NCBI GenBank assembly: GCA_050952385.1
Contig: JBMNKV010000001.1
Coordinates: 1,378,877-1,442,876, forward strand
Direction: 5' to 3'
Source of the DNA: Desulfobulbus sp.
GTDB taxonomy: Bacteria; Desulfobacterota; Desulfobulbia; Desulfobulbales; Desulfobulbaceae
DNA length: 64,000 nucleotides
How positions within the stretch are numbered: the first letter of the stretch is position 1; the number at the start of each line of letters is the position of its first letter. A program made the translations under genes and the position numbers. Below the pieces are notes generated by a model. That model ran no database searches. It saw only the letters and a list, made by a program, of their open reading frames with translations, and was not told where the DNA came from. This document shows positions 1-64,000 of the stretch, one piece after another.

Positions 1-3000
1 CTGGTCGGAACCGCATTTTATCAGTTCATGGACTTGGGCAACACCATGCGGAACATGGCGGTGCGCGATTCCACCGCAGCCCTCAACGACAGTGCGATCG
101 CCAATATCGAACAGCTCTCGACCAACACCGCCAACCGGGTGGCAGCGTTTCTCTATGCCCGGGACGCCGATATCCGCGCCCTGGCCGCCCTGCCGATGAC
201 CAGGGCAACCTTTGCCGGCTTTGCCGAACACAAAACCGGACGGATCGTGCAAAAAGGCACCTGGCGTCTGAGCGAAGATCAGACAAAATGGATCTGCGTC
301 GATGCCGCAGAGCAGCAGAAGCGAACCAACGTCTCCACCAACAGCGAAAACGACGACATGGACGGCTTCCACTATCGTCCGCCGGAAGCCTTCGCCTACC
401 ACGACATTCCGCTCTACGACGAGATCACCTTCATCGACCCGAGCGGGATGGAGCGGGTCAAATACGTCAGCCCCAACTCGACCAAAATCCATTATCCGCT
501 GAGCCGCGAGCACCGCAACATCGCGGACAGCGCCAATACCTACGTCAAGGCGGAACGATATTTCGACCAGCTTAAGCAGTTGAAGCCGGGCGATATCTAT
601 GTCTCCGATGTGATCGGCGCCTATGTCGGCGCAAACTACATCGGCATGTATACCCCGGGCAACGTGGCCGCGGCCGCACGGGAACGCGGTTACGAGATCC
701 CCTACCTGCCCGAAACCCAGGCCTATGCCGGTCGTGAAAACCCCAATGGTCAGCGTTTCGAGGGAATCGTCCGCTGGGCCACGCCCGTCACCGGCGAAGA
801 CGGCGAGGTGATCGGCTATGTCTCCTTTGCCCTCAACCATGATCACCTCATGGAGCTGGTCGATCATATCACCCCGATGCAGGAGCGCTACACCCAGCTC
901 CCCAGCGCCTACGAGGGCAACTACGCCTTTATCTGGGACTACCGCTGCCGGAGCATCTGCCACCCGCGCCACAACTCCATTGTCGGCTACGATCCCGCCA
1001 CCGGCGAGCCGCAAATCCCCTGGCTCGAAACCGAAATCTACAAGGGCTGGCAGGCAAGCGGCCTGAAAAAATGGACCGACTACGTCAAGGATTACCCCCT
1101 GTTCCATGAGCAGTCCCGGGCCAAAAAACCCGCACCGGACCTGACCAGGGCCGGGCTGGTCGGGCTGGACGGCCGCTATCTGAATAACGCGCCGCAATGC
1201 ACGGGCTGGATGGATCTGACCAAAGACGGCGGCTCCGGCTCGTTCTATATCCTATGGAGCGGCCTGTACAAGCTCACCACTGCCTCGGCCATTCCGTACT
1301 ACACCGGGCAGTACGCGCCCAGCGAGGAAAACGGATTTTCCCGGCGCGGCTTCGGCTTTGTCGCCATCGGCGCAGGACTCGACGACTTCACCCTGCCCGC
1401 CAAAAAAACCGAGGCCAACCTGCTGGCCACCATCCGGGACGGCCTGACCACCACCCTGACCGGCATGGGCATCACGACCCTGGTCATCATTGCCCTGGTG
1501 ATCGTCGCTGCCATCATAATCGCCTCCTACATGTCCCGCAACATCACCTGGCTCAACAACGGAGTGGCCCGGTTCCGGGCCGGCGAACGGCAGTTTCGCT
1601 TCAACGCGCCCGGTCGGGACGAATTCAGCAGTCTGGCCGACTCCTTCGACGACATGGCGGACAGCATCGACAAGAGTATCGACGGACCTCTTTGTATCAT
1701 CGACCTTGATCACAAGATTATCTACATGAACGAGATCGGTCTCGAGTTCACGAAGTCGGAATCTCTCGAGGCCATTATCGGACTGAAATACGAACATGTC
1801 AGTGTCTATCCGGAAAAATCCATATACTGCCCGATCATGGCACTGGATTCCGGAACCGAGGCTGCGGTCTATTATCTTGAAGACCGGAACATGTACCTGA
1901 AAGGCAGCGCCCAATATCTGTACAATCAGGAGAATGACAGATGCGGATATATCGTCTTCAGCACGGATGTGACGGAGATACAGGAGGCGCGCAACAAGGC
2001 CGAGCAGGCCAATCGGGCGAAAAGCGACTTCCTTTCCAACATGAGCCATGAGATGCGCACGCCGATGAACGCCATCATCGGCATGACCACCATCGGCAAG
2101 AAATCAGACGATATCGAGCGCAAGGATTACTGTCTCCATCGCATAGAGGACGCCTCCACCCATCTTTTGGGCGTTATCAACGATGTGCTCGACATGTCGA
2201 AAATCGAGGCGCAAAAGTTCGACCTGTCGCCGGTTGACTTTCATTTTGAAAAAATGCTGCAACGCGTGGTCAATGTCATCAGTTTCCGCGTCGAAGAGAA
2301 GCACCAGCAATTTCTTGTCCACGTGGATGAACGGATTCCGCGCATGCTCCACGGCGACGATCAACGCATTGCCCAGGTGATCGCCAACCTGCTGTCCAAT
2401 GCGGTCAAGTTTACCGCTGAAGGTGGCCGGATCGAACTCGACACCAGGCTGTTGAACGAACAAGGCAATGACTGTGAACTGCAAATCTCGGTGCGTGACA
2501 CCGGTATCGGCATCACAGCCGAGCAGCAGAGCCGTCTCTTCAGCTCCTTTGAGCAGGCCGACTCGCAGATCACGCGCAAATTCGGCGGTACCGGCCTGGG
2601 GCTCATCATCTCAAAAAACATCGTCGAGATGTTCAACGGCCGGATCTGGATCGATTCGGAACTGGGACAGGGGGCGACCTTTACCTTCACCATCCATGTC
2701 AAACGGGCGGAAACTCCGGAACACAAGGTCACCGGCAAGGTGCCCTGGGGCCAGATCCACGCGCTGCTGGTGAGTGACGCCCCCGATATCCTGCACTCCT
2801 TTACCGCCCTGGCAAAACGGTTCGGTTTTTCCTGCGATCCAGTGACCAGCGGCAAAGAGGCGCTCGAACATGTCCGGCAGGGCCGGGAATACGACATCTG
2901 TTTTCTTGACTGGAACATGCCGGACATGGGCGGCCTCGAGCTGGCGCATCACCTCAACAAGGAGATACCGGAGAAACCGGTCGTCATCATGACAACGGCA

Positions 3001-3540
3001 ACGGAGTGGTCCACCATCGAGCAAGAGGCCAAGGACGCGGGCATCAAGCGATTCCTCCTGAAACCCGTCTTCCCGCTCGATGTGGAAGACTGCATTGCCC
3101 ACTTTTTCAGCGCCGAAGAACCGACTCCCCTGCAACCAACCCCACCGGAACAGCAGTACGACTTCAGCGGCCGCCAGGTTCTCCTGGTCGAGGATCTGGA
3201 GATCAACCGGGAGATCATCCTCACGCTTCTTGAACCGACCAACCTGACCATTCTCTGTGCGGAAAACGGGATCGAGGCGATAGAGCAATTTGCCATGCAC
3301 GCCGACACCATCGACCTGATCCTGATGGATATCCAGATGCCGGAGATGGACGGCCTGACCGCGGCAAAAAATATTCGCGCCCTGTCCTTGCCCACAGCAC
3401 GCAGCGTTCCGATCATCGCCATGACCGCCAACGTGTTCCGGGCGGACATCGACCGATGCCTGCTGGCCGGCATGAACGGCCATATCGGCAAACCCATCGA
3501 TATTCAGGAACTGCTGAAGCAACTGCATTCCTACCTGTGA
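1..3540 (+). CDS. Hybrid sensor histidine kinase/response regulator (large extracytoplasmic Cache-like region, TM, HAMP, PAS, HisKA, HATPase, two receiver domains); 5' end runs off the window
   Basis: ORF 28..3540 stays open in frame back to nt 1. H-box [19 protein letters not shown] and G2 box GTGLGLIISK are present. The TM segment ITTLVIIALVIVAAIIIASYM precedes a HAMP-like stretch. Two receiver signatures are present (FLDWNMPDMGG; LMDIQMPEMDG...IIAMTAN). Confidence 0.9.
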   Translation: MVGTAFYQFMDLGNTMRNMAVRDSTAALNDSAIANIEQLSTNTANRVAAFLYARDADIRALAALPMTRATFAGFAEHKTGRIVQKGTWRLSEDQTKWICVDAAEQQKRTNVSTNSENDDMDGFHYRPPEAFAYHDIPLYDEITFIDPSGMERVKYVSPNSTKIHYPLSREHRNIADSANTYVKAERYFDQLKQLKPGDIYVSDVIGAYVGANYIGMYTPGNVAAAARERGYEIPYLPETQAYAGRENPNGQRFEGIVRWATPVTGEDGEVIGYVSFALNHDHLMELVDHITPMQERYTQLPSAYEGNYAFIWDYRCRSICHPRHNSIVGYDPATGEPQIPWLETEIYKGWQASGLKKWTDYVKDYPLFHEQSRAKKPAPDLTRAGLVGLDGRYLNNAPQCTGWMDLTKDGGSGSFYILWSGLYKLTTASAIPYYTGQYAPSEENGFSRRGFGFVAIGAGLDDFTLPAKKTEANLLATIRDGLTTTLTGMGITTLVIIALVIVAAIIIASYMSRNITWLNNGVARFRAGERQFRFNAPGRDEFSSLADSFDDMADSIDKSIDGPLCIIDLDHKIIYMNEIGLEFTKSESLEAIIGLKYEHVSVYPEKSIYCPIMALDSGTEAAVYYLEDRNMYLKGSAQYLYNQENDRCGYIVFSTDVTEIQEARNKAEQANRAKSDFLSNMSHEMRTPMNAIIGMTTIGKKSDDIERKDYCLHRIEDASTHLLGVINDVLDMSKIEAQKFDLSPVDFHFEKMLQRVVNVISFRVEEKHQQFLVHVDERIPRMLHGDDQRIAQVIANLLSNAVKFTAEGGRIELDTRLLNEQGNDCELQISVRDTGIGITAEQQSRLFSSFEQADSQITRKFGGTGLGLIISKNIVEMFNGRIWIDSELGQGATFTFTIHVKRAETPEHKVTGKVPWGQIHALLVSDAPDILHSFTALAKRFGFSCDPVTSGKEALEHVRQGREYDICFLDWNMPDMGGLELAHHLNKEIPEKPVVIMTTATEWSTIEQEAKDAGIKRFLLKPVFPLDVEDCIAHFFSAEEPTPLQPTPPEQQYDFSGRQVLLVEDLEINREIILTLLEPTNLTILCAENGIEAIEQFAMHADTIDLILMDIQMPEMDGLTAAKNIRALSLPTARSVPIIAMTANVFRADIDRCLLAGMNGHIGKPIDIQELLKQLHSYL

Positions 3541-3582
3541 ACCGGGCAACATCATGCCCATCGCCATGAAGGAGAGAATCCC

Positions 3583-3825
3583 ATGCAACGTCTTTTCAGC
3601 ACCCTGTCCGCAGCAGAACAGCGCCACGAGGTACGCCGTCGCTTCCACTTGCAGGAAGGCGTCGGCTGGCACAGTGGGGAGGGCGTCTTTGTCGGCACAA
3701 CCGAGGAAGATGTAATCGCCGCCCTGATCGATCTGGAGGAGGCGGAAATCAACGCCATAGGCGACTGCATGGGCGGCTGCCCCATGATCCAGCCGAAGCT
3801 GGAGGATTTTGTCAGAAAAGCATGA
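3583..3825 (+). CDS. Hypothetical small protein (80 aa), no recognised family
   Basis: The ATG is preceded by GGAGAG about 6 nt upstream. The composition is acidic and not the Arg/Gly/Pro-rich type of shadow ORFs. No motif was recognised. Confidence 0.45.
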   Translation: MQRLFSTLSAAEQRHEVRRRFHLQEGVGWHSGEGVFVGTTEEDVIAALIDLEEAEINAIGDCMGGCPMIQPKLEDFVRKA

Positions 3826-4153
3826 GGACTACTGCATCACGACAAGCCATGAGCGCCTGCGTACTGTACGGGTCCGATCACAGGGCAACAAAAGGAAAGC
3901 GGTTGACGAGGCGTGAAGGCATGCATACAGTGAACTTTCATAGCTCTGCGGCCCCTGGGACCAGTCCGGGACATGTCCCGTGCAACGAGACGTATTGTGC
4001 GCATCGGTCGCCGTGCTTCCTGATTCAGGAAGGCTGGATACAGAGTGCCGGCCCTCTCCTTGCCGCTGCATCTCGACTGAGGCAATCCATCCGCGTCAAA
4101 GCGGCTCCTCCTTCCTCTTCCGTTCCAACAATTCAACCAAAGGTCTAGGCAGT

Positions 4154-4435
4154 ATGATTGGTGAAGGCGTAAAATTGATGGTTCTGGGCATGGCAGTGGT
4201 GTTTGTTTTTTTGGTGTTCATGGTGCTCGTCATCCAACTGAACAGCATTGTGTTGAGCGGCTTCACCAAGAGGGAGATAGAGCTCGATGAAAAGCGTCTG
4301 GAAGAAAAACGGCTCCGGGCCATGAACCTGAAAAGCAAATCCGGCACAGAAGAGCGTCAGCGCCTGATCGCGGTGATGGCGGCAGCCATTGCCGCGCATC
4401 GGGCCAGGAAGGCAGCAGAACGCCGTACGGCATAA
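4154..4435 (+). CDS. OadG/GcdD/MmdD-family membrane anchor subunit of a Na+-translocating biotin-dependent decarboxylase
   Basis: Internal ATG of ORF 3980..4435. The N-terminus MIGEGVKLMVLGMAVVFVFLVFMVLVIQ is typical of the OadG family. It is followed by a charged tail and sits next to the biotin carrier and beta subunit genes. Confidence 0.8.
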   Translation: MIGEGVKLMVLGMAVVFVFLVFMVLVIQLNSIVLSGFTKREIELDEKRLEEKRLRAMNLKSKSGTEERQRLIAVMAAAIAAHRARKAAERRTA

Positions 4436-4470
4436 ACAGTTCGTTATCCAGTAACAACAGGAGTATGATC

Positions 4471-4836
4471 ATGGGGAAAATTTCCCGCTACAAAGTTCAG
4501 GTTGATGGCATCACCTATCGGGTGAGTGTGGAAGACGAGAGCAGTGAAGTGACCGAGGTGCAACGGGTCTCCCCCGAGACCCCTGAGGCCTCCGATGCGG
4601 AGCAACCGCAGGTCGCCCGGGAACGGATCGAGGTGCGCACGCACCTTCCCGGCAACGTGTTCGATGTGACCTGCCAACCCGGCGACGAGGTGCAGCAGGG
4701 CGACACCCTGATGCTGATAGAAGCAATGAAGATGCAGTCGCCGGTCTACGCACCGACATCCGGAGTGGTGGAGAGCGTGGAAGTCAAGAAGGGGGATGTC
4801 GTCAAGTCCGGTCAACTTTTGGCCTACCTGATCTGA
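4471..4836 (+). CDS. Biotin carboxyl carrier (biotinyl domain) subunit of the decarboxylase
   Basis: Biotinylation motif EAMKMQ lies in a lipoyl/biotinyl fold-like C-terminus. A Pro/Glu-rich linker precedes it. AGGAG lies 7 nt upstream of the ATG at 4471; an alternative ATG is at 4465. Confidence 0.85.
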   Translation: MGKISRYKVQVDGITYRVSVEDESSEVTEVQRVSPETPEASDAEQPQVARERIEVRTHLPGNVFDVTCQPGDEVQQGDTLMLIEAMKMQSPVYAPTSGVVESVEVKKGDVVKSGQLLAYLI

Positions 4837-4857
4837 GTGTCCCCGACGAGGCTTGCA

Positions 4858-6153
4858 ATGAAGAAATCCCTGTTTGCCCTCTTTCTCCTCGTGCCCGTCC
4901 TGACGGCTCTGGGACTGCTCACAGGCGGCATGGCTTTTGCGGGCGTTCCCGCCAACGACTTGACGACCATACCGCCGATGGCCGAAATATTCCGCAGCTG
5001 CATCGACTCCACCGGCCTCATGCACGTGCTCTTTCCGCCCGGCGGCGAGTGGACCGACGGTATCGGCCGCCTGCTCATGATCGGCGTCGGCCTGGTGCTG
5101 ATCTACCTGGCCATTGTCCACGACTTTGAACCGCTCTTGCTGATCCCCATCGGCTTCGGCACGATTCTCACCAACATCCCCCTTGCCGGAATGAACGATC
5201 CGGGCGGCATCCTCCACCATATCTATGCGGTGGGAATCAAGTCCGGGGCCTTTCCGCTCATCATCTTCATGGGGATTGGCGCAATGACCGATTTCGGCCC
5301 CATGCTCGCCAACCCGAAAACCGCCCTTCTGGGCGGGGCCGCCCAGTTCGGCATCTTTTCCACCCTGCTGGGCGCCCTTGCGCTCTCCCATTTTGTGCCC
5401 GGCATCAACTTCGACCTGAGGGAGGCGGCCGCCATCGGCATCATCGGCGGCGCGGACGGGCCCACAGCCATTTTCCTTTCCAGCCAGCTCGCCCCGCACC
5501 TCCTCGGGTCGATCGCGGTGGCGGCCTACTCCTACATGGCGCTGGTCCCCCTCATTCAGCCGCCCATCATGCGGGCGCTGACCACCAAAGCGGAACGCTG
5601 CATCCGCATGGAGCAGATGCGCCAAGTGGGCAAGGCCGAAAAAATCGTCTTTCCCCTGGTGGTGGTGGCCCTTTGCGCCGCCCTCCTGCCTTCGGCCGCG
5701 CCGCTCATCGGCTTTTTCATGTTCGGCAACCTGATGCGGGAATGCGGGGTGGTGAACCGGTTATCCGATACGGCCCAGAACGCCCTGCTCAACATCGTCA
5801 CCATCTTTCTCGGTCTGGGCGTGGGCGCGCAGATGTCGGCCAAACAGTTTCTGTCGGCCGAGACGCTCGGCATCCTTTTCCTGGGGGTCATCGCCTTCGG
5901 TATCGGTACCGCCTCCGGCGTGCTCATGGCCAAGCTCATGAATCTGTTCCCCGGCGCGAAGATCAACCCGCTGATCGGGTCCGCCGGTGTTTCCGCCGTC
6001 CCCATGGCGGCCCGGGTCAGCCACAAGGAAGGCATGGAGGCCGATCCGAGCAACATGCTGCTCATGCACGCCATGGGCCCCAACGTCTCGGGCGTGATCG
6101 GTTCGGCGGTCGCGGCCGGCGTCCTGCTCACCCTCAAGGGGTTCGGAGGATGA
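4858..6153 (+). CDS. Na+-translocating decarboxylase beta subunit (OadB/GcdB/MmdB family)
   Basis: Polytopic membrane protein with the family-typical block [40 protein letters not shown] lies 6 nt before the ATG at 4858. The ORF track starts at a GTG at 4837. Confidence 0.9.
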
Positions 6154-6229
6154 GCAGGGTGTACTGAACGATTCCGGGCCCGGCCTGGCTGGTCCCGGAA
6201 TCATGGATACTCTCGCAAGAAGGAGACCG

Positions 6230-6541
6230 ATGATGATTGTACGTGTAATCATGACCAGACAGATTGCCCGAAGGGGTCGCACCCTGGACACGTCGCTTTT
6301 GCCGATCCTCTCGGAAATGCTCATCGAACTGCGCAGCATGGCCAACCGTCAGCCGGGATATATTTCCGGCGAGACCCTGCGCAACGTCTACTCACCTGAA
6401 GAGTATGTCGTCATCAGTACCTGGCTGTCCTTCGAGGCCTGGGAGAACTGGTTTGCCAATGAGCGACGCGCCGAACTGGAAGGCAAGATCGACGCCATGC
6501 TCGGGTCGCCGACCACCTACAAGATTTACGAGTACTACTGA
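6230..6541 (+). CDS. Antibiotic-biosynthesis-monooxygenase (ABM) domain protein
   Basis: About 100 aa with the ABM-like pattern (MIVRVIMTR...GYISGETLRNV...VVISTWLSFEAWENW). AAGGAG lies upstream of the tandem ATGs at 6230/6233. Confidence 0.7.
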   Translation: MMIVRVIMTRQIARRGRTLDTSLLPILSEMLIELRSMANRQPGYISGETLRNVYSPEEYVVISTWLSFEAWENWFANERRAELEGKIDAMLGSPTTYKIYEYY

Positions 6542-6618
6542 GCCGCCGTTCCCGACGGTCGACAGGCAAGCGAAAAGCAGCCGGCAGCGCAACCCGGACA
6601 GTCGGAGCCCCAAAAAGG

Positions 6619-6646
6619 AAGCCCCGCCGAAGAAGGGGCGGGGCTT
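6619..6646. terminator. GC-rich hairpin downstream of the ABM gene (terminator-like; the T-run is on the opposite strand only)
   Basis: aagccccgcc / ggcggggctt form a 10-bp stem with an 8-nt loop. Confidence 0.45.
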
Positions 6647-6832
6647 GATCAAGGAGAAAAGGAGAAGCGCTCTGTCGCAAGGGAGCGTATCTCTATTGTA
6701 CGCCCGGGGAGGATTCTGTCAAACCCGGGAGAAAAAAAGTGCCGGCCGCGCTTGTCTTTTTCCCGCTCCGCCGTCAACCGCGACAAGGAGGCGGACAGGG
6801 TGAACACGTCCCAAAATCGGCCGGATCACAGA

Positions 6833-6857
6833 AGGCCTGCCTGCACCAGGCTTTTTT
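6833..6857 (+). terminator. Intrinsic-terminator-like hairpin plus T-run about 50 nt upstream of pyrF (possible leader attenuator)
   Basis: aggcctg-cctgcac-caggctt forms a 7-bp stem (one G.U pair), followed by a T-run. Confidence 0.4.
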
Positions 6858-6908
6858 CGTTTGCAGCTCTGCGTCCAATCCATCTCTCACCTTGCACACA
6901 GGCCTCCC

Positions 6909-7640
6909 ATGCACACGCCTCCGCTTGATGAACGCATTATTTTCGCCCTTGATTTCTCCGACCCCGCGACAGCACAACAGTGGGTAAAAAAACTGGACAA
7001 CAAGATCCGGTTTTTCAAGGTCGGTCTCCAGCTGTTTCTTGCCGGATGGTGGCCGGTCATCGAATTCATCGCCAACCGGGGCAACAAGGTCATGGTGGAT
7101 CTCAAGTTTTTCGATATCCCCGAGACCGTTGGCCTGGCCGTGCAGCAACTGCACAACCGGAACGTCACCTTTGCCACCATCCATGGCAACGACCCCATTA
7201 TCCGGGCAGCGGTCCAGCATAAAAAAGATCTGCAACTGCTTGCCGTCACGGTGCTGACCAGTTTTGACCAGTCCGACCTGCACGCCATGGGCCTTGCCGG
7301 CACGGTCGAGGACCTGGTCTTGCTGCGGGCCCGGAAGGCCATCGAACTGGGATGCGACGGCGTGGTCTCCTCGGCGCGGGAGGCCGGTGTCCTGCGTGCC
7401 GATATCCGCCGCAGCTTTCTGGTGGTGACCCCCGGCATCCGTCCCGGCATCAATCAGGACATCATCCGACACGACGACCAGAAACGTATCGCCACCGCCC
7501 GCCAGGCCATCCTCAACGGGGCGGATCATGTGGTCATCGGTCGACCGATCAGCACCGCCGCCGACCCACTCGCCACGGTCGAACTCCTGCAACAGGAAAT
7601 CAGCGCAGCCCTGGCCGAACGCCGCACCCGGCATCCCTAA
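6909..7640 (+). CDS. pyrF: Orotidine 5'-phosphate decarboxylase
   Basis: Family signatures IIFALDF, FFKVG, VMVDLKFFDIPETV, and a C-terminal ...DHVVIGRPI. Confidence 0.9.
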   Translation: MHTPPLDERIIFALDFSDPATAQQWVKKLDNKIRFFKVGLQLFLAGWWPVIEFIANRGNKVMVDLKFFDIPETVGLAVQQLHNRNVTFATIHGNDPIIRAAVQHKKDLQLLAVTVLTSFDQSDLHAMGLAGTVEDLVLLRARKAIELGCDGVVSSAREAGVLRADIRRSFLVVTPGIRPGINQDIIRHDDQKRIATARQAILNGADHVVIGRPISTAADPLATVELLQQEISAALAERRTRHP

Positions 7641-7729
7641 ACGGACCGGCGCGTCATCCGGATACGCCGGCCCGCCTTCTTCATCGGAAATCCGCCCGGA
7701 TAGAAAGAAAACCGGGGCATGTTTTCGTT

Positions 7730-7758
7730 TTGACGAACCCCGCCACCGCTGCTAGCAT
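7730..7758 (+). promoter_or_regulatory. Candidate sigma70-type promoter for the 7874-13375 operon
   Basis: TTGACG - 17 nt - TAGCAT. An 8-bp-stem hairpin (cggtctcc/ggagaccg, 7767..7795) follows, right at the expected transcript 5' end. Confidence 0.4.
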
Positions 7759-7873
7759 ACAGAGAGCGGTCTCCTGAAAACCCTGGTGGAGACCGTCAGC
7801 AAACCCGTCAAGACCCCGGTTCCGGCAATCCCCGCACCCACGATACGAACCGGAAAACACAAAGGAGACATCC

Positions 7874-8245
7874 ATGAACGTCGGAGCCCTCTTCGATTCC
7901 ATCCTGGCAAAATGCGGTGCCCTGGCCGGAAAAATCGGCGCACTGCTGGACAGTACCGGTCTGCCGGAACAGATTCAGCAGGTTGATGCGGCCGGACTCT
8001 TTTCCAACCCCTGGTTCCTGATTCCCTTCATCGGCCTCGTCGGCTATATGCTGTACAAGAAGGCGATCCACGATCTGTTGATCATGGCCATACTCGGCAT
8101 GGTCTGGTATGCCACGGGCACGGATTACATGCAAACCCTGGTGATCGGCGACGAACTGCAACTCAACAAGGTCCTTCCGGTGATTCTGGGCGGCGTCGGC
8201 GCCCTGGCAGCCATCGTCTTCCTGCTGATGGGCCGTTCCGAATGA
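7874..8245 (+). CDS. Small integral membrane protein (about 3 TM segments), unknown family
   Basis: AGGAG lies 6 nt upstream of the ATG. Hydrophobic segments include WFLIPFIGLVGYMLY, LLIMAILGMVWYA and VLPVILGGVGALAAIVFLLM. Confidence 0.6.
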   Translation: MNVGALFDSILAKCGALAGKIGALLDSTGLPEQIQQVDAAGLFSNPWFLIPFIGLVGYMLYKKAIHDLLIMAILGMVWYATGTDYMQTLVIGDELQLNKVLPVILGGVGALAAIVFLLMGRSE

Positions 8246-8257
8246 GCTGATATCGCC

Positions 8258-9382
8258 ATGCTGCCCTTTCCCCCGAAAAATACGAACAAAAGCAGTCCGA
8301 ACGAGAACCCCTCCTTCCGGGATTCGATTTTTATCGTGCTGGAGGAAGAGGACTGTCCGCTTTACAATGTCGACGAGGAGTTCAATATTGCCGGCGGCAT
8401 CCTGACCCTGCCCGAAGGCAAGGAAACCTGCCTGACCCTCACCCGGGAGCTGATCAACCTGGCGACCGGGGAACAGAAGATGGAACACCTGTCTCCCATC
8501 GGCGCGCCCAAGGCCAAGTTCGAGTGCGGCGGCTGCGACAGCGGGGTTCTCCGGTTTGCCCATAAAAAAGACAAAACCTTCAGCACCTTGCAGATGAAGA
8601 TGCTGGCCGACGCCGAACAGCGCGCCCAGTTGCGGGAACTGGACAAGTTCCATCCCGTTCTTCGGCAGATGGAACTGTTCGAGCCGCTTTCCGACAGTAA
8701 TCTCTACGAGCTGTCCCGCCAGCTCGAGGTCAAACATTATCCGGCCAACAAGGTTATCCTCAACCAGGGCGATCCGGGCACGCGCCTGTACATCATCCTC
8801 AGCGGCCGGGTGGCGGTGGTCGGCGCCAATCACAAGGTCCTGGCCGAGATGGGCCCCGGCGACATCTTCGGCGAAATGAGCCTGCTCTCCGGAGAAAGCG
8901 TGGCCACCTCCATCTACTCACGCGATCGTTCCGTTCTCGCCACCTTGTCCAGCAAGAACTTCAAACATATCCTCGCCCGATTCCCGGTCTTGCAGGTGTA
9001 CCTCTACCGCCTGCTGGTGGAACGCTCCCAGGCCAACAGCCTGCGCGCAGGCACCATCAGCTCCGGTATGAGCGGCAGACTGGAAGAGGTCAACCCGGTC
9101 GAGTTGTTTCAAATGCTCAATTCCGGCCAGAAATCGGGAACCATCAGCCTCTCCTTTGACGACGGCAAGGCCCAGGTGATCTTTCATGAAGGTGAAGTGG
9201 TGCGGGCCGGGTATCGCAACCTGGTCGACAAAGACGCCCTGTTCGCCATCCTGGGCCGCGGCAAAGGGGAATTCACCTACACCACCGGCATCAACGAGGA
9301 AGATCAGGCCCGACCGCCGCTCGGCGGCTTCATGGCCCTGGTCATGGAGGGCATGCGCCTGATGGACGAACGCGCCGCCTGA
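8258..9382 (+). CDS. Cyclic-nucleotide-binding domain protein with C-terminal DUF4388 (PatA-N-like) domain and an unassigned roughly 120-aa N-terminal region
   Basis: cNMP-binding pattern (LFEPLSD...VILNQGDPGTRLYIILSGRV...GPGDIFGEMSLLSGE). DUF4388-like pattern (VNPVELFQMLNSGQKSGTISLSFDDGKAQVIFHEGEVVRA...GKGEFTY). The N-terminal region contains a CGGC pair. Confidence 0.8.
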   Translation: MLPFPPKNTNKSSPNENPSFRDSIFIVLEEEDCPLYNVDEEFNIAGGILTLPEGKETCLTLTRELINLATGEQKMEHLSPIGAPKAKFECGGCDSGVLRFAHKKDKTFSTLQMKMLADAEQRAQLRELDKFHPVLRQMELFEPLSDSNLYELSRQLEVKHYPANKVILNQGDPGTRLYIILSGRVAVVGANHKVLAEMGPGDIFGEMSLLSGESVATSIYSRDRSVLATLSSKNFKHILARFPVLQVYLYRLLVERSQANSLRAGTISSGMSGRLEEVNPVELFQMLNSGQKSGTISLSFDDGKAQVIFHEGEVVRAGYRNLVDKDALFAILGRGKGEFTYTTGINEEDQARPPLGGFMALVMEGMRLMDERAA

Positions 9383-9487
9383 GCTCCGCCGCCCTTGTAA
9401 AAAAAACCACCCGGCACAATAAATGCATTAGTCTTACTGTCCCCTGTACGCAGTCATCTGTCTGCCCAAAAAACAACCCGAGGTACC

Positions 9488-12400
9488 GTGACCCTGCCTG
9501 TCGACCGCTCATCACGCGTTCAGACCACTCCCGCCACTCCTGCCCCCTCTGCCGGGGCGGGAGCGAGCGGTTTTGACGCGTCGCTCATTCTGGAGCAGGC
9601 AGACACCCTGCTCCGGTCGACTCACCAGTATGGTCTGTGGCGACACATTCGCCAAAAAGATGCCGCCAAATCCTTGACTATTGCCAGGCTGGTCGTGGAA
9701 CGGAACCAGCTTCTGCACAAGCTGCAACGCGACAAGTCACCGAATTGGCGTGAATTCGACCGCCTGACCCGCGAAATCCTCGGCAACGGCATCATGCTGC
9801 CCACCTCCCGCCAGCTCGCCCCTGCCAAAACATCGTCTTCCGCCCCTGTCCAGCTCGAACTCCCGTTGCTGCCGCCGCCAGCAGCGGGCCCGCCGCCGGC
9901 TGCCCCTGCCCCCTCCGCTGCCGAACCTCCATCCGCGGATATCGACAGCAATGAGGCAGCGGCCGAGCCCGACAGCACCGACGAGCCGAACGCGCCTTCC
10001 GGTCCGGCCAGGGAACTGCTCCACGAAGACAACGTGCTCATCCTCGGGGCCTCCTGTCCGCAGATCGGTCTGCGACAAGACGTTCTCGGCTACAGCGACG
10101 GTCAGCGCACCCTGCTCCCCCTGGGCGGCTTTGCCCAGGCCCTGGATTTCCCCATCGAAGTCGATCCGGCCAAGGGGACGGCCCAGGGCTGGTTCATCAG
10201 CGAGAACCGGACCATCAGCGTGGATGCGGCCCGGAAAACGATCAGGGTCGACGGCACAACCATCCCCTGGGACGACAGCCTCATTGCCGTGGGGGAAGAC
10301 GACATCTATGTCGACTCCCGCCTCTTGAGCCGCATGCTCCCCCTGGATCTGGCGACAGATCCCGGCGAAATGAGCCTGGCCCTGCACCCCCGGGAGATAC
10401 TGCCCCTGCAGGCCCAACTGGAGCGCGAACAGCGACGCAAGGGGCTTTCCATGGACCGGGAAAACATGGAACCGCGGTATCCGGTGGAAACGCCTCCCTT
10501 CAGGGCGGCCTCCTTTCCGGTCATGGATGTGAACCTGAACTCGCGGGTCAACAAATCGGCAGCCGGAAAAAGCACCCTGCACAGCTCGTATTCGGTGCTG
10601 GCCCAGGGCGATCTGGCCTACATGGGATCGAACCTGTTTGTCGCGGGCCAGGAGGACGACCCGCTGGACAACATCCGCCTGACTCTGAAGCGCACCGATC
10701 CCGGGGCGGGCCTGCTCGGCGCCATGAAGGCCCGGACGCTTGAGCTGGGCGATGTCTCGCCGGTGAGATTGCCCGTTCTCGGCACATCCTCCCGGGAACG
10801 CGGGGTGATGGTTTCCAATCAGAGCCTGCAGAATCGTCAGGATTTTGACACCACCCGGTTCGAAGGCAATGCGCAACCCGGCTGGGATGTGGAGCTCTAC
10901 CGCAACAACAGCCTGCTCCAGTCGACGCGGATTGGCGGCGACGGCCGCTACCTGTTCGAGAACATCCCGGTCTATTTTGGACCCAACCGGTTCGAAATCG
11001 TGGCCCACGGCCCCCAGGGCCAGCGCCGGGTGCTGGACACCCGCAATCTCAACATCGGCTCCGAGATGCTGAAAAAGGGCGAGATGGAATACGCCCTTTC
11101 CGCCACCCAGCGCCAGACCTCCCTGGTTGGCGAGCAACAGATCGCGCGATCCACGGGAACCGGCCCCCGGCTCAGCGGGCAGGTCGCCTATGGACTCAGC
11201 AACCGGCTGTCCGCCACGGCAGGCGCCGCATCGGTGGAGTTCGAAGGTGAACGCCACAACTACCTGCAGGCCGGGCTCAACCACAGCCTGTCGTCGCTCT
11301 ATACCAGCGCCAATGTCGTCAGCGACAGCACGGGCGGCTCCGCCCTCTCGCTCCAGGCCCAGGGCCGTGTCGGCGCGTTCAACCTCAGCGGCAAACACGA
11401 AATCTTTTCGGATTTCATCGAGGAGGCCAACCCAACCTCCACTCTGGAAGAACGCACCACCCTGGCGCTCAGCGGGCGAACGAAAAAAATCCTGGGCCTG
11501 CCGGCCCTCTCCTACAGCCTGTCGCGCAGTGAAAGCAGCAAAGCCGATGGCGGCACATCCGGGCAAACCGGCCTCCGGCTTTCGACATCGATCAAAGGGG
11601 TCCACCTCGCCAACCAGCTCTACTGGCGGGATAACCAGTCGATATCCCGGGATCAGCACGACGGTGAATTTCGGGCCAGCGGCTCTCTGGGCAGCAGCCG
11701 AATCGTCGCGGGAATAGAGTACGACATCGACGGCAGCGGCGGCATCACCCGCTACCAGCTGGACGGCAGCATGCCGCTGACCGGCGATATCCGGGCCCGG
11801 GCCAGCCTCTTTCACGACACCGAATACGGCAACAGGAAAACCGAAGGCGAGGTCGGGCTCGATTTCGATCTGGGCAAGGTCATGTTTTCGCCCAGCCTGT
11901 CCTATGACTCGGAAGGCGCATTTCGCGCCTTTGCCGGGCTCTCCTTTTCCCTGGGCAAGGACCCGACCAGCGGCGATCTGGAGATGCGTTCGGAGCGACG
12001 CTCCGGCCAGGGCGCGGCCACCGCCCTTGTCTACCACGATGCCAACAACAACCAGGTGTTCGATCAGGACGACACGCCCATTCCCGATGCCAAGGTGGTC
12101 GTCCGCCAAAGCCGACAGAACGCCCGCACCGACGAGGACGGCCGCGTCCAGTTCACCAGCCTTGCGACAAACCGGCCGGTGGATGTGGAAATCGACCCGG
12201 ACTCCCTGGCCGACCCCTTCTGGGCGCCCACCACGCCGGGCCGCTCGATCCAGCCCCGGCCCGGTGTGGTGCAGCCCCTGCTCTTTCCGGTGGTGACCAC
12301 GGGCGAGGTGGACGGCAGCCTGCTCCTGTCGCCGGGAGACGGCACCCTGGAACCGCTGATCAATGTGCGCCTGGAGCTTCGGGACGAAAACGGGGAAACC

Positions 12401-13375
12401 GTGCACACCACCCGCTCCGAATACGACGGCTTCTTCCTTTTTTCCAAGGTCCGGCCGGGCGACTATACCCTGCACATCGCAAGCACTGATCCCAAGATTC
12501 AGGCCATGGCAGAGGGATGGAGCAAGCCGGTGCACATCGGCCTGGACGGCACCATCGCCCGCGGGAACGATGTGGTGCTCTCTCCCACCATGCCGCCGCA
12601 GACCCCGCTCCCTCCCGATCCGCTCGAATCCGTTCCGGCTCCAGCGGAAAGCGAAGAACCAATCCCGGCCGAGCCCGCGCCCATCCCGGAACCGGCCCCC
12701 CCGGTCGAACCCGTTCCAGCTCCAGAGGAAAGCGAAGAACCGGTCCCGGTCAAGCCCCAGGACACGTCCGACGCGCCCATCCCGGAACCGGCCCGCCCGG
12801 TCGAACCCGGTCCGGCCGCCAAGCCAGTCGATTCCCCGGCGCCTGCCCCAGCTCCCCGGGCAGCCGCCACCTTTACCATCCACCCGCTGAGCGTGCGCGA
12901 AAACGAACCAATGCCGCAGCAGGCTACGAAACAGGCTACAGAACCGACTCCCCGTCCGGTTGCGCCGCCGGCCTCCGCGCCGGCACAGCCGGAACCCGCA
13001 TCGCGGTTTTACGCAACCCAACTGGCCTCGTACACCTCGCCGGAACAGGCACAGGCCGGTCTCCGCATCCTGGCGGGGCGGCTCAAGGGGATCGTTGTTG
13101 CTGAAGATTTCCAGATCGTCCGGGCCGACCTGGGTGAGCGGGGCATCTTTTACCGGGTCGTTTACGGAAGGCATGCCGACCGGGCCCGGGCCGAGCAGTT
13201 TACCCGCCAGGTTCGGGCGCGCGGACAGGAGGCCCTGACCCTGCCTGTGCAACCCAGCGCGCTGCTGCCAGCAGATACGGCAATCACGGCAGCACCCACG
13301 CAGCCGCTGCAGCCGACCCGCCCCGCAGCCCGGCTCATTGCCCAGAAGTATGCGGCCATGCAGGGCCGCATCTGA
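9488..13375 (+). CDS. Giant (1295 aa) usher-like outer-membrane beta-barrel protein with CarboxypepD_reg-like domains, Pro-rich repeat linker and C-terminal SPOR (peptidoglycan-binding) domain
   Basis: GTG start with GAGG upstream. There is an usher plug-like block (GNAQPGWDVELYRNNSLLQSTRIGGDGRYLFENIPVYFGPNRFEIVAHGPQGQRRVL...LKKGEMEYALS). A long run of amphipathic beta-strand-like sequence follows. The SPOR-like end is FYATQLASYTSPEQAQAGL...GIFYRVVYGRHADRARAEQF. The function call is less certain than the CDS call. Confidence 0.7.
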   Translation: MTLPVDRSSRVQTTPATPAPSAGAGASGFDASLILEQADTLLRSTHQYGLWRHIRQKDAAKSLTIARLVVERNQLLHKLQRDKSPNWREFDRLTREILGNGIMLPTSRQLAPAKTSSSAPVQLELPLLPPPAAGPPPAAPAPSAAEPPSADIDSNEAAAEPDSTDEPNAPSGPARELLHEDNVLILGASCPQIGLRQDVLGYSDGQRTLLPLGGFAQALDFPIEVDPAKGTAQGWFISENRTISVDAARKTIRVDGTTIPWDDSLIAVGEDDIYVDSRLLSRMLPLDLATDPGEMSLALHPREILPLQAQLEREQRRKGLSMDRENMEPRYPVETPPFRAASFPVMDVNLNSRVNKSAAGKSTLHSSYSVLAQGDLAYMGSNLFVAGQEDDPLDNIRLTLKRTDPGAGLLGAMKARTLELGDVSPVRLPVLGTSSRERGVMVSNQSLQNRQDFDTTRFEGNAQPGWDVELYRNNSLLQSTRIGGDGRYLFENIPVYFGPNRFEIVAHGPQGQRRVLDTRNLNIGSEMLKKGEMEYALSATQRQTSLVGEQQIARSTGTGPRLSGQVAYGLSNRLSATAGAASVEFEGERHNYLQAGLNHSLSSLYTSANVVSDSTGGSALSLQAQGRVGAFNLSGKHEIFSDFIEEANPTSTLEERTTLALSGRTKKILGLPALSYSLSRSESSKADGGTSGQTGLRLSTSIKGVHLANQLYWRDNQSISRDQHDGEFRASGSLGSSRIVAGIEYDIDGSGGITRYQLDGSMPLTGDIRARASLFHDTEYGNRKTEGEVGLDFDLGKVMFSPSLSYDSEGAFRAFAGLSFSLGKDPTSGDLEMRSERRSGQGAATALVYHDANNNQVFDQDDTPIPDAKVVVRQSRQNARTDEDGRVQFTSLATNRPVDVEIDPDSLADPFWAPTTPGRSIQPRPGVVQPLLFPVVTTGEVDGSLLLSPGDGTLEPLINVRLELRDENGETVHTTRSEYDGFFLFSKVRPGDYTLHIASTDPKIQAMAEGWSKPVHIGLDGTIARGNDVVLSPTMPPQTPLPPDPLESVPAPAESEEPIPAEPAPIPEPAPPVEPVPAPEESEEPVPVKPQDTSDAPIPEPARPVEPGPAAKPVDSPAPAPAPRAAATFTIHPLSVRENEPMPQQATKQATEPTPRPVAPPASAPAQPEPASRFYATQLASYTSPEQAQAGLRILAGRLKGIVVAEDFQIVRADLGERGIFYRVVYGRHADRARAEQFTRQVRARGQEALTLPVQPSALLPADTAITAAPTQPLQPTRPAARLIAQKYAAMQGRI
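12626..12820 (+). repeat. In-frame tandem repeat (units of 81 and 96 bp plus a partial unit) encoding the Pro/Glu-rich linker of the usher-like protein
   Basis: Repeated DNA gaa(t/c)ccgttcc(g/a)gctccag(c/a)ggaaagcgaagaacc...cccatcccggaaccggccc(c/g)cccggtc. The peptide is E(S/P)VPAP(A/E)ESEEP...PIPEPA(P/R)PVEP. Confidence 0.8.
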
Positions 13376-13614
13376 AAGGAAAAACAGGCCAGGGCCCGGG
13401 CCAAGCAGTTCACCCGCCAGGTTCAGACGCACGGACAAGAGGTCCTGCCTGGGCAACCCGGCGCGCCGCTCCCAGCAGATACGGCAATCACGGCAGCGCA
13501 CGGCAGCACCCACGCAGCCGCTGCACAGCCGACCCGGCTCATTGCCCGGAGACGCATTGCCCGGAAGCAGGCAGCCATGCAGGGCCGCATCTGAAAGGAA
13601 AAGACAGGCCAGGG
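13182..13614 (+). repeat. Tandem direct duplication (about 210 + 222 bp) of the 3' end of the usher-like gene, including its stop codon and trailing sequence
   Basis: Copy A (13182-13391) and copy B (13392-13614) both start gggcccgggcc(g/a)agcagtt(t/c)acccgccaggtt. Both end gccatgcagggccgcatctgaaaggaaaa(a/g)acaggccaggg. Confidence 0.85.
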
Positions 13615-13698
13615 AAGATGCCCGCCGCAGGCACGGCCCACCAGGCTGTTGCGAAATGCGTCACGGCAGGCTGTGCAAAAAATCTCCAACACTGTCAC

Positions 13699-13758
13699 CC
13701 CCCGCGAAGGCGGGGGCCAGTTCTTCAAAAATCACTGGATTCCCGCCTGCGCGGGAAT
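13699..13758. repeat. Two REP-like GC-rich hairpins between convergent operons (likely bidirectional terminator/insulator)
   Basis: cccccgc-gaag-gcggggg (13699-13716) and attcccgc-ctgc-gcgggaat (13739-13758). The second gives the spurious peptides IPACAGMT / SRLRGNDE seen in the ORF track. Confidence 0.5.
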
Positions 13759-13944
13759 GACGAGACACAAACCGGGGCGCCACGCCTTGCGCGGCAACAA
13801 GATCAGAAGGAGATGGTCAAGCCGGCGCAAATGGGCCGCCACACGGCCGCATCACAGAGGGCGCACAGCCCACCAAAAAAAGAAGCCGGGACCGAGCGGT
13901 CACGGCGTGGAAATCGCATAAGCGCCAGTCATCCGGCGCGATCG

Positions 13945-14538
13945 TCACGGTGGTTCGGAATACTCCAACAGAACGGGTACCAAACCGGTATAGGTATCGG
14001 ACTTGGTTCCCACGGGCAGGTCGAGCTTGCCGCCGATAGCGATGGTCACCGAGTGGGTGTCGGATCCCTCACCAGTACCCGTGGACGGAACAAGGATATC
14101 ATGCAGGGAATTGTCCTGAATATCGGTCAGGGTTATCGTGGCCGTGGGATCAATCGTGCCGGTCATGATCGCGGTATCGGGCATGGAGGCCGTAACGGCA
14201 AAGGGGCCACTTGCCGTTATGGTGACCGCGCCCACGCTGCCCCCCGCAATGGGCACCCCTTTGGCCGAAAGCGGCTGGGCCCCCGTCCCCCCCTGTCGGG
14301 CATTCATGGTAACGCTGTCACCAAGGGGGTTCAACGGGATGGTGCCCAGGCTCATCGAGGCGCTGCTCTCTTCCTCCAGGGTGTTGACCACCTGGGCGTT
14401 GATGGGCACCTCCACATCGCCGGCCAGGGCGCGGGTCACGGCCAGGAAAAGAGCGCCAAGAGCGCCGCAAGCGAGCAGCCAGCCGGCCCGTTTGCAGCAT
14501 AAAATCCTCGATACCCCCCTCCCCTGTCGCACTTCCAT
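13945..14538 (-). CDS. DUF4402-type secreted pilin-like protein (paralog of 16049..16624)
   Basis: Signal-like segment GWLLACGALGALFLAVTRALA, then GDVEVPI...LGTIPLNPLGDSVTMN...ITASGPFAVT...IAIGGKLDLPVGTKSDTYTGLVPVLLEY, colinear with the major subunit. The start is uncertain. Confidence 0.7.
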   Translation of the reverse strand: MEVRQGRGVSRILCCKRAGWLLACGALGALFLAVTRALAGDVEVPINAQVVNTLEEESSASMSLGTIPLNPLGDSVTMNARQGGTGAQPLSAKGVPIAGGSVGAVTITASGPFAVTASMPDTAIMTGTIDPTATITLTDIQDNSLHDILVPSTGTGEGSDTHSVTIAIGGKLDLPVGTKSDTYTGLVPVLLEYSEPP

Positions 14539-14622
14539 CCTCCCGTTTCGTTCTCCGCCTCCGGAGAACCGCCTTGTCACCGCAACGGCTCCAACCCACC
14601 GTCCCTGCCGGGCAGGGCCGCC

Positions 14623-15531
14623 TCAGCGGACAGGAAAGTCGCGGCTGGTGGGCTCGCCCAGGTTGACCCGCTGATTGGTGCCTGTGCTGGGCCGAAACGT
14701 GGCCCGCAGCATGCCGCCACTCAACTCCTGGCGGGAAATGTCTTTCAGATTGAGCTGAACCTTCTTTTCCTTCAGGGGCATTTGCACGGTCACGCCCGGC
14801 AGATAGCCGACCTCGCGGGAGGCCCCGGGGTCGTTGGTGGGCACATAGTGCAGGCTCAGGTTGCCGAAACCGGAACCACCGCCCTCACGGTGCAAGACCA
14901 CCTCGGCTGCCAGACCGCTGGCTGCTTTCGGGGCCGGGACGAGCCGCACCCCCACGGGCTCGACCACGCCACGGACCCCGTGCTGAATCCAGATGGGGAA
15001 ACTGGAGTTCACCAAAAGCTCAATATCCATGGACACGCTCTTGTCCCCCGCCCCCTGTTGCCGCGCCGCGGCAGCCTTGGCCGCGGAGGGCTGGGGCCGC
15101 AGGATCATCCGGGTTCTATACTCGCCGGGGGCCAGGTTGGCGGGTTTGTTCACCATGAACTTCAGCACCTGACGGCCGCCCGGGGCAATGGTGGCCCGGC
15201 GGGGCGCGTACCGGATCATCTTGCGCACCCTCTGTTCCTCGGCACTCTCCTGCTCGGGCGCAAGCTCCTGCATCCGGCCATCCGGCCCGGTGCGCAGGGT
15301 CACGGTGTCGATCCTGTACGAAATCTCCTCCTGGGTGGGATTGTACACATAGACATCCACGTTCCGCTGGCGGTCGGGAAAGATGATCTGCATGGGGGTG
15401 ATCATCAGGGTTCTGGTTTTCATGGCGGCCAGGGCGGCATCCGCCGCAAGCAGCGTGCCGAACACGGCGGCCGCACCAAGACAGGAGCCACAGACAAGAC
15501 GCAGCGAGCGTTGCACAACGGACAGGAACAT
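14623..15531 (-). CDS. PapD-like periplasmic pilus chaperone (two Ig-like domains)
   Basis: Internal ATG at 15531 with GGAG upstream. Signal peptide ...AAVFGTLLAADAALA. N-domain pattern MITPMQIIFPDRQRNVDVYVYNP...IRYAPRRATIAPGGRQVLKFMV...GEYRTRMILRPQP resembles PapD/FimC N-domains. Confidence 0.7.
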   Translation of the reverse strand: MFLSVVQRSLRLVCGSCLGAAAVFGTLLAADAALAAMKTRTLMITPMQIIFPDRQRNVDVYVYNPTQEEISYRIDTVTLRTGPDGRMQELAPEQESAEEQRVRKMIRYAPRRATIAPGGRQVLKFMVNKPANLAPGEYRTRMILRPQPSAAKAAAARQQGAGDKSVSMDIELLVNSSFPIWIQHGVRGVVEPVGVRLVPAPKAASGLAAEVVLHREGGGSGFGNLSLHYVPTNDPGASREVGYLPGVTVQMPLKEKKVQLNLKDISRQELSGGMLRATFRPSTGTNQRVNLGEPTSRDFPVR

Positions 15532-15568
15532 GGATTTCTCCGGGAAAGAGGGATAAGGGGGATAACAA

Positions 15569-16042
15569 TCAGTAATCGAAATCAACCACGATCCGCACGG
15601 CGCCGCGGCAGGTGGCCGAGGATTCGCCGGGCGGAAGGACCAGACGGCCGCCGAACTGCACGGTGCGGGTCTCATTGGCCAGCAGGTCGAAACCGGTCTG
15701 GCCGTACTGGGAATGCGAGCGCATATCCACCAGGTACCGGGTGCGGCCGTTACAGTTAAGCTCGACCCGGTCCGGGTAGGTGATGCGCACATGGACCGGG
15801 TCAGCGGAGAAGACATTGATCTGGCCGCTCCCGCCGCCCCGCACCACCGAACGCCCGGCCACGGGCTGGGCCGCGCCCTTGCCGGCATCGATGACGATCG
15901 CATCGCCGACCGGGCTCAGGCCGATGCTGCCGAAATCAAGCGCACGGACCAGCGCCGCCTCCCCGGCCCCTGCCAGGGAGGCGGCTGCAAGCACAAGTGC
16001 GAGAGCGGCGATGGCTGCCCGCCCAGACCGCAACATGAGCAT
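15569..16042 (-). CDS. DUF4402-like secreted minor subunit
   Basis: Signal peptide MLMLRSGRAAIAALALVLAAASLAGA, then LDFGSIGLSPVGDAIVID...INVFSADPVHVRITYP...VQFGGRLVLP. Sits between the major subunit and the chaperone. Confidence 0.65.
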   Translation of the reverse strand: MLMLRSGRAAIAALALVLAAASLAGAGEAALVRALDFGSIGLSPVGDAIVIDAGKGAAQPVAGRSVVRGGGSGQINVFSADPVHVRITYPDRVELNCNGRTRYLVDMRSHSQYGQTGFDLLANETRTVQFGGRLVLPPGESSATCRGAVRIVVDFDY

Positions 16043-16048
16043 CAGGGC

Positions 16049-16624
16049 TCATTCATAGGTCAGGGTTGCCGTGACTGCACCTGCGTACGGACCCGCCACT
16101 GTATCCGAAGCCAATTCGAGCACGCCACCAACGTAAATGACTGCCTCAAACGTGCCATCATTATCAGCATCCGTGGCAGTAATCGCCGTGCTCCCCTGGG
16201 AGTTGGCCGTGATACCCGTCACGGTCAGCGTGTTGCCTGTGGCGTCGCCCGAGCCCTCCAGCGTTGCCTGCCCGCCGGTGCCCGCGTAGGCCGCGGTCAC
16301 TTTGAAGGGACCAGCGGCTGTCGCCGTGATGACGCCCGGGGCACTGTCGGAAATGACAACGCCTACATCCGATGACGCCTCGGCGCCAGCGCCAGTCGTG
16401 GCGTTGAGGGTGATTGTGTCGCCGAGCGGACTCAAGGGGATGGTGCCGAAGTTCAGAGTTTCGGCCTCCTCAACCAAACTCGTCTGCACGGTCACTTCAA
16501 TCGGCACATCCACATCGCCGGCCAGGGCATTCGCCGCGGGGGTCAGCACCAACCCGCAGAGTGCCGCGCCCATAACCCATTTGTTCCACATACCTTTTTT
16601 GTACTGCCGTGTTTTCATTGCCAT
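16049..16624 (-). CDS. DUF4402-type major pilin-like protein
   Basis: AGGAGG lies 8 nt upstream of the ATG at 16624. Signal peptide ...GAALCGLVLTPAANALA. Family-like blocks LNFGTIPLSPLGDTITLN, ITATAAGPFKVTAAY, YVGGVLELASDTVAGPYAGAVTATLTYE. First gene of the minus-strand operon. Confidence 0.8.
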   Translation of the reverse strand: MAMKTRQYKKGMWNKWVMGAALCGLVLTPAANALAGDVDVPIEVTVQTSLVEEAETLNFGTIPLSPLGDTITLNATTGAGAEASSDVGVVISDSAPGVITATAAGPFKVTAAYAGTGGQATLEGSGDATGNTLTVTGITANSQGSTAITATDADNDGTFEAVIYVGGVLELASDTVAGPYAGAVTATLTYE

Positions 16625-16731
16625 CCTTGGTTCCTCCTGATGTTGAGAGACTGACCCCCAATGGGTCGATACGGTAGATGACCGGGACTCTGCACAGCGC
16701 ATCCGCCCGATCCGGTTCCTGGCGGCCGGAG

Positions 16732-16985
16732 GGCGGAAAGGGATGAGCTTTTTTTGTTCCCTGTTTTCCGCTCGCCGGCTCCTGGGCAGCGCATGTGCCC
16801 AGGCTCCAGGACTCTTGTCGGCTGGAGGGCGGAAAGGGATAAGCTTTTTTTGTTTTTCCCTGTTTTTTCCGCTCTCCGGCTCCTGGGCAGCGCATGTGCC
16901 CGGGCTCCAGGACTCTTGTCGGCTGGAAGGCGGAAAGGGATAAGCTTTTTTTTGTTCCCTTTTTTTGCTCGCCGCCAGCCGGCCT
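16732..16985 (-). repeat. Non-coding tandem repeat, 2.5 copies of a 96-101 bp unit, in the leader of the major pilin gene
   Basis: Unit starts (ggcggaaaggga) are at 16732, 16828 and 16929. Each full unit carries the palindrome cctgggca-gcgcatg-tgccc(a/g)gg and homopolymer T/A runs of differing length. Confidence 0.9.
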
Positions 16986-17006
16986 TCGGCCTTTGCCCTC
17001 AAATAA

Positions 17007-17022
17007 AGCAGGTTTCGTGCCA
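17007..17022 (-). promoter_or_regulatory. Sigma54 (RpoN) -24/-12 promoter upstream of the pilin operon
   Basis: The minus strand reads TTGGCACG-AAAC-CTGCT, against the consensus YTGGCACG-N4-TTGCW. GG-N10-GC spacing is correct. An AT-rich tract lies further upstream (about 17095-17130). Confidence 0.6.
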
Positions 17023-17245
17023 ATGAAAATTATTTTGCCCTTTCTCTAACCCCGCCATATGACAGGGAAAAAAACAGGGAAAAAGAAGCCGGCCCCGCCA
17101 GATTTCATTTATGTAATTAAATGGGAAGACGAACTTACCATTTCGTTCTTCAGGGCCCAAGCTGGCAGGCCGGGCAAGGCTGCATGCAGGCGCATCCCGC
17201 CGGAATTCCGCCCATTTTCCACCCAATCCCGCCTCGATCGCCTGC

Positions 17246-17848
17246 TCACGCATCCCGCTCCAGCATCATCACCCCATAGGTGGCGCGCAGGTTGGCGGCC
17301 AGGTGGACAATGCGGCCGTGGGCGCCGTGGTGGGGCACGTCGATGGCCGCCTCCTTCACCGTGCGCATGCCGGAGGCATAGAGGAAGCGCTTGAAATCCT
17401 TGATGGAAATGATGCGGATATTGGGCGTGTCGTACCACTGATAGGGCAACTGGTCGGTGATGGGCGCGCGCCCGGTCACCAGCACCTGCAACCGGGCCTT
17501 CCAGTGACTGAAATTGGGGAAGCTGACAATCACCCGGCGGCTGATCCGCAACAGATCGACCAGGAGTTGTTGCGGGTCGTAAATCTGTTGCAGGGTCTGG
17601 CTGAGAATCACCACATCAAAACAGTGATCCGGATAGTCGAGCACCTCGAAACGAAAGTCGCCCTGGAGCACGGTCAGGCCCCGGGCAATGCACTGCACCA
17701 CCTTGGTTTCGGCCTGCTCGATGCCGGTGCCCCGGATCTGTTTTTCAGCCTGCAGATAGGCCAGCAGATCGCCGTTGCCGCAGCCCAGGTCCAGCACCCG
17801 CCAGCCCGGCTCGATCCACGAGGCAATGATCTTCAGGTCAAAACGCAT
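17246..17848 (-). CDS. metW: Methionine biosynthesis protein MetW
   Basis: MRFDLKIIASWIEPGWRVLDLGCGNGDLL... is the MetW pattern. Lies directly downstream of metX. Confidence 0.85.
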   Translation of the reverse strand: MRFDLKIIASWIEPGWRVLDLGCGNGDLLAYLQAEKQIRGTGIEQAETKVVQCIARGLTVLQGDFRFEVLDYPDHCFDVVILSQTLQQIYDPQQLLVDLLRISRRVIVSFPNFSHWKARLQVLVTGRAPITDQLPYQWYDTPNIRIISIKDFKRFLYASGMRTVKEAAIDVPHHGAHGRIVHLAANLRATYGVMMLERDA

Positions 17849-17864
17849 GGTTTCCGGATGCGCG

Positions 17865-19037
17865 CTAGTGGGCATGGGAGATCCGGTCAAGAAAGCCTCT
17901 GACCAGGCCGTCGAGCCGGTCATTGGGCAGAAGAAAGGCGTCGTGGCCCCAGCGGGCCTCGATCTCGCAGAAACTGATGTCGCAGCCGTTTTTTTTCAGG
18001 GCCGAGACAATATGTCTGGACTGATAGGTGGGGTAGAGCCAGTCCGAGGTAAAGGAAATCACGAGGAAACGGATACCGGCCAGCGCCTCGTTGACCAGCA
18101 GGTTGCCGCCCTTTCGTTCCAGGTCGAAGTAATCGGCGGCCTTGGTGATATAGAGCAGCGAGTTGGCGTCGAACCGGTCGACGAACTTCCGCCCCTGGTG
18201 GTGCAGGTAACTCTCGACCTGAAAATCTCCGGTAAAATCGAAGGACAGCGCGTCCCGGTGCAGGTGGCGGCCAAACTTCTCGCGCATGGACTCGTCGGAA
18301 AGATAGGTGACATGGCCGATCATCCGGGCCACGGCCAGGCCGTGGGCCGGGCCGGGCTGGTCATAGTAGTCGCCGTTGTTCCAGGCAGGGTCCGCCATGA
18401 TCGCCTGCCGGGCCACCTCGTTGAAGGCAATGGCCTGGGCCGAGTGGCGCGAGGTGGTGGCCAGGGGCACGGCGGAAACCACCATCTCCGGATAGTCGAC
18501 GCACCAGCGCAGCACCTGCATGCCGCCCACCGAACCGCCGATCAGCGAGAGCAGACGGGGAATGCCCAGATGATGGCGAACCAGCTCGCGCTGGGCCTGC
18601 ACCATGTCGCGAATGGTGACCATCGGAAAGGTTGTGCCGTAGGGTTTGCCGGTGGCCGGGTTGATCGACGAGGGCCCGGTGGAACCGGCACAGCCGCCCA
18701 GGATATTGGAGCAGATGACAAAGTACCGGTTGGTATCCACGGCCTTGCCCGGCCCGACCATGTTGTCCCACCAGCCGGGCCGGGTGTCGCTCTCGTGCAG
18801 GTACCCGGCCACGTGCGAGTCCCCGGAACAGGCATGGAGGATGAGGATGGCGTTGGAGCGGTCGGCATTGAGTTCGCCCAAGGTCTCGTAGGCCAGGGTG
18901 ATCGGCCCCAGGGAGGCCCCGCATTCCAGTTGCATGGCGTCGGGCGGTTCGGCAAAGGTGAAGTACCGGCGCTCCACCAGCAGGCGGGGCGTGGTGGTGG
19001 GGGCTGCGCTGTCCATATCGAGGCCGCTTTTATTCAA
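17865..19037 (-). CDS. metX: Homoserine O-acetyltransferase
   Basis: MetX pattern LECGASLGPITLAYETLGELNADRSNAILILHACSGDSHVAGY and nucleophile elbow GGSVGGMQ. Confidence 0.9.
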   Translation of the reverse strand: MNKSGLDMDSAAPTTTPRLLVERRYFTFAEPPDAMQLECGASLGPITLAYETLGELNADRSNAILILHACSGDSHVAGYLHESDTRPGWWDNMVGPGKAVDTNRYFVICSNILGGCAGSTGPSSINPATGKPYGTTFPMVTIRDMVQAQRELVRHHLGIPRLLSLIGGSVGGMQVLRWCVDYPEMVVSAVPLATTSRHSAQAIAFNEVARQAIMADPAWNNGDYYDQPGPAHGLAVARMIGHVTYLSDESMREKFGRHLHRDALSFDFTGDFQVESYLHHQGRKFVDRFDANSLLYITKAADYFDLERKGGNLLVNEALAGIRFLVISFTSDWLYPTYQSRHIVSALKKNGCDISFCEIEARWGHDAFLLPNDRLDGLVRGFLDRISHAH

Positions 19038-19063
19038 AACGCTGTGAAACGCGCGGCTGCCTG

Positions 19064-20749
<1,686 letters not shown>

Positions 20750-21025
20750 GTTCCCTTCCTGATCTGCCTGATCTGCCTGATTAAGGGGGGACGGAGGCCA
20801 GGGGCTACCGGGCCGACCGCCGGACTCGACACGTTCGGCCATCTTACCCGCAAGCGGGCAAACAGGCAATGACTCGACAGCAACAGGCGGGTGTCCGTGC
20901 GTTTTCTCCTTGCAATCCGACCAATTCCCGGATTTGCTGGAACCTTCACCGGCCGCGGCTCAAGTCTGCCGACTCCGCCGAGTCCGCGGCCAGATACAGC
21001 CCCTTTCTTTCTGCGGAGGAAAACC

Positions 21026-21541
21026 ATGCGTATCGCACAGTGTATCGCCAGCGCCGCGATTGCGGCCCTGCTTGCGGGATGCGGCATCAAGGAAGGTGTC
21101 CGGGATCTGGTGGGTCTGGACGACACAACCGCCTACAGCGGGCCTGTTTATCCGGCCACCCACACCACGGAGGTCGCCTTTCAGCCCGCCCAGGTCGACA
21201 GCGCCTGCCGGGTCTTTGCCCAGGCCCTGGCCTTCCTGCCGTCCGGACTGTCCGGACAGGAGGTCGCAACCACCCTTCTTGCCGAAGCCGGTCAGCGCGG
21301 CGCGGACGGGATTTTGGTTGGACGTGCCAGAGTGGGGGAGGGCAAGTCGACCCGCTTCATGTACTTCGGCCCGGTCTATCCCTACCTGTGCACCGAACAG
21401 TGCGGCAGCTGGAAATTCGGGTACGAAATCTGGGAGAAACAGGGCCCATGGATTCCCCTGGGCTACGGCGAATGGGGCAATGCCCAGAGCCGCTTCGATA
21501 CACCGCTGACCATCCAGCTGCTGCTGCTGCGCTGTCAATGA
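21026..21541 (+). CDS. Hypothetical lipoprotein
   Basis: GGAGGA lies upstream of the ATG at 21026. Lipobox LLAGC in MRIAQCIASAAIAALLAGCG. Confidence 0.6.
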   Translation: MRIAQCIASAAIAALLAGCGIKEGVRDLVGLDDTTAYSGPVYPATHTTEVAFQPAQVDSACRVFAQALAFLPSGLSGQEVATTLLAEAGQRGADGILVGRARVGEGKSTRFMYFGPVYPYLCTEQCGSWKFGYEIWEKQGPWIPLGYGEWGNAQSRFDTPLTIQLLLLRCQ

Positions 21542-21647
21542 ACTGTCAGTGAACTGTCAGTAAATTGGCGCGTCCGAAGGTTCGGGCCGCATTCGTCATA
21601 AATATCCATCATAAACGTCCGGTTTGACCGGACACAGGGAGGTTGCC

Positions 21648-21959
21648 ATGCATGTGATTCTTGATCTTTGTCTTGTGCCCCTGGGTGTGGGGGTTTCGGT
21701 CTCGCAGTACGTTGCCGAGTGCCACCGGGTTCTGGAAGAGGCGGGTCTGTCTTCCAGACTGCACGCCTACGGCACCAACATCGAAGGCGAGTGGGACGAG
21801 GTCATGGCCGCGGTCAAGCGCTGCCATGAACGGGTGCACGAGATGGGCGCACCGCGCATCACCACCACCATCAAGCTGGGCACCCGCACCGACCGCGAGC
21901 AACGCATGGCAGACAAGATCGACAGTGTCGAAAAAAAGGTGGGCGCCCGCCTGAGCTAG
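21648..21959 (+). CDS. MTH1187/YkoF-like (DUF77) thiamine-binding family protein
   Basis: MHVILDLCLVPLGVGVSVSQYVA...HAYGTNIEGEWDEVM...RITTTIKLGTRTDREQ matches the family pattern. Confidence 0.75.
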   Translation: MHVILDLCLVPLGVGVSVSQYVAECHRVLEEAGLSSRLHAYGTNIEGEWDEVMAAVKRCHERVHEMGAPRITTTIKLGTRTDREQRMADKIDSVEKKVGARLS

Positions 21960-21987
21960 GCGCGCTTTCCCGCACCCCGGTCATCCC

Positions 21988-22989
21988 ATGCAGATTCGTC
22001 TCGAAGCGCCCCTTGACATGCACCTGCACCTGCGCGAGCAGGAGATGCTGCGCCTGGTGGCCCCGTTCAGCGCGGCCCAGTTCGCCGGTGCGGTCATCAT
22101 GCCCAACCTGATCCAGCCGGTGGACAGTCTGGAGCGGCTGCGCCGCTACCGCGCCGACATTGCCGAGGCCTGCGCTCCAGCGAACTTCACCCCGTACATG
22201 ACCCTCTTTTTCCGTGCCTACAGCCGCGAGGAGCTTTTGGCGGCGCGGCCGGAAATCATCGGCATCAAGCTCTATCCAGCCGGCATCACCACCCAAAGCG
22301 AAGCCGGCGTGCGGGATTTCGACCGGATAGAGCCCACACTGGCCCTGCTCGAGGAGCTGGACATTCCCCTGCTGGTCCACGGCGAAACAAACGGTTTTGT
22401 CATGGAGCGGGAGCGCGAATTTCTGCCGCTCTACTGCCGCATGGCCACTAGCTTTCCCCGGCTGCGTCTGGTGATGGAACATATCACCACCGCCGAAACC
22501 CTGGAGGTGCTCGACGCCTACCCCAATGTGGCGGCCACCGTGACCCTGCACCATCTGCTCATTACCCTAGATGACGTTGCCGGCGGCCTGCTCCGGCCCG
22601 ATCTGTTCTGCAAGCCCATTGCCAAGACCCCCCGCGACAGGGAGGCCCTGCGCCGGGCCGTGCTCACCGGTCATCCACGCCTGTTCTTCGGTTCGGACTC
22701 GGCCCCGCATCCGCGCCATAAAAAGGAGTGCTATGGGTGTGCGGCCGGCGTCTTCTCGGCGCCGGTGGCCCTGCCCGCCCTGGCGCAACTGTTCGAGGAG
22801 GCCGGCTGCCTGGAGCGGCTGCCCGGTTTTGTCTCCGCCCATGCCCGTCGCTTTTACCGCCTCACTCCGCCCGCCCGGGCCACGCGCCTGACCCCTCATC
22901 CCTGGAGGGTTCCGGAAGACTATGCGGGTATCCGCCCTTTCCTGACCGGAACCACCCTGCGCTGGCAGGTTGAAAAGGGCAATGATTGA
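21988..22989 (+). CDS. pyrC: Dihydroorotase (homodimeric, E. coli-type)
   Basis: DMHLHLRE metal-binding start, IMPNL, KLYPAG, LLVHGE and FFGSDSAPH blocks. Confidence 0.9.
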   Translation: MQIRLEAPLDMHLHLREQEMLRLVAPFSAAQFAGAVIMPNLIQPVDSLERLRRYRADIAEACAPANFTPYMTLFFRAYSREELLAARPEIIGIKLYPAGITTQSEAGVRDFDRIEPTLALLEELDIPLLVHGETNGFVMEREREFLPLYCRMATSFPRLRLVMEHITTAETLEVLDAYPNVAATVTLHHLLITLDDVAGGLLRPDLFCKPIAKTPRDREALRRAVLTGHPRLFFGSDSAPHPRHKKECYGCAAGVFSAPVALPALAQLFEEAGCLERLPGFVSAHARRFYRLTPPARATRLTPHPWRVPEDYAGIRPFLTGTTLRWQVEKGND

Positions 22990-23225
22990 ACCAACTATAT
23001 TTGCCCTCGCGCCCCGGAAATGCTAACCTAAGATGTTCCCTTGTTGCAATCGAAGCAGTCCGGGCCGGATGATCTTCCATTGGAGCAGGCCGAATTCCAG
23101 CCGCATGCGCTGACACCTCGCCTCCACCATCCCGTACCTGCCAACCGCTTTGCATTGCACCATCACCCCTTACCGCCCTGTCCCAACCGGCAGGTTCAAC
23201 CATTTATCCTGGAGGATACGCCACC

Positions 23226-24848
23226 ATGGCCCGGTCCTACCCCGCGGTCTTTGTCCGCAACTTTCTCGGCAATACGCCGAACTGGTACAAGGCAACCATT
23301 CTGCTCTTTCTGGTCGCCAATCCCCTGCTGCTGCACTACTGCGGCCCGTTTGTCGCCGGCTGGGTCCTGATCGGCGAATTCATCTTCACCCTGGCCATGG
23401 CCCTGAAGTGCTACCCGCTGCCTGCCGGCGGCCTGCTGGCCATCGAGGCCGCGTTCATCGGCATGACCTCGGCCGAGACGATCTATGACGAAACCCTGAA
23501 CAATTTCGATGTCATCCTGCTGCTGATGTTCATGGTCGCGGGCATCTATTTCATGAAGGATTTCCTCAGCTTCACCTTCACCCGCATCCTGGTTCGGGTC
23601 CAGTCCAAAATCCGGCTCTCCCTGCTGTTCTGCGGTATGGCCGCCTTTCTTTCCGCCTTTCTCGACGCCCTCACCGTCACAGCGGTGATCATTGCCGTGG
23701 CCTATGGCTTCTACAACCTCTATCACCGCTATATCTCCGGAGCGGCCGGCCACGGCACCCATGACCTGAAGAGCGACCTGGCGCTCAAGGAAACCGAGCA
23801 GGCCGAACTCAGGGAGTTCAGGGGTTTTCTCCGCAACCTGATGATGCACGGGGCCGTGGGCACCGCGCTCGGCGGGGTGTGCACCCTGGTGGGCGAACCG
23901 CAGAACCTGCTGATCGGCAACCTGGCGGGCTGGCACTTCATGGACTTTTTCCGGAACGTCGCCCCGGTTTCCCTGCCCGTACTGGCAGTGGGTCTGGCCA
24001 CCTGCTACATGGTGGAGAAAAAGAAATGGTTCACCTACGGCAAGCAGCTACCCGGCAACATCCGTTCCCATCTCATGGAAACAGCCGCCAAGGAAGACGC
24101 GAGGCGCAGCCAGGCCGAAAAAATGAAACTGGTGACCCAAGCGCTTGCCGGTCTCTGGCTGATCATTGCCCTGGCCTTTCACCTGGCCGCGGTCGGCCTG
24201 ATCGGGCTTTCGGTGATCATCCTGCTGACCGCCTGCAACGGCATCACCAGCGAGGGCCAGATCGGCCACGCCTTCGAGGAGGCCCTGCCCTTCACCGCGC
24301 TGCTGGTGGTCTTCTTCGCCATTGTCGCGGTCATCCACGACCAGCACCTGTTCAAGCCCGTCATCAACTATGTACTCGCCCTTCAGGGCCAGACGCAGCT
24401 GGCCGCCTACTACATCGCCAACGGCCTGCTCTCCGCCATCTCGGACAACGTCTTCGTCGCCACGGTCTATGTCTCCGAAACCAAGGCGCATTTCGTCCAG
24501 ATGATGAACGCGATTCCGGATATCGGCATGAGTGGGCAGGAACTGCTGGACAAGCTGACCGATACCCGTCTTGACCGGGCGGAAGTGCTGGCGACCCTGC
24601 CCCCGGCGGCCGCGTCCCAGGCTGGCGCGCTGGTCCACCACTTCGACAAACTGGCGGTGGCGATCAACGTGGGCACCAATATCCCCAGCGTGGCGACCCC
24701 CAACGGTCAGGCAGCGTTTCTCTTTCTGCTGACCTCGGCCCTGGCCCCGGTTATCCGTCTTTCCTACGGCCGGATGGTGCTCCTGGCCCTGCCCTACACC
24801 ATCACCATGTCGCTTACCGGTCTGCTGGCCACATTCCTGTTCCTGTAA
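23226..24848 (+). CDS. nhaB: Na+/H+ antiporter NhaB
   Basis: NhaB-typical N-terminus [23 protein letters not shown] and a polytopic body of about 540 aa. Confidence 0.85.
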
Positions 24849-25674
24849 GCACAGGCTCGTCCCCGGCGGGCGGGCTGGGAGCGGCTGCCGCCTCACCCGT
24901 CCCGCCGACCGCAAGCAGCGGCCCGACCCGCCACTGACTGGCCAGCTCCACCCGCAGCCCCGCCGGAGACGTCAGTCCCCGGCGGATTTCACGGCTCACC
25001 AGTTCAGGCCGGTTATTGACCTCACTGAGATGCGCGAACACCAGGCAGCGCAGGCGGTCGCGAACCAGCGCATCAGCCAGCTCCACGGAATCGGGATTGG
25101 CGAGATGGCCATGGCTGGACAGCACCCGTCGTTTGAGTTCCGGCGGATAGGGCCCGTTTCGCAGCAGCTGCACGTCGTGATTGGCCTCCAGAACCAGGGC
25201 CTGGCAGCGTTGCAGGTGGTGGCGGATAACCCGGGTGATCCGACCGGTATCGGTGCAGTGGCCCAGAGAGAGTTCGCCGTCGCTCACCACGAAACCGACC
25301 GGGTCGGCGGCGTCGTGGACCACGGCAAAAGGATGCAGCATAAGCCCGTTGATGGCAAACGGCTCGCCGGTCCCGAATTCGCGGTGCTCCGGAATCCTTC
25401 CCAGCGAGCCTTCCGCGCCGCGATAGGTGCCGGCATTAGCATAGATCGGGAGCTTGAGTCGCCGGGCCAGCACCCCCGCGCCCCTGACATGGTCGGTATG
25501 TTCATGGGTGAGGACCAGGGCGGTCAGGCTCTCCGCAGCAATCCCCAGGCTCTTCAGGCGACTGACCAACTCTTTTCCCGAGAAACCGTTGTCGATCAGG
25601 ATCCGGGCCGACTCCGAGACCACCAGGGTGGCGTTGCCCTTGCTGCCGCTGCCGAGAACGGAGAACCGGATCAT
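24814..25674 (-). CDS. MBL-fold metallo-hydrolase (YycJ/WalJ-like)
   Basis: HEHTDH motif in [18 protein letters not shown]...[13 protein letters not shown]. The start overlaps the dut stop (ATGA). Confidence 0.8.
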
Positions 25675-26156
25675 CGCCTTTCCCCTTCCCCAAGCGCGGC
25701 CAGGCCGGTATGACCGAAGCCGCCTGCGCCGCGAACCGTTTCCGGCAGGGTATCGGTGCGCTGCCAGCGCGCCCTGACCACCGGGGCCAAAACCAACTGG
25801 GCGATGCGGTCACCCCGCTGGATCGTGAACGGTTCGCGCCCCAGGTTGACCAGGGCGATCTTGACCTCGCCCCGGTAATCCGCATCAATGGTGCCCGGCG
25901 CGTTGATCACGGTCACCCCATGCCGCACCGCCAGACCGGAACGCGGCCGAACCTGCAACTCATAGCCCGGAGGCAGGGCGACCGCAAGGCCGGAGGGAAC
26001 CAGCACGATCGCCCCCGGCTCCAGGACCAGCGGTTCCGGGTTCGCGGCGCAAATATCCATGCCCGCGGCCAGCTCCGTCGCATAGGCGGGCAGCGGCAGA
26101 TCCCCGTTCTTCTCCGGGTCGAGCCAGGTACACGCCACCTCAACAGCTCTGTTCAT
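25671..26156 (-). CDS. dut: dUTP diphosphatase
   Basis: [23 protein letters not shown] and GGFGHTG motifs. Internal ATG (MNRAVEV) chosen. Confidence 0.9.
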
Positions 26157-26250
26157 TGCTCCTCCTTCCTGATTGGCAAAACAAAGAGCCCCACGCCGCC
26201 ATCGGGCCTGCAATCGTGCCCGGCTCGATCCGGCTCGATGCGCGGCCAAA

Positions 26251-26288
26251 CAAAAAACCGGCTTCCGCTCGTGCGGCAACCGGTTTTT
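26251..26288 (-). terminator. Rho-independent terminator downstream of pnp
   Basis: The minus strand reads aaccgg-ttg-ccgc-acga-gcgg-aag-ccggtt followed by ttttgttt. An A-run on the other side makes it symmetric. Confidence 0.55.
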
Positions 26289-26314
26289 GGAACATCGATA
26301 AGACGGGCCGGGTT

Positions 26315-28399
<2,085 letters not shown>

Positions 28400-28473
28400 A
28401 ATGCTCCTGTTCCGGACACGATCCGGAAAGACGAAAGGATACGAAGGGCTGTCCGGTCGGGCCTGCACAAAGG

Positions 28474-28528
28474 CACAAAGGATGCACCAAGGAAGACCGA
28501 CAAACAGCCTTCCTTGCCATCCTTTGTG
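28474..28528 (-). promoter_or_regulatory. Long imperfect stem-loop in the pnp leader (candidate RNase III processing/autoregulation site)
   Basis: cacaaaggatg..aaggaag pairs with cttcctt..catcctttgtg, with an internal loop. It lies between rpsO and pnp, as in the E. coli rpsO-pnp arrangement. Confidence 0.4.
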
Positions 28529-28577
28529 TCTTTATGATGAACTCCGGCCACATCCAAACAGCCGCAACGCGGGGGAA

Positions 28578-28603
28578 GCGGACGGCGGGATTCCGCCGCC
28601 CGC
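28578..28603 (-). terminator. Hairpin immediately downstream of rpsO (partial terminator/attenuator)
   Basis: gcggacggcgg / ccgccgcccgc form an 11-bp stem with one mismatch and a 4-nt loop. There is no strong T-run. Confidence 0.4.
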
Positions 28604-28617
28604 GTGACTTGGCCTGA

Positions 28618-28887
28618 TTACTTCCGGATACCCAACTGCTGGATGAGTGTCCGATACTTGGTGATATCCTTCTTCTGCAAGTAGCGCAGCAGGTTGCGGC
28701 GCTGTCCAACCAGACGCAGCAGACCGCGCCGGGAGTGGTGATCCTTGGCGTGGGTTTTGAAATGTTCGGTCAGATACAAGATCCGTTCGGTCAGCAGGGC
28801 AATCTGCACCTCACAGGATCCGGTATCGGTTTCATGCGTCTTGAATTGCTCGATAATTTCCTTTTTCCGTTCCGTTGTCTGCGCCAC
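28618..28887 (-). CDS. rpsO: 30S ribosomal protein S15
   Basis: GTG start with AGGAGG upstream. (M)[35 protein letters not shown]...HHSRRGLL, 89 aa. Confidence 0.95.
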
Positions 28888-29041
28888 GGCGCACCTCCTG
28901 AAAGTTCCTTCTGCTCCCGGGAAAGCAGTTCCCTCAGCCTTCCCGGAGTCTGGATACACTTGTTCCCCATCCCGGATCAGAGGGACGATCCGGGGGAACA
29001 CAACAACGCTCTATACTCGACGCCAAGCAACCCTGGCAAGA

Positions 29042-29806
29042 TCAAAGAGCCGCCGGATCGAGCAGGGCGAGCGTCTCGGTAATGCCGCGCCGGTATCGAA
29101 GCAACAGCTCCAGTCCCCGATCAGTCAACAGCTCCTCACCGGCAAGCGCCTCTTCCACCCGAAAGGGTCCGCTGGCGATGCGCCGCAGGCCGATCAGATG
29201 GGCGCCGCAGCCCAGGGACGCGCCGATATCCGCGGCCAGCACCCGCACATAGGTGCCCTTGCCGCAGGTCACGGTCAGGTCGAGCTGGTGGAGCTTGTCG
29301 TCATAGCCGTCGAACCGGATGGCCCCGATCTCGATTTCGCGGGCCTCCTTGCGGATATAAACGCCTTGCCGGGCATACGAGTACAGAGGACGCCCCTGAT
29401 GCTTGACTGCCGAATACGCGGGGGGAACCTGGAGCTGAGGGCCCTGGTGAGCGCGCAGCACCGCGCTGATTGCCGTCTCGTCCAGGGCAGGCACCGGAGC
29501 GGTTCGAACCACCGGACCTTCCGAATCCTGGGTCAGGGTTTCCACTCCGAGTTGCAGACGGGCCTGATAGACCTTGCGGCCGTCCATGAAGCGTTCGATG
29601 TGGCGGGTGGCGGGCCGCCCCGCGCAGACGATGAGCAGGCCCGTGGCAAAGGGATCGAGCGTGCCGGCATGACCGACCTTCCTGATCCGCAACAGCCAAC
29701 GGATTCGCCGGACCATGGCAAAGGAGGTGCGGCCGACCGGCTTGTCGACCAGAAAAACCCCCTCATCCCATCCCAAGGAACCGGCAACCGGGGCCCCGGC
29801 CGTCAT
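29042..29806 (-). CDS. truB: tRNA pseudouridine(55) synthase
   Basis: GVFLVDKPVGRTSF...KVGHAGTLDPFATGLL catalytic-Asp motif. The start overlaps the nrnA stop. Confidence 0.9.
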   Translation of the reverse strand: MTAGAPVAGSLGWDEGVFLVDKPVGRTSFAMVRRIRWLLRIRKVGHAGTLDPFATGLLIVCAGRPATRHIERFMDGRKVYQARLQLGVETLTQDSEGPVVRTAPVPALDETAISAVLRAHQGPQLQVPPAYSAVKHQGRPLYSYARQGVYIRKEAREIEIGAIRFDGYDDKLHQLDLTVTCGKGTYVRVLAADIGASLGCGAHLIGLRRIASGPFRVEEALAGEELLTDRGLELLLRYRRGITETLALLDPAAL

Positions 29807-30807
29807 CGGTCGGACTTTTTGGTAACCGCCGGCTTGAGGATCTCCAGCAGCGTGGCGAGCGCCTCGTCCATCCCCTGGCCCTTGACCCGGTAGCCGCTGG
29901 CATTGCGATGACCGCCACCGCCGAACTGCCGGGCAATGACCGAAACATCGCAGGCCCCCTTGGCCCGCAGGCTCACGGAAATATGCTGCGGCGCGATCTC
30001 TTTCAGGAAGACGGCGACCCGCACCGAGGTCACGGCCCGGGGCAGATCAACGCAGTGCTCGGTATCCTCCATGGTGGTGAAGGTGCGTTCCAGCATTTTC
30101 TGGGTCACCCGAATCACGGCGATCCGGTCGCGGGCATGCATCTCCAGCGTGGCAAGTATCTCCTGCATCAGACGCAGGCGGCCCAGGGTGTAGTTATCGT
30201 ACATCAGGCTGGCGATTCGCTCCGGCCGGACCCCCTTGTCGACCAGATCGCCGGCAACGGCAAAGGTATGGGGGCTGGTGGACTCGTAGCGGAACGACCC
30301 GGTATCGGTCATGATCGCGGTGTACAGACATTCGGCGGCCCGAACCGAGATCTCGGCGCCCAGCATACCGGCAAGGTCGTAAATCATCTCGCCGGTGGAG
30401 GAACGATGCGGCTCGATCCAGGAGGCCTCGCCAAAACCGCTGTTGCCGCGATGGTGGTCGATCACCACCATGGGATGAAAAGAACTCAAGGTATCGCTGG
30501 TGCGGCCCAGGCGTCTGGGCTCGCCGCAATCGAGGCAGATCATGAGAAAATCGTCGCCAGCCCCGGTGACGAACTCCAGCACCCGGTCGATATCGGTCTG
30601 CACCCGGCTGCATCCGGGAAGGAACCGGTACATCGGCGACACAGGTTCTTCCAGATAACACAGTACCTGCTTGCCCATGCCTTCCAGGATATCGGCCAGT
30701 CCCAGTTGTGATCCCAGGGCATCGCCGTCGGGATTGAAGTGGGTGACCAGCAGAATATGGCCCTTGGCCTGGATCTGTCCACAGATCGCCTGCTCAGGGG
30801 AGCTCAT
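29803..30807 (-). CDS. nrnA: DHH-family phosphoesterase (NrnA-like oligoribonuclease/pAp phosphatase)
   Basis: DHH-family motifs HFNPDGDALGS and VIDHH, and the DHHA1 motif GGGH. Start chosen at MSSPEQ; the ORF track start is 30843. Confidence 0.8.
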   Translation of the reverse strand: MSSPEQAICGQIQAKGHILLVTHFNPDGDALGSQLGLADILEGMGKQVLCYLEEPVSPMYRFLPGCSRVQTDIDRVLEFVTGAGDDFLMICLDCGEPRRLGRTSDTLSSFHPMVVIDHHRGNSGFGEASWIEPHRSSTGEMIYDLAGMLGAEISVRAAECLYTAIMTDTGSFRYESTSPHTFAVAGDLVDKGVRPERIASLMYDNYTLGRLRLMQEILATLEMHARDRIAVIRVTQKMLERTFTTMEDTEHCVDLPRAVTSVRVAVFLKEIAPQHISVSLRAKGACDVSVIARQFGGGGHRNASGYRVKGQGMDEALATLLEILKPAVTKKSDR

Positions 30808-31189
30808 GCTTGCGATCCTCCTCGATCCGGCGGAACAGCGCATCGATCCGCTCCGCCTCCTCGTTGAGACTGTCGAAATAGAAGAGCAAGTCCGGCGTGT
30901 ACCGAAGGTTCAGCGTCTTGGCGAGATGGCTGCGAAAAAATCCCTTGGCCCGGCGCATGCCTGCCAGGGCGGGGGCATGGTCCTGACCGGCGGGCACCGT
31001 AAAAAAGACCTTGGCCAGCTTGAGGTCGGCGGTCACCGTCACCTGGGAAATCACCACCCCGGCAAGGCGCGGGTCTCCGGCTGTATAACGCAACTGCAAG
31101 GTCAACTCATGGCGGACAGCTTCCGCCACCCGTTTGGGTCGGCTGCTTGCCGGCCGTCCCAGACCGGGCAGGGTAAAATCAAAATCCAT
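30794..31189 (-). CDS. rbfA: Ribosome-binding factor A
   Basis: RVAEAVRHELT...ISQVTVTADLKLAKVFF pattern. Positioned after infB. Confidence 0.9.
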   Translation of the reverse strand: MDFDFTLPGLGRPASSRPKRVAEAVRHELTLQLRYTAGDPRLAGVVISQVTVTADLKLAKVFFTVPAGQDHAPALAGMRRAKGFFRSHLAKTLNLRYTPDLLFYFDSLNEEAERIDALFRRIEEDRKHELP

Positions 31190-31212
31190 AGGCGATCCCC
31201 CTGGACTGCGGG

Positions 31213-34059
31213 TTACAGGGTGGCCTCGACCTCATCGAGGACAAATGCCTCCAGGTTGTCTCCAATCTTGATATCATTGAAGTGCTCAACACTAATACCG
31301 CACTCAAACCCGGTCAAGACTTCCTTGACATCGTCCTTGAACCGGCGGAGCGAGCCGATCTTGCCGGTATAGGTGACCACGCCGTCGCGCAGAACCCGCA
31401 CCCTCGCGTTCCGCTCGATCTTGCCGTCGATGACCGCGCAACCGGCAACCGTCCCCACCCTGGGCACCTGGAAGGTGTCGCGAACCTCGGCCGTGCCGAT
31501 GACCCGTTCCTCGAAGGTCGGCTCCAGCAAGCCCTTCATGGCCTTTTCGATGTCTTCCAGGGCATGGTAGATGACGTCGTAGGAGCGAACCTCGACGCCC
31601 TCATGCTCGGCCAACTCCTTGACCTTGACCGTGGGGCGCACATTGAAGCCGAGGATGACCGCATCCGAGGCGGCCGCGAGATGGATGTCGCTTTCGGTGA
31701 TCGAGCCGGTGCCCTCGTGCAACGAGCGCACCCGGATGACATCGGTGGACAGGTTCTCCGCGGCCTGACCAAAGGCCTGCAAGGTGCCCTGCACGTCGGC
31801 GCGCAGGATGACCCGCAGCTCCTTGACTTCCTGATCGGCAATCTTCTCGAACAGGTTGTCCAAAGAAACCTTGGAGACGGCGGCGAGTTCGGTTTCCCGG
31901 GCCTTGAGCTGCCGGGCGCTGGCCAAGGACTTGGCCATCTTTTCGTCGGGCAGGACGATGAATTCGTCGCCGGCCTGGGGCACCCCGGACAGGCCCTGAA
32001 TCTCCACCGGAATGGACGGCCCGGCCTCCTCGACCTGCTCGCCGCGCTCGTTGGTCAGCATCCGCACCTTGCCGCTGTACATACCGGCGACAAAATGATC
32101 GCCGGAGCGCAGGGTGCCCTCCTGAACCAGCACCGTGGCCAGGGCGCCGCGGCCCTTGTGGAGCTGGGCTTCGATAACCGTTCCCTTGGCCTTTCGGCTC
32201 GGGTCGGCGCGCAACTCGAGGATCTCCGCCTGCAACTGCACCGACTCAAGCAGTTCGGCAATGCCGATGCCTTTCTTCGCCGAGGTTTCGCAAAAGATGG
32301 TCTGCCCGCCCCAGGCCTCGGGGATGAGCCCGAAGTCGCTGAGTTCGCGCTTGACCCGCTCCGGATCGGCGCCGTCCTTGTCTATTTTATTGACCGCCAC
32401 CACGATGGGTACGTCAGCGGCCTTGGAGTGCGCGATTGCCTCCTTGGTCTGGTCCATGACCCCGTCGTCGGCAGCCACCACCAACACCACGATATCGGTC
32501 ACCTTGGCGCCCCGGGAACGCATCTCGGTAAAGGCGGCATGACCGGGGGTATCGACAAAGGTCAGATCGCCGGAGGGGGCCTGAACGTGGTAGGCGCCGA
32601 TATGCTGGGTGATGCCGCCCGCCTCGCCCGCAGCCACGTCGGTTTTCCGGATCGCGTCGAGAATCGAGGTTTTCCCATGATCGACATGGCCCATGACCGT
32701 GACCACCGGCGGCCGGGGCAGGGCCTCGCCGCCCTGTTCCGTCTCCTGCACATCCAGGGCTTCGACCTCAAGCTCTTCGGTCATGGCCTGCTCGACCTCA
32801 TAGCCGAAGTCGGAGGCGACCAGGGTTGCGGTATCAACATCCAGGGCCTGGTTCAGGGTCGCCATAACTCCCAGCCGCATCAGCATCGCGATAACCTCGC
32901 TGGCCTTGACGCCCATGCGTTTGGCCAGATCGCCCACCGTGATCGTGGCCACGACCTTGATTCGTTTCTTGATGGCCCTGGTCTCTGGAACATTGACCTG
33001 CGCTGCCTGTTCCCGCCGGGCATCCTTCTTGCGCCGACCCCTGCGCGGACGAAAGACGTCATCGATCTCGCCATCGCCTGACAGTTCGACCCGGGAGGTT
33101 GTCCGTCCCTTCTTCACGCCCTTGGCGCTCTTCTTGACCAGCTCCTCCTCTTCCGGCGCCCCGACTCCGGAGCGCTTGCCCCGCTTCCGCCCCTTGGCAC
33201 CCACCGCCCGGCCGACATCAGCGCCTGCATCCTCTCCGGGAGAAGCGGCGGCAGCAACAGCAGGACGCTCCGGACGGGCCGTCGCCCGAGAGGCACCCGC
33301 CGGTTTGCCTTTCTTTTCCGGCACGGGAATCACCACACGGCCAACGATCCTGGCCAGAGGTTTGGCCTTGTACACCGGCGCACTCTCCTCTCCGTCCGCT
33401 TTCTCCTCCGCCTCCGCGTCCAGTTCCTCGGTTTCGTCCTCCTCCAGCGCCTCCTCCCCGATTGCCGCATCCTCGTCCGCAGGGCCCTGGGCAACAGCCT
33501 CGTCCGGAACCTCTTCCTCTTCCACCGGCCTTACCTCCGCAGCCGGGCTCTCTCCGGCATCTTCGGACACGTCTCCGACCGCCTCCGGCTCGGCGACAGG
33601 TTCGCTCTCCGCAGCCAAGACCTCCGGCTCGGCGGCAACGGCAACTGTCTCTTCCCTCTCTTCCCGATCCTCCGGGACCGCCTCCGTCCCCTCTTCTTCC
33701 GCATCCTGCCGGCGCAGCCGCTCTTCAAGCGCGGCCACCTCCGCCTGCAGGGCCCGGGCCTCTTCCTCTTCCTGCTTGCGGATGGCCTTTTCCTTGTCGG
33801 CCTTGGTTCTGCGCCGAATCACGGGTTTCGCCTCGTCCTCCGCTTCCGGACGCGACACCTTGAGCTCGATCCGTCCCCCGCCCACGACGGCCCCAGCCTG
33901 TCCCTGCAACTTCTTCCGGATATCTGCTGCCATATCTTTGTCAACACTCGAACTGTGATTCACAATGGGATAGCCCATCTTGATCAGGGTCTCCGCCAGT
34001 TCCTTACTGCTTTTCCAGCCCAATTCTTTTGCGAGATTATACACACGAACCTTACTCAT
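31213..34059 (-). CDS. infB: Translation initiation factor IF-2
   Basis: [14 protein letters not shown] start, a low-complexity Glu/Ala region, and the G domain [23 protein letters not shown]. Confidence 0.95.
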
Positions 34060-34097
34060 TCACCTCTCCCTTCCTCTGCTCCTGCCCCAATGCAGGT

Positions 34098-34316
34098 TCA
34101 CGCAGGTTTCGTCCGCCGCTTCCGGATCTTCTTGCTCTTCATCAACCGCTGACGGCAGCCGTCGTCCTTGCAGCAGTATATCCCCCGACCAGGCGCATCC
34201 CCTCGCGCGTCTTCGGTCAACCGGTCGTCGACCAGCACCAGACGCTTCAGTTCAGACCGGGCCGCCTTCCTCCCGCATCCCCGGCAGGTGCGGATCGCCA
34301 CATGCCCCCGTCGCAT
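34098..34316 (-). CDS. ylxR: YlxR/RnpM (DUF448) family RNA-binding protein
   Basis: RTCRGCGRK...GRGIYCC pattern. The start codon shares one nt with the nusA stop (TGATG). Confidence 0.85.
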   Translation of the reverse strand: MRRGHVAIRTCRGCGRKAARSELKRLVLVDDRLTEDARGDAPGRGIYCCKDDGCRQRLMKSKKIRKRRTKPA

Positions 34317-35647
34317 CAGCCCTGGTCGGTCGTCCCCTCTTCCGCCGCATCCGGAACCGGGACGATTTCCCTCTCTTCAGTCTCTTCAATCACCGGTTTT
34401 TCCTCGTGGAGCTCCCGCAGGATCGCCTCGGCCTGATCCGGGGCGATGCGCGCCATCTCGGCCAGTTGTTCGACGCTCAGCTCGCTCACCAGTTCCGGCG
34501 TCGTGCAACCGGCGACAAACAGACGATCGGCGATGTTTTCGTCCATGCCTTCCAGAACCAGCAGGGCACGATAGCCCTGATCGTTCAGATTGTCGTAGCG
34601 TTGCTGGCTCTTGACATCGATCTTCCAGCCCAGCAGGCGCGAGGCCAGACGGACATTCTGACCCTGGCGGCCGATGGCCAGCGACAGCTGGTCGTCGGGC
34701 ACGACCACCAAGAGTGATTTTCGCTCGTCGTTCACCACCACCATGCTGGCCTCTGCCGGGGCCAGGGCATTGCAGACGTACTTGGCAGGATCCGGACTCC
34801 AGGGCACGATATCGATCCGTTCGCCTTGCAGCTCCTGCACCACGTTTTGCACCCGCGACCCCTTGAGGCCGACGCAGGCGCCCACCGGATCGACGTCCGA
34901 CTCGGTGGATGAGACCGCGATCTTGGCCCGAAAACCGGGCTCCCGGCTGGCGCCCATGATCTTGACGATGCCCTCGGCGATCTCGGGCACCTCCATCTCG
35001 AACAGCTTGATCAGAAATTCGTTGCAGGTCCGGCTGAGAATCAGCTGGGCATCGCGGTGCCGACCCTCGCGGGATTCGCGCCGCACCTCCTGGAGATAGG
35101 CGCGGATCCGGTCGCCTTGCTTAAACGAGCGCTTTGGAATCTGAGCGTCCCGCGGCAGCAGGGCATCGGTTCGCCCCAGGTTGACAATCATATCACCCCG
35201 CTCGAATCGCTGCACGATACCATTGACGATGCTTCCCTCCCGGTCGCGGAACATCTCGTAGATCACCTCGCGTTCGGCATCGCGCATCCGGTGGATGATC
35301 ACCTGCTTGGCCGACTGGGCGGCGATCCGGCCCAGATCGCTGATGGTGTCCAGCTTTTTTCCCAGATCATCGTCCAGTTCAGCCTCGGGGTGGAGCCGGC
35401 GGGCATCCTCCAGGGATATCTCGGTCTCCTCGTCCAGCACCTCGTCCACCACGGTCCGGTACTCGAACACATCAACCTCGCCCGTTTCCTCGTTGAACTG
35501 CACCTCTATCTCCCGGCGGGCGCCGTAGCGCTTGCGTACTGCCGAACGCACCGCTTCCTCAATGGCATCGATCAGCAGATCGCGCTCGATCCCCTTGTCC
35601 CGGCAGATTTGGTCAACAATTCGTTTGAGACTTTCCGTTCCCACCAT
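34316..35647 (-). CDS. nusA: Transcription termination/antitermination factor NusA
   Basis: N-terminal [23 protein letters not shown], an S1 domain, two KH domains ([12 protein letters not shown]), and a C-terminal HhH-like region. Confidence 0.95.
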
Positions 35648-35704
35648 GATGCACTCCCGCTCTGACTCCCTCTATCCTGTTCTCATCCGTCGACAACGTC
35701 CGGG

Positions 35705-36196
35705 CTACAGCGTCAACCGCGCTCTCGAAATCATTTCCCGTTCAATGCGGACCACTTGCCCGTCCACCTCCACCAACACCGCCCCGCCATCCAGTCCCCG
35801 CAGCACACCGATCACCACCTTGGTGCCCGCCAGCGGCTCCCGCAGCTTGAAGCGCGCGAGCCGGCCGGCGAACCGTTCGTAATCACCCGCCTTTTTCAAC
35901 GGGCGCTCCAGGCCCGGCGAGGAAACCTCCAGGTGGTAGGCATGTTCGATCAGATCCTCGACATCCAGGTACGCACCCACCTCGCGGCTGACGGTAGCGC
36001 AGTCGTCGATCGTGACCCCGCCCTCCTTGTCGATAAAGAGCCGCAGCACCCACCCCTGCCCTTCACGCCGGAACTGGAGTTCGACCAGTTCCATACCCAG
36101 ATCCGTCAACAGGGGGTCGACAAAGTCCTGGAGAATCGCCAAGGTCCGCTCTGCGGAACCGGGCCCGCGGCGGGCTTCTTCTCTTTCCGCCTGCAT
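35705..36196 (-). CDS. rimP: Ribosome maturation factor RimP
   Basis: LGMELVELQFRREGQGWVLRLFIDKEGGVTIDDC...LEVSSPGLERPL. The ATG at 36196 has AGGAGG upstream. The ORF track start at 36226 is a TTG. Confidence 0.85.
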   Translation of the reverse strand: MQAEREEARRGPGSAERTLAILQDFVDPLLTDLGMELVELQFRREGQGWVLRLFIDKEGGVTIDDCATVSREVGAYLDVEDLIEHAYHLEVSSPGLERPLKKAGDYERFAGRLARFKLREPLAGTKVVIGVLRGLDGGAVLVEVDGQVVRIEREMISRARLTL

Positions 36197-36253
36197 GCGC
36201 ACAGCTCCTCCTCGTGTAGGGTTCAATGAAGATCAGGCCCGGAAAAAGGCAAT

Positions 36254-36275
36254 AAAAAAAGCGGGCAGAGCCCAC
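36254..36275 (-). terminator. Weak intrinsic terminator between tRNA-Gly and rimP
   Basis: The minus strand reads gtgggc-tct-gcccgc followed by T7. Confidence 0.45.
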
Positions 36276-36319
36276 TTTCACACCCAACCAACAACCGTTC
36301 CAACCAGCGAGACCAACTG

Positions 36320-36395
36320 TGGAGCGGGCAACGGGGTTCGAACCCGCGACCCCAAGCTTGGGAAGCTTGTGCTCTGCCAACTGAGCTACACCCGC
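36320..36395 (-). tRNA. tRNA-Gly (anticodon CCC)
   Basis: The reverse complement folds as a cloverleaf: GCGGGTG/TA/GCTC..GAGC/CAAGC-TTCCCAA-GCTTG/GGGTC/GCGGG-TTCGAAC-CCCGT/TGCCCGC-T-CCA. CCA is encoded, with U73 as discriminator. Confidence 0.9.
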
Positions 36396-36420
36396 TCTTT
36401 CGATCCCTAGGAAGTTCACC

Positions 36421-36449
36421 AACATAGAGTATCGGATTCGCCTTGTCAA
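36421..36449 (-). promoter_or_regulatory. Candidate sigma70 promoter for tRNA-Gly / the rimP-nusA-infB operon
   Basis: The minus strand reads TTGACA - 17 nt - TATGTT, about 25 nt upstream of the tRNA 5' end. Confidence 0.5.
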
Positions 36450-36545
36450 GCACAAGAAAACCGCAACCCCACTTTTCCGGCCTGGAAACCGCCGCAATCC
36501 GGATAAGGCGTGCAGGGCCGCCAAAGACTGGGTATAGTCGGGCGC

Positions 36546-39224
36546 ATGGATCTCATCGTCACCCGGGCGGGCGCGGATTTCGACGGCCTGGCCTCCATGA
36601 TTGCCGCCAAAAAATTGTATCCCGAGGCCGAACTGGTCCTCAACGGGGAACCGCAACCTGGAGTCCGTACCTATCTGGCCCAGGAATTCCGCCACATCTA
36701 CGGGATCAAGCAGCCCCATCACATCATCCCGTCCCGTGTTCGGCGGCTCATCCTGGTCGACACCCGTCAGGCCGAACACCTCGGCGTTCTCGCCGCCTGT
36801 CTGCGGAATCCGAACATCGAGCTGCACATCTACGACCACCACCGCTTCACCTCCGGCGGTCTGCGCGGCAACCTGGAAGAAATCCACTCGACCGGGTCGA
36901 CCACCGCCATGCTCGCCGACATCCTCCGTAAACGCGGCATCATCCCCGACCCCGACGAGGCCTCGCTGATGATGCTGGGCATCTACGAGGGCACGGGCGG
37001 TTTCCTCCACGCCTCCACCAGTCCCGACGACCTGCTTGCCGCGGCCTGGCTCCTGCAACGGGGCGCCAGTCTGGACGTGGCTGCCCAGTTTGCCTCGCGC
37101 AACCTGACCAGCGAACAGCTGGATCTGCTCACCCTCCTCCAGCGCGAGGCGCGCTCCTATGTCATTCACGACGTGGCCGTGGTGATCAGCGCCCTGACTG
37201 ATCCGAACTATATGCACGACTTCTCGCTGATCGCGCAGCAACTGATGGTCACGGATAATATCGACGCGCTCTTCGCCCTGATCTGCTTGGGCGAGCGCAT
37301 CTCCCTTATCGCTCGCAGCCGCATCCCGGAAGTCAACGCGGGGGTCGTTGCCCGGGAGCTGGGCGGCGGCGGGCATGCTTCGGCCGCCTCGGCCACGATC
37401 TACGACCTGACCATCGCCGAGGCCGAAGAGGAGCTGGTCAACCTGCTCCACCGGCACGTCCGCCCCAAGACCACCGCCGCCGGGCTGATGAGTTCGCCCG
37501 TGATCGCGGTGACAGGCAACGTGCAGATCAGGGAAGCCAACCAGCTGATGACCCGGTACAACATCACGGTGCTGCCGGTCGCAAAAACGATCAGCACCGT
37601 CGACGGCGCTTCGCAACCGGAAGAACTCCTGGGCATGCTCTCGCGCACCGTGGCGGAGAAGGCGATCTTTCATCAGTTGGGACACCTGCCGGTCGCCGAA
37701 TACATGACCACCGAAATCGCCACCCTGCCGGAAAGCGCCACCCTGGCCGATATCCAGCGGCTGATCGTGGAGCGACGACAACGTCTGATCCCCATTGTTC
37801 GGGGCAAGGCCATCGTCGGGGTGCTCACCCGCACCGACCTGCTGAGGCTGCTGAGCAAGGATCCGGGGCATCTCTCGCTCGACCTGCTCGGCGGCGACGA
37901 GCTTCCTTCCACCGAACAGACGCGCAATCTGGCTGGACAGATCGCCAAGGTACTGCCCCGGAAGAGCACCATCCTCCTGCGCGAGATCGGCGAGACGGCC
38001 GCGGACTTAGGCTGCAACGCCTATGTTGCCGGCGGCTTTGTCCGCGACCTGCTGCTTCAGATTGCCAACAACGATATCGACATCGTGATCGAGGGCGACG
38101 GCATCGCCTTTGCCGAGGCCCTGGCCAAGAGCCACCGGGGCATCGTGCATCCGCACGAAAAATTCGGCACAGCCACGGTCAGTTTCCCCGACCAGACCAA
38201 GGTCGACGTGGCCACCGCCCGGCTCGAATTTTACGACCGCCCGGCTGCCCTGCCCGAGGTGGAACACAGCTCGATCAAACTGGACCTCTATCGGCGCGAC
38301 TTCACGATCAATGCCATGGCAGTCCACCTCAACCCGGATAAATTCGGCGAGCTGGTGGACTATTTCGGCGGCCAGAACGATCTGCTGGACCGGCGCATCC
38401 ACGTGCTGCACAACCTGAGTCTGGTGGAAGATCCGACCCGGATCTTCCGGGCAATCCGCTTCGAGGCCCGACTCGATTTCGTCATCAGCAGCCATACCGC
38501 CAAGCTGATCCGCAACGCCGTGCGCATACAGCTGCTCGACCGGGTGGACGCTGTCCGCTGTTTCCGCGAACTCAAGCTGATCCTTTCCGAGGACAATCCC
38601 CTGCCCGCCCTGCGCCGCATGGCCGCCTTCGACCTGCTGCCCGTGCTCTGGTCCGGCCTGAAGCAAGACCGTCGCCTTTTCCACACCTTGCAGCAGGCAC
38701 ACAAGGCCATCTCCTGGTTCCGGCAACTGGAGCTGCCGGATAAGCCGGAAACCTGGATGGTCTACCTGCTCGCCCTGATGCATCGGGCCACGGCCGACGA
38801 GTTTCTGAGCTTCTGCGACCGCTTTTCCCTGTCCCCCAGACAGCGCAGGAAACTGCATCGACAGAAAAAAAGCGCCGAAGCAATCGCTGCGACACTCTAT
38901 GCCCGCCCGCCCCAGCGGCCCAGCGAAATCCACCAGCTCCTTCTGCCGCTGGATATCGAGGGCATCCTCTACCTCATGGCCATTGCCCGGCGACGCTCCA
39001 TCCAGCAGGCCGCCGCCCTGTTTGTGACCTCGTTACGCACCACGACCCCGCTGCTGGACGGCGCCGACCTCAAGGCCATGGGCTATACGCCAGGGCCGCA
39101 GTTCAAAACCATCCTCAACCAGCTGCTGCAACGCCGACTCGACGGCGCAGTCACCAATCAGGACGAGGCCCGCGCCTTTGTGCGCGAGCATTTTGCCCCG
39201 CTCTCCCGCGCCCGGCAGTCCTGA
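36546..39224 (+). CDS. Multidomain CCA-adding enzyme/poly(A) polymerase family protein with N-terminal DHH-DHHA1 and CBS-pair domains
   Basis: The N-terminal region is assigned DHH-like mainly on its position upstream of the DHHA1 motif GGGGHASAAS. A CBS pair is present (MSSPVIAVT...; VAEYMTTEIATL...). The nucleotidyltransferase core is YVAGGFVRDLLL..NDIDIVIEG and RDFTINAMA. Confidence 0.85.
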   Translation: MDLIVTRAGADFDGLASMIAAKKLYPEAELVLNGEPQPGVRTYLAQEFRHIYGIKQPHHIIPSRVRRLILVDTRQAEHLGVLAACLRNPNIELHIYDHHRFTSGGLRGNLEEIHSTGSTTAMLADILRKRGIIPDPDEASLMMLGIYEGTGGFLHASTSPDDLLAAAWLLQRGASLDVAAQFASRNLTSEQLDLLTLLQREARSYVIHDVAVVISALTDPNYMHDFSLIAQQLMVTDNIDALFALICLGERISLIARSRIPEVNAGVVARELGGGGHASAASATIYDLTIAEAEEELVNLLHRHVRPKTTAAGLMSSPVIAVTGNVQIREANQLMTRYNITVLPVAKTISTVDGASQPEELLGMLSRTVAEKAIFHQLGHLPVAEYMTTEIATLPESATLADIQRLIVERRQRLIPIVRGKAIVGVLTRTDLLRLLSKDPGHLSLDLLGGDELPSTEQTRNLAGQIAKVLPRKSTILLREIGETAADLGCNAYVAGGFVRDLLLQIANNDIDIVIEGDGIAFAEALAKSHRGIVHPHEKFGTATVSFPDQTKVDVATARLEFYDRPAALPEVEHSSIKLDLYRRDFTINAMAVHLNPDKFGELVDYFGGQNDLLDRRIHVLHNLSLVEDPTRIFRAIRFEARLDFVISSHTAKLIRNAVRIQLLDRVDAVRCFRELKLILSEDNPLPALRRMAAFDLLPVLWSGLKQDRRLFHTLQQAHKAISWFRQLELPDKPETWMVYLLALMHRATADEFLSFCDRFSLSPRQRRKLHRQKKSAEAIAATLYARPPQRPSEIHQLLLPLDIEGILYLMAIARRRSIQQAAALFVTSLRTTTPLLDGADLKAMGYTPGPQFKTILNQLLQRRLDGAVTNQDEARAFVREHFAPLSRARQS

Positions 39225-39339
39225 TCGACACATTCTCCCCAATTGACGCTGACAAATCCGTCATCCGCCTTATAGATATGCTCGTATCCCCCGCCCTGTC
39301 CGGGCGCAGCTCTTCCGCCCTTCTCAAGGAGAACCGGCA

Positions 39340-39966
39340 ATGTCTTTTGATCTCAACACCATCCTGATCAATCTGATTATCCTGGGCCCGCCCCTGCTCT
39401 TCGCGCTGACCGTGCACGAAGTGGCGCACGGGTACGTCGCCTACCGCCTGGGCGACCCCACCGCAAAAAACGCCGGGCGCCTGACCTTGAACCCGCTCAA
39501 GCATCTGGATCCGCTGGGCGTGCTCGCCTTCATCATCATGAAAATCGGCTGGGCCAAGCCCGTGCCCGTCAACCCCTGGAATTTCCGACACCCCCGGCAG
39601 GACATGCTGAAGGTGGCCCTGGCCGGACCCGCGTCCAACGTGGTGCTGGCAGTAGCCAGCGCGGCCCTGGCCCATCTTTTCGTGAACATTCCCGCGCCGA
39701 TTGCCCTCCTTCAGCCGCTGGTGGCCATGCTCGCTGCCAGCGTCTGGATCAATATCGCCCTGGCGGTCTTCAACTGTCTGCCCATCCCCCCGCTGGACGG
39801 CTCAAAGGTACTGATGGGACTGCTCCCGCCCGAAAGCGCACGGCAATTCGCCAAGCTGGAACCCTACGGATTTTTCATCCTGTTGCTGCTGTTTTACCTC
39901 GGCCTCATCAGCAAGGTGATCATGCCGATCATTCAGTTCTCCAACACCCTGCTTCTGGGCCCTTGA
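39340..39966 (+). CDS. Site-2 protease family (peptidase M50) membrane metalloprotease
   Basis: HEVAHG (HExxH) in the first TM region, and a later NCLPIPPLDG motif. Confidence 0.85.
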   Translation: MSFDLNTILINLIILGPPLLFALTVHEVAHGYVAYRLGDPTAKNAGRLTLNPLKHLDPLGVLAFIIMKIGWAKPVPVNPWNFRHPRQDMLKVALAGPASNVVLAVASAALAHLFVNIPAPIALLQPLVAMLAASVWINIALAVFNCLPIPPLDGSKVLMGLLPPESARQFAKLEPYGFFILLLLFYLGLISKVIMPIIQFSNTLLLGP

Positions 39967-40030
39967 GAAAGAGCCCGGCCCGCGGCCGTTCAATACAAGC
40001 AAAAAATCAATGGCAAGATCGTCCGGAGAT

Positions 40031-40068
40031 AAAAAAAGGGCCTGCCATATGCCTGGCAGGCCCTTTTT
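40031..40068. terminator. Strong bidirectional rho-independent terminator between convergent genes
   Basis: A7, then agggcctgcca-tatgcc-tggcaggccct (11-bp stem), then T5. Confidence 0.8.
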
Positions 40069-40092
40069 GCGCGCACGCAGAACTGCGGAACT

Positions 40093-41310
40093 TTACAGGT
40101 GGCAGGTCAGGCCGAACGTCACCAGGTGGGCGCCGCTATCCGAAAACGAGCCCTCGATTGTTTCATTGGTGACATTGCGGGTCTTCTTGTCATCATAGAG
40201 ATAGGCCAGACCCATCTCCCAGCGCTCGTTCATCCGGTAACGAAACCCCAGCGAATAGATCAGGGCATCGGAGTCCGGCAGCTCAAAGCCCAGACGCTCC
40301 TCGCTCGCCGGGCTCTCGTCCCAGGCGAATCCTGCCATCAGGGTCAGCCGGTCATCCCATCGATACTCCATACTGATGCGCCAGGCATCGGTATCCGTCC
40401 ACTCCCGCAGGATCGGTCGATCGAAAAAATTGTACAGAAAGGGGTTGCGCAGCGGAGCCGGGTAGTTGAAATCCAGGGACTTGTAGTCGGACCAGTAGGT
40501 GCGGTCATAGCTGATCTCCACGGTCAGGGGATCATAAACCGTCCAGGCCGCGCCAACCGACAAAACCGCGGGCAGCGGTATTTCAATATTTGCCGGACCC
40601 GTGTAGGCAGCGCCGCCCGGGCCGGTGAGCCGCGCGTCACCCTCGAGTCCGAGATCGACCCTGGAGCGGTAGGTCACCGAACAGGCCACCGTTTCCAGCG
40701 GCCGTACGGTCAGGGCCAGGTTGTAGCCCATGTCCAGGCTGTCTCCTTCCATGTGCCGGGTCAACACGTTGTTCGCATTGCTGGTGACAAGCCCGTCCGT
40801 ATAGACGAACCGTACTCCCGCGCCGACGGCAATCCGGTCGGAAATCCGGTAGGACAGCACAGGATTGGCCTCAAAAATCTTGAGGGTAAACTCCTCCGCC
40901 GAAGCCCGGCCCAATGGTCCGCGCCAGCGTTTGGACAAACCACCCGGTGCGGTCAGGGAAAAACCGGCCCGCCAACCACTCCATTCCGGCGAAACCAGGA
41001 ACAGGGTCGGCATCAGGAAATGCTCTTCTTTTGAGTCTTCACGGTGGCCCGAACGCCAGTCTTTATGCGTGACGGCGGGAAGATGAATCCAGGTCGCATT
41101 CCCTTCGACATGCCACTGGTCGGACAGCTGGCCCATGTTGGCCGGGTTATACGACGCGCTGTCGACACCGGGCGTATGGGCTACGTAGCCCCCGGCACGA
41201 GCCACAGAATTCACCGACTGCTCGGGGATACGATACCCGGAGGCAAAAGCCGGAACAGTGGACAGCAGCACAACCGTGGCGAGAGCGGCAGGGCGGATGG
41301 CGCAATGCAT
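40093..41310 (-). CDS. Outer-membrane hydrophobic-compound transporter (FadL/TodX/OMPP1 family)
   Basis: Signal peptide, then ASGYRIPEQSVNSVARAGG. Beta-strand-rich, with a terminal aromatic residue ...FGLTCHL. Confidence 0.8.
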   Translation of the reverse strand: MHCAIRPAALATVVLLSTVPAFASGYRIPEQSVNSVARAGGYVAHTPGVDSASYNPANMGQLSDQWHVEGNATWIHLPAVTHKDWRSGHREDSKEEHFLMPTLFLVSPEWSGWRAGFSLTAPGGLSKRWRGPLGRASAEEFTLKIFEANPVLSYRISDRIAVGAGVRFVYTDGLVTSNANNVLTRHMEGDSLDMGYNLALTVRPLETVACSVTYRSRVDLGLEGDARLTGPGGAAYTGPANIEIPLPAVLSVGAAWTVYDPLTVEISYDRTYWSDYKSLDFNYPAPLRNPFLYNFFDRPILREWTDTDAWRISMEYRWDDRLTLMAGFAWDESPASEERLGFELPDSDALIYSLGFRYRMNERWEMGLAYLYDDKKTRNVTNETIEGSFSDSGAHLVTFGLTCHL

Positions 41311-41342
41311 ACAAACTCCTTTCCGACAAAAAACACGGCGTA

Positions 41343-43118
41343 CTACCCGGTGATTGTGTCGGCGGAATACAGATAGCGTTTGATTTTATGGGTCGCGGTT
41401 TTCACAAAAGGTTCGCGGCGTTCGAGAATCCGCGTCAGCCGGGACGTCACCGGCAACTGGGAGTTGACCGTCGTGCGCATCTCTTCCAGCAAGTCCGCGA
41501 GATAGCGGTAGCGCTGCACCCGGCTTTGCCCCACGGTCTGGCTGTCGATGAACTCGTAGTCCGGATAGACCCAGACCACAAGTTGCCCCTGATGCTCCAC
41601 GACCAGTGATTCCACAATGAAAGGATAGGCGTTGATCTTGTGCTCGATGGCTTCCGGATAGACATTTTCACCGTGCGACAAGACGATGACCGATTTGGAA
41701 CGTCCCCGGATATGCAGGTTCCCCTGGTCGTCGAAACAGCCGAGGTCGCCTGTTTTCAGCCAACCATCCTCGCTGAACACCTCGCGGGTGCCTTCGGGGT
41801 CGTTGAGGTAGCCCTCCATAATGTTCGGCCCATCGGCCTCGATCTCGCCGATACCGGTTTCCGGGTCCGGGTCTGCAATCCTGATCCGGACATTGGGCAC
41901 GGGCTTGCCCGTGGAGCCCTGACTGATCGTGGTGTCTCCATAGGGGCCGCCGGTCAGAAGCGGCGCGGCCTCAGTCAGGCCGTAGCCCACGATAAAGGGG
42001 AACTCGGCATCGCGCAGGAACAGCTCCACTTCGGGGTTCAGGGCAGCACCGCCGATCCCCACCACCACCAACCGGTTCCCGAAAAAATCCAGAAGCCGCG
42101 CCCCGATCTTGCGGTGAATCAGCTTGCGCCCCAGACCGAACTTGCAGAAAAAATGCAGAACACGACTTTTCTCGATCGCGGGCACAATCCGCTTCTTGTA
42201 GATCTTCTCCATCACCAGCGGCACGATCAGCATGGCATGCGGCTGCTCTTTCGCGCAGATCCGCTGCAACACGGCCGGCGTGGGCGCTTTGCCCGCATAG
42301 ACAACCCGGCTGCCGCTGACCATGGGCAAAAGAAAGCCCACCGTAAATTCGTAGGTATGGGCAAGCGGCAAAACCGACAGGAACACCCAGCCCGGTTGGA
42401 TATCAATCAGGCTGTTGGCGGAATAGGCATTGGCGCAGAGATTGCTGTGGCACAGCAAAACGGCCTTGGAAAATCCCGAGGTTCCGGAGGTATACAGGAT
42501 GGCCGCCAGGTCGGTTCGCTCCACCCTGGGGAAGGACAGTGTCTCGTTCCCGGCCTTTTCGCCAAACTGCTCCATGGCCCGGTCCAGCAGGGAGGAAAAC
42601 GTGTGCGACTGGACCAGACCGGTTTGGTCTTCGTAGTCATCCAGCGTGATCACCTGGCGGAGTTGCTGCTTCAGCTCATAGACCTTCTCGATCTGCCGCT
42701 GCGTTGAAAAGAGAAAATCACAGTCCATTTCCCGGAGGATATGCTGCACATCGGCATCGGGTGAATCAGGAAAAATAGGGACGGTCACCGCGCCCAGGCG
42801 CAACACCGCCAGATAGGCGATGACCCAGTTCGGCGAATTCTCACCGAGAATCGCAACCCGATCATGCTGCTTGACCCCGGATTCCCGCAGCAGGGCGGCC
42901 AGGGCAAGGATGCGTTCGTGCAGGGCCTTGTAGGAGAGCGGCTCTTGCAGAGCCATGCCCACGGCAGGAAGGTCCCTGTACTTACGGCAACTGATATCGA
43001 TCAGATCGTTCAGGGTTGCCGCGTTTTCCTGGATGACCGGCAAATGATCATTGGCGGCCCGGGCCTCACCCGGCGAGTCCTGCCTGGCGGGAAGGTTTTG
43101 GTCTGGTGCTGTCTGCAT
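41343..43118 (-). CDS. Long-chain-fatty-acid--CoA ligase (AMP-binding enzyme family)
   Basis: AMP-binding motif ILYTSGTSGFSKAV, then GYGLTE and TGDLG motifs. Adjacent to the FadL-like gene. Confidence 0.85.
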   Translation of the reverse strand: MQTAPDQNLPARQDSPGEARAANDHLPVIQENAATLNDLIDISCRKYRDLPAVGMALQEPLSYKALHERILALAALLRESGVKQHDRVAILGENSPNWVIAYLAVLRLGAVTVPIFPDSPDADVQHILREMDCDFLFSTQRQIEKVYELKQQLRQVITLDDYEDQTGLVQSHTFSSLLDRAMEQFGEKAGNETLSFPRVERTDLAAILYTSGTSGFSKAVLLCHSNLCANAYSANSLIDIQPGWVFLSVLPLAHTYEFTVGFLLPMVSGSRVVYAGKAPTPAVLQRICAKEQPHAMLIVPLVMEKIYKKRIVPAIEKSRVLHFFCKFGLGRKLIHRKIGARLLDFFGNRLVVVGIGGAALNPEVELFLRDAEFPFIVGYGLTEAAPLLTGGPYGDTTISQGSTGKPVPNVRIRIADPDPETGIGEIEADGPNIMEGYLNDPEGTREVFSEDGWLKTGDLGCFDDQGNLHIRGRSKSVIVLSHGENVYPEAIEHKINAYPFIVESLVVEHQGQLVVWVYPDYEFIDSQTVGQSRVQRYRYLADLLEEMRTTVNSQLPVTSRLTRILERREPFVKTATHKIKRYLYSADTITG

Positions 43119-43210
43119 AGTCTCTCTCGTCCGATACGAATACCTGCATGGGGTTGAAAAAGTTGCTTACCATAACAGCAGGTGCGCTTCAACGAAAAGG
43201 GTCAATTCGC

Positions 43211-43240
43211 TTGACACAGCCAAAAAATCAATATTAAAGT
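43211..43240 (+). promoter_or_regulatory. Candidate sigma70 promoter for the DD-carboxypeptidase gene
   Basis: TTGACA - 18 nt - TAAAGT. Confidence 0.35.
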
Positions 43241-43284
43241 ATTGGTGATCCGGTAACTTGCCGTCATCTCACCAAGTTAAAGCC

Positions 43285-44427
43285 ATGCAACGATATTTTT
43301 CGCTTCTTTTCCCGTTTGTCTTGAGCATCCTTCTCATTGCACCTTTCGCCGCTCCGGCGCTGGGCGCGCCTCCTGTTCCCGCTATCGCTTCCAAAAAAAA
43401 CGTCCAGAGCGTCAAGAAAAAAAGCGCTCCCGAAGCGCGGGTCGTGACCCGGAGCAAACCGGCCGTGCAAGGCAAGACGGCCAAGCAGGCGAACAAACAG
43501 ACCAAACGCATCACGAGCAGAAAAAAAACAACCCAGCCCAAACAGACGGCGCGTTCCAAAACCTCCCGACCCCGCAACCAGGCTGTGGCCGCCAAGAGCG
43601 CGTCTCCGGCACAAAAAAGTAAAAGCACCCGCACTGCGGCGACTTCAGCTCAACTCAACAAGCAGATCAGCGCGCGCAGCGCCATGATCATGGATGCGAA
43701 GACCGGTACACCTCTTTTTGAAAAGATGCCGGACACGCCCCGTCAGCCCGCCTCGACCATCAAGATCGTGACCGCGATGATCGCCTTCAAATCTCTGGGC
43801 CACAACGACAAGGTGCAGGTCAGTCAACATGCCGCCAACATGCCCCGGTCCAAGATTTATCTCAAACCGACAAAAACCTACCGGGCCAACGACCTGGTCA
43901 ACGCGGTGCTGCTCGAGTCGGCCAATGACGCCAGTGTCGCGCTCGCCGAAAAGATCGCCGGTTCCGAAAAACGCTTCGCCAACCTGATGACCCTCAGCGC
44001 CAAGATGTGGGGGGCCCAAAACACCGTCTGCCGGACCGCTTCGGGCCTGACCGCCGCAGGCCAGCACTCCACCGCCCGCGACCTGGCCACCCTGTTTCGC
44101 TTTGCCATGCGCCATGACGAGTTCGCCAAAAGAATGGGCAAGCGCACCATCCAGACATCGTACGGCACGACCCTGCGCAACCACAACAAGGCGCTCTGGC
44201 GGCTGGATGGAGCGGACGGCGGCAAGACCGGATACACCCAGGCTGCCCGGCAGACCTATGTCGGCCAGTTCACCCGTAACGGGCAAACCATCGTGGTGGC
44301 GATCATGGGCAGCGAATCGATGTGGGCCGACCTGGAAAAACTGGTGAACTACGGGTTCCAGAAGAAAAAGCGGGAACAGGTTGCCCGTACCTCTTCCCGT
44401 TCCGCGCAAACGGTGTCGGTGAACTGA
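43285..44427 (+). CDS. D-alanyl-D-alanine carboxypeptidase (peptidase S11, PBP5/6-like) with Lys/Thr/Gln-rich N-terminal spacer
   Basis: Signal peptide MQRYFSLLFPFVLSILLIAPFAAPALG. SxxK motif (ASTIK), SxN motif (SAND) and KTG motif (GKTGYT). Confidence 0.85.
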   Translation: MQRYFSLLFPFVLSILLIAPFAAPALGAPPVPAIASKKNVQSVKKKSAPEARVVTRSKPAVQGKTAKQANKQTKRITSRKKTTQPKQTARSKTSRPRNQAVAAKSASPAQKSKSTRTAATSAQLNKQISARSAMIMDAKTGTPLFEKMPDTPRQPASTIKIVTAMIAFKSLGHNDKVQVSQHAANMPRSKIYLKPTKTYRANDLVNAVLLESANDASVALAEKIAGSEKRFANLMTLSAKMWGAQNTVCRTASGLTAAGQHSTARDLATLFRFAMRHDEFAKRMGKRTIQTSYGTTLRNHNKALWRLDGADGGKTGYTQAARQTYVGQFTRNGQTIVVAIMGSESMWADLEKLVNYGFQKKKREQVARTSSRSAQTVSVN

Positions 44428-44454
44428 CCGCATCCGTCTTTCCCGTAAAAAACA

Positions 44455-44486
44455 CAAAAAAAGCCTGCCGAATGGCAGGCTTTTTT
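44455..44486. terminator. Bidirectional rho-independent terminator
   Basis: A-run, then gcctgcc-gaat-ggcaggc, then T6, between convergent genes. Confidence 0.8.
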
Positions 44487-44510
44487 ATGGGAAAAACAAA
44501 ACAGGGTTCG

Positions 44511-44879
44511 CTAAGCGCCTATCTGCTGACGCACAATGGCAAGCAGGGCTTCCCGTTTGAAAGGCTTCTCCAGAGTCGCGATGTCGCCAAGATAGCCAGC
44601 CATGGTCAGATACCGTTCGGCCTTGATCGCCCCGCCTCCGGAGATTGCCAAAATTTTCAGCTCCGGGTAGTCACGTACCAGCTCCATGATGAACTTCAGC
44701 CCATCTTTCACCGGCATGATCATATCGGTGATCACCAGATCAAAGGCGAACCGCCCGACCTGAACAAGCCCCTCCTCGCCATTTTCCGCAGTATGAACCG
44801 TATACCCCTCATGCTCGAGCATCTGGGTGAGCATGGTGCGAATCTGCGCCTCGTCGTCAACCACCAGAATCCGTTTCAC
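44511..44879 (-). CDS. Stand-alone CheY-like response regulator (receiver domain only)
   Basis: MKRILVVDDE...DLVITDMIMPVKDG...KILAISGG...KPF. Confidence 0.85.
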   Translation of the reverse strand: MKRILVVDDEAQIRTMLTQMLEHEGYTVHTAENGEEGLVQVGRFAFDLVITDMIMPVKDGLKFIMELVRDYPELKILAISGGGAIKAERYLTMAGYLGDIATLEKPFKREALLAIVRQQIGA

Positions 44880-44963
44880 GGAACATCAGCCCCCTTCTTC
44901 TACGATTCTATTTGACCAATGTTTTATACTACCGGCTCCCTCCGGGGCATTCAACAGATTTTT

Positions 44964-45905
44964 TCACGAACTCACGTTCCGGCACAGACGACCAAAACCG
45001 CCCGGAATGGTTGCCGAGGCCCAGTATGCCCGGCCCTGTTTGAAATCAACGAACCATTGGCCGCCCGGCCTGCGGACCGCATCGACGAACACAAAGGCAT
45101 ACTCCCCGGAAAAACACTGCGGTAAAAACTGGTCATGCGCCATTTTTTCCGGTGTAAGCAGGGAAAGCGCCTCGGCCATGGATGGCAGGCGCCAATCGCT
45201 GTATCCGGCAAATCCCGAACCGTTCAACTGCTCGATCTCGCGCAGCAGCAAACGCCTACTCATGATATCCAGACCGCCCCGTTGCCACATCAGCCCGGTT
45301 ACCCGGTCGGTCACCGTAAGCTCATCGCCGTTGTCCACCAGACTGCCGGCAAAGTTGCCGCCGGGGTTGCGATCCTGGTCAATAAAATTATACTTCTGCA
45401 CCAGGGCGACCACATCCTCCTCGGAGAGTTCGGCCGGGCCGCCGGGCAAAACGATTCTGTCCACCGGAGCGATCGCCTCGTGCAGCGACGGCAGCCCGGA
45501 GGGCCCCAGCCCTCTCTTGCCCTTCGGCTCGTTGAGCGCAATGACCTTGCTGTCATCTTCCGACTCCATCACATTGACCAACAGCCACTGTTTAATCTCG
45601 TCATTGATCGGATACGTCCGCTCGAACAGGGCCACCTTGCCCTGGCTGTCGACGCAGCGTTGCACCATCTCGACCGGCGCGTCGATCTCCGCCACCACCC
45701 GGGCGTACTTGATGCCCCGCTCCATCAGACAGAGCCGGGGCTCTTCATCCCAACCGTCGATGAAGAAATAGTAGATGCGCTCCGTCTTGCTGCGTACCCG
45801 TTCCTTGCCGCCCCAACTCTCGAAGGTGCCGAAGGTATACTCCGGGGTCATTTCCCAGTCCACCACGGGCCTACCCGTCACATCCAATTTGTCGAACAGT
45901 GCCAT
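44964..45905 (-). CDS. Hypothetical protein with C-terminal DUF1566 (Lcl C-terminal-like) domain and unassigned roughly 170-aa N-terminal domain; no signal peptide
   Basis: C-terminal pattern VTDRVTGLMWQRG...GYSDWRLPSMAEALSL...FVDFKQG. Start chosen at MALFDKL. Confidence 0.6.
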   Translation of the reverse strand: MALFDKLDVTGRPVVDWEMTPEYTFGTFESWGGKERVRSKTERIYYFFIDGWDEEPRLCLMERGIKYARVVAEIDAPVEMVQRCVDSQGKVALFERTYPINDEIKQWLLVNVMESEDDSKVIALNEPKGKRGLGPSGLPSLHEAIAPVDRIVLPGGPAELSEEDVVALVQKYNFIDQDRNPGGNFAGSLVDNGDELTVTDRVTGLMWQRGGLDIMSRRLLLREIEQLNGSGFAGYSDWRLPSMAEALSLLTPEKMAHDQFLPQCFSGEYAFVFVDAVRRPGGQWFVDFKQGRAYWASATIPGGFGRLCRNVSS

Positions 45906-45948
45906 AAACGCCTCCACAATGGTTTTCAAAATACAACCGACCAAGTAT

Positions 45949-45990
45949 GGTGTATGGTGCCGTTATCCTGAATTTTATGCACCATATACC
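45949..45990. promoter_or_regulatory. 12-bp inverted repeat (11/12 match) in the divergent DUF1566-gene/glgX intergenic region
   Basis: ggtgtatggtgc - 18 nt - gcaccatatacc, ending 19 nt before the glgX ATG. Confidence 0.35.
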
Positions 45991-46008
45991 GTGTGTCCAG
46001 TTTGCGAT

Positions 46009-48102
46009 ATGAAAAAAAAGACGTCTTCCCCCCTGCGTATTCTCCCCGGCTCACCCATGCCGCGCGGCAGTACACTGACCCCGACAGGGGTCAACTTTGC
46101 CCTGTTCTCCCGTCATGCGGAAACCGTGACCCTGACCATTGCGCCCCGGGACAAGCCCCACTCCTGGATCAACATTCCCCTGGATCCAACGATACACCGG
46201 ACCGGCGACGTCTGGCACGCGCTTGTGGCCGACGCTCCGGTCGACCTGGTGTACGGGTACCGCATCACCGGCCCTTCGGACCCGCACGGTGAGGGCCATG
46301 CCTTTGATGCAAGCCGCATCCTGCTGGACCCCTATGCCCGGATCATCCGTGACTCCGCCTGGGGTGTGCCGCGCCCCGGCATCGGCGAGCACCCCTGCTG
46401 CCTGCTCGACCACGAACCCTATGACTGGGAAGGCGACCGGCCGCTCAACATCCCGCTCAAAGACACCATCATCTACGAGCTGCACGTCCGGGGCTTCACC
46501 CGGCACCCGTCCTCCGGGGTCCGGCATCCGGGCACCTATCGGGGGGTCATCGAACAGATTCCCTACCTCAAAGAGCTGGGCATCACGGCTGTTGAACTGC
46601 TTCCGGTGACCGACTTCGACGAAAACGACGGACTGTTCAACAATCCGCACACCGGCGAGCCGCTCAAGAATTTCTGGGGCTACAGCCCCCTCTCCTTCTT
46701 CGCGCCCAAAGGCGCCTACAGCAGCAATCCCGCCGCGCCGCTCACCGAGTTCCGGGACATGGTCAAGGCCCTGCACCGTGCCGGTATCGAGGTCATCCTC
46801 GATATCGTCTACAACCATACCGGCGAAGGCGGGCTGGATGGCCCCACCACCAGCTTCCGCGGGATCGACAACAGCATCTACTATCTGCTCGACAGCCAGA
46901 CCAAAGCCTATCTCAACTTCTCCGGCTGCGGCAACACCTGCAACTGCAACCACCCCATCGTCCGTCAGCTGATCATGGACGCCCTGCGCTGGTGGGTGGT
47001 GGAAATGCATGTCGATGGTTTCCGCTTCGATCTCGCCTCGATTTTGGGGCGCGACTCCACAGGCCAGGTACTGGCCAACCCGCCGGTGGTGGAGAGCATT
47101 GCCGAAGATCCCATCCTGGCCAGCACCAAAATCATTGCCGAGGCCTGGGACGCGGCAGGCCTGTACCAGGTGGGCAACTTCTCGTCCAACAGCCGCTGGG
47201 CGGAGTGGAACGGCCGCTTCCGCGACGATGTCCGGGATTTTCTCCGCGGCGAACCCGGCATGGTCCCCGTTCTGGCCACCCGGATGGCGGGCAGCTCGGA
47301 CCTGTACCACTCCCATGACCGGGGGCCCTGCAACTCGATCAACTTCATCACCAGCCACGACGGTTTCACCCTGACCGATCTTGTCAGCTACAACCACAAA
47401 CACAACCTGGAAAACGGGGAGGATAACCGGGACGGCGACAACGCCAACCGCAGCTGGAACAGCGGCGAAGAAGGCCCCAGCGAAAAACGGGAGGTGCAGA
47501 TCCTCCGGGCCCGACGCATCCGGACCATGGCCTGTGTCCTCTTCCTCTCGCAGGGCGTGCCCATGCTGGTCGCGGGCGATGAATTCGGCCGCACTCAGCG
47601 GGGCAACAACAACGCCTGGTGCCAGGACAACGAGATCAGCTGGCTCGACTGGTCGCTGACCACGGAAAACCGCTACCAGCTCCGCTTTTTCCGCAAGCTG
47701 ATCCAGTTGAGGAGCGCCCACCCGGTGTTCCGCCGGGAAACCTTTTTCCCCTCCGCGGAATCGGGTCGTGCCAGCATCACCTGGCAGTCGCTGAAGCCCG
47801 GTGTTCAGGACTGGTCGGATCAATGCCATACACTGGCCATGCTCATTGACGGCGACAGCGCCGAAGAGCCGGATGACGATTTCTTCATCATGCTCAACGG
47901 CCATGCCCAGAGGCCGGCCCGCTTTACCGTGCCCCCACCCCCGAAAAAGCGGACCTGGTTTCGGATTATCGACACCGGCCGCGCCGCGCCCAACGACGTG
48001 GTTGACCTCAAACAGGCCCCTTCCGTGAGCGGAGGGCAGAGCCTGAACGTGGCCCCCATGGGTTGCGTTGTCCTGCAATCACAAGGAGGAGGAAAAAAAT
48101 GA
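46009..48102 (+). CDS. glgX: Glycogen debranching enzyme GlgX (GH13)
   Basis: Start at the internal MKKKTSSPLRI. GVNFALFS, ELLPV, GYSPLSFFAP, VILDIVYNHT, GFRFDLAS, AEAWD and NFITSHDGFTL blocks. Confidence 0.9.
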   Translation: MKKKTSSPLRILPGSPMPRGSTLTPTGVNFALFSRHAETVTLTIAPRDKPHSWINIPLDPTIHRTGDVWHALVADAPVDLVYGYRITGPSDPHGEGHAFDASRILLDPYARIIRDSAWGVPRPGIGEHPCCLLDHEPYDWEGDRPLNIPLKDTIIYELHVRGFTRHPSSGVRHPGTYRGVIEQIPYLKELGITAVELLPVTDFDENDGLFNNPHTGEPLKNFWGYSPLSFFAPKGAYSSNPAAPLTEFRDMVKALHRAGIEVILDIVYNHTGEGGLDGPTTSFRGIDNSIYYLLDSQTKAYLNFSGCGNTCNCNHPIVRQLIMDALRWWVVEMHVDGFRFDLASILGRDSTGQVLANPPVVESIAEDPILASTKIIAEAWDAAGLYQVGNFSSNSRWAEWNGRFRDDVRDFLRGEPGMVPVLATRMAGSSDLYHSHDRGPCNSINFITSHDGFTLTDLVSYNHKHNLENGEDNRDGDNANRSWNSGEEGPSEKREVQILRARRIRTMACVLFLSQGVPMLVAGDEFGRTQRGNNNAWCQDNEISWLDWSLTTENRYQLRFFRKLIQLRSAHPVFRRETFFPSAESGRASITWQSLKPGVQDWSDQCHTLAMLIDGDSAEEPDDDFFIMLNGHAQRPARFTVPPPPKKRTWFRIIDTGRAAPNDVVDLKQAPSVSGGQSLNVAPMGCVVLQSQGGGKK

Positions 48103-48638
48103 CACACCTGCTGATGCTGGGAGATTCCCTGGTGGAATGGGGCCACTGGGAGCGGTTGCTACCCGAAATACGGGTCACCAACCGTGGACGGGCCGGAGAA
48201 ATGACCGAAGAGCTTGCCGCCCGGCTCCACGACGAGCTGGACGACTGCCCGGACCCGGATGCCGTGCTGGTTCAATCCGGCACCAACAACCTGCTCATGG
48301 GCTACGTGTTTTTCCCCGCCATCATGGCCACCATGCTGGAACGGATCCGCTTCACCCTGCCCGCACCGCCGATCATCGTCTGTTCCCTGCTGCCCATGTC
48401 CATCGTCAACGCGACGAAGATCGCCGAGGTCAATCAGGAGCTGGCCCAGGCAACGGCGGCCATCGAGCGCTGCACCTTCCTCGATCTGGCTCTGCCCTTT
48501 TCCCAAAAATGTCTGCCGCCCAATCCCTCGGGCTTTCTTGCCGACCAGGTCCACCTCAGTCTCTGGGGCTACCAGGTCTGGGCCGACGAGATCCGCCGCT
48601 GTCTTCAGGAGCAATCCATCACCGGCAATCCCGGTTGA
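48099..48638 (+). CDS. SGNH/GDSL-family hydrolase
   Basis: MTHLLMLGDSLV (GDS block), GTNN block, and a C-terminal DQVHLS (DxxH). Its ATG overlaps the glgX TGA (ATGA). Confidence 0.8.
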   Translation: MTHLLMLGDSLVEWGHWERLLPEIRVTNRGRAGEMTEELAARLHDELDDCPDPDAVLVQSGTNNLLMGYVFFPAIMATMLERIRFTLPAPPIIVCSLLPMSIVNATKIAEVNQELAQATAAIERCTFLDLALPFSQKCLPPNPSGFLADQVHLSLWGYQVWADEIRRCLQEQSITGNPG

Positions 48639-48747
48639 CAGCCACCGAATCCCTTCTTATGTACAGGTACGTATCCGATCCTCCGGGTTGCCGCAGCGTC
48701 TGGATTGTTTCGGCAACCCTTTCCTCTTTTTTGCAGGAGACCCCATC

Positions 48748-49596
48748 ATGGCTTCACTGCGCACTTTTCTGACCCATACCACGCTGTCCCTCGCCCTGCT
48801 CGCCCCGATAACGGCCCTGGCCGCCGAGCAGCCCACCGCCTCGCCCCTGACCCCGGCGGCAACCTCTTTGCAAGTGCCGATCCTGCAAGGCAAGATCGCC
48901 GAAACCATGAACAGCGCCGGCTACACCTACTTGCTGCTGGACACCGCGCAGGGACAAACCTGGGCGGCTATTCCCGAAACCCGGGTTGAGCTCGGCCAGA
49001 CGGTTGCGCTCCAGCCCGGCATCACCATGACCGACTTTTCCTCCAAAACCCTGGAGCGCACCTTCCCGTCGATCATCTTCTCCCCGGGCCTGGAGGGCAC
49101 AAAGCCGGGCGACGGCGATACGACCGCCGTGCCGCCGACAGCGGAGCCCGCGACCCCCACCAGCTTCGACGCCGCCCTGAGCGCCGAAAGGCACGGCCAT
49201 GGCATAGCCGATATCCTGCCCGGTGACGGTCGCTCTCCCGGCAGCAGCGGCGCCGTCGTCCCGGCAGCGGCCATCAGCATCGACAAGGCCGAAGGCCCGA
49301 ACGGATATGCAGTGGAAGAGTGCTTTGCCAAGGCCAAGGAGCTGAACGGCAAAACCGTGCTGGTTCGGGGCAAGGTCATGAAAATTTCCCGGATGATCAT
49401 GGGTAAGAACTGGGTCCACATCCAGGACGGCACGGGCGATGCCAAGGCAAACCAGCACGATCTGGTGGTCACCACCCTGGCTGAACCCAAAGAGGGCAGC
49501 GTGGTCACCGTGGAAGGCGTTCTCGCCGCCGACCGCGACTTCGGCGCCGGCTACACCTATGCGGTGCTGATCGAGGACGCCACAATCAAAGAGTGA
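48748..49596 (+). CDS. Secreted protein with OB-fold-like C-terminal domain (hypothetical)
   Basis: Internal ATG with GGAGA upstream. Signal peptide MASLRTFLTHTTLSLALLAPITALAA. The C-terminus GKTVLVRGKVMKISRMIMGKNWVHIQDGTG...VTVEGVL resembles OB-fold (tRNA_anti-like) periplasmic proteins. Confidence 0.55.
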   Translation: MASLRTFLTHTTLSLALLAPITALAAEQPTASPLTPAATSLQVPILQGKIAETMNSAGYTYLLLDTAQGQTWAAIPETRVELGQTVALQPGITMTDFSSKTLERTFPSIIFSPGLEGTKPGDGDTTAVPPTAEPATPTSFDAALSAERHGHGIADILPGDGRSPGSSGAVVPAAAISIDKAEGPNGYAVEECFAKAKELNGKTVLVRGKVMKISRMIMGKNWVHIQDGTGDAKANQHDLVVTTLAEPKEGSVVTVEGVLAADRDFGAGYTYAVLIEDATIKE

Positions 49597-50183
49597 TGCC
49601 GATCCATCAACCCGCAATTGATCCGGCGGAGATCGGCTTTGACTTCGACGGCGTCGTCGCCGACACCGTCGAGGCGTTCCTGCGCATCGCCTGCGTCCAG
49701 CACGCCATCTGCGACCTGCGGCCGGAGGACATCACCAGCTTTTCCGTCGAAGAGTCGGTGGACATGAACGCGGCCCTGATCGAATCGATCTTTAACCGGA
49801 TCCTGCACGATTCGGTGGGCACCGGTCTGTTGCCCATGCCCGGCGCGGTCGAGGTCATCAGCGCCCTGAGCAAACGCGCCCGGATCACCATCGTCACGGC
49901 CCGTCCGGAACCCCTGCCGGTCCGGGAATGGCTGCGCGCCTTCTTTCCCGAGCCGGTTTGGCGACGTGTGCACCTGGTGGCCATGGGCGATCATGACGAC
50001 AAGGTCCGCCATGTCCGGGAGCTGGGCCTGACCACCTTTGTCGATGACCGGGCTGAAACCTGTCGACAGATGGATCAGGCCGGGATCCGGGCCATTGTTT
50101 TCGACCAGCCCTGGAATCGCGGTCGCCACAACCTGCCGGCGGTGCGCAGCTGGCAGGATATCCACGCCCTCTGCTTCCCCTGA
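49596..50183 (+). CDS. HAD-superfamily hydrolase (5'(3')-deoxyribonucleotidase-like)
   Basis: DxDG motif in [12 protein letters not shown], and a later TTFVDDR. The ATG shares one nt with the upstream stop (TGATG). Confidence 0.7.
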
Positions 50184-50203
50184 CCCCCTCCACGAGGCCG
50201 CCC

Positions 50204-50638
50204 ATGCATCCGTCCAACCCGTCCGTCCCCTTCCGCAACCCGGTACCCACGGTTGACATCATCATTGAAGTTGGAGAAAAGATCGTCCTGATCGAACGAA
50301 AGAATCCACCGCACGGCTGGGCGCTGCCCGGCGGTTTTGTCGACTACGGCGAATCCTTTGAAACGGCCGCCCGGCGGGAGGCGGCCGAGGAGACCGGGCT
50401 TAAGGTCCTGCTGATCCGGCAACTGCACACCTACTCGGACCCGAAGCGGGACAGCCGCCAGCACACCGCCTCCACCGTGTATATCGCCACAGCCGATCAG
50501 GCGCCGGTGGCCGCGGACGACGCCAAGAATGCCGGGCTCTTCACCAAGGAGAACCTGCCCCCGCTGGTCTTTGACCACGCACGCATCCTCAACGACTATT
50601 TCACCTATAAGGAAACGGGAGAGCTACCCACCCTGTAA
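50204..50638 (+). CDS. NUDIX hydrolase
   Basis: Nudix box [24 protein letters not shown]. Confidence 0.85.
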
Positions 50639-50659
50639 CAACACCGGCGCACAGGCCGG

Positions 50660-51703
50660 TTATTGGATTTGCAGCTCACCGACGCGCAGGGCGCCTGCAG
50701 GAGCGGCAGGAGGTGAGGCAACCTCCTCAGTCGGGGCGGGCGGAGAAGAAACGACAGGGGCAGCAGGTGCTGTCTCCCCATCTGGAATCGCCGGAGTGGG
50801 AACCGGGTCGACAGGAGGTGAGGCGGCCTCCTCAGCCGGGGCGGGCGGAGAAGAATCGGCAGGAGAAACAGTCGTAGTCTCCCCATCCGGAATCGTCGGA
50901 GTGGGAACAGGGTCGGCAGGAGGTGAAGTAGCCTCTTCAGCAGCCGAAATTGCCGAATCGGGGGCACCAGGGGAAAGAATCTGCGGCTGGATGCGGATTT
51001 CCTGCCGAACCTGCGGGATCAGGGGACTGCTTTCAGGAGAAAAATAGCGGCGGGCGCCGCGCCAGACCAGCAGGGATCCCACCACAACCGCCACCAGCAA
51101 GAGCGCCAGCACGCCATGGGGAAAGAGGGCGAAACGTCGCCTGCGCCGGGGCACTTCCGCAGCAGAGGCGGCCTGCCCGGTGCCGGACTCATCAATCGGC
51201 TCAAAAGGCTCGACCGGCTCGAAAACAGGTTCAAGCACAGGTTCGTCCCAGGGTTCCGTTTCCTGCACCAAACCCTGCTCCGGCGACAAGGGTGCCGGTT
51301 CCGCAGCTGCTGGTTCCTCCGCTGTCGGCGAAGCAGGAGTCGCAGCGGAACCCGCGGCCATGCGGACAGCCAGGGATTCGGCGGCGTCCAGGGACTTGCG
51401 TTCCTCGGCAACTCCCGGCATGTCCACAGCCACCGCTTCCAGCTCGTCGTACAGCTGCATCGCCTCGCGATATCTCCCGGCCGCCATGTGGTGCCGGGCC
51501 TGCAAACGTATATCCTCCGCCTGGGCCAGCAACTCGGCCACCTCCTGCTCCAGCGCCGCCCGCTCCTCTTCTTCCAGGCGGTCTGCCAGTTGACGGCATA
51601 AAAAACGGGCCTCCAGAATCCGCCGCTCCCGGATTCGGGCGCGAACCAGGTCGGCAGGGGGGCCATCCGCGGGGGATGCAGGGGACATTGCGTTCCCGGA
51701 CAT
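50660..51703 (-). CDS. Hypothetical bitopic membrane protein: helical/charged N-terminal domain, one TM, Pro-rich tandem-repeat C-terminus
   Basis: Start at MSGNAMSP. TM segment FALFPHGVLALLLVAVVVGSLLVW. The C-terminus contains repeated SPPxDPVPTPxIPDGET units. Confidence 0.6.
   Translation of the reverse strand: MSGNAMSPASPADGPPADLVRARIRERRILEARFLCRQLADRLEEEERAALEQEVAELLAQAEDIRLQARHHMAAGRYREAMQLYDELEAVAVDMPGVAEERKSLDAAESLAVRMAAGSAATPASPTAEEPAAAEPAPLSPEQGLVQETEPWDEPVLEPVFEPVEPFEPIDESGTGQAASAAEVPRRRRRFALFPHGVLALLLVAVVVGSLLVWRGARRYFSPESSPLIPQVRQEIRIQPQILSPGAPDSAISAAEEATSPPADPVPTPTIPDGETTTVSPADSSPPAPAEEAASPPVDPVPTPAIPDGETAPAAPVVSSPPAPTEEVASPPAAPAGALRVGELQIQ
50707..50945 (-). repeat. 105-bp (35-codon) in-frame tandem repeat, about 2.3 copies, at the 3' end of the CDS 50660..51703
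   Basis: caggaggtga(g/a)g... recurs at 50707, 50812 and 50917. Confidence 0.85.
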
Positions 51704-51779
51704 GATACGACCCTCACCAGAAGATTTGCAAAAGCGCATAGACCGCCAGCCCCGCACCTGCGGCGCTGTACAGCAACAC

Positions 51780-51875
51780 TCAGGGCGTGCAGTCGCCTCC
51801 TGTCTTTCGGAAAACAACCACGGCAACCACAAGACCGACCAGCACGGCCGCGCCGACTGTCAGCAATTCCTTCAT
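51780..51875 (-). CDS. Candidate 31-aa single-TM small protein (below the ORF-track cut-off)
   Basis: GGAGG lies 4-5 nt upstream of the ATG and 16 nt after the typA stop. Translation checked codon by codon: MKELLTVGAAVLVGLVVAVVVFRKTGGDCTP. Confidence 0.35.
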   Translation of the reverse strand: MKELLTVGAAVLVGLVVAVVVFRKTGGDCTP

Positions 51876-51891
51876 GCGCCCTCCCCGGTCC

Positions 51892-53691
51892 TCACCCCCG
51901 CACCCGGGCATCCTTGCGCTTGCGCAGGCGGATTGCCGTGGGGGTTATCTCGACCAGTTCGTCATCGTTGATGTAGGCGATGCAGTCCTCAAGAGTCATC
52001 GCCACCGGCGGGGTCAACACCACGGCCTCGTCTGAACCAGCGGCCCGTATATTGGTGAGTTTTTTCCCCTTGGCCGGGTTGACCACCAGATCCGCCGGGC
52101 GGCTGTGTTCGCCGATGATCATGCCGGGATAGACCGGCACGCCCGGCCCCAGGAAAAGCCGCCCGCGCTCCTGCAGGTTGAACAGGGCGTAGGCCACGGT
52201 GGTGCATGACTCCTTGACCACCAGCACCCCGTTGACCCGGTTCTGAATCTCACCGGCATAGGGGCCCCAGTCGGCGAAGACATAGTTCATCACCCCCATG
52301 CCCCGGGTATCGGTCATGAAAACCGAACGGTAGCCCAAAAGACCGCGGGTGGGGATACGAAAGCGCATGCGGCTCATGCCCTGCTCAACACGCATATCCA
52401 GCAAAATGCCCTTGAGCCTGCCCAGCTTTTCGATCACCACGCCCTGGAACTGCTCGTCCACATCCACCGAAAGGTCCTCGTAGGGCTCGTGCAGTTCCCC
52501 GTCGATCTCCCGCATGATGACCTCGGGCCGGGTTACCTGAAATTCATACTCTTCCCGGCGCATCTTTTCAATCAGAATGGAAAGATGCAGCTCGCCGCGA
52601 CCTGAAACCCGATAGCCGATGCCCTCGACAAGGGGTTCGACCTGAAGGGCGACATCGGCCAGGGTCTCCCGGCGCAGGCGCTCTTCCAGGTGCCTTGAGG
52701 TGACGTATTTGCCCTCCTGTCCGGCAAAGGGCGAGTCGTTGGGGATAAAGTTCATGGAGATGGTCGGCGGATCGATCTCGATCAACGGCAGGGGCCGGGG
52801 ATCGACCGGGTCCGTGAAGGTCAGCCCGATGGTGACATCCTCCACGCCGGCAAGGGCCACGATTTCGCCCACGCCCGCGCGCTCGGCGGCAACCATCCGG
52901 CTCCCCTCATAGCGGAAGATTTTGTTGATCCGCACCGGCGCAACCCGGCCGTCGGGGTAGGCTGCCGCAAGGCTGGTGCGCATGTCCAGCCAACCGTTGA
53001 CGATCTTGCCGATGCCCAGCCGTCCCAGGTACGGCGAATACTCGATGGTGGTGATCTGGAGCTGCAACGGCGCCTCGGCACTGCCGCCAGGTGGCGGAAC
53101 GTGCCGGACGATCATCTCGGAGACCAGCTCCATGCCCTGTTCCGGAGCCACCGGGTCGTCGGGCTCCCGCAGCGCGTAGCCGGACTTGGCTGAAGCGTAG
53201 AGCACCGGAAAATCCAGCACCTCGTCCGGCGCGCCCAGCCGGTCGAACAGATCAAACACCTGATCCACGGCCCAGTCGCAGCGCGCTGCCGGCTTGTCGA
53301 TCTTGTTGATCACCACCACAATGGGCAACCGCTCTGCCAGCGCCTTCTTGACCACGAAAAAGGTCTGTGGCATGGGCCCTTCCTGGGCGTCGACCAACAG
53401 CATCGCGCCATCAGCCATGCGCAGGACCCGTTCGACCTGGCCGCCGAAATCGGCATGGCCGGGGGTATCGATGATATTGATGCGATAGTCCCCGTACAGG
53501 TACGAGCCGCTCTTGGCGGCAATGGTGATGCCGCGCTCGCGTTCCAGTTCCATGGAATCCATCATCCGTTCCGCCACCTGCTGGTTTGCGCGGAACATCC
53601 CGCTTTGGCGAAACAGCTGATCGACCATGGTGGTTTTCCCGTGATCGACATGGGCGATGATGGCGACATTCCGGATATACTGCTGATCCAT
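51892..53691 (-). CDS. typA: Translational GTPase TypA/BipA
   Basis: Starts [36 protein letters not shown] and NKID motifs. About 600 aa. The upstream ORF extension is discarded. Confidence 0.95.
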
Positions 53692-53836
53692 ATAACTCCC
53701 GATCCCTTGCGGGGTGTTGAAGGTTGCGATGATTTGTTCCCGGAAGGTGCGAACCGGAGGGCTCCGGCGCGGTTGAAACAAGAGCGGCAAAGACGATGCG
53801 ATGCGCATCGATTCCGAGGGCGGCAAAAAAAGAATA

Positions 53837-53865
53837 ATTGTACCGCGGCACAGAGGGCGCGACAA
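53837..53865 (-). promoter_or_regulatory. Candidate sigma70 promoter for typA
   Basis: The minus strand reads TTGTCG - 17 nt - TACAAT, about 145 nt upstream of the typA ATG. Confidence 0.4.
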
Positions 53866-53887
53866 GGAGATTGCAGAGGCGAACCAG

Positions 53888-55276
53888 TCAAATTCGGGAA
53901 AAAACCCGGCTCCTGGCCTCTGCCGAACGCCGCAACACCGGAACCTCCACATCGATGTAATCGAGCACCAGGGCCCGCTTGCCGGCGGCAGGCCGCATGA
54001 TCCGACCCACCACCTGCAACAGTCGGCCCTCGAACTTGATCGGCGTTGCCAAAACCAGGGTGGCCAGGCCCGCGCAGTCAAACCCCTCGCCGATCAACTG
54101 CACCGTGGCGATCAGCACCGTGAGCCGACCTTCCCGGGCCTGCTCGACAATGGCGGCCCGCTCCTCGGCCGGCGACTGACCGGTCAACACCGAGACCTCC
54201 CGGCCGTCCTCCGCAAGCAACCGGGCCAGGGTCAAACAGTGTTCCACCCGGTCGGAGACGATCAGGATCGTGCCCGGCCGTTCCTGGTCGAGCAGGGCGC
54301 CGATATCGGCCGCGATCTGTTTGTTGCGGCGCTCGTCCCTGGTCAACGCCTTGATCAGACGTGCGTAGTTGCCCTGGTACCCGTAACGAAAGGCTGTTGG
54401 ATGCTGCCGGAATTCGGGCCGCAACACAGCCCCGCTCTCCGCCAGCATCCGTGCGTCGACGCTGTGCGCCAGCTCGCCCATGTACAGGTAGATCAGCCGG
54501 GTCATCCCGTCCTCACGGCGAAAGGCGGTGGCGGAAAGGCCCAGCATGTAGTGACAGTCAAAGGCAGCCACCACTCCGGTGAACAGCGAGGCCGGAACCC
54601 GGTGGCACTCGTCGACCACGATCTGGCCGAACAGGGCGGGCAGGGTGTCCAGATGTTTGCGGGCGGTGTTGACAATGGCCACGGTGATCGGTCGGATATC
54701 CCACTTCCCGTCGCCGGCCAGTCCGGCATCGATGCCCAGAAACTGCCGGATTCGCTCCCGCCACTGGTACAGCAGCTCTTTTGAGTGCACCAGAACCAGG
54801 GTGGGCTGCCGACGGCGGGCGAGAACGGCCAGGGCCATGACCGTCTTGCCCGAACCGGTACCGGCCTCCAGCACCCCGAAAGACCGACGCGACACCGCCT
54901 GCACCGCCTTTTTCTGATAGGGCCGGAGCGTGCCCTGAAAGCTCAGGTCGATCTCGGGCAGTAAACGCCTTTGGTCGATCAGCACCGGATCGAGCCCCAT
55001 TGCCCGGCGGCAGAGCCGGACCGCCTCGTTGCCAAAACCCCGTGGAAAACAGAAGCCGTCGTCCTCTTCGCGGAAAAAAAACAGCCGGGGCTTGAGCCGT
55101 TTGCCGATCCAGCGACCAAACTGTTTCGCGGCCAGATACTGCGGGTTGTCGATGGTCAGCTCGGCGCGCAGCGCGGCCAGCAGGGCGCTGGAGGCCCCGG
55201 TCAGCACACATTCGCGGCCCACTGTCAATCGACAGGAGCCGGACGGGGAAGACGGGGCAACGGGTGTTTCAGACAT
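53888..55276 (-). CDS. Superfamily-2 DEAD/DEAH-box helicase (type III restriction Res-like / SSL2-like core) with roughly 130-aa N-terminal domain
   Basis: Motif I AGTGSGKT, motif II VVDECH, and helicase-C motifs (ATVQLIGEGFD, VGRIMR). Start at MSETPV. Confidence 0.8.
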   Translation of the reverse strand: MSETPVAPSSPSGSCRLTVGRECVLTGASSALLAALRAELTIDNPQYLAAKQFGRWIGKRLKPRLFFFREEDDGFCFPRGFGNEAVRLCRRAMGLDPVLIDQRRLLPEIDLSFQGTLRPYQKKAVQAVSRRSFGVLEAGTGSGKTVMALAVLARRRQPTLVLVHSKELLYQWRERIRQFLGIDAGLAGDGKWDIRPITVAIVNTARKHLDTLPALFGQIVVDECHRVPASLFTGVVAAFDCHYMLGLSATAFRREDGMTRLIYLYMGELAHSVDARMLAESGAVLRPEFRQHPTAFRYGYQGNYARLIKALTRDERRNKQIAADIGALLDQERPGTILIVSDRVEHCLTLARLLAEDGREVSVLTGQSPAEERAAIVEQAREGRLTVLIATVQLIGEGFDCAGLATLVLATPIKFEGRLLQVVGRIMRPAAGKRALVLDYIDVEVPVLRRSAEARSRVFSRI

Positions 55277-55442
55277 CTCTTTTCTGCTCTCGGTTTTTTC
55301 ACGGCCTGCGCTTGACAGGTCCGGGAAAATAAAGCATTTTGCAGCCATTGCGGCACGGGCCGCAGCTTCAGGCCCGCGGCCCGTACGTCCGTCACGGCGA
55401 CGACCGGTCCGCGTCCCAATTCATCTTTTCCTACCCGATCCG

Positions 55443-56105
55443 ATGCGCACATTCAAGCGGCTCCATTCCGTTCTGCTCTTCCTCGGCCTGCTGTCGGCAA
55501 TCCCGGTCATCCCGGCCATTCCAGCCACCTCGGCAATCGCCGCCCCGTCCGGCTCCACGCCCATCACGATCAGCTTGCCCGCGGCAACCGTGCACAGCTC
55601 GCTGCAACAGATGCTGCCCCTGGACATCCCGTCCCGGAGCAAACAGCTCCAGGGCGACCTGACCCTGCACACCCTCGACCGCCTGGAAATCAAGGACAAC
55701 GTGATCACGGTGCAGGGCCTGCTGAGCGGGAAAAACCTGCTGGTAAACACCCGTCTGGTCGGGCAGGATATCCAGTTGCGGCTGGGAGAGGTTCGCCTGC
55801 CGGTGCTCTGCAACTTGCAGGTGCAGCTTGATCAGGCCCGCCGCAAACTGCTGGTCACCCCCCGCTTTGCCGATACCACCGTGCAATCCGCCGCAGCCGC
55901 CGGCCAGGACGCCCTGGCCCCCCTGCTGGACGCCTTGGCCGGACACCAGTATCAGATCGATCTCGACGCACTGGGCGACATTGAACTGAAAAACGGCACA
56001 CGAATCATTCCGGTGACCCTGGAGCCGGTCGGGATGACGACGACCAACAACGCGCTGACGCTCTTTTTGCTGCCGAAAGTCGGTGCATCACAACGAGCCG
56101 ACTGA
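55443..56105 (+). CDS. Secreted hypothetical protein
   Basis: Internal ATG. Signal peptide MRTFKRLHSVLLFLGLLSAIPVIPAIPATSAIA. No family recognised. Confidence 0.55.
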   Translation: MRTFKRLHSVLLFLGLLSAIPVIPAIPATSAIAAPSGSTPITISLPAATVHSSLQQMLPLDIPSRSKQLQGDLTLHTLDRLEIKDNVITVQGLLSGKNLLVNTRLVGQDIQLRLGEVRLPVLCNLQVQLDQARRKLLVTPRFADTTVQSAAAAGQDALAPLLDALAGHQYQIDLDALGDIELKNGTRIIPVTLEPVGMTTTNNALTLFLLPKVGASQRAD

Positions 56106-56131
56106 CCCCGGACAGACCTCAAGGAGGACCC

Positions 56132-56467
56132 ATGGACTGCCTGTTCTGCAAGATCATTCAGGGAGAGATTCCCTCGACCAAGGTATACGAAGACGACGAT
56201 ATCTACGCGTTCCACGATATCGCCCCGCAAGCACCGATCCATATCCTGGTGATTCCCAAAAAACACCTGCATGGTCCGGAGGCGGTCAAAGAAGAGGATG
56301 AACGCGTGGTGGGCAAAATGGTGCGGCTGGCAAAAGAAATAGCCGACAAAGAGGGCATCCCTCATTATCGGCTGGTTTTCAACAACGGGTCAGAGGCCGG
56401 ACAAACGGTTTTCCACCTCCACATGCACATCCTCGGCGGCCGTTTTCTGGGCTGGCCTCCGGGCTGA
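56132..56467 (+). CDS. HIT-family (histidine triad) nucleotide-binding protein
   Basis: CLFCKII...HLHMHILGG. Confidence 0.9.
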   Translation: MDCLFCKIIQGEIPSTKVYEDDDIYAFHDIAPQAPIHILVIPKKHLHGPEAVKEEDERVVGKMVRLAKEIADKEGIPHYRLVFNNGSEAGQTVFHLHMHILGGRFLGWPPG

Positions 56468-56484
56468 GGGTACTGCCCCGCCGC

Positions 56485-56508
56485 GCGGCGGATGGAGCCG
56501 TCCGCCGC
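56485..56508. terminator. GC-rich hairpin between convergent HIT and kinase genes (no T-run)
   Basis: gcggcgga-tggagccg-tccgccgc, an 8-bp stem. Confidence 0.35.
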
Positions 56509-56510
56509 AC

Positions 56511-59372
56511 TCAACCGGTCATGCGTTGCAGCACATCGGACAGACCGGCAACCGAATAGGGCTTTTCAATCTTGCCCTTGAAACCATAGTCCATGTAGCG
56601 CTGCATCACCGGGTCCTGGGGATCGCCGCTGGACACCAGCAGACAGGCGTCCGGATCCAGGGCAAGCAGTTCCTGCGCCAGATCCGCGCCGCCCATGCCG
56701 CCGCGAACCTGCAAGTCCGCTATCACCAGGTCATAGGGGCGCTGCTCGGCCAGCGCTTCCTGGTACAGCTCCTTTGCCGCCTCGCCGGTCGCCGCAAGCG
56801 AGCAGGTGCAGCCCAGGTAATCGAGAATGCCCTTGGCCACGTCGCGGATGATCTCCTCGTCATCCATGACCAGAACCCGTATCGACTCACCATCGCCACG
56901 CGTCCGGGGAGCCGGAGCCGCCGGACGCGAAACAGGGGGTTCCGCCGCCGGTGCGTCGACAGCGTTTTCTTCCTCGAGCAACGGGGCAAGGGCAGCGCGG
57001 ATGGCCTGAATCTGCGGGACAAGGGCTTGCAGTTCGCCAGTCCCTGTTCTGACCTGGTTGTACAGCTCCTGAACACGTCCGCCCCAAACCTCAATCCCGC
57101 ACTGCAACAGGGTTCCCTTCAGCGCATGCGCCGCAGCAGCCAGATCTTCCCGATCGTTCTCGGCGCAACTCTGGTCGATCCGGGCCAACAGGGAAGTGAC
57201 GCTTTTGCGGGAGATGGCAAGTAAATGCTCGCTCTGTTCGGCGCTCACGCCGGACGACTCCCGGAAAAATCGCCGCACACGGGCAACGCTCACCTCCTCG
57301 TCCCCGACGGATGCAGGCGTTTTTTTCTCGGGAGGAGGCGCGGAAAACGCGGAGGTAGACCCGTTCCCCCGCATCAACTCTTTCCTCCGTCCCCTGATGG
57401 CCCCCAGGACCGCGGTCAGCTGTTCCGGCCGGAAGGGTTTGGTGATATAGTCATCCATCCCGGCGTTCAGACACATCTCCCGATCACCGCCCATGGCATG
57501 GGCTGTCATGGCGATGATCGGCAAATGTCTGCCCACCAGGCGGGTTTCCAACCGGCTGCGGAGCGGTTCGGGAAGCTCTTCGGGCACGGACTGTCCCAGC
57601 TCCAGCGCCCGGATGATCCGGGTGGTGGTCAGGCCGTCCATGACAGGCATCTGCACGTCCATCAGCACCGTATCGATCTCCTCGTTTTCCGCCAGAATCT
57701 GCAGGGCAACCTTCCCCTGGTCCGCCGTGAAGACGGTATGCTCCCGCTCCAGCACCATCCGGGCCAGATCGCGGTTGACCTCGTTGTCATCGACGATCAG
57801 GATGCGCAGGCCGCTGATCGCCTGCTCGGTCTGCGTCTCCGGATAATCCGCCGAATCCTGGAGCAGGCTTGCATCGCCCTTTTCCAGCAGAACCGTGAAG
57901 TGGAAGGTGCTGCCGACACCGGGGACGCTCTCCACCCACATCGTCCCGCCCATCATCTCGGCCAGCTGCCGACTGATGGCCAGCCCCAGCCCGGCGCCGC
58001 CGTACTGACGCACATAGGAGCCGTCCGCCTGCTCAAAGGTGTTGAAAATACGTTCCTGCTTGTCCGGTTCAATACCGATGCCGGTATCGCTGACGCTGCA
58101 ATGCAGCAGGCATTGCTTCTCCGAATCGGCCCGTTCCCGGTATATGCTGACGATGACCCCGCCCTTTTCCGTGAACTTGATGGCATTGCCCACCAGATTG
58201 AACAGAATCTGGCCGAGCCGCAGGTCATCGCCCACCAGGATCTCGGGAATATCGTCATCCCCGACATATTTCAGGGTCAGCCCCTTTTCGCTGGCCGGAA
58301 CATTCAAGGTGGAAACAATCCGCTCCAGCAGCTGACGCAGGACAAAGGGTTTGGGAATGAGAATGAACTGACCGGCCTCGATCTTCGAAAAATCCAGGAT
58401 ATCGTTCAGGATGCCCAACAGACTGTCGGCGGAGTTCTTGACCGTTTTCAGCAACTTCTGCTGAGCAGGATCAGCGGCGGCGTCCAGCGCCAGACGGGTC
58501 ATGCCGATGATGGCATTCATCGGGGTCCGGATCTCGTGGCTCATATTGGCCAAAAACAAACTCTTGGCCCGGTTGGCCTCCTCCGCGGCTTCCTTGGCCA
58601 GCAGCAGGTCGTGGGTGCGCTCTTCCACCTGTTCTTCAAGGTAGAGATCCCGCTGTTGAATCTGCGCAATCATGGTGTTGAAGCCGTTGGAAAGCAGGCC
58701 CAGCTCATCCTTGCTGCTGACCGGCGAACGCACGGTATAATCCCTGTCCCGGGAAATGGAATCCATGACATCGGACAGCGTGGCGATCGGCCTGATGATC
58801 ACGACCAGCAATTTCCGCGACAAGATCATGGCCAGCCCCAGACCAATGAACAGGATCACCACCATCACCCCGGCCAACCGCGAAAGGGTGTGATTGATTT
58901 CCTGCAAACTCAGGCGCATGAACACCGCGCCGATGGTTTCCTGTCCCAGAATAACCGGCTGCAACACCTCGGCATACGGGCCGGAAAAACGAAATTCCCC
59001 CATTGCCAGGTCAGGGGGCGTTTGCTTGTCGTGCTTGTCGAAGGCGGCAAGCAGAGACTGACGGCTCTCGTACTCTGCGTACACCTCGCCTTTTTCATTG
59101 AGCACCCGCCCGATCATCACGTTGGACTTGGCCTGCAAGGACTGGAGGATGCTATTCAAAACCGTCCGGTCTTCAAAGGTGATGCCTGCGCTGCTGTTGT
59201 CGGCAATCACCATGGCAAGGGTTCGGACCTCGTCGGCAAGCTGCTGCCGTACCAGAAACCGCTGACTGAGAAAAGAAACAGTCATGACCACCACCAGCGC
59301 GCACGCACTGGCAAGCAAGACGATGACATGTAATTTATGGCGGATCGGAAGCCGCAGAAACCACTCTTTCAT
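56511..59372 (-). CDS. Hybrid sensor histidine kinase: TM, CHASE8-like periplasmic loop, TM, HAMP, HisKA, HATPase, REC, Hpt, REC
   Basis: Start at MKEWFLRL. The periplasmic block is [58 protein letters not shown]-box [22 protein letters not shown] motif [11 protein letters not shown], Hpt motif HALKGT, and a second REC (VLVMDDEE...IADLQ). Confidence 0.9.
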
Positions 59373-59550
59373 ACCTACTCTCACAACAAAACTCGTCGGA
59401 CGCAGCATCGGCGCACCGCACCCGTTTAGTCTCCATCTTTTGATGATACTGGAAGATCGCTCGCCTTTTCCAGAAAAATCGGTCGGCGCGCACCGGCGTC
59501 CCGACCCGGTCCTGCCGAGTCCTTTTCCGGAAACCCCGCATCCCGCGGCG

Positions 59551-61623
59551 CTAGAAACGCCAGGTGATCTTGCCGTACACGCTGCGCTCTATCTCGGTGG
59601 GAGGAATGGCGTATTCAGACAGGTACTCAAACCGGCTGCGGTTGGTCAGGTTTCGTCCGGCCAGCATAACCTCCAGCCGATCCGTCGGCGTCCAGACAAG
59701 GTTCGCGTCCAGGGTCACTGCCGGTGCAATCTCCATGGGCTCGGGATTCGACGCAGTAAGGTTGCTTATCCCCTTGGTCGCGTCCGTGTAGCGGGCCCAC
59801 AGGTTCAGCCGCCAGTCTTCGGCCAGCTGCATGGACGAGCGCAGCGAAACCTGGTGCTTGGGGCTGGTGTTGTTGCGCACCAGGTCTTCCTGGACAACGC
59901 CGCCGACGTTCCCGCTCAAATCCACCTCCAGGTACGAATAGGCCAGCTTGAACGACAGCCAGGAGGCAGGCTGCCAGTCCGCGGCCAGCTCGACGCCTTG
60001 ACCCGATCCACTGAACCTGTTTTCCAACTGCAACAACATCCCCCAGGGCATGCCGCCCAGCGCGGAAAGTTGCTGCGCCCTGAGCGGAGAAGATGGGCCG
60101 ATGAGCAGTATCTCCTCGTACTCGCTGTGAAACAGGGCCAGATCAAAGCTCAGCGTCCCGGTCACCTGCCAGCGGTATCCAGCCTCGTACGACACCATCT
60201 CTTCGCTCTCGTACTCCGGATTGCCCACAAGCCCCACCTTGTACGGCGAGCCGGTCCCCGGATCGGGGGCAACGCCGAACAAAACCAAACCTTCCCGTTC
60301 GGTCAAACTCGGGGTGCGCACGGCCCGGGCCACCGAAAACCAGAGGGAATGATTGTCGGCAGGCCGCCACAGCAACCGGGCGCTGGGCTGCCATTCGCCC
60401 TGCGTATACTCGTTATGCTCGAACTTGGCGCCCAGGGTCAGCCACAGGGCGTCGTCCAGCAGGGTGATCTCGTCTTGCAGGAAGGCGCTCCACAGGTTTT
60501 TCGTACTGTCTGGAAAGACGACGTGGAAGGTCGGATCAAAGTCGCCCCGCACCATGCGGTAGCCCGCGCCCATGGTCAGCTGATGCCGGTTGCCCAGGGG
60601 CGTCTCGTACTGCAGATCCAGATCCAGGGTGTCGTACTGAAGACCGCTATAGCTGTCGCTACGTTCGTAGTGATCGTAATATCCCTGCACAGTCAGGACC
60701 CGCTGATTCCCCAGCCCGGTCCGATAGCGCCCCAGGAGGTTCCAACCGGTAAGGTCAATGTCATCAACCTTGGTCGTCATATAAGGCGACTGGGGCAGCC
60801 AGTGTGGCTCCAGCATCTGATTGGCGCTGCCCTTGTACGCATCACCCTGAAGCGTCCACTCCCTGTTCGCGGCCGGCATGCCGTCGAAGCGGAAACCGCC
60901 GTACACGTCGCGCCAGTCGTCCTGGGCGTCCGCGCCCGATCCACGCACAATGTTGGCGGCGCGGATCTCATGGGCCGCATAGGCCCGGCCCCAGGTCGAT
61001 TCGCCCAGCCGGACGCCGTAGCGGGTCGCCGCGGAAAAGGAGTCCTGATCGCCCATGCTGGTCCGCACCAGACCGCCCTGGGTATCCTGGGCCTTCTTGG
61101 TGATGATGTTGATCACCCCGTTGACCGCGTTCGCCCCCCACAGGGCGCCACCCGGACCGCGCACCACCTCGATCCGTTCGATGTCTTCGAGCAAAACGCG
61201 CTGCGCATCCCAGTACACCCCGTTGTACGCCGGTGAATACACGCTGCGCCCGTCGATCAGCACCAGGAGTTTGTTGGAGCTGTAGCCGGAGAACCCGCGC
61301 GACGACACCGACCACTTCGAACCGGTAATCTGTGCCGCCTGGATGCCCGGGGCCATGGCCAGCAGCTCGGGAACAACGGTTGCCCCGGAACGCCGGATAT
61401 CTTCCTGGGTGATGACAAAGACCGCGGCCGGGGTCGAGGCCAGGGACTGCTCGCTCTTGGCAACCGTGGTCACCACCACGTCCAGCAGCTGGGCGAGCCC
61501 CATGTCCAGGTATTCGTTGCGATCCTCTGCCCACAGATCTCCGTACGGGGCCGCGACCAGCCCCAGGGCCAGCACGCCGCAAAAAAGCCGATTTCGCATC
61601 TGTGTCCGCATACCGTTTCCCAT
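59551..61623 (-). CDS. TonB-dependent outer-membrane receptor
   Basis: Signal peptide, a TonB-box-like LDVVVTT, the plug block [23 protein letters not shown], and a C-terminal ...GKITWRF. Confidence 0.9.
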
Positions 61624-61638
61624 GGATGCGATGCCGGG

Positions 61639-62208
61639 TTACAGCACCTCGGTTGCCAGACTCAACAGGGACGCGCTTATCTGCACGCCCTGCTTCCGCG
61701 CCTTGGTATTGTTGATGATAAAGGCAAGCCGTCCGCCACGGGTGGTGAACTCAAAGATGCCGCCCGCACCGGCAAAGCCTTTCATGTCGCTGACCGTAAC
61801 CACGGGAGTTCCCTCCAGGTTTTTGATCAGCCCGTGCGCCTGTTCCGCATCCGCGGCAGAGACAAAAACCAGCTGGCACTGTCCCCCCAGATCCCTGGGG
61901 TTGACCCCGGTCTTCACCTTGACCGGACGATTACCGATCTTTTTTTCCTCGACCGCCAGCAGATAGGGACCGAAAGGATCCGTGCCAGCCACGCATATCG
62001 CAAAGGGGGTCTGCGGGTTTGGCCACACGGTCTTCGGCCAGGTAATAAAACGGCTGAAGTTGTAGAGAAAGGCTGCCTTGACTTTGTATTCCACTTCCCC
62101 ATCGCTGCCGCAGGCGCGATGCGCCGTTCCCAGGTCAAGACAGTACAGTGCCAGCAGCACAGCGATGATATGTCTGATTCGCAGGTTGTGTCGTCGGGAG
62201 GTTCGCAT
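61639..62208 (-). CDS. YfiR-family (DUF4154) periplasmic protein
   Basis: Start at MRTSRRHNL with a signal-like segment. Family block EYKVKAAFLYNFSRFITWP. Lies 2 nt after the upstream receptor stop. Confidence 0.8.
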   Translation of the reverse strand: MRTSRRHNLRIRHIIAVLLALYCLDLGTAHRACGSDGEVEYKVKAAFLYNFSRFITWPKTVWPNPQTPFAICVAGTDPFGPYLLAVEEKKIGNRPVKVKTGVNPRDLGGQCQLVFVSAADAEQAHGLIKNLEGTPVVTVSDMKGFAGAGGIFEFTTRGGRLAFIINNTKARKQGVQISASLLSLATEVL

Positions 62209-62210
62209 GA

Positions 62211-64000
62211 TCAAAACCTCCACAACAGTTTGGCGTAGACGCTCCGGTCAATGCCGGTCGGCGGCAGCGCCAGTTCGGAAACATATTCCAGTTCACTGCC
62301 GCCGGTCAGGTTCCGGGCGCCCAGTGTAACTTCGACACCATCCACCGGTTTCCAGAGCAGATTGGCATCCATGGTGATGTATTCGTCGACCTTGGTCGTG
62401 GACGGCGGCTGGGGAGAAGTAATGAGGCACTCAAAAGAGTCCACGGCGCGCACCCAGAAATTCAGCTGCCAGGCATCGCTCAGGTCGATGGATGAACGCA
62501 GCGACAGGATATGGGCGGGGGAGGAGGCATGCAGATAGCCGGGAGGCAACGGCGTCTTGTCCGGATGGTCGGACCAGAGATCCTTCTGCATATAGGAGTA
62601 GGCCAGGGCAAACGACAACCATGGCCGGGCCTTCCAGTTGACGGCCAGCTCCAGACCGTAGCTCTCCCCTTGCACACCGTTGATGAATACCAGGTCCACG
62701 CCGGTCGGCGTGATGTCGGTGCGAAAATCATAGAGCTTGTCGTACTCGCTGTAAAAGAGGCTGAGATCCACAAACAGGTTCGCATCGGGCATCCACCGGT
62801 AGCCGGCCTCGTAGGTCAACACGGTGTCGGAATCAAAGGCGGCGTTGCCCACCAGCCGGGTGGGCAGCACACCAGAGGAGGTGGTGGGCAATAGGCCGAC
62901 CAGAATGCTGGCTTCCGGATCCTGTTCCATCGCGGTGGGCGTGTGCACGGTCCGGCTCACCGCCCCCCAGAACGTGTGTCCCTCGGCCGCCTTCCAGAGC
63001 AGGCGGACATTGGGCTGCCACTCGCTGCCGGTACGATCGTTGTGTTCATACTTGGTGCCCAGGGTCAGCCACAGGGTATCGGCCAGCAGGGTGATCTCGT
63101 CCTGAAGAAAGGCGCTGTACAGCCGCTCTTTCTCGTCGCCCCGTATCCATGCCTGGCTGGGTCCGTACCGGGAATCGATATGCCGGTAGCCGGTTCCCAT
63201 GACCAGCGAATGCCGGTCGCCCAGGGGCGTTTCATATTGCAGGTCGAAATCGAACATATAGGTGGAGACATGGATATCATCCTGCTCCCGCCAATCGCGG
63301 TAATCGTAAAACGCCTGCGCGATCAGGGCGCGACGGCCGGAGAACTCCTGCCGGAAACGGCCCAGCAGGTCAGCGCCTTCCAGCTTACTCGAATTTTCAG
63401 CGCACCAGCCGGGCATGGGCATGAACAGGTATTCCTTGTTCACCCGGTAGGCGTCACCCTGCAGGGTCCACTCCTGGTCGTTGTTGGGGTGGCCGTCCAT
63501 TCGGAATCCGCCCTGGGAGAAATACCAGTTGTCGTTGGCGTCGAGGCCGCCGTCTTTCAGGGTGTTGGCCGCGAAGTGGTCGTGCATGCCGTAGGCCCGA
63601 AGGAAGGTGGTGTCGTTTATCTGCCCGCCCTGCCGCACCGCAGTGGAAAGAGGATGCTGGTTGCCCGTGCCGATGCGAACGAGCGTGCCCTGCGTGTCTT
63701 TGGCCTTTTTGGTGATGACGTTGATCACCCCGTTGACCGCGTTCGCCCCCCACAGGGTGCCGCCCGGACCGCGCACCACCTCGATCCGCTCGACATCCTC
63801 CAGCATGACGTGCTGAGCCTCCCACTGCACGCCATTGTGCCCCGGTGAAAACACGGTGCGGCCGTCGATCATCACCAGCACTTTATTGGAACTGTAGCCG
63901 CCGAAGCCACGTGCCGAGACCGACCGAAACGAGCTGGTGCCCCGGCCCACATGTATGCCGGGCGCCAGGGCCAGGGCATCCGGAATGCTCGTGGCGCCGG
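62211..64000 (-). CDS. TonB-dependent outer-membrane receptor, paralog of 59551..61623; 5' end runs off the window
   Basis: The frame stays open to nt 64000 (..GATSIPDALALAPGIHVGRGTSSF..). Plug block [24 protein letters not shown]-terminal ...AKLLWRF. Confidence 0.9.
   Translation of the reverse strand, partial: GATSIPDALALAPGIHVGRGTSSFRSVSARGFGGYSSNKVLVMIDGRTVFSPGHNGVQWEAQHVMLEDVERIEVVRGPGGTLWGANAVNGVINVITKKAKDTQGTLVRIGTGNQHPLSTAVRQGGQINDTTFLRAYGMHDHFAANTLKDGGLDANDNWYFSQGGFRMDGHPNNDQEWTLQGDAYRVNKEYLFMPMPGWCAENSSKLEGADLLGRFRQEFSGRRALIAQAFYDYRDWREQDDIHVSTYMFDFDLQYETPLGDRHSLVMGTGYRHIDSRYGPSQAWIRGDEKERLYSAFLQDEITLLADTLWLTLGTKYEHNDRTGSEWQPNVRLLWKAAEGHTFWGAVSRTVHTPTAMEQDPEASILVGLLPTTSSGVLPTRLVGNAAFDSDTVLTYEAGYRWMPDANLFVDLSLFYSEYDKLYDFRTDITPTGVDLVFINGVQGESYGLELAVNWKARPWLSFALAYSYMQKDLWSDHPDKTPLPPGYLHASSPAHILSLRSSIDLSDAWQLNFWVRAVDSFECLITSPQPPSTTKVDEYITMDANLLWKPVDGVEVTLGARNLTGGSELEYVSELALPPTGIDRSVYAKLLWRF

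Follow-up and report, generated by a model that had tools for sequence, protein, structure and literature searches.

The stretch of DNA analysed here (the window, 64 kb in full) comes from the assembly of a Desulfobulbus sp. metagenome-assembled genome (MAG). On its minus strand lie genes for a DUF4402 subunit of type 'a', the candidate major pilin (16049-16624, 191 aa), a DUF4402 subunit of type 'b' (15569-16042, 157 aa), a two-domain PapD-like periplasmic chaperone (14623-15531, 302 aa) and a third DUF4402 subunit that is a type 'a' paralogue (13945-14538, 197 aa). The plus strand carries genes for an accessory small membrane protein with three hydrophobic segments (7874-8245, 123 aa), an accessory cytoplasmic CNB/PatA_N protein (8258-9382, 374 aa) and an outer-membrane usher homologue (9488-13375, 1,295 aa). 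An earlier note, made from the sequence alone, had described a chaperone-usher (CU) locus at these coordinates, and this overall observation is confirmed, with all seven open reading frames present and intact in a check of the window. Its placement of the locus between the housekeeping genes pyrF and metW also held: one flank contains pyrF (OMPdecase), an ABM-domain gene and OAD-beta, and the opposite flank contains metW, metX and an ABC-F gene. CU systems of the DUF4402 type occur as a single copy in the window.

The three minus-strand proteins read as DUF4402-like all pass the Pfam DUF4402 (PF14352) gathering cut-off of 25.2 bits, with scores of 35.6 (16049-16624), 30.4 (15569-16042) and 35.9 bits (13945-14538). 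All 11 aligned DUF4402 relatives match the same model in a search with E up to 10 (best E 2.4e-28), and neither Pfam SCPU nor Pfam Fimbrial matches any of the 11 DUF4402 proteins even at E up to 10, which upholds the claim that the subunits are DUF4402 rather than fimbrial or SCPU proteins. They are rich in Thr, Ala and Gly and, as judged from the sequence, have typical signal peptides, as does the chaperone. The 16049-16624 gene has an AGGAGG ribosome-binding site 5' of its ATG, and its product is identical to a public 191-aa annotation. The signal peptide of this protein ends in ANALA, followed by GDV; the N-terminal segment of the mature protein, GDVDVPIEVTVQTSL, has alternating hydrophobic residues and lies outside the Pfam domain, and the C-terminus reads G-x-Y-x-G-x7-Y-E. 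In the subunits a motif of the form G-x-Y-x-G-x7-[YF]-x stops exactly at the C-terminus, and it aligns, weakly (hhalign 32%, 31 columns), with the C-terminal strand of Fim pilins and its penultimate Tyr.

By alignment, the type 'b' subunit (15569-16042) is without the N-terminal segment of approximately 12-14 residues found in type 'a'. The spacing from the signal peptide to the conserved FG motif is a median of 12 residues longer in first-gene than in second-gene products, a difference that holds in 43 of 55 loci (Wilcoxon p = 1.6e-5). Type 'b' may be a distal or initiator subunit that accepts but does not donate a strand, although this is inferred from sequence alone. The third subunit (13945-14538) shares 36% identity with the major subunit and has a four-residue C-terminal tail (…EYSEPP). 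No third DUF4402 copy was found in the other Desulfobulbales and Desulfobacterales loci examined, and the Desulfobulbales loci examined (L001, L008/L028, L010, L012-L014) have two DUF4402 genes each. A pilin role for these proteins is supported by context and sequence motifs only; the pilin fold has no structural support and the PDB holds no solved DUF4402 structure. In the absence of a solved or predicted DUF4402 structure, it is only an inference that the subunits have an incomplete-Ig pilin fold and polymerise by donor-strand exchange.

The chaperone (14623-15531, minus strand) shows full-length identity with the public annotation P0001 and has, in a structure predicted by a model, the PapD-type chaperone fold with two Ig-like domains. 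The AF2 model (pLDDT 81.5) matches CU chaperones over both domains in Foldseek, with Caf1M, CsuC, CfaA, CupB2, FimC, PapD and EcpB at E 1e-8 to 1e-10 over approximately 270 columns. Alignment to E. coli chaperones with hhalign gives 91.3% (E 9.6e-7), Pfam PapD_N is matched by 12 of 15 close relatives, and the Polaromonas orthologue has a PapD_N match above the cut-off. Hence, the two-domain PapD-like chaperone proposed earlier held. In classical systems, Arg8 of PapD and FimC anchors the subunit C-terminus in the chaperone cleft. The aligned position is Arg in 84 of 86 sequences of the chaperone family and Gln48 (CAG, 15388-15390) in the window chaperone; given that the anchoring Arg is replaced, the window's copy is perhaps impaired.

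For the usher (9488-13375, plus strand), an AF2 model of aa 180-1040 (pLDDT 91.6) has the usher fold, a barrel with a plug, an N-terminal domain (NTD) and two C-terminal domains (CTDs), as predicted by the model and without inspection of barrel closure in 3D. The top 18 Foldseek matches in the PDB are all FimD or PapC, at E 1e-29 (best 1.3e-29) to 1e-15, and the next barrels score approximately 1e-6, which puts the best usher match some 20 orders of magnitude ahead. With E. coli ushers as the target, hhalign reaches 95.4% (E 1.8e-8), in an alignment of 503 columns that runs from the plug through the CTDs. The claim of a 1,295-aa usher-like barrel thus held on three lines of analysis (AF2, Foldseek and hhalign). 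Pfam Usher, PapC_N and PapC_C do not match the window usher at E up to 1, and Pfam Usher (PF00577) faintly matches (E 0.03) only 1 of 42 members of the usher family. What Pfam does report is Cu_amine_oxidN1, two CarboxypepD_reg/SdrD_B-type domains and a sub-threshold SPOR.

The usher NTD (aa 180-301, 10025-10390) corresponds to the Pfam Cu_amine_oxidN1 or 'stalk' domain and is followed by the translocation barrel (aa ~345-824, 10520-11959), whose Foldseek matches include 2vqi, 3ohn and 3fip, which are translocation-domain structures of PapC and FimD. DSSP of the model lists 6 strands, a six-strand plug and 18 strands, for a count of 24 barrel strands. The plug-like insert between barrel strands 6 and 7 (aa ~455-523, 10850-11056; DSSP and hhalign) carries the family signature GWDVELY, and the hhalign alignment to FimD begins there. 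Two C-terminal beta-sandwich domains (aa ~831-1031, 11978-12580), CarboxypepD_reg/SdrD_B-like, occupy the position of usher CTD1 and CTD2. After a Pro-rich linker comes a probable SPOR peptidoglycan-binding domain (PF05036; aa 1172-1248, 13001-13231), which at 19.1 bits (E 0.0017) falls short of the 21-bit gathering cut-off. Of 81 listed hits, 12 are recorded with Pfam SPOR, and other relatives have the peptidoglycan-binding AMIN or LysM in its place; the claimed fusion to SPOR therefore held in part, being sub-threshold in the window protein and carried by homologues. The claim that the usher is about 50% larger than FimD/PapC needs refining, as the core of approximately 860 aa is FimD-sized and the extra length consists of an N-terminal extension of approximately 180 aa, the Pro-rich linker and SPOR. 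This extension (conserved core aa 28-105, 9569-9802) is specific to Desulfobacterota ushers and matches no known domain. No signal peptide is detectable in the window usher or in any Desulfobacterota relative, and the maximum hydropathy in its first 250 aa is 1.2, whereas three of four scored homologues from outside the Desulfobacterota exceed 2.2. A remnant duplication of the usher 3' end, approximately 220 nt long, lies downstream of the gene.

The CNB/PatA_N protein (8258-9382, plus strand) has Pfam matches to cNMP_binding (3e-20, 72.3 bits) and DUF4388/PatA_N (3e-18), and four Cys in its N-terminal region. CNB domains have a phosphate-binding cassette, GE…R[ST]A, in which a conserved Arg binds the phosphate; here the cassette is FGEMSLLSGE[SP][VI][AT]TSI, and in five of five orthologues Val or Ile takes the place of the Arg. 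The gene is directly upstream of the usher only in the window and in loci L001, L010, L012 and L013. The gene for the 123-aa membrane protein (7874-8245, plus strand), 13 nt away from it, is always found together with it, and the order membrane protein, CNB/PatA_N, usher is kept in five genomes despite differing surrounding genes. The pair is absent from D. alkaliphilus, from the Desulfobacterales loci and from all other phyla. Given that CNB/PatA_N is confined to five Desulfobulbus-type genomes, it is accessory rather than core, and together with the membrane protein it forms a Desulfobulbus-specific accessory, probably a regulatory one. The claim of a cyclic-nucleotide sensor accompanying the usher was thus only partly borne out: the CNB fold is present, the canonical Arg is missing and the gene neighbours the usher only in a Desulfobulbus subclade.

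A search with a single peptide pattern (GWDVELY) gave 356 GTDB species-level hits, and the best 80 loci were analysed. The chaperone is adjacent to the usher in 77 of these 80; DUF4402 is adjacent in 73, with at least two such genes in 63, and the co-directional order DUF4402-(DUF4402)-chaperone-usher is found in 56. The carrier loci come from at least six phyla and include Halomonas, Marinobacter, Massilia, Polaromonas, Vibrio, Micavibrio, Acidobacteriota, Nitrospiraceae and Fibrobacteraceae. At 50% identity the usher family comprises approximately 4,655 clusters (E <= 1e-30). The only annotations that its members carry are 'stalk', 'SPOR' and 'carboxypeptidase regulatory-like domain-containing', and the subunits are annotated as DUF4402. 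The literature searched did not mention DUF4402 and contained no matching described system, and these systems appear not to have been studied.

Taken together, we consider it likely (probability approximately 0.8) that the locus encodes a complete CU machine from a divergent, unclassified branch of the pathway, with the fibre and donor-strand exchange inferred and no expression data. The complete parts list of pilin, chaperone and usher asserted in the earlier note is supported, and the note passed the three tests that it had named as able to refute it: the folds, supported by structure for the chaperone and usher and by context and sequence for the pilin; synteny, which was checked and extends across at least six phyla; and a match to a known system, of which none was found. 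In the proposed mechanism, the three DUF4402 proteins and the chaperone would be exported by Sec, in keeping with the signal peptides visible in their sequences, and the PapD-like chaperone is inferred to cap each DUF4402 subunit in the periplasm. The complexes would then dock on the usher, whose 24-strand barrel, plug, NTD and two CTDs are a high-confidence model, and donor-strand exchange would join the subunits and thread the fibre to the surface, both of which are inferred. The donor strand would come from the extra N-terminal segment, with its alternating hydrophobic residues, that both type 'a' subunits (16049-16624 and 13945-14538) carry. Type 'b' (15569-16042) would be the tip or initiator, given that without a donor segment it can be placed only at the distal end. 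The Pro-rich linker and SPOR may tether the usher to peptidoglycan.

CU pili are a main model for protein secretion and fibre assembly at the outer membrane, and are targets for anti-adhesion drugs. With the classical Fim and Pap pili of E. coli the locus shares a two-domain PapD-like chaperone, an usher with an NTD, two CTDs and a 24-strand barrel into which a plug is inserted between strands 6 and 7, subunits that have signal peptides and a C-terminal strand motif whose penultimate residue is aromatic, and the operon order pilin, chaperone, usher. However, its parts are not detected by Pfam Usher, PapC_N, PapC_C or Fimbrial; the subunits are DUF4402, the usher NTD is matched by Cu_amine_oxidN1 and the CTDs by CarboxypepD_reg/SdrD_B. 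Many ushers of the family are, unlike the classical ones, fused to SPOR, AMIN or LysM, and there is no two-domain lectin adhesin. Classical CU systems are restricted to beta/gamma-Proteobacteria (PMC9452303), whereas the DUF4402 usher family is found in at least six phyla. The Csu pili of Acinetobacter baumannii (CsuA/B-A-B-C-D-E), the rods of which have a twin-hairpin 'clinch' (PMC9452303), have in common with it a broad environmental range, small subunit genes before the chaperone and usher, and CsuC as one of the best structural matches of the chaperone. They differ in their SCPU subunits (0 of 11 DUF4402 proteins match), in that the DUF4402-family ushers fall outside PF00577, and in the CsuE-like two-domain tip adhesin, which the DUF4402 locus lacks. 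Caf1 (F1 antigen of Yersinia pestis) is likewise a minimal CU system of single-domain subunit, chaperone and usher, but its subunit and its usher, Caf1A, are members of the classical gamma3 family, with neither DUF4402 nor a peptidoglycan-binding fusion. The top Foldseek match of the chaperone is WxLIP of Enterococcus faecium (9i25_C, E 7e-11), which also has tandem Ig-like domains, and the chaperone has a weak WxLIP_PGBD Pfam match. WxLIP is a Gram-positive cell-wall protein without an usher, whereas the window chaperone is encoded in an usher operon and in didermic bacteria; the resemblance is one of fold only.

It could be argued that the system belongs to the archaic (sigma) CU clade, with DUF4402 a divergent SCPU, and works like Csu pili. 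The best Foldseek matches of the chaperone include CsuC structures (ranks 3, 5, 8 and 10), the system has a wide distribution beyond beta/gamma-Proteobacteria, no CU group is more diverse or widespread than archaic pili (PMC9452303), and the subunits are small, with several of their genes preceding those of the chaperone and usher, as in csuA/B-A-B-C-D. However, we regard this as unlikely: SCPU and Fimbrial are matched by none of the 11 DUF4402 proteins (E up to 10), the classical chaperones Caf1M, FimC and CupB2 match as well as CsuC, and a single usher of 42 matches PF00577, faintly (E 0.03). Sigma ushers such as CsuD are recognised by PF00577. Neither do we favour the reading in which the usher and chaperone export DUF4402 proteins as a capsule-like or amorphous polymer, comparable to Caf1/F1 antigen, or as surface oligomers, without any thin pilus. 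Caf1M is the second-best chaperone match in Foldseek, the locus encodes no two-domain adhesin with a lectin domain and the subunits are Thr/Ala/Gly-rich, but the conserved pattern of two subunit types, only one of which has the N-terminal segment, accords with a polar fibre whose distal subunit is defined. Given that Caf1-type polymers also form by donor-strand exchange, both readings would share one mechanism.

A further objection is that the system is decaying or silent in the window genome and that the CNB/PatA_N and membrane-protein genes on the plus strand are unrelated neighbours. In favour of decay are Gln48 of the chaperone in place of a near-invariant Arg, the usher without a signal peptide and the remnant duplication of approximately 220 nt of the usher 3' end downstream; the absence of the CNB/PatA_N pair from D. 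alkaliphilus, Desulfobacterales loci and other phyla would fit unrelated neighbours. Against decay, all seven reading frames are intact and the signal-less N-terminal extension is kept across Desulfobulbales and Desulfobacterales, and such conservation points to a selected feature rather than decay. The unchanged order of membrane protein, CNB/PatA_N and usher in five genomes with different surroundings speaks against a chance association, and we consider this objection improbable.

Returning to the reading of a divergent CU machine, a large family with the full CU parts list is currently hidden under generic annotations. If confirmed, this would provide a function for DUF4402, add anaerobic sulfate reducers, Acidobacteriota, Nitrospirota and Fibrobacterota to the carriers of CU pili, and offer culturable hosts for study in Halomonas, Marinobacter, Massilia and Vibrio; it would also raise the questions of why these ushers have a peptidoglycan tether and how an usher without a signal peptide is exported. 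The accepted CU classification has six clades (PMC9452303), and rests on ushers recognised by Pfam PF00577. A bolder reading, which is no more than possible, is that DUF4402 systems form a seventh, deep-branching CU clade of thousands of clusters, which usher-based censuses have all missed, since Pfam Usher does not detect its ushers, and that the Desulfobacterota ushers take a non-canonical route to the outer membrane or are controlled by their conserved N-terminal domain. If true, ushers of this clade would commonly be bolted to peptidoglycan through SPOR, AMIN or LysM, those of Desulfobacterota would have a 180-aa N-terminal domain in place of a signal peptide and, in Desulfobulbus, the CNB/PatA_N and membrane proteins could take part through that domain.

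The DNA upstream of the major-subunit gene (16049-16624) contains two non-coding elements. A sigma-54-like -24/-12 motif, TGGCACGAAACCTGCT, is located at 17007-17022 on the minus strand, approximately 400 nt upstream of the ATG at 16624, and is one of two matches to the relaxed sigma-54 pattern in 64 kb. D. alkaliphilus has a similar motif, eight other loci checked have none, and on such weak evidence a sigma-54-like promoter can only be suggested. Three tandem repeats of approximately 100 nt (16717-16974), which might be regulatory, each contain the palindrome TGGGCA-N7-TGCCCA together with an A-tract; the repeat does not recur elsewhere in the window, where chance alone would give 0 matches.

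We conclude, with a probability of about 0.8, that the DUF4402 locus is a variant of the chaperone-usher (CU) system, one previously undescribed in the literature searched; a full-text search found no paper on DUF4402, on such ushers or on the DUF4402 system. The earlier note had read the locus as a CU system, and that reading is supported: the finding is real. All seven open reading frames that it had called also held, each at exactly the coordinates that follow. On the minus strand, proteins of 191 aa (16049-16624), 157 aa (15569-16042) and 197 aa (13945-14538) match Pfam DUF4402 at 35.6, 30.4 and 35.9 bits, respectively, against a gathering score of 25.2, and amid their genes lies that of a 302-aa chaperone (14623-15531), for which an identical protein is annotated in a public Desulfobulbus sp. 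MAG. On the plus strand are a 123-aa protein (7874-8245) in which three segments are hydrophobic, a 374-aa CNB/PatA_N protein (8258-9382) matching cNMP_binding (3e-20) and DUF4388/PatA_N (3e-18), and a 1295-aa usher homologue (9488-13375) with Cu_amine_oxidN1, two CarboxypepD_reg/SdrD_B-type domains and a SPOR match below threshold. Housekeeping genes flank the locus (OAD-beta, an ABM-domain gene and pyrF to one side; metW, metX and an ABC-F gene to the other), and the window contains a single system of this kind.

The usher assignment is carried by structure and by profile comparison. Pfam gives no Usher, PapC_N or PapC_C match for the window usher, and among 42 family members Usher is matched faintly in one (E 0.03) and not in the rest; the PDB sequence search with the usher returned nothing significant and NCBIfam chance-level matches only. 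For the model of residues 180-1040 (pLDDT 91.6, built on 81 sequences), each of the best 18 PDB matches is to FimD or PapC, with E-values from 1.3e-29 to 1.3e-15 over up to 926 alignment columns. Its secondary-structure list runs through 6 strands, a six-strand insert containing the family signature GWDVELY, 18 strands and then two beta-sandwich domains. The topology of PapC and FimD is 6 strands, a plug, 18 strands and then two beta-sandwich domains. The model thus predicts 24 strand elements, the plug falling between strands 6 and 7, although this rests on the element list, without 3D inspection of barrel closure. In hhalign, a 42-sequence usher family alignment matched four E. coli ushers at 95.4% probability (E 1.8e-8, 503 columns), in an alignment spanning the plug through the C-terminal domains.

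The window chaperone has no Pfam match of its own, but PapD_N is matched by 12 of its 15 close relatives (best 8e-6), and the Polaromonas orthologue scores above the PapD_N cut-off. PDB sequence searches with the chaperone and its profile found nothing significant, and NCBIfam holds no model for it. In the AlphaFold2 model (pLDDT 81.5, built on a 15-sequence alignment) both domains match solved CU chaperones at E 1e-8 to 1e-10, including Caf1M, CsuC, CfaA, CupB2, DraB, FimC, PapD and EcpB. An 86-sequence chaperone family alignment matched four E. coli chaperones in hhalign at 91.3% probability (E 9.6e-7, 188 columns). Against single sequences hhalign was uninformative, at 9% for the chaperone with FimC and 4% for the usher with FimD, and in both cases significance needed the four-sequence E. 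coli profile and the larger family alignment. Gln48 of the window chaperone (CAG, 15388-15390) aligns to Arg8 of FimC/PapD, a position occupied by Arg in 84 of the 86 family members, and its codon is one base away from CGG. The identical Gln48 sequence is found on eight public contigs, so an assembly error is improbable, and it is possible that Gln48 impairs this copy of the chaperone.

The case for DUF4402 proteins as pilin subunits is inferred from context and sequence, there being no DUF4402 structure. A PDB search with the DUF4402 profile found no solved relative, the subunits have no NCBIfam model, and a word-indexed homologue search with the putative major subunit returned itself as the sole match. 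All three window proteins carry signal peptides, and the family motif G-x-Y-x-G-x7-[YF]-x stops exactly at the C-terminus, where a weak hhalign match (32%) sets it against the C-terminal strand of Fim pilins, in register; that strand has a penultimate Tyr. First-gene products have an additional N-terminal segment of alternating hydrophobic residues (GDVDVPIEVTVQTSL in the window) that lies outside the Pfam domain, whereas second-gene products lack it (median difference 12 residues, 43 of 55 loci, Wilcoxon p = 1.6e-5). By CU logic, a subunit that has no donor strand is confined to the distal end, and the roles proposed here follow from that placement: the 16049-16624 product would be the major subunit, the 15569-16042 product a tip or initiator, and the 13945-14538 product a minor or alternative subunit of the 'a' type, that is, with the N-terminal segment. 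Among the Desulfobulbales and Desulfobacterales loci examined, the third DUF4402 copy occurs in the window only.

The association of these genes is conserved. We found 356 relatives (one genome per GTDB species, single peptide pattern), and local HMM searches of the best 80 loci showed an adjacent chaperone in 77, DUF4402 in 73 and at least two DUF4402 genes in 63; gene order was canonical in 56 and convergent in 7. The convergent layout of the window recurs in other Desulfobulbus-type genomes (L001, L010). Distant genomes have compact co-directional operons; one relative's locus (L003) reads DUF4402, chaperone, usher and adjoins parAB, and Salinispirillum and Polaromonas have DUF4402-DUF4402-chaperone-usher. 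Carriers, named from record titles, include Halomonas, Marinobacter, Massilia, Polaromonas, Pseudomonas tumuqii, Vibrio, Micavibrio and Rickettsiales, as well as Acidobacteriota, Nitrospiraceae, Fibrobacteraceae and one Armatimonadota MAG. An exhaustive profile search put the usher family at 4,655 clusters at 50% identity (E ≤ 1e-30). The system is widespread, unannotated and open to experiment in cultured relatives. Annotation of L001 (11051-14249, GCA_029267735.1) splits the usher into two genes of 587 and 438 aa, and we therefore ascribe the split to a frameshift or assembly error in that genome.

Other identities for the two proteins were considered. An LptD-like, porin or TonB-receptor barrel was rejected for the 1295-aa protein, given that the next barrels after FimD and PapC (Occ porins, LptD, Fiu) appear at E ~1e-6, about 20 orders of magnitude weaker. 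The top structural match of the chaperone model is WxLIP, a Gram-positive two-Ig protein; we judge this a likeness of fold only, and a functional WxLIP homologue was rejected because WxLIP is a Gram-positive protein and lacks an usher partner. In the accepted CU scheme (PMC9452303), six clades fall into three groups, the alternative (alpha), the classical (beta, gamma, kappa, pi) and the archaic (sigma). The DUF4402 system fails the Usher and Fimbrial sequence-model criteria of the classical groups and the SCPU criterion of the archaic group. Nesting within the sigma clade nevertheless remains possible and is not excluded, as there is no phylogeny with sigma ushers. Under the preferred reading, a variant CU system, the locus probably works like the known clades, with fibre assembly inferred.

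The window usher has no signal peptide and begins at the first start codon past an in-frame stop. Residues 1-180 (9488-10024) comprise a conserved, helical-looking extension, FDASL..EQAD.LLRQTDQYAQWQ.LRQKND…SINWQ.FD.LT.QL.QAGI.LP, and after it a Pro/Ala/Ser-rich linker. An extension of about 180 aa is common to all Desulfobulbales and Desulfobacterales ushers examined; homologues of about 890 aa from other phyla are without it and mostly have classical signal peptides. A search with the extension (profile A6) found no match in PDB or Pfam, and the signal-less start and conserved extension remain unexplained features of the system. Peptidoglycan-binding modules are recurrent on ushers of this family (homologues P0028-P0093; loci L004, L005): a C-terminal SPOR was recorded for 12 of 81 hits listed, an N-terminal AMIN on at least three ushers, and LysM on 1 of 42.

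Five Desulfobulbus-type genomes (the window, L001, L010, L012 and L013) have the membrane-protein and CNB/PatA_N genes as a pair immediately upstream of the usher; the pair is missing in D. alkaliphilus, in a Desulfobulbales MAG and in the loci of the Desulfobacterales and of other phyla. The CNB/PatA_N gene, being absent from most loci, was rejected as a core component. Its phosphate-binding cassette (FGEMSLLSGESVATSI) has Val or Ile in place of the conserved Arg in the window protein and four orthologues (5/5), so binding of cAMP or cGMP by this domain is doubtful. Four conserved Cys within the protein's N-terminal ~100 aa (CP[LI]YNV … C … FECGGC) point to a metal or redox site. In Salinispirillum sp. 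(L004, 3630-5670), response-regulator and Hpt-REC-GGDEF genes immediately precede the DUF4402 operon in the same orientation, making this a second lineage with a regulator of nucleotide-second-messenger type neighbouring the system.

Upstream of the major DUF4402 gene, a repeat of about 100 nt is present in three tandem copies (16717-16974), each with an A-tract and the palindrome TGGGCAcatgcgcTGCCCA. It does not occur elsewhere in the window, with 0 matches expected by chance. A sigma-54-like -24/-12 motif, TGGCACGAAACCTGCT (17007-17022, minus strand), precedes the major-subunit ATG by about 400 nt, and D. alkaliphilus (L008) has a similar motif, TGGCACGCTGTCTGCT, some 450 nt before the 5' end of its first DUF4402 open reading frame. 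Since the motif was not found in eight other loci and is thus present in just 2 of 10 checked, we keep a sigma-54 promoter as a tentative lead only. Rfam over 6000-18500 (E-value mode, E ≤ 1) gave two matches, both far under gathering scores. In the convergent intergenic region, the usher 3' end with its stop codon and following bases (13310-13391) is repeated about 219 nt downstream (13526-13610), which resembles, and may be, the remnant of a tandem duplication.

Follow-up and report, generated by a model that had tools for sequence, protein, structure and literature searches.

The window analysed here is a stretch of 64,000 nucleotides of Desulfobulbus sp. DNA. Its positions 9488..13375 (+) hold a real, intact and conserved open reading frame that codes for a protein of 1295 amino acids. 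This is the longest possible ORF: it starts at a GTG codon preceded 4 nt upstream by GAGG, and an in-frame TAA is found 29 codons upstream of the GTG. The gene faces a convergent operon coding for a putative periplasmic chaperone and small DUF4402-family proteins. The locus has the following features.

9488..9571 (+), disordered N-terminal peptide, residues 1-28; conserved, consensus MTxxVxxIxxxE..., S/T/P/A/G-rich, no hydrophobic core
9572..9811 (+), novel four-helix N-domain, residues 29-108 (~80 aa), defined by AF2 helices and conservation
9812..10039 (+), Pro/Ala-rich linker, residues 109 to about 186 (22% Pro, 21% Ala)
10040..10390 (+), predicted periplasmic N-terminal domain (NTD) at the usher NTD position, residues 185-301, Cu_amine_oxidN1/'stalk'-like
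10520..10816 (+), barrel strands 1-6, residues 345-443 (DSSP, model fragment residues 161-259; Foldseek FimD/PapC)
10850..11056 (+), plug-like six-stranded sandwich after strand 6, residues 455-523 (model fragment strands 271-339)
11084..11959 (+), barrel strands 7-24, residues 533-824 (18 DSSP strands, model fragment residues 349-640)
12011..12328 (+), first C-terminal beta-sandwich (CTD1 position), residues 842-947 (PF13620, CarboxypepD_reg-like; model fragment 658-763)
12368..12580 (+), second C-terminal beta-sandwich (CTD2 position), residues 961-1031 (PF17210, PF17802; model fragment 777-847)
12593..12985 (+), Pro/Ala/Glu-rich linker, residues 1036-1166 (~130; 32% Pro, 17% Ala, 12% Glu)
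13001..13231 (+), SPOR domain, residues 1172-1248 (Pfam SPOR, CwlC/FtsN profile matches)
13256..13375 (+), C-terminal tail, residues 1257-1295 and stop (IAxKYAAMQ motif, then basic residues)
13945..14580 (-), DUF4402 subunit gene (putative pilin), last of the convergent operon (PF14352, E 1.6e-8; S family of the loci)
14623..15531 (-), putative periplasmic chaperone, 302 aa from MFLSV..., with signal peptide (PapD_N matches in its family)
15569..16042 (-), DUF4402 subunit gene with signal peptide (PF14352, E 6.9e-7)
16049..16624 (-), third DUF4402-family subunit gene (subunit HMM match; likely start MAMKTRQ..., the listed ORF extending to 17023)

The AF2 model of residues 185-1090 (pLDDT 89.3, pTM 0.76) predicts a plugged barrel followed by two sandwich domains. 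DSSP assigns to it 6 strands, a 6-strand insert, 18 strands and the two sandwiches; closure of the barrel and placement of the plug within its lumen are judged only from this DSSP string and from the Foldseek ranking. When the model is searched against the PDB with Foldseek, the top 18 matches are all FimD or PapC (E 1.3e-28 to 2.8e-15), the longest alignment spanning 913 columns; for 2vqi, 3ohn and 3fip, usher structures that comprise the barrel only, E is 1e-17 to 3e-15. The next class of matches, at 1e-10, covers sandwich domains only, and generic barrels appear at 1e-6 or worse. TM-scores to FimD and PapC are moderate (0.42-0.58), the RMSD is large and identity is 11-16%.

The NTD matches Pfam PF07833 (E 2.5e-7), is modelled with pLDDT 86-97 (model fragment residues 1-117) and comes directly after the signal peptide in short-form relatives. 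The insert after strand 6 holds the most conserved motif of the family, PGWDVELYxN...DGRYxF...G.N...GPxGQ, whose invariant or near-invariant columns are G281-Y287, G302, Y304, F306, G324, P325 and G327. A preliminary description of this DNA had assigned the motif region to the usher plug, and in the model it sits exactly at the plug insertion site; every string quoted there occurs in the protein (LGDV at residue 420, GWDVELY at 465, LKKGEMEYALS at 528). The two CarboxypepD_reg sandwiches that it had placed at CTD1 and CTD2 indeed occupy those positions. Pfam matches to CarboxypepD_reg/SdrD_B lie at about 856-899 and 953-1000, the second sandwich being SdrD_B/SpaA/CarboxypepD_reg-like.

At E<=1, the Pfam profiles Usher, PapC_N and PapC_C match none of 42 family members, and the hhalign probability for FimD is 2.9%. 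The only stretch that hhalign aligns to FimD pairs the first C-terminal sandwich with FimD CTD1 (residues 734-794), weakly (E 0.015). Because no Pfam Usher profile matches, it is fold, topology and synteny that connect the family with classical ushers. The usher-like core proposed earlier is supported by its modelled fold and topology and by the linkage of its gene to chaperone and DUF4402 genes, but not by usher sequence profiles.

Relatives of the protein occur in at least 407 species. In nearly all of 82 loci the usher gene adjoins a PapD_N-like chaperone gene and between one and three genes for DUF4402 subunits, arranged subunit-subunit-chaperone-usher in 49 of them. PapD_N is matched by 20 of 22 members of the chaperone family (best E 3.1e-7), while the copy in the window has no PapD_N match at E<=1. 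The best PDB profile matches of the chaperone are FimC, CupB2 and PapD, and hhalign against FimC gives E 4.9e-4. All 30 subunits tested are DUF4402 proteins and a single one has a non-significant SCPU match (E 0.11); no relation of DUF4402 to known pilins was detected. The third subunit gene has homologs in loci L002 and L004-L006. Chaperone and subunits of the window carry signal peptides, and no conserved candidate gene for an export partner was found adjoining the usher gene.

The Pro/Ala/Glu linker that follows the sandwiches is modelled with pLDDT <50. Its composition, together with an 81-bp repeat in two copies at 12620-12785 (TRF), bears out the Pro/Glu repeat linker described before. 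The assignment of the next domain to SPOR also holds. Against a gathering score of 21, it reaches 19.1 bits when the whole protein is scanned but 24.8 bits (E 2.8e-5) as an isolated domain; SPOR is matched by 18/18 aligned homolog domains; and a profile of the region matches the SPOR domain of CwlC (1x60) at E 9.4e-5 and FtsN (1uta) at 0.062. Of 30 Desulfobulbales-type homologs, 27 have the IAxKYAAMQ motif of the tail, and it is present even where SPOR is lacking. Peptidoglycan-related additions recur in the family, as one to three C-terminal SPOR domains and, in some relatives, as AMIN after the signal peptide. A literature search found no paper linking SPOR domains to ushers.

The amino terminus has no signal peptide and, as already noted in the preliminary description, no hydrophobic segment in its first ~190 residues (Kyte-Doolittle maximum 1.0, 15-residue window). 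Maximum hydrophobicity before the NTD is <=1.6 in 30/30 long-form homologs, while most short forms reach about 1.8-2.7, as expected for a signal peptide. The long forms are one group, their minimum within-group identity (35.6%) exceeding the maximum identity to short forms (32.9%), and the absence of a signal peptide is clade-wide across Desulfobacterota. In these relatives a disordered peptide, a four-helix domain and a Pro/Ala linker replace the Sec signal peptide of all the other relatives. The whole extension had been described as Pro/Ala-rich, which is correct for residues 109-186, a linker varying in sequence and length among homologs, but not for residues 1-28, which are disordered (pLDDT <50 for residues 1-25) and S/T/P/A-rich, nor for residues 29-108, a conserved folded helical domain and not low-complexity sequence.

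This N-domain (16% Leu, 12% Arg) has the consensus FDASLxxEQADxLLRQTDQYxxWxxxRQ...F(D/N)xLTxxLxxxGIxLP, and its AF2 model has helices at 26-42, 48-57, 59-81 and 87-99 with a core pLDDT of about 92. Searches in Pfam and for PDB folds gave no match (all PDB hits E>4). The domain is present in 10/10 Desulfobacterota loci and in no other locus. Among 1.84 billion representatives it occurs in only 63 clusters, always N-terminal except for the extra tandem copies in P0026, which has three. Such a triplication is commoner in binding modules than in secretion signals. Its only occurrences outside ushers are on a few CHAP/NlpC-P60-like proteins, likewise without signal peptide.

A mis-called start had been one of two explanations offered for the missing signal peptide. 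It is excluded, since in-frame stops lie 3-29 codons upstream of the long-form start in 9/9 Desulfobacterota loci checked; the extreme N-terminus is also conserved among long-form homologs and no hydrophobic segment precedes the NTD. Non-canonical export is therefore the explanation that is left.

The best reading of the locus (probability about 70%) is that the protein serves as outer-membrane usher in a deeply divergent, hitherto undescribed fibre system of chaperone-usher type, with N- and C-terminal additions specific to Desulfobacterota. By analogy with FimD and PapC, the DUF4402 subunits and the PapD-like chaperone would be exported by Sec, the periplasmic NTD would be the docking site of chaperone-subunit complexes, the plug would vacate the 24-strand barrel, and the subunits would be polymerised and threaded outwards with assistance from the two C-terminal sandwiches. 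SPOR domains bind glycan strands without peptides, as at septa and remodelling sites; the most likely role of the C-terminal linker and SPOR domain would be to anchor or position the assembly platform at the peptidoglycan. SPOR domain and barrel can function only outside the cytoplasm, so the protein would have to take a non-canonical route across the inner membrane. We know of no export pathway that moves a barrel precursor of 1295 aa without hydrophobic signal across this membrane. The likeliest role of the N-terminal module would be that of recognition element for such a route, a tentative proposal to which we give somewhat less than even odds.

It is also conceivable, if somewhat less likely, that the N-domain binds peptidoglycan or the envelope in the periplasm, as the counterpart of AMIN, rather than serving as an export signal, and that export depends on another cryptic feature such as the first 28 residues. 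AMIN occupies the same position, between signal peptide and NTD, in several short forms (Burkholderiales relatives), binding modules are often multiplied as the N-domain is in P0026, and the domain co-occurs with SPOR and is fused to CHAP-like putative cell-wall hydrolases. Yet Pfam and PDB fold searches reveal no similarity to any known binding domain, its occurrence only in proteins without signal peptide is unexpected for an ordinary periplasmic module, and export would still be left without explanation.

A large plugged barrel with another role (export of polysaccharides or non-pilus proteins, or a porin), resembling ushers by convergence of fold, is improbable. Such a role would agree with the lack of a Pfam Usher match, with the generic families to which NTD and CTDs belong (Cu_amine_oxidN1, CarboxypepD_reg, SdrD_B) and with the only putative status of DUF4402 as pilin. 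However, only FimD and PapC give colinear fold matches over the full length, and LptD, porins and TonB-dependent receptors trail them by 18 or more orders of magnitude. The model also places the plug behind strand 6, where ushers have it, the sole hhalign stretch maps CTD1 onto CTD1, and in the operon, which also encodes a PapD_N-like chaperone and small secreted proteins rich in beta structure, the genes follow the classical chaperone-usher order.

That the long form is never exported, being a cytoplasmic relic or a repurposed protein of Desulfobacterota, is very improbable: it would account for the absence of signal peptide, transmembrane segment and conserved export partner nearby, but not for the conservation of all usher parts, including the invariant plug motif, across two orders (36-53% identity), for SPOR domains, which act on peptidoglycan, being kept and even multiplied, or for the maintained linkage to genes of Sec-exported chaperone and subunits. 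An annotation artefact hiding a normal Sec signal peptide behind a wrong start, upstream or downstream, is already close to refuted: the start codon is a GTG and, in the window alone, the 29 codons after the upstream TAA hold the mildly hydrophobic INALVLLSPV, but this stretch has no ATG, GTG or TTG and is not conserved, the in-frame stops recur in all nine loci, 57 clusters conserve the MTxxVxxI N-terminus and the N-domain (E<=1e-10), all 30 homologs lack a hydrophobic segment between the start and the NTD, and no other-frame ORF with signal peptide overlaps the 5' region.

The closest known systems are FimD and PapC (Usher PF00577 with PapC_N and PapC_C), which share with the window protein the predicted fold and domain order: periplasmic NTD, 24-strand barrel, plug after strand 6 and two C-terminal beta-sandwiches. 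In both, a PapD-like chaperone gene and several genes for small subunits are linked to the usher gene, with the arrangement subunit-subunit-chaperone-usher. The window protein differs from them by its identity of 11-16% without profile match, by an NTD matching Cu_amine_oxidN1 and CTDs matching CarboxypepD_reg/SdrD_B, by subunits that are DUF4402 rather than Fimbrial or SCPU, and by its SPOR domain, novel N-domain and lack of signal peptide. Archaic (sigma) systems, such as Acinetobacter Csu pili and Myxococcus spore coat protein U, are likewise divergent chaperone-usher systems, widespread in environmental bacteria and built from small beta-rich subunits. As far as is known, their ushers still match the Pfam Usher profile and SCPU proteins are their subunits, which sets them apart from the present family, with no Usher match and a non-significant SCPU match in 1/30 subunits.

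The secretin PilQ, the outer-membrane channel of type IV pili, has N-terminal AMIN domains and a signal peptide. It resembles the protein as an outer-membrane fibre conduit with a peptidoglycan-associated module, presumed to hold the machine in place or set its location, and AMIN itself is found on short-form relatives of the usher; channel fold, pathway and the signal peptide of PilQ are different. The C-terminal domain is like those of SPOR proteins, with matches to the SPOR profile and to the sequences of CwlC and FtsN, and it follows a Pro-rich linker as in FtsN and DamX. FtsN, DamX, DedD, RlpA and CwlC are inner-membrane-anchored proteins, lipoproteins or amidases, and none is an outer-membrane barrel. 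FlgJ, a rod cap and peptidoglycan hydrolase, reaches the periplasm without Sec signal via the flagellar type III exporter. The common points are a non-hydrophobic N-terminal module instead of a signal peptide on a protein acting in the periplasm, and the association with hydrolases, through the fusion of the N-domain to CHAP-like proteins. No sequence or fold similarity to FlgJ was detected, no flagellar genes were found in the usher neighbourhood and, to our knowledge, flagellar type III export of a 1295-aa barrel precursor is undocumented.

The usher-like gene is the longest possible frame at positions 9488-13375 of the plus strand, where it had been placed in the preliminary description, and comprises 1295 codons. 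Its GTG start is preceded by a GAGG motif 4 nt upstream and by an in-frame TAA 29 codons upstream. The sequence strings quoted earlier for this gene are all found in its product. Pfam analysis of the full-length protein identifies a Cu_amine_oxidN1 ('stalk') domain at residues 198-294 and two CarboxypepD_reg/SdrD_B sandwiches at residues ~856-899 and 953-1000. The C-terminal linker (residues 1036-1166) is composed of 32% Pro, 17% Ala and 12% Glu and contains an 81-bp repeat in two copies.

The preliminary description had made its usher assignment depend on a significant match to usher profiles, and at the sequence level this match is lacking. None of 42 family members matches the Pfam families Usher (PF00577), PapC_N or PapC_C at E<=1, and the full-length window protein has no Usher match in Pfam or NCBIfam. 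Alignment of the family profile to Escherichia coli FimD with hhalign gives a probability of 2.9% (E 0.015) over one stretch only, which pairs the first C-terminal domains (CTD1) of the two proteins. The N-terminal domain (NTD) and the two C-terminal domains (CTDs) match Cu_amine_oxidN1 and CarboxypepD_reg plus SdrD_B by sequence, not PapC_N and PapC_C, while a phmmer search of PDB sequences with the whole protein yields only noise (UvrB at E 0.06).

The relationship to ushers emerges from the predicted structure. An AF2 model of residues 185-1090, computed from a 75-sequence alignment, has a mean pLDDT of 89.3 and a pTM of 0.76, with low values in the linkers. The structural comparison proposed in the preliminary description supports the usher assignment, as the best 18 PDB entries found by Foldseek are FimD and PapC (E 1.3e-28 to 2.8e-15, up to 913 aligned columns, 10-16% identity, with moderate TM-scores of 0.42-0.58). 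The next class, SdrD/TIE-type sandwiches, appears at 1e-10 and covers the C-terminal domains only, and generic barrels (Occ porins, LptD and TonB-dependent receptors) begin at ~2e-6. Usher structures that consist of the barrel only (2vqi, 3ohn and 3fip) match the model at E 1e-17 to 3e-15.

Ushers of known structure (PapC and FimD) are organized as an NTD, a 24-strand barrel with a plug between strands 6 and 7, CTD1 and CTD2. The model displays, in this order, an N-terminal alpha/beta domain, a helix, 6 strands, a six-strand sandwich, 18 strands and two sandwich domains. DSSP gives 6 + 18 long antiparallel strands, which would make up a 24-strand outer-membrane beta-barrel, and the predicted plug is the six-strand sandwich between barrel strands 6 and 7 (residues 271-339 of the modelled fragment, 455-523 of the full-length protein). 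This plug-like sandwich carries the family-invariant motif PGWDVELYxN...DGRY...GPxGQ. Both the NTD and the two C-terminal sandwiches are present in the model, and its full-length alignments to FimD and PapC complexes span 750-913 columns. The predicted domain order of the window protein is that of an usher.

A homology search retrieved 81 proteins of two forms. The 30 long forms (1170-1528 amino acids, 37-47% identical to the query, one of them from Desulfobulbus alkaliphilus) constitute one group, their minimum identity to each other (35.6%) being above their maximum identity to short forms (32.9%). The ~50 short forms have ~790-1160 amino acids, most of them 870-1060, and correspond to just the middle two thirds of the query. 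The relatives are labelled 'stalk domain-containing', 'carboxypeptidase-like regulatory domain-containing', 'SPOR domain-containing' or 'hypothetical' in their source records, none of them 'usher'. When one genome per species was scanned, at least 407 species turned out to have a relative; among them are Halomonas, Marinobacter, Massilia, Polaromonas, Pseudomonas, Vibrio and Micavibrio as well as Acidobacteriota, Fibrobacteraceae, Myxococcota, Desulfobulbales and Desulfobacterales.

The extreme carboxyl terminus of the window protein (residues ~1282-1295, positions 13330-13372) carries the motif (I/V)AxKYAAMQ, after which come 2-4 residues, most of them basic. The motif is kept in 27 of 30 Desulfobulbales-type long-form ushers, including those lacking SPOR; the Desulfobacterales long forms, in which SPOR is the last element, and all short forms lack it. 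The 3' end of the gene is duplicated in tandem: positions 13182-13391, which encompass the last ~64 usher codons, the TGA and 16 nt, are copied at 13392-13614 with 81% matches. This second copy is in frame past the TGA at 13373-13375, can be read through 72 codons before reaching a TGA of its own (13592-13594) and likewise ends with IARKQAAMQGRI before the stop. Readthrough of the stop codon would append the second tail to the usher; a recent slippage duplication is the more likely explanation.

The genes facing the usher gene in the window form an operon on the opposite strand, and all four products have a signal peptide.

Chaperone and subunit genes adjacent to the usher gene, in order of transcription
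~16624-16049, minus strand: first gene transcribed, DUF4402-family subunit, signal peptide in product
16042-15569, minus strand: second gene, DUF4402 subunit, signal peptide in product
15531-14623, minus strand: third gene, putative PapD-like chaperone, signal peptide in product
14580-13945, minus strand: fourth gene, DUF4402 subunit, signal peptide in product

HMMs built from these neighbouring genes were run on 82 loci. The usher gene is linked to chaperone and subunit genes in nearly all of them, with the order subunit-subunit-chaperone-usher in 49 loci and variants of it in nearly all others. The usher gene and the chaperone-subunit operon converge at most Desulfobacterota loci. The window operon (13945-16624, minus strand) has the order subunit-subunit-chaperone-subunit, the DUF4402 gene that follows the chaperone being missing from most other loci. 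Three tandem copies of a ~100-nt repeat, 70-90% identical, are found at 16717-16974, directly ahead of the point where the first DUF4402 gene probably starts, in the promoter/leader region of the operon. The usher gene and the last subunit gene converge on an intergenic region with two GC-rich hairpins (CCCCCGCGAAGGCGGGGG and TTCCCGCCTGCGCGGGAA; positions 13690-13775) that lack a T-tract and may serve as bidirectional terminators or represent REP-like elements. Immediately before the usher gene, on the same strand, positions 7874-9382 code for a 123-aa membrane protein and a cNMP-binding/DUF4388 protein; only two close relatives within Desulfobulbus (loci L004 and L005) keep both genes in this place.

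The ~280-aa neighbour family is, as judged from its sequences, predicted to be PapD-like. PapD_N is matched by 20 of its 22 members (best E 3.1e-7), and its best, weak PDB profile matches are FimC, CupB2 and PapD; with hhalign the family aligns to FimC over 155 columns at E 4.9e-4 and a probability of 32%. The window's own copy (14623-15531) has no PapD_N match at E<=1 and is 36% identical to the copy of Desulfobulbus alkaliphilus (locus L002) and 22-29% identical to the other members. DUF4402 (PF14352) is matched by all 30 members of the subunit family; with 35.7 and 30.4 bits the window copies exceed its gathering score of 25.2. The DUF4402 profile reveals no relation to PDB sequences or to FimA, and no paper on DUF4402 or PF14352 was found in a literature search. 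Since usher fold and gene context concur, the best reading of the predicted fold and of the synteny with chaperone and subunit genes is a chaperone-usher-type fibre system outside current sequence families, in which DUF4402 proteins are the putative pilins.

The SPOR domain that had been proposed for the carboxyl terminus is confirmed. In the full-length scan SPOR (PF05036) is detected at residues 1172-1248 with 19.1 bits, below threshold, while residues 1161-1262 scanned alone score 24.8 bits (gathering score 21, E 2.8e-5). SPOR is also matched by each of the 18 homologous C-terminal domains that were aligned (best E 1.9e-9), and their profile finds the SPOR domain of CwlC (PDB access code 1x60; E 9.4e-5) as well as that of FtsN (1uta), the latter weakly (E 0.062). 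The sequence pattern FxVxLASY...A...L...L...YRV..G.F....A..L is compatible with an RNP-like beta-alpha-beta-beta-alpha-beta fold. One SPOR copy is found in Salinispirillum and other short forms, two in a Holophagales relative and three in tandem in Desulfobacterales relatives. Several short forms (from Polaromonas and other Burkholderiales) feature an AMIN domain directly after the signal peptide and before the NTD, among them the homologous proteins P0035, P0037, P0043, P0047, P0049, P0051, P0057 and P0059. This AMIN domain occupies the position at which the window protein has its N-terminal four-helix domain (N-domain). The recurrence of SPOR and AMIN across the usher family shows that peptidoglycan-associated modules were recruited repeatedly, and the presence of AMIN or of up to three SPOR copies in ushers points to an assembly platform that is attached to, or localized at, the cell wall. 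To our knowledge ushers with peptidoglycan-associated modules are undescribed. A literature search found no paper linking ushers and SPOR and nothing relevant on carboxypeptidase-regulatory-like ushers, Desulfobulbus ushers or ushers without signal peptide.

The first 190 residues, for which the preliminary description hesitated between a mis-called start and non-canonical export, are composed of three parts: a disordered yet conserved peptide with the consensus MTxxVxxI... (residues 1-28), the N-domain (residues 29-108, confidently predicted with a core pLDDT of ~92) and a variable Pro/Ala linker (residues 109-184). Signal peptides were sought by a Kyte-Doolittle hydrophobicity scan of 15-residue windows before the NTD. 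The 30 long forms all stay at or below a value of 1.6, and neither these nor the window protein have a hydrophobic stretch in this region; most short forms reach 1.8-2.7 and have a recognizable signal peptide directly before the NTD. Each of the nine Desulfobacterota loci has an in-frame stop 3-29 codons before the conserved N-terminus, and no ORF in another frame supplies a signal peptide at the usher 5' region. A signal peptide encoded upstream or in another frame is thus ruled out by the in-frame stops and the ORF scan. The conserved N-terminus with its upstream stops, the lack of a hydrophobic window and the lack of such an ORF together show that the start is not mis-called and that the signal peptide is missing throughout the clade. 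The N-domain HMM matches 10 of 10 Desulfobacterota usher genes and none of 72 others; it looks as if a single event had removed the signal peptide and brought in the N-domain, with both orders retaining the outcome.

The N-domain has no Pfam relative (no consistent matches at E<=10) and no fold relative in the PDB (all matches at E>4). HMMER finds it in only 63 clusters among 1.84 billion representative proteins, nearly all of them long ushers or their fragments, and always at the N-terminus. The 1447-aa homologous protein P0026 has three tandem copies. Four ~270-360-aa proteins (P0105, P0131, P0132 and P0135, from loci L083-L085), also without signal peptide, carry it at their N-terminus. Cys and His residues are invariant in their C-terminal half (DCxxF...GHTGIV), and its weak CHAP/Amidase_6 matches make them putative NlpC/P60-type cell-wall hydrolases; their gene contexts are uninformative. 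The 425-aa P0091, in which the N-domain is combined with a CTD-like CarboxypepD_reg sandwich and the barrel is missing, may be the product of a deletion or of a misassembly.

Since neither the barrel nor the SPOR domain can function inside the cytoplasm, the usher must be exported by a non-canonical route. For an export signal the N-terminal module is the obvious candidate, and its exclusive occurrence in proteins without signal peptide speaks for this reading. It could equally be an AMIN-like binding module, for which its tandem triplication in P0026 speaks. No export partner gene is kept around the nine Desulfobacterota loci, where only usher, chaperone and subunit genes are conserved, and export by a flagellar route finds no support in the window neighbourhood, made of housekeeping genes. 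In its broadest form the export proposal would make the MTxxVxxI peptide and the four-helix domain a portable, Sec-signal-independent export or targeting signal of Desulfobacterota envelope proteins, serving both the usher and the CHAP/NlpC-P60-like hydrolases; this is rather unlikely, and if true would represent a previously unknown route out of the cytoplasm for a beta-barrel outer-membrane protein. A conserved outer-membrane barrel without signal peptide offers a testable handle on a possible non-canonical inner-membrane route.

A whole chaperone-usher-like fibre system appears to have gone unrecognized as such by current profile libraries. It consists of DUF4402 subunits, a divergent PapD-like chaperone and an usher labelled 'stalk', 'carboxypeptidase-regulatory-like' or 'SPOR domain-containing protein' in databases, and it is found in at least 407 species, with cultivable strains of Halomonas, Marinobacter, Massilia, Pseudomonas and Vibrio among them. 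By analogy with FimD and PapC, complexes of chaperone and DUF4402 protein would dock on the usher NTD, the plug would be displaced from the barrel, and the subunits would polymerize through the barrel with the assistance of the CTDs. Judging from the role of SPOR domains in FtsN, DamX and RlpA, the long Pro-rich linker would let SPOR reach the peptidoglycan, and the platform would be tethered or localized there. On the same analogy with FimD and PapC, the window protein probably acts like an usher, representing a divergent chaperone-usher class to which SPOR and the N-domain are lineage-specific additions.
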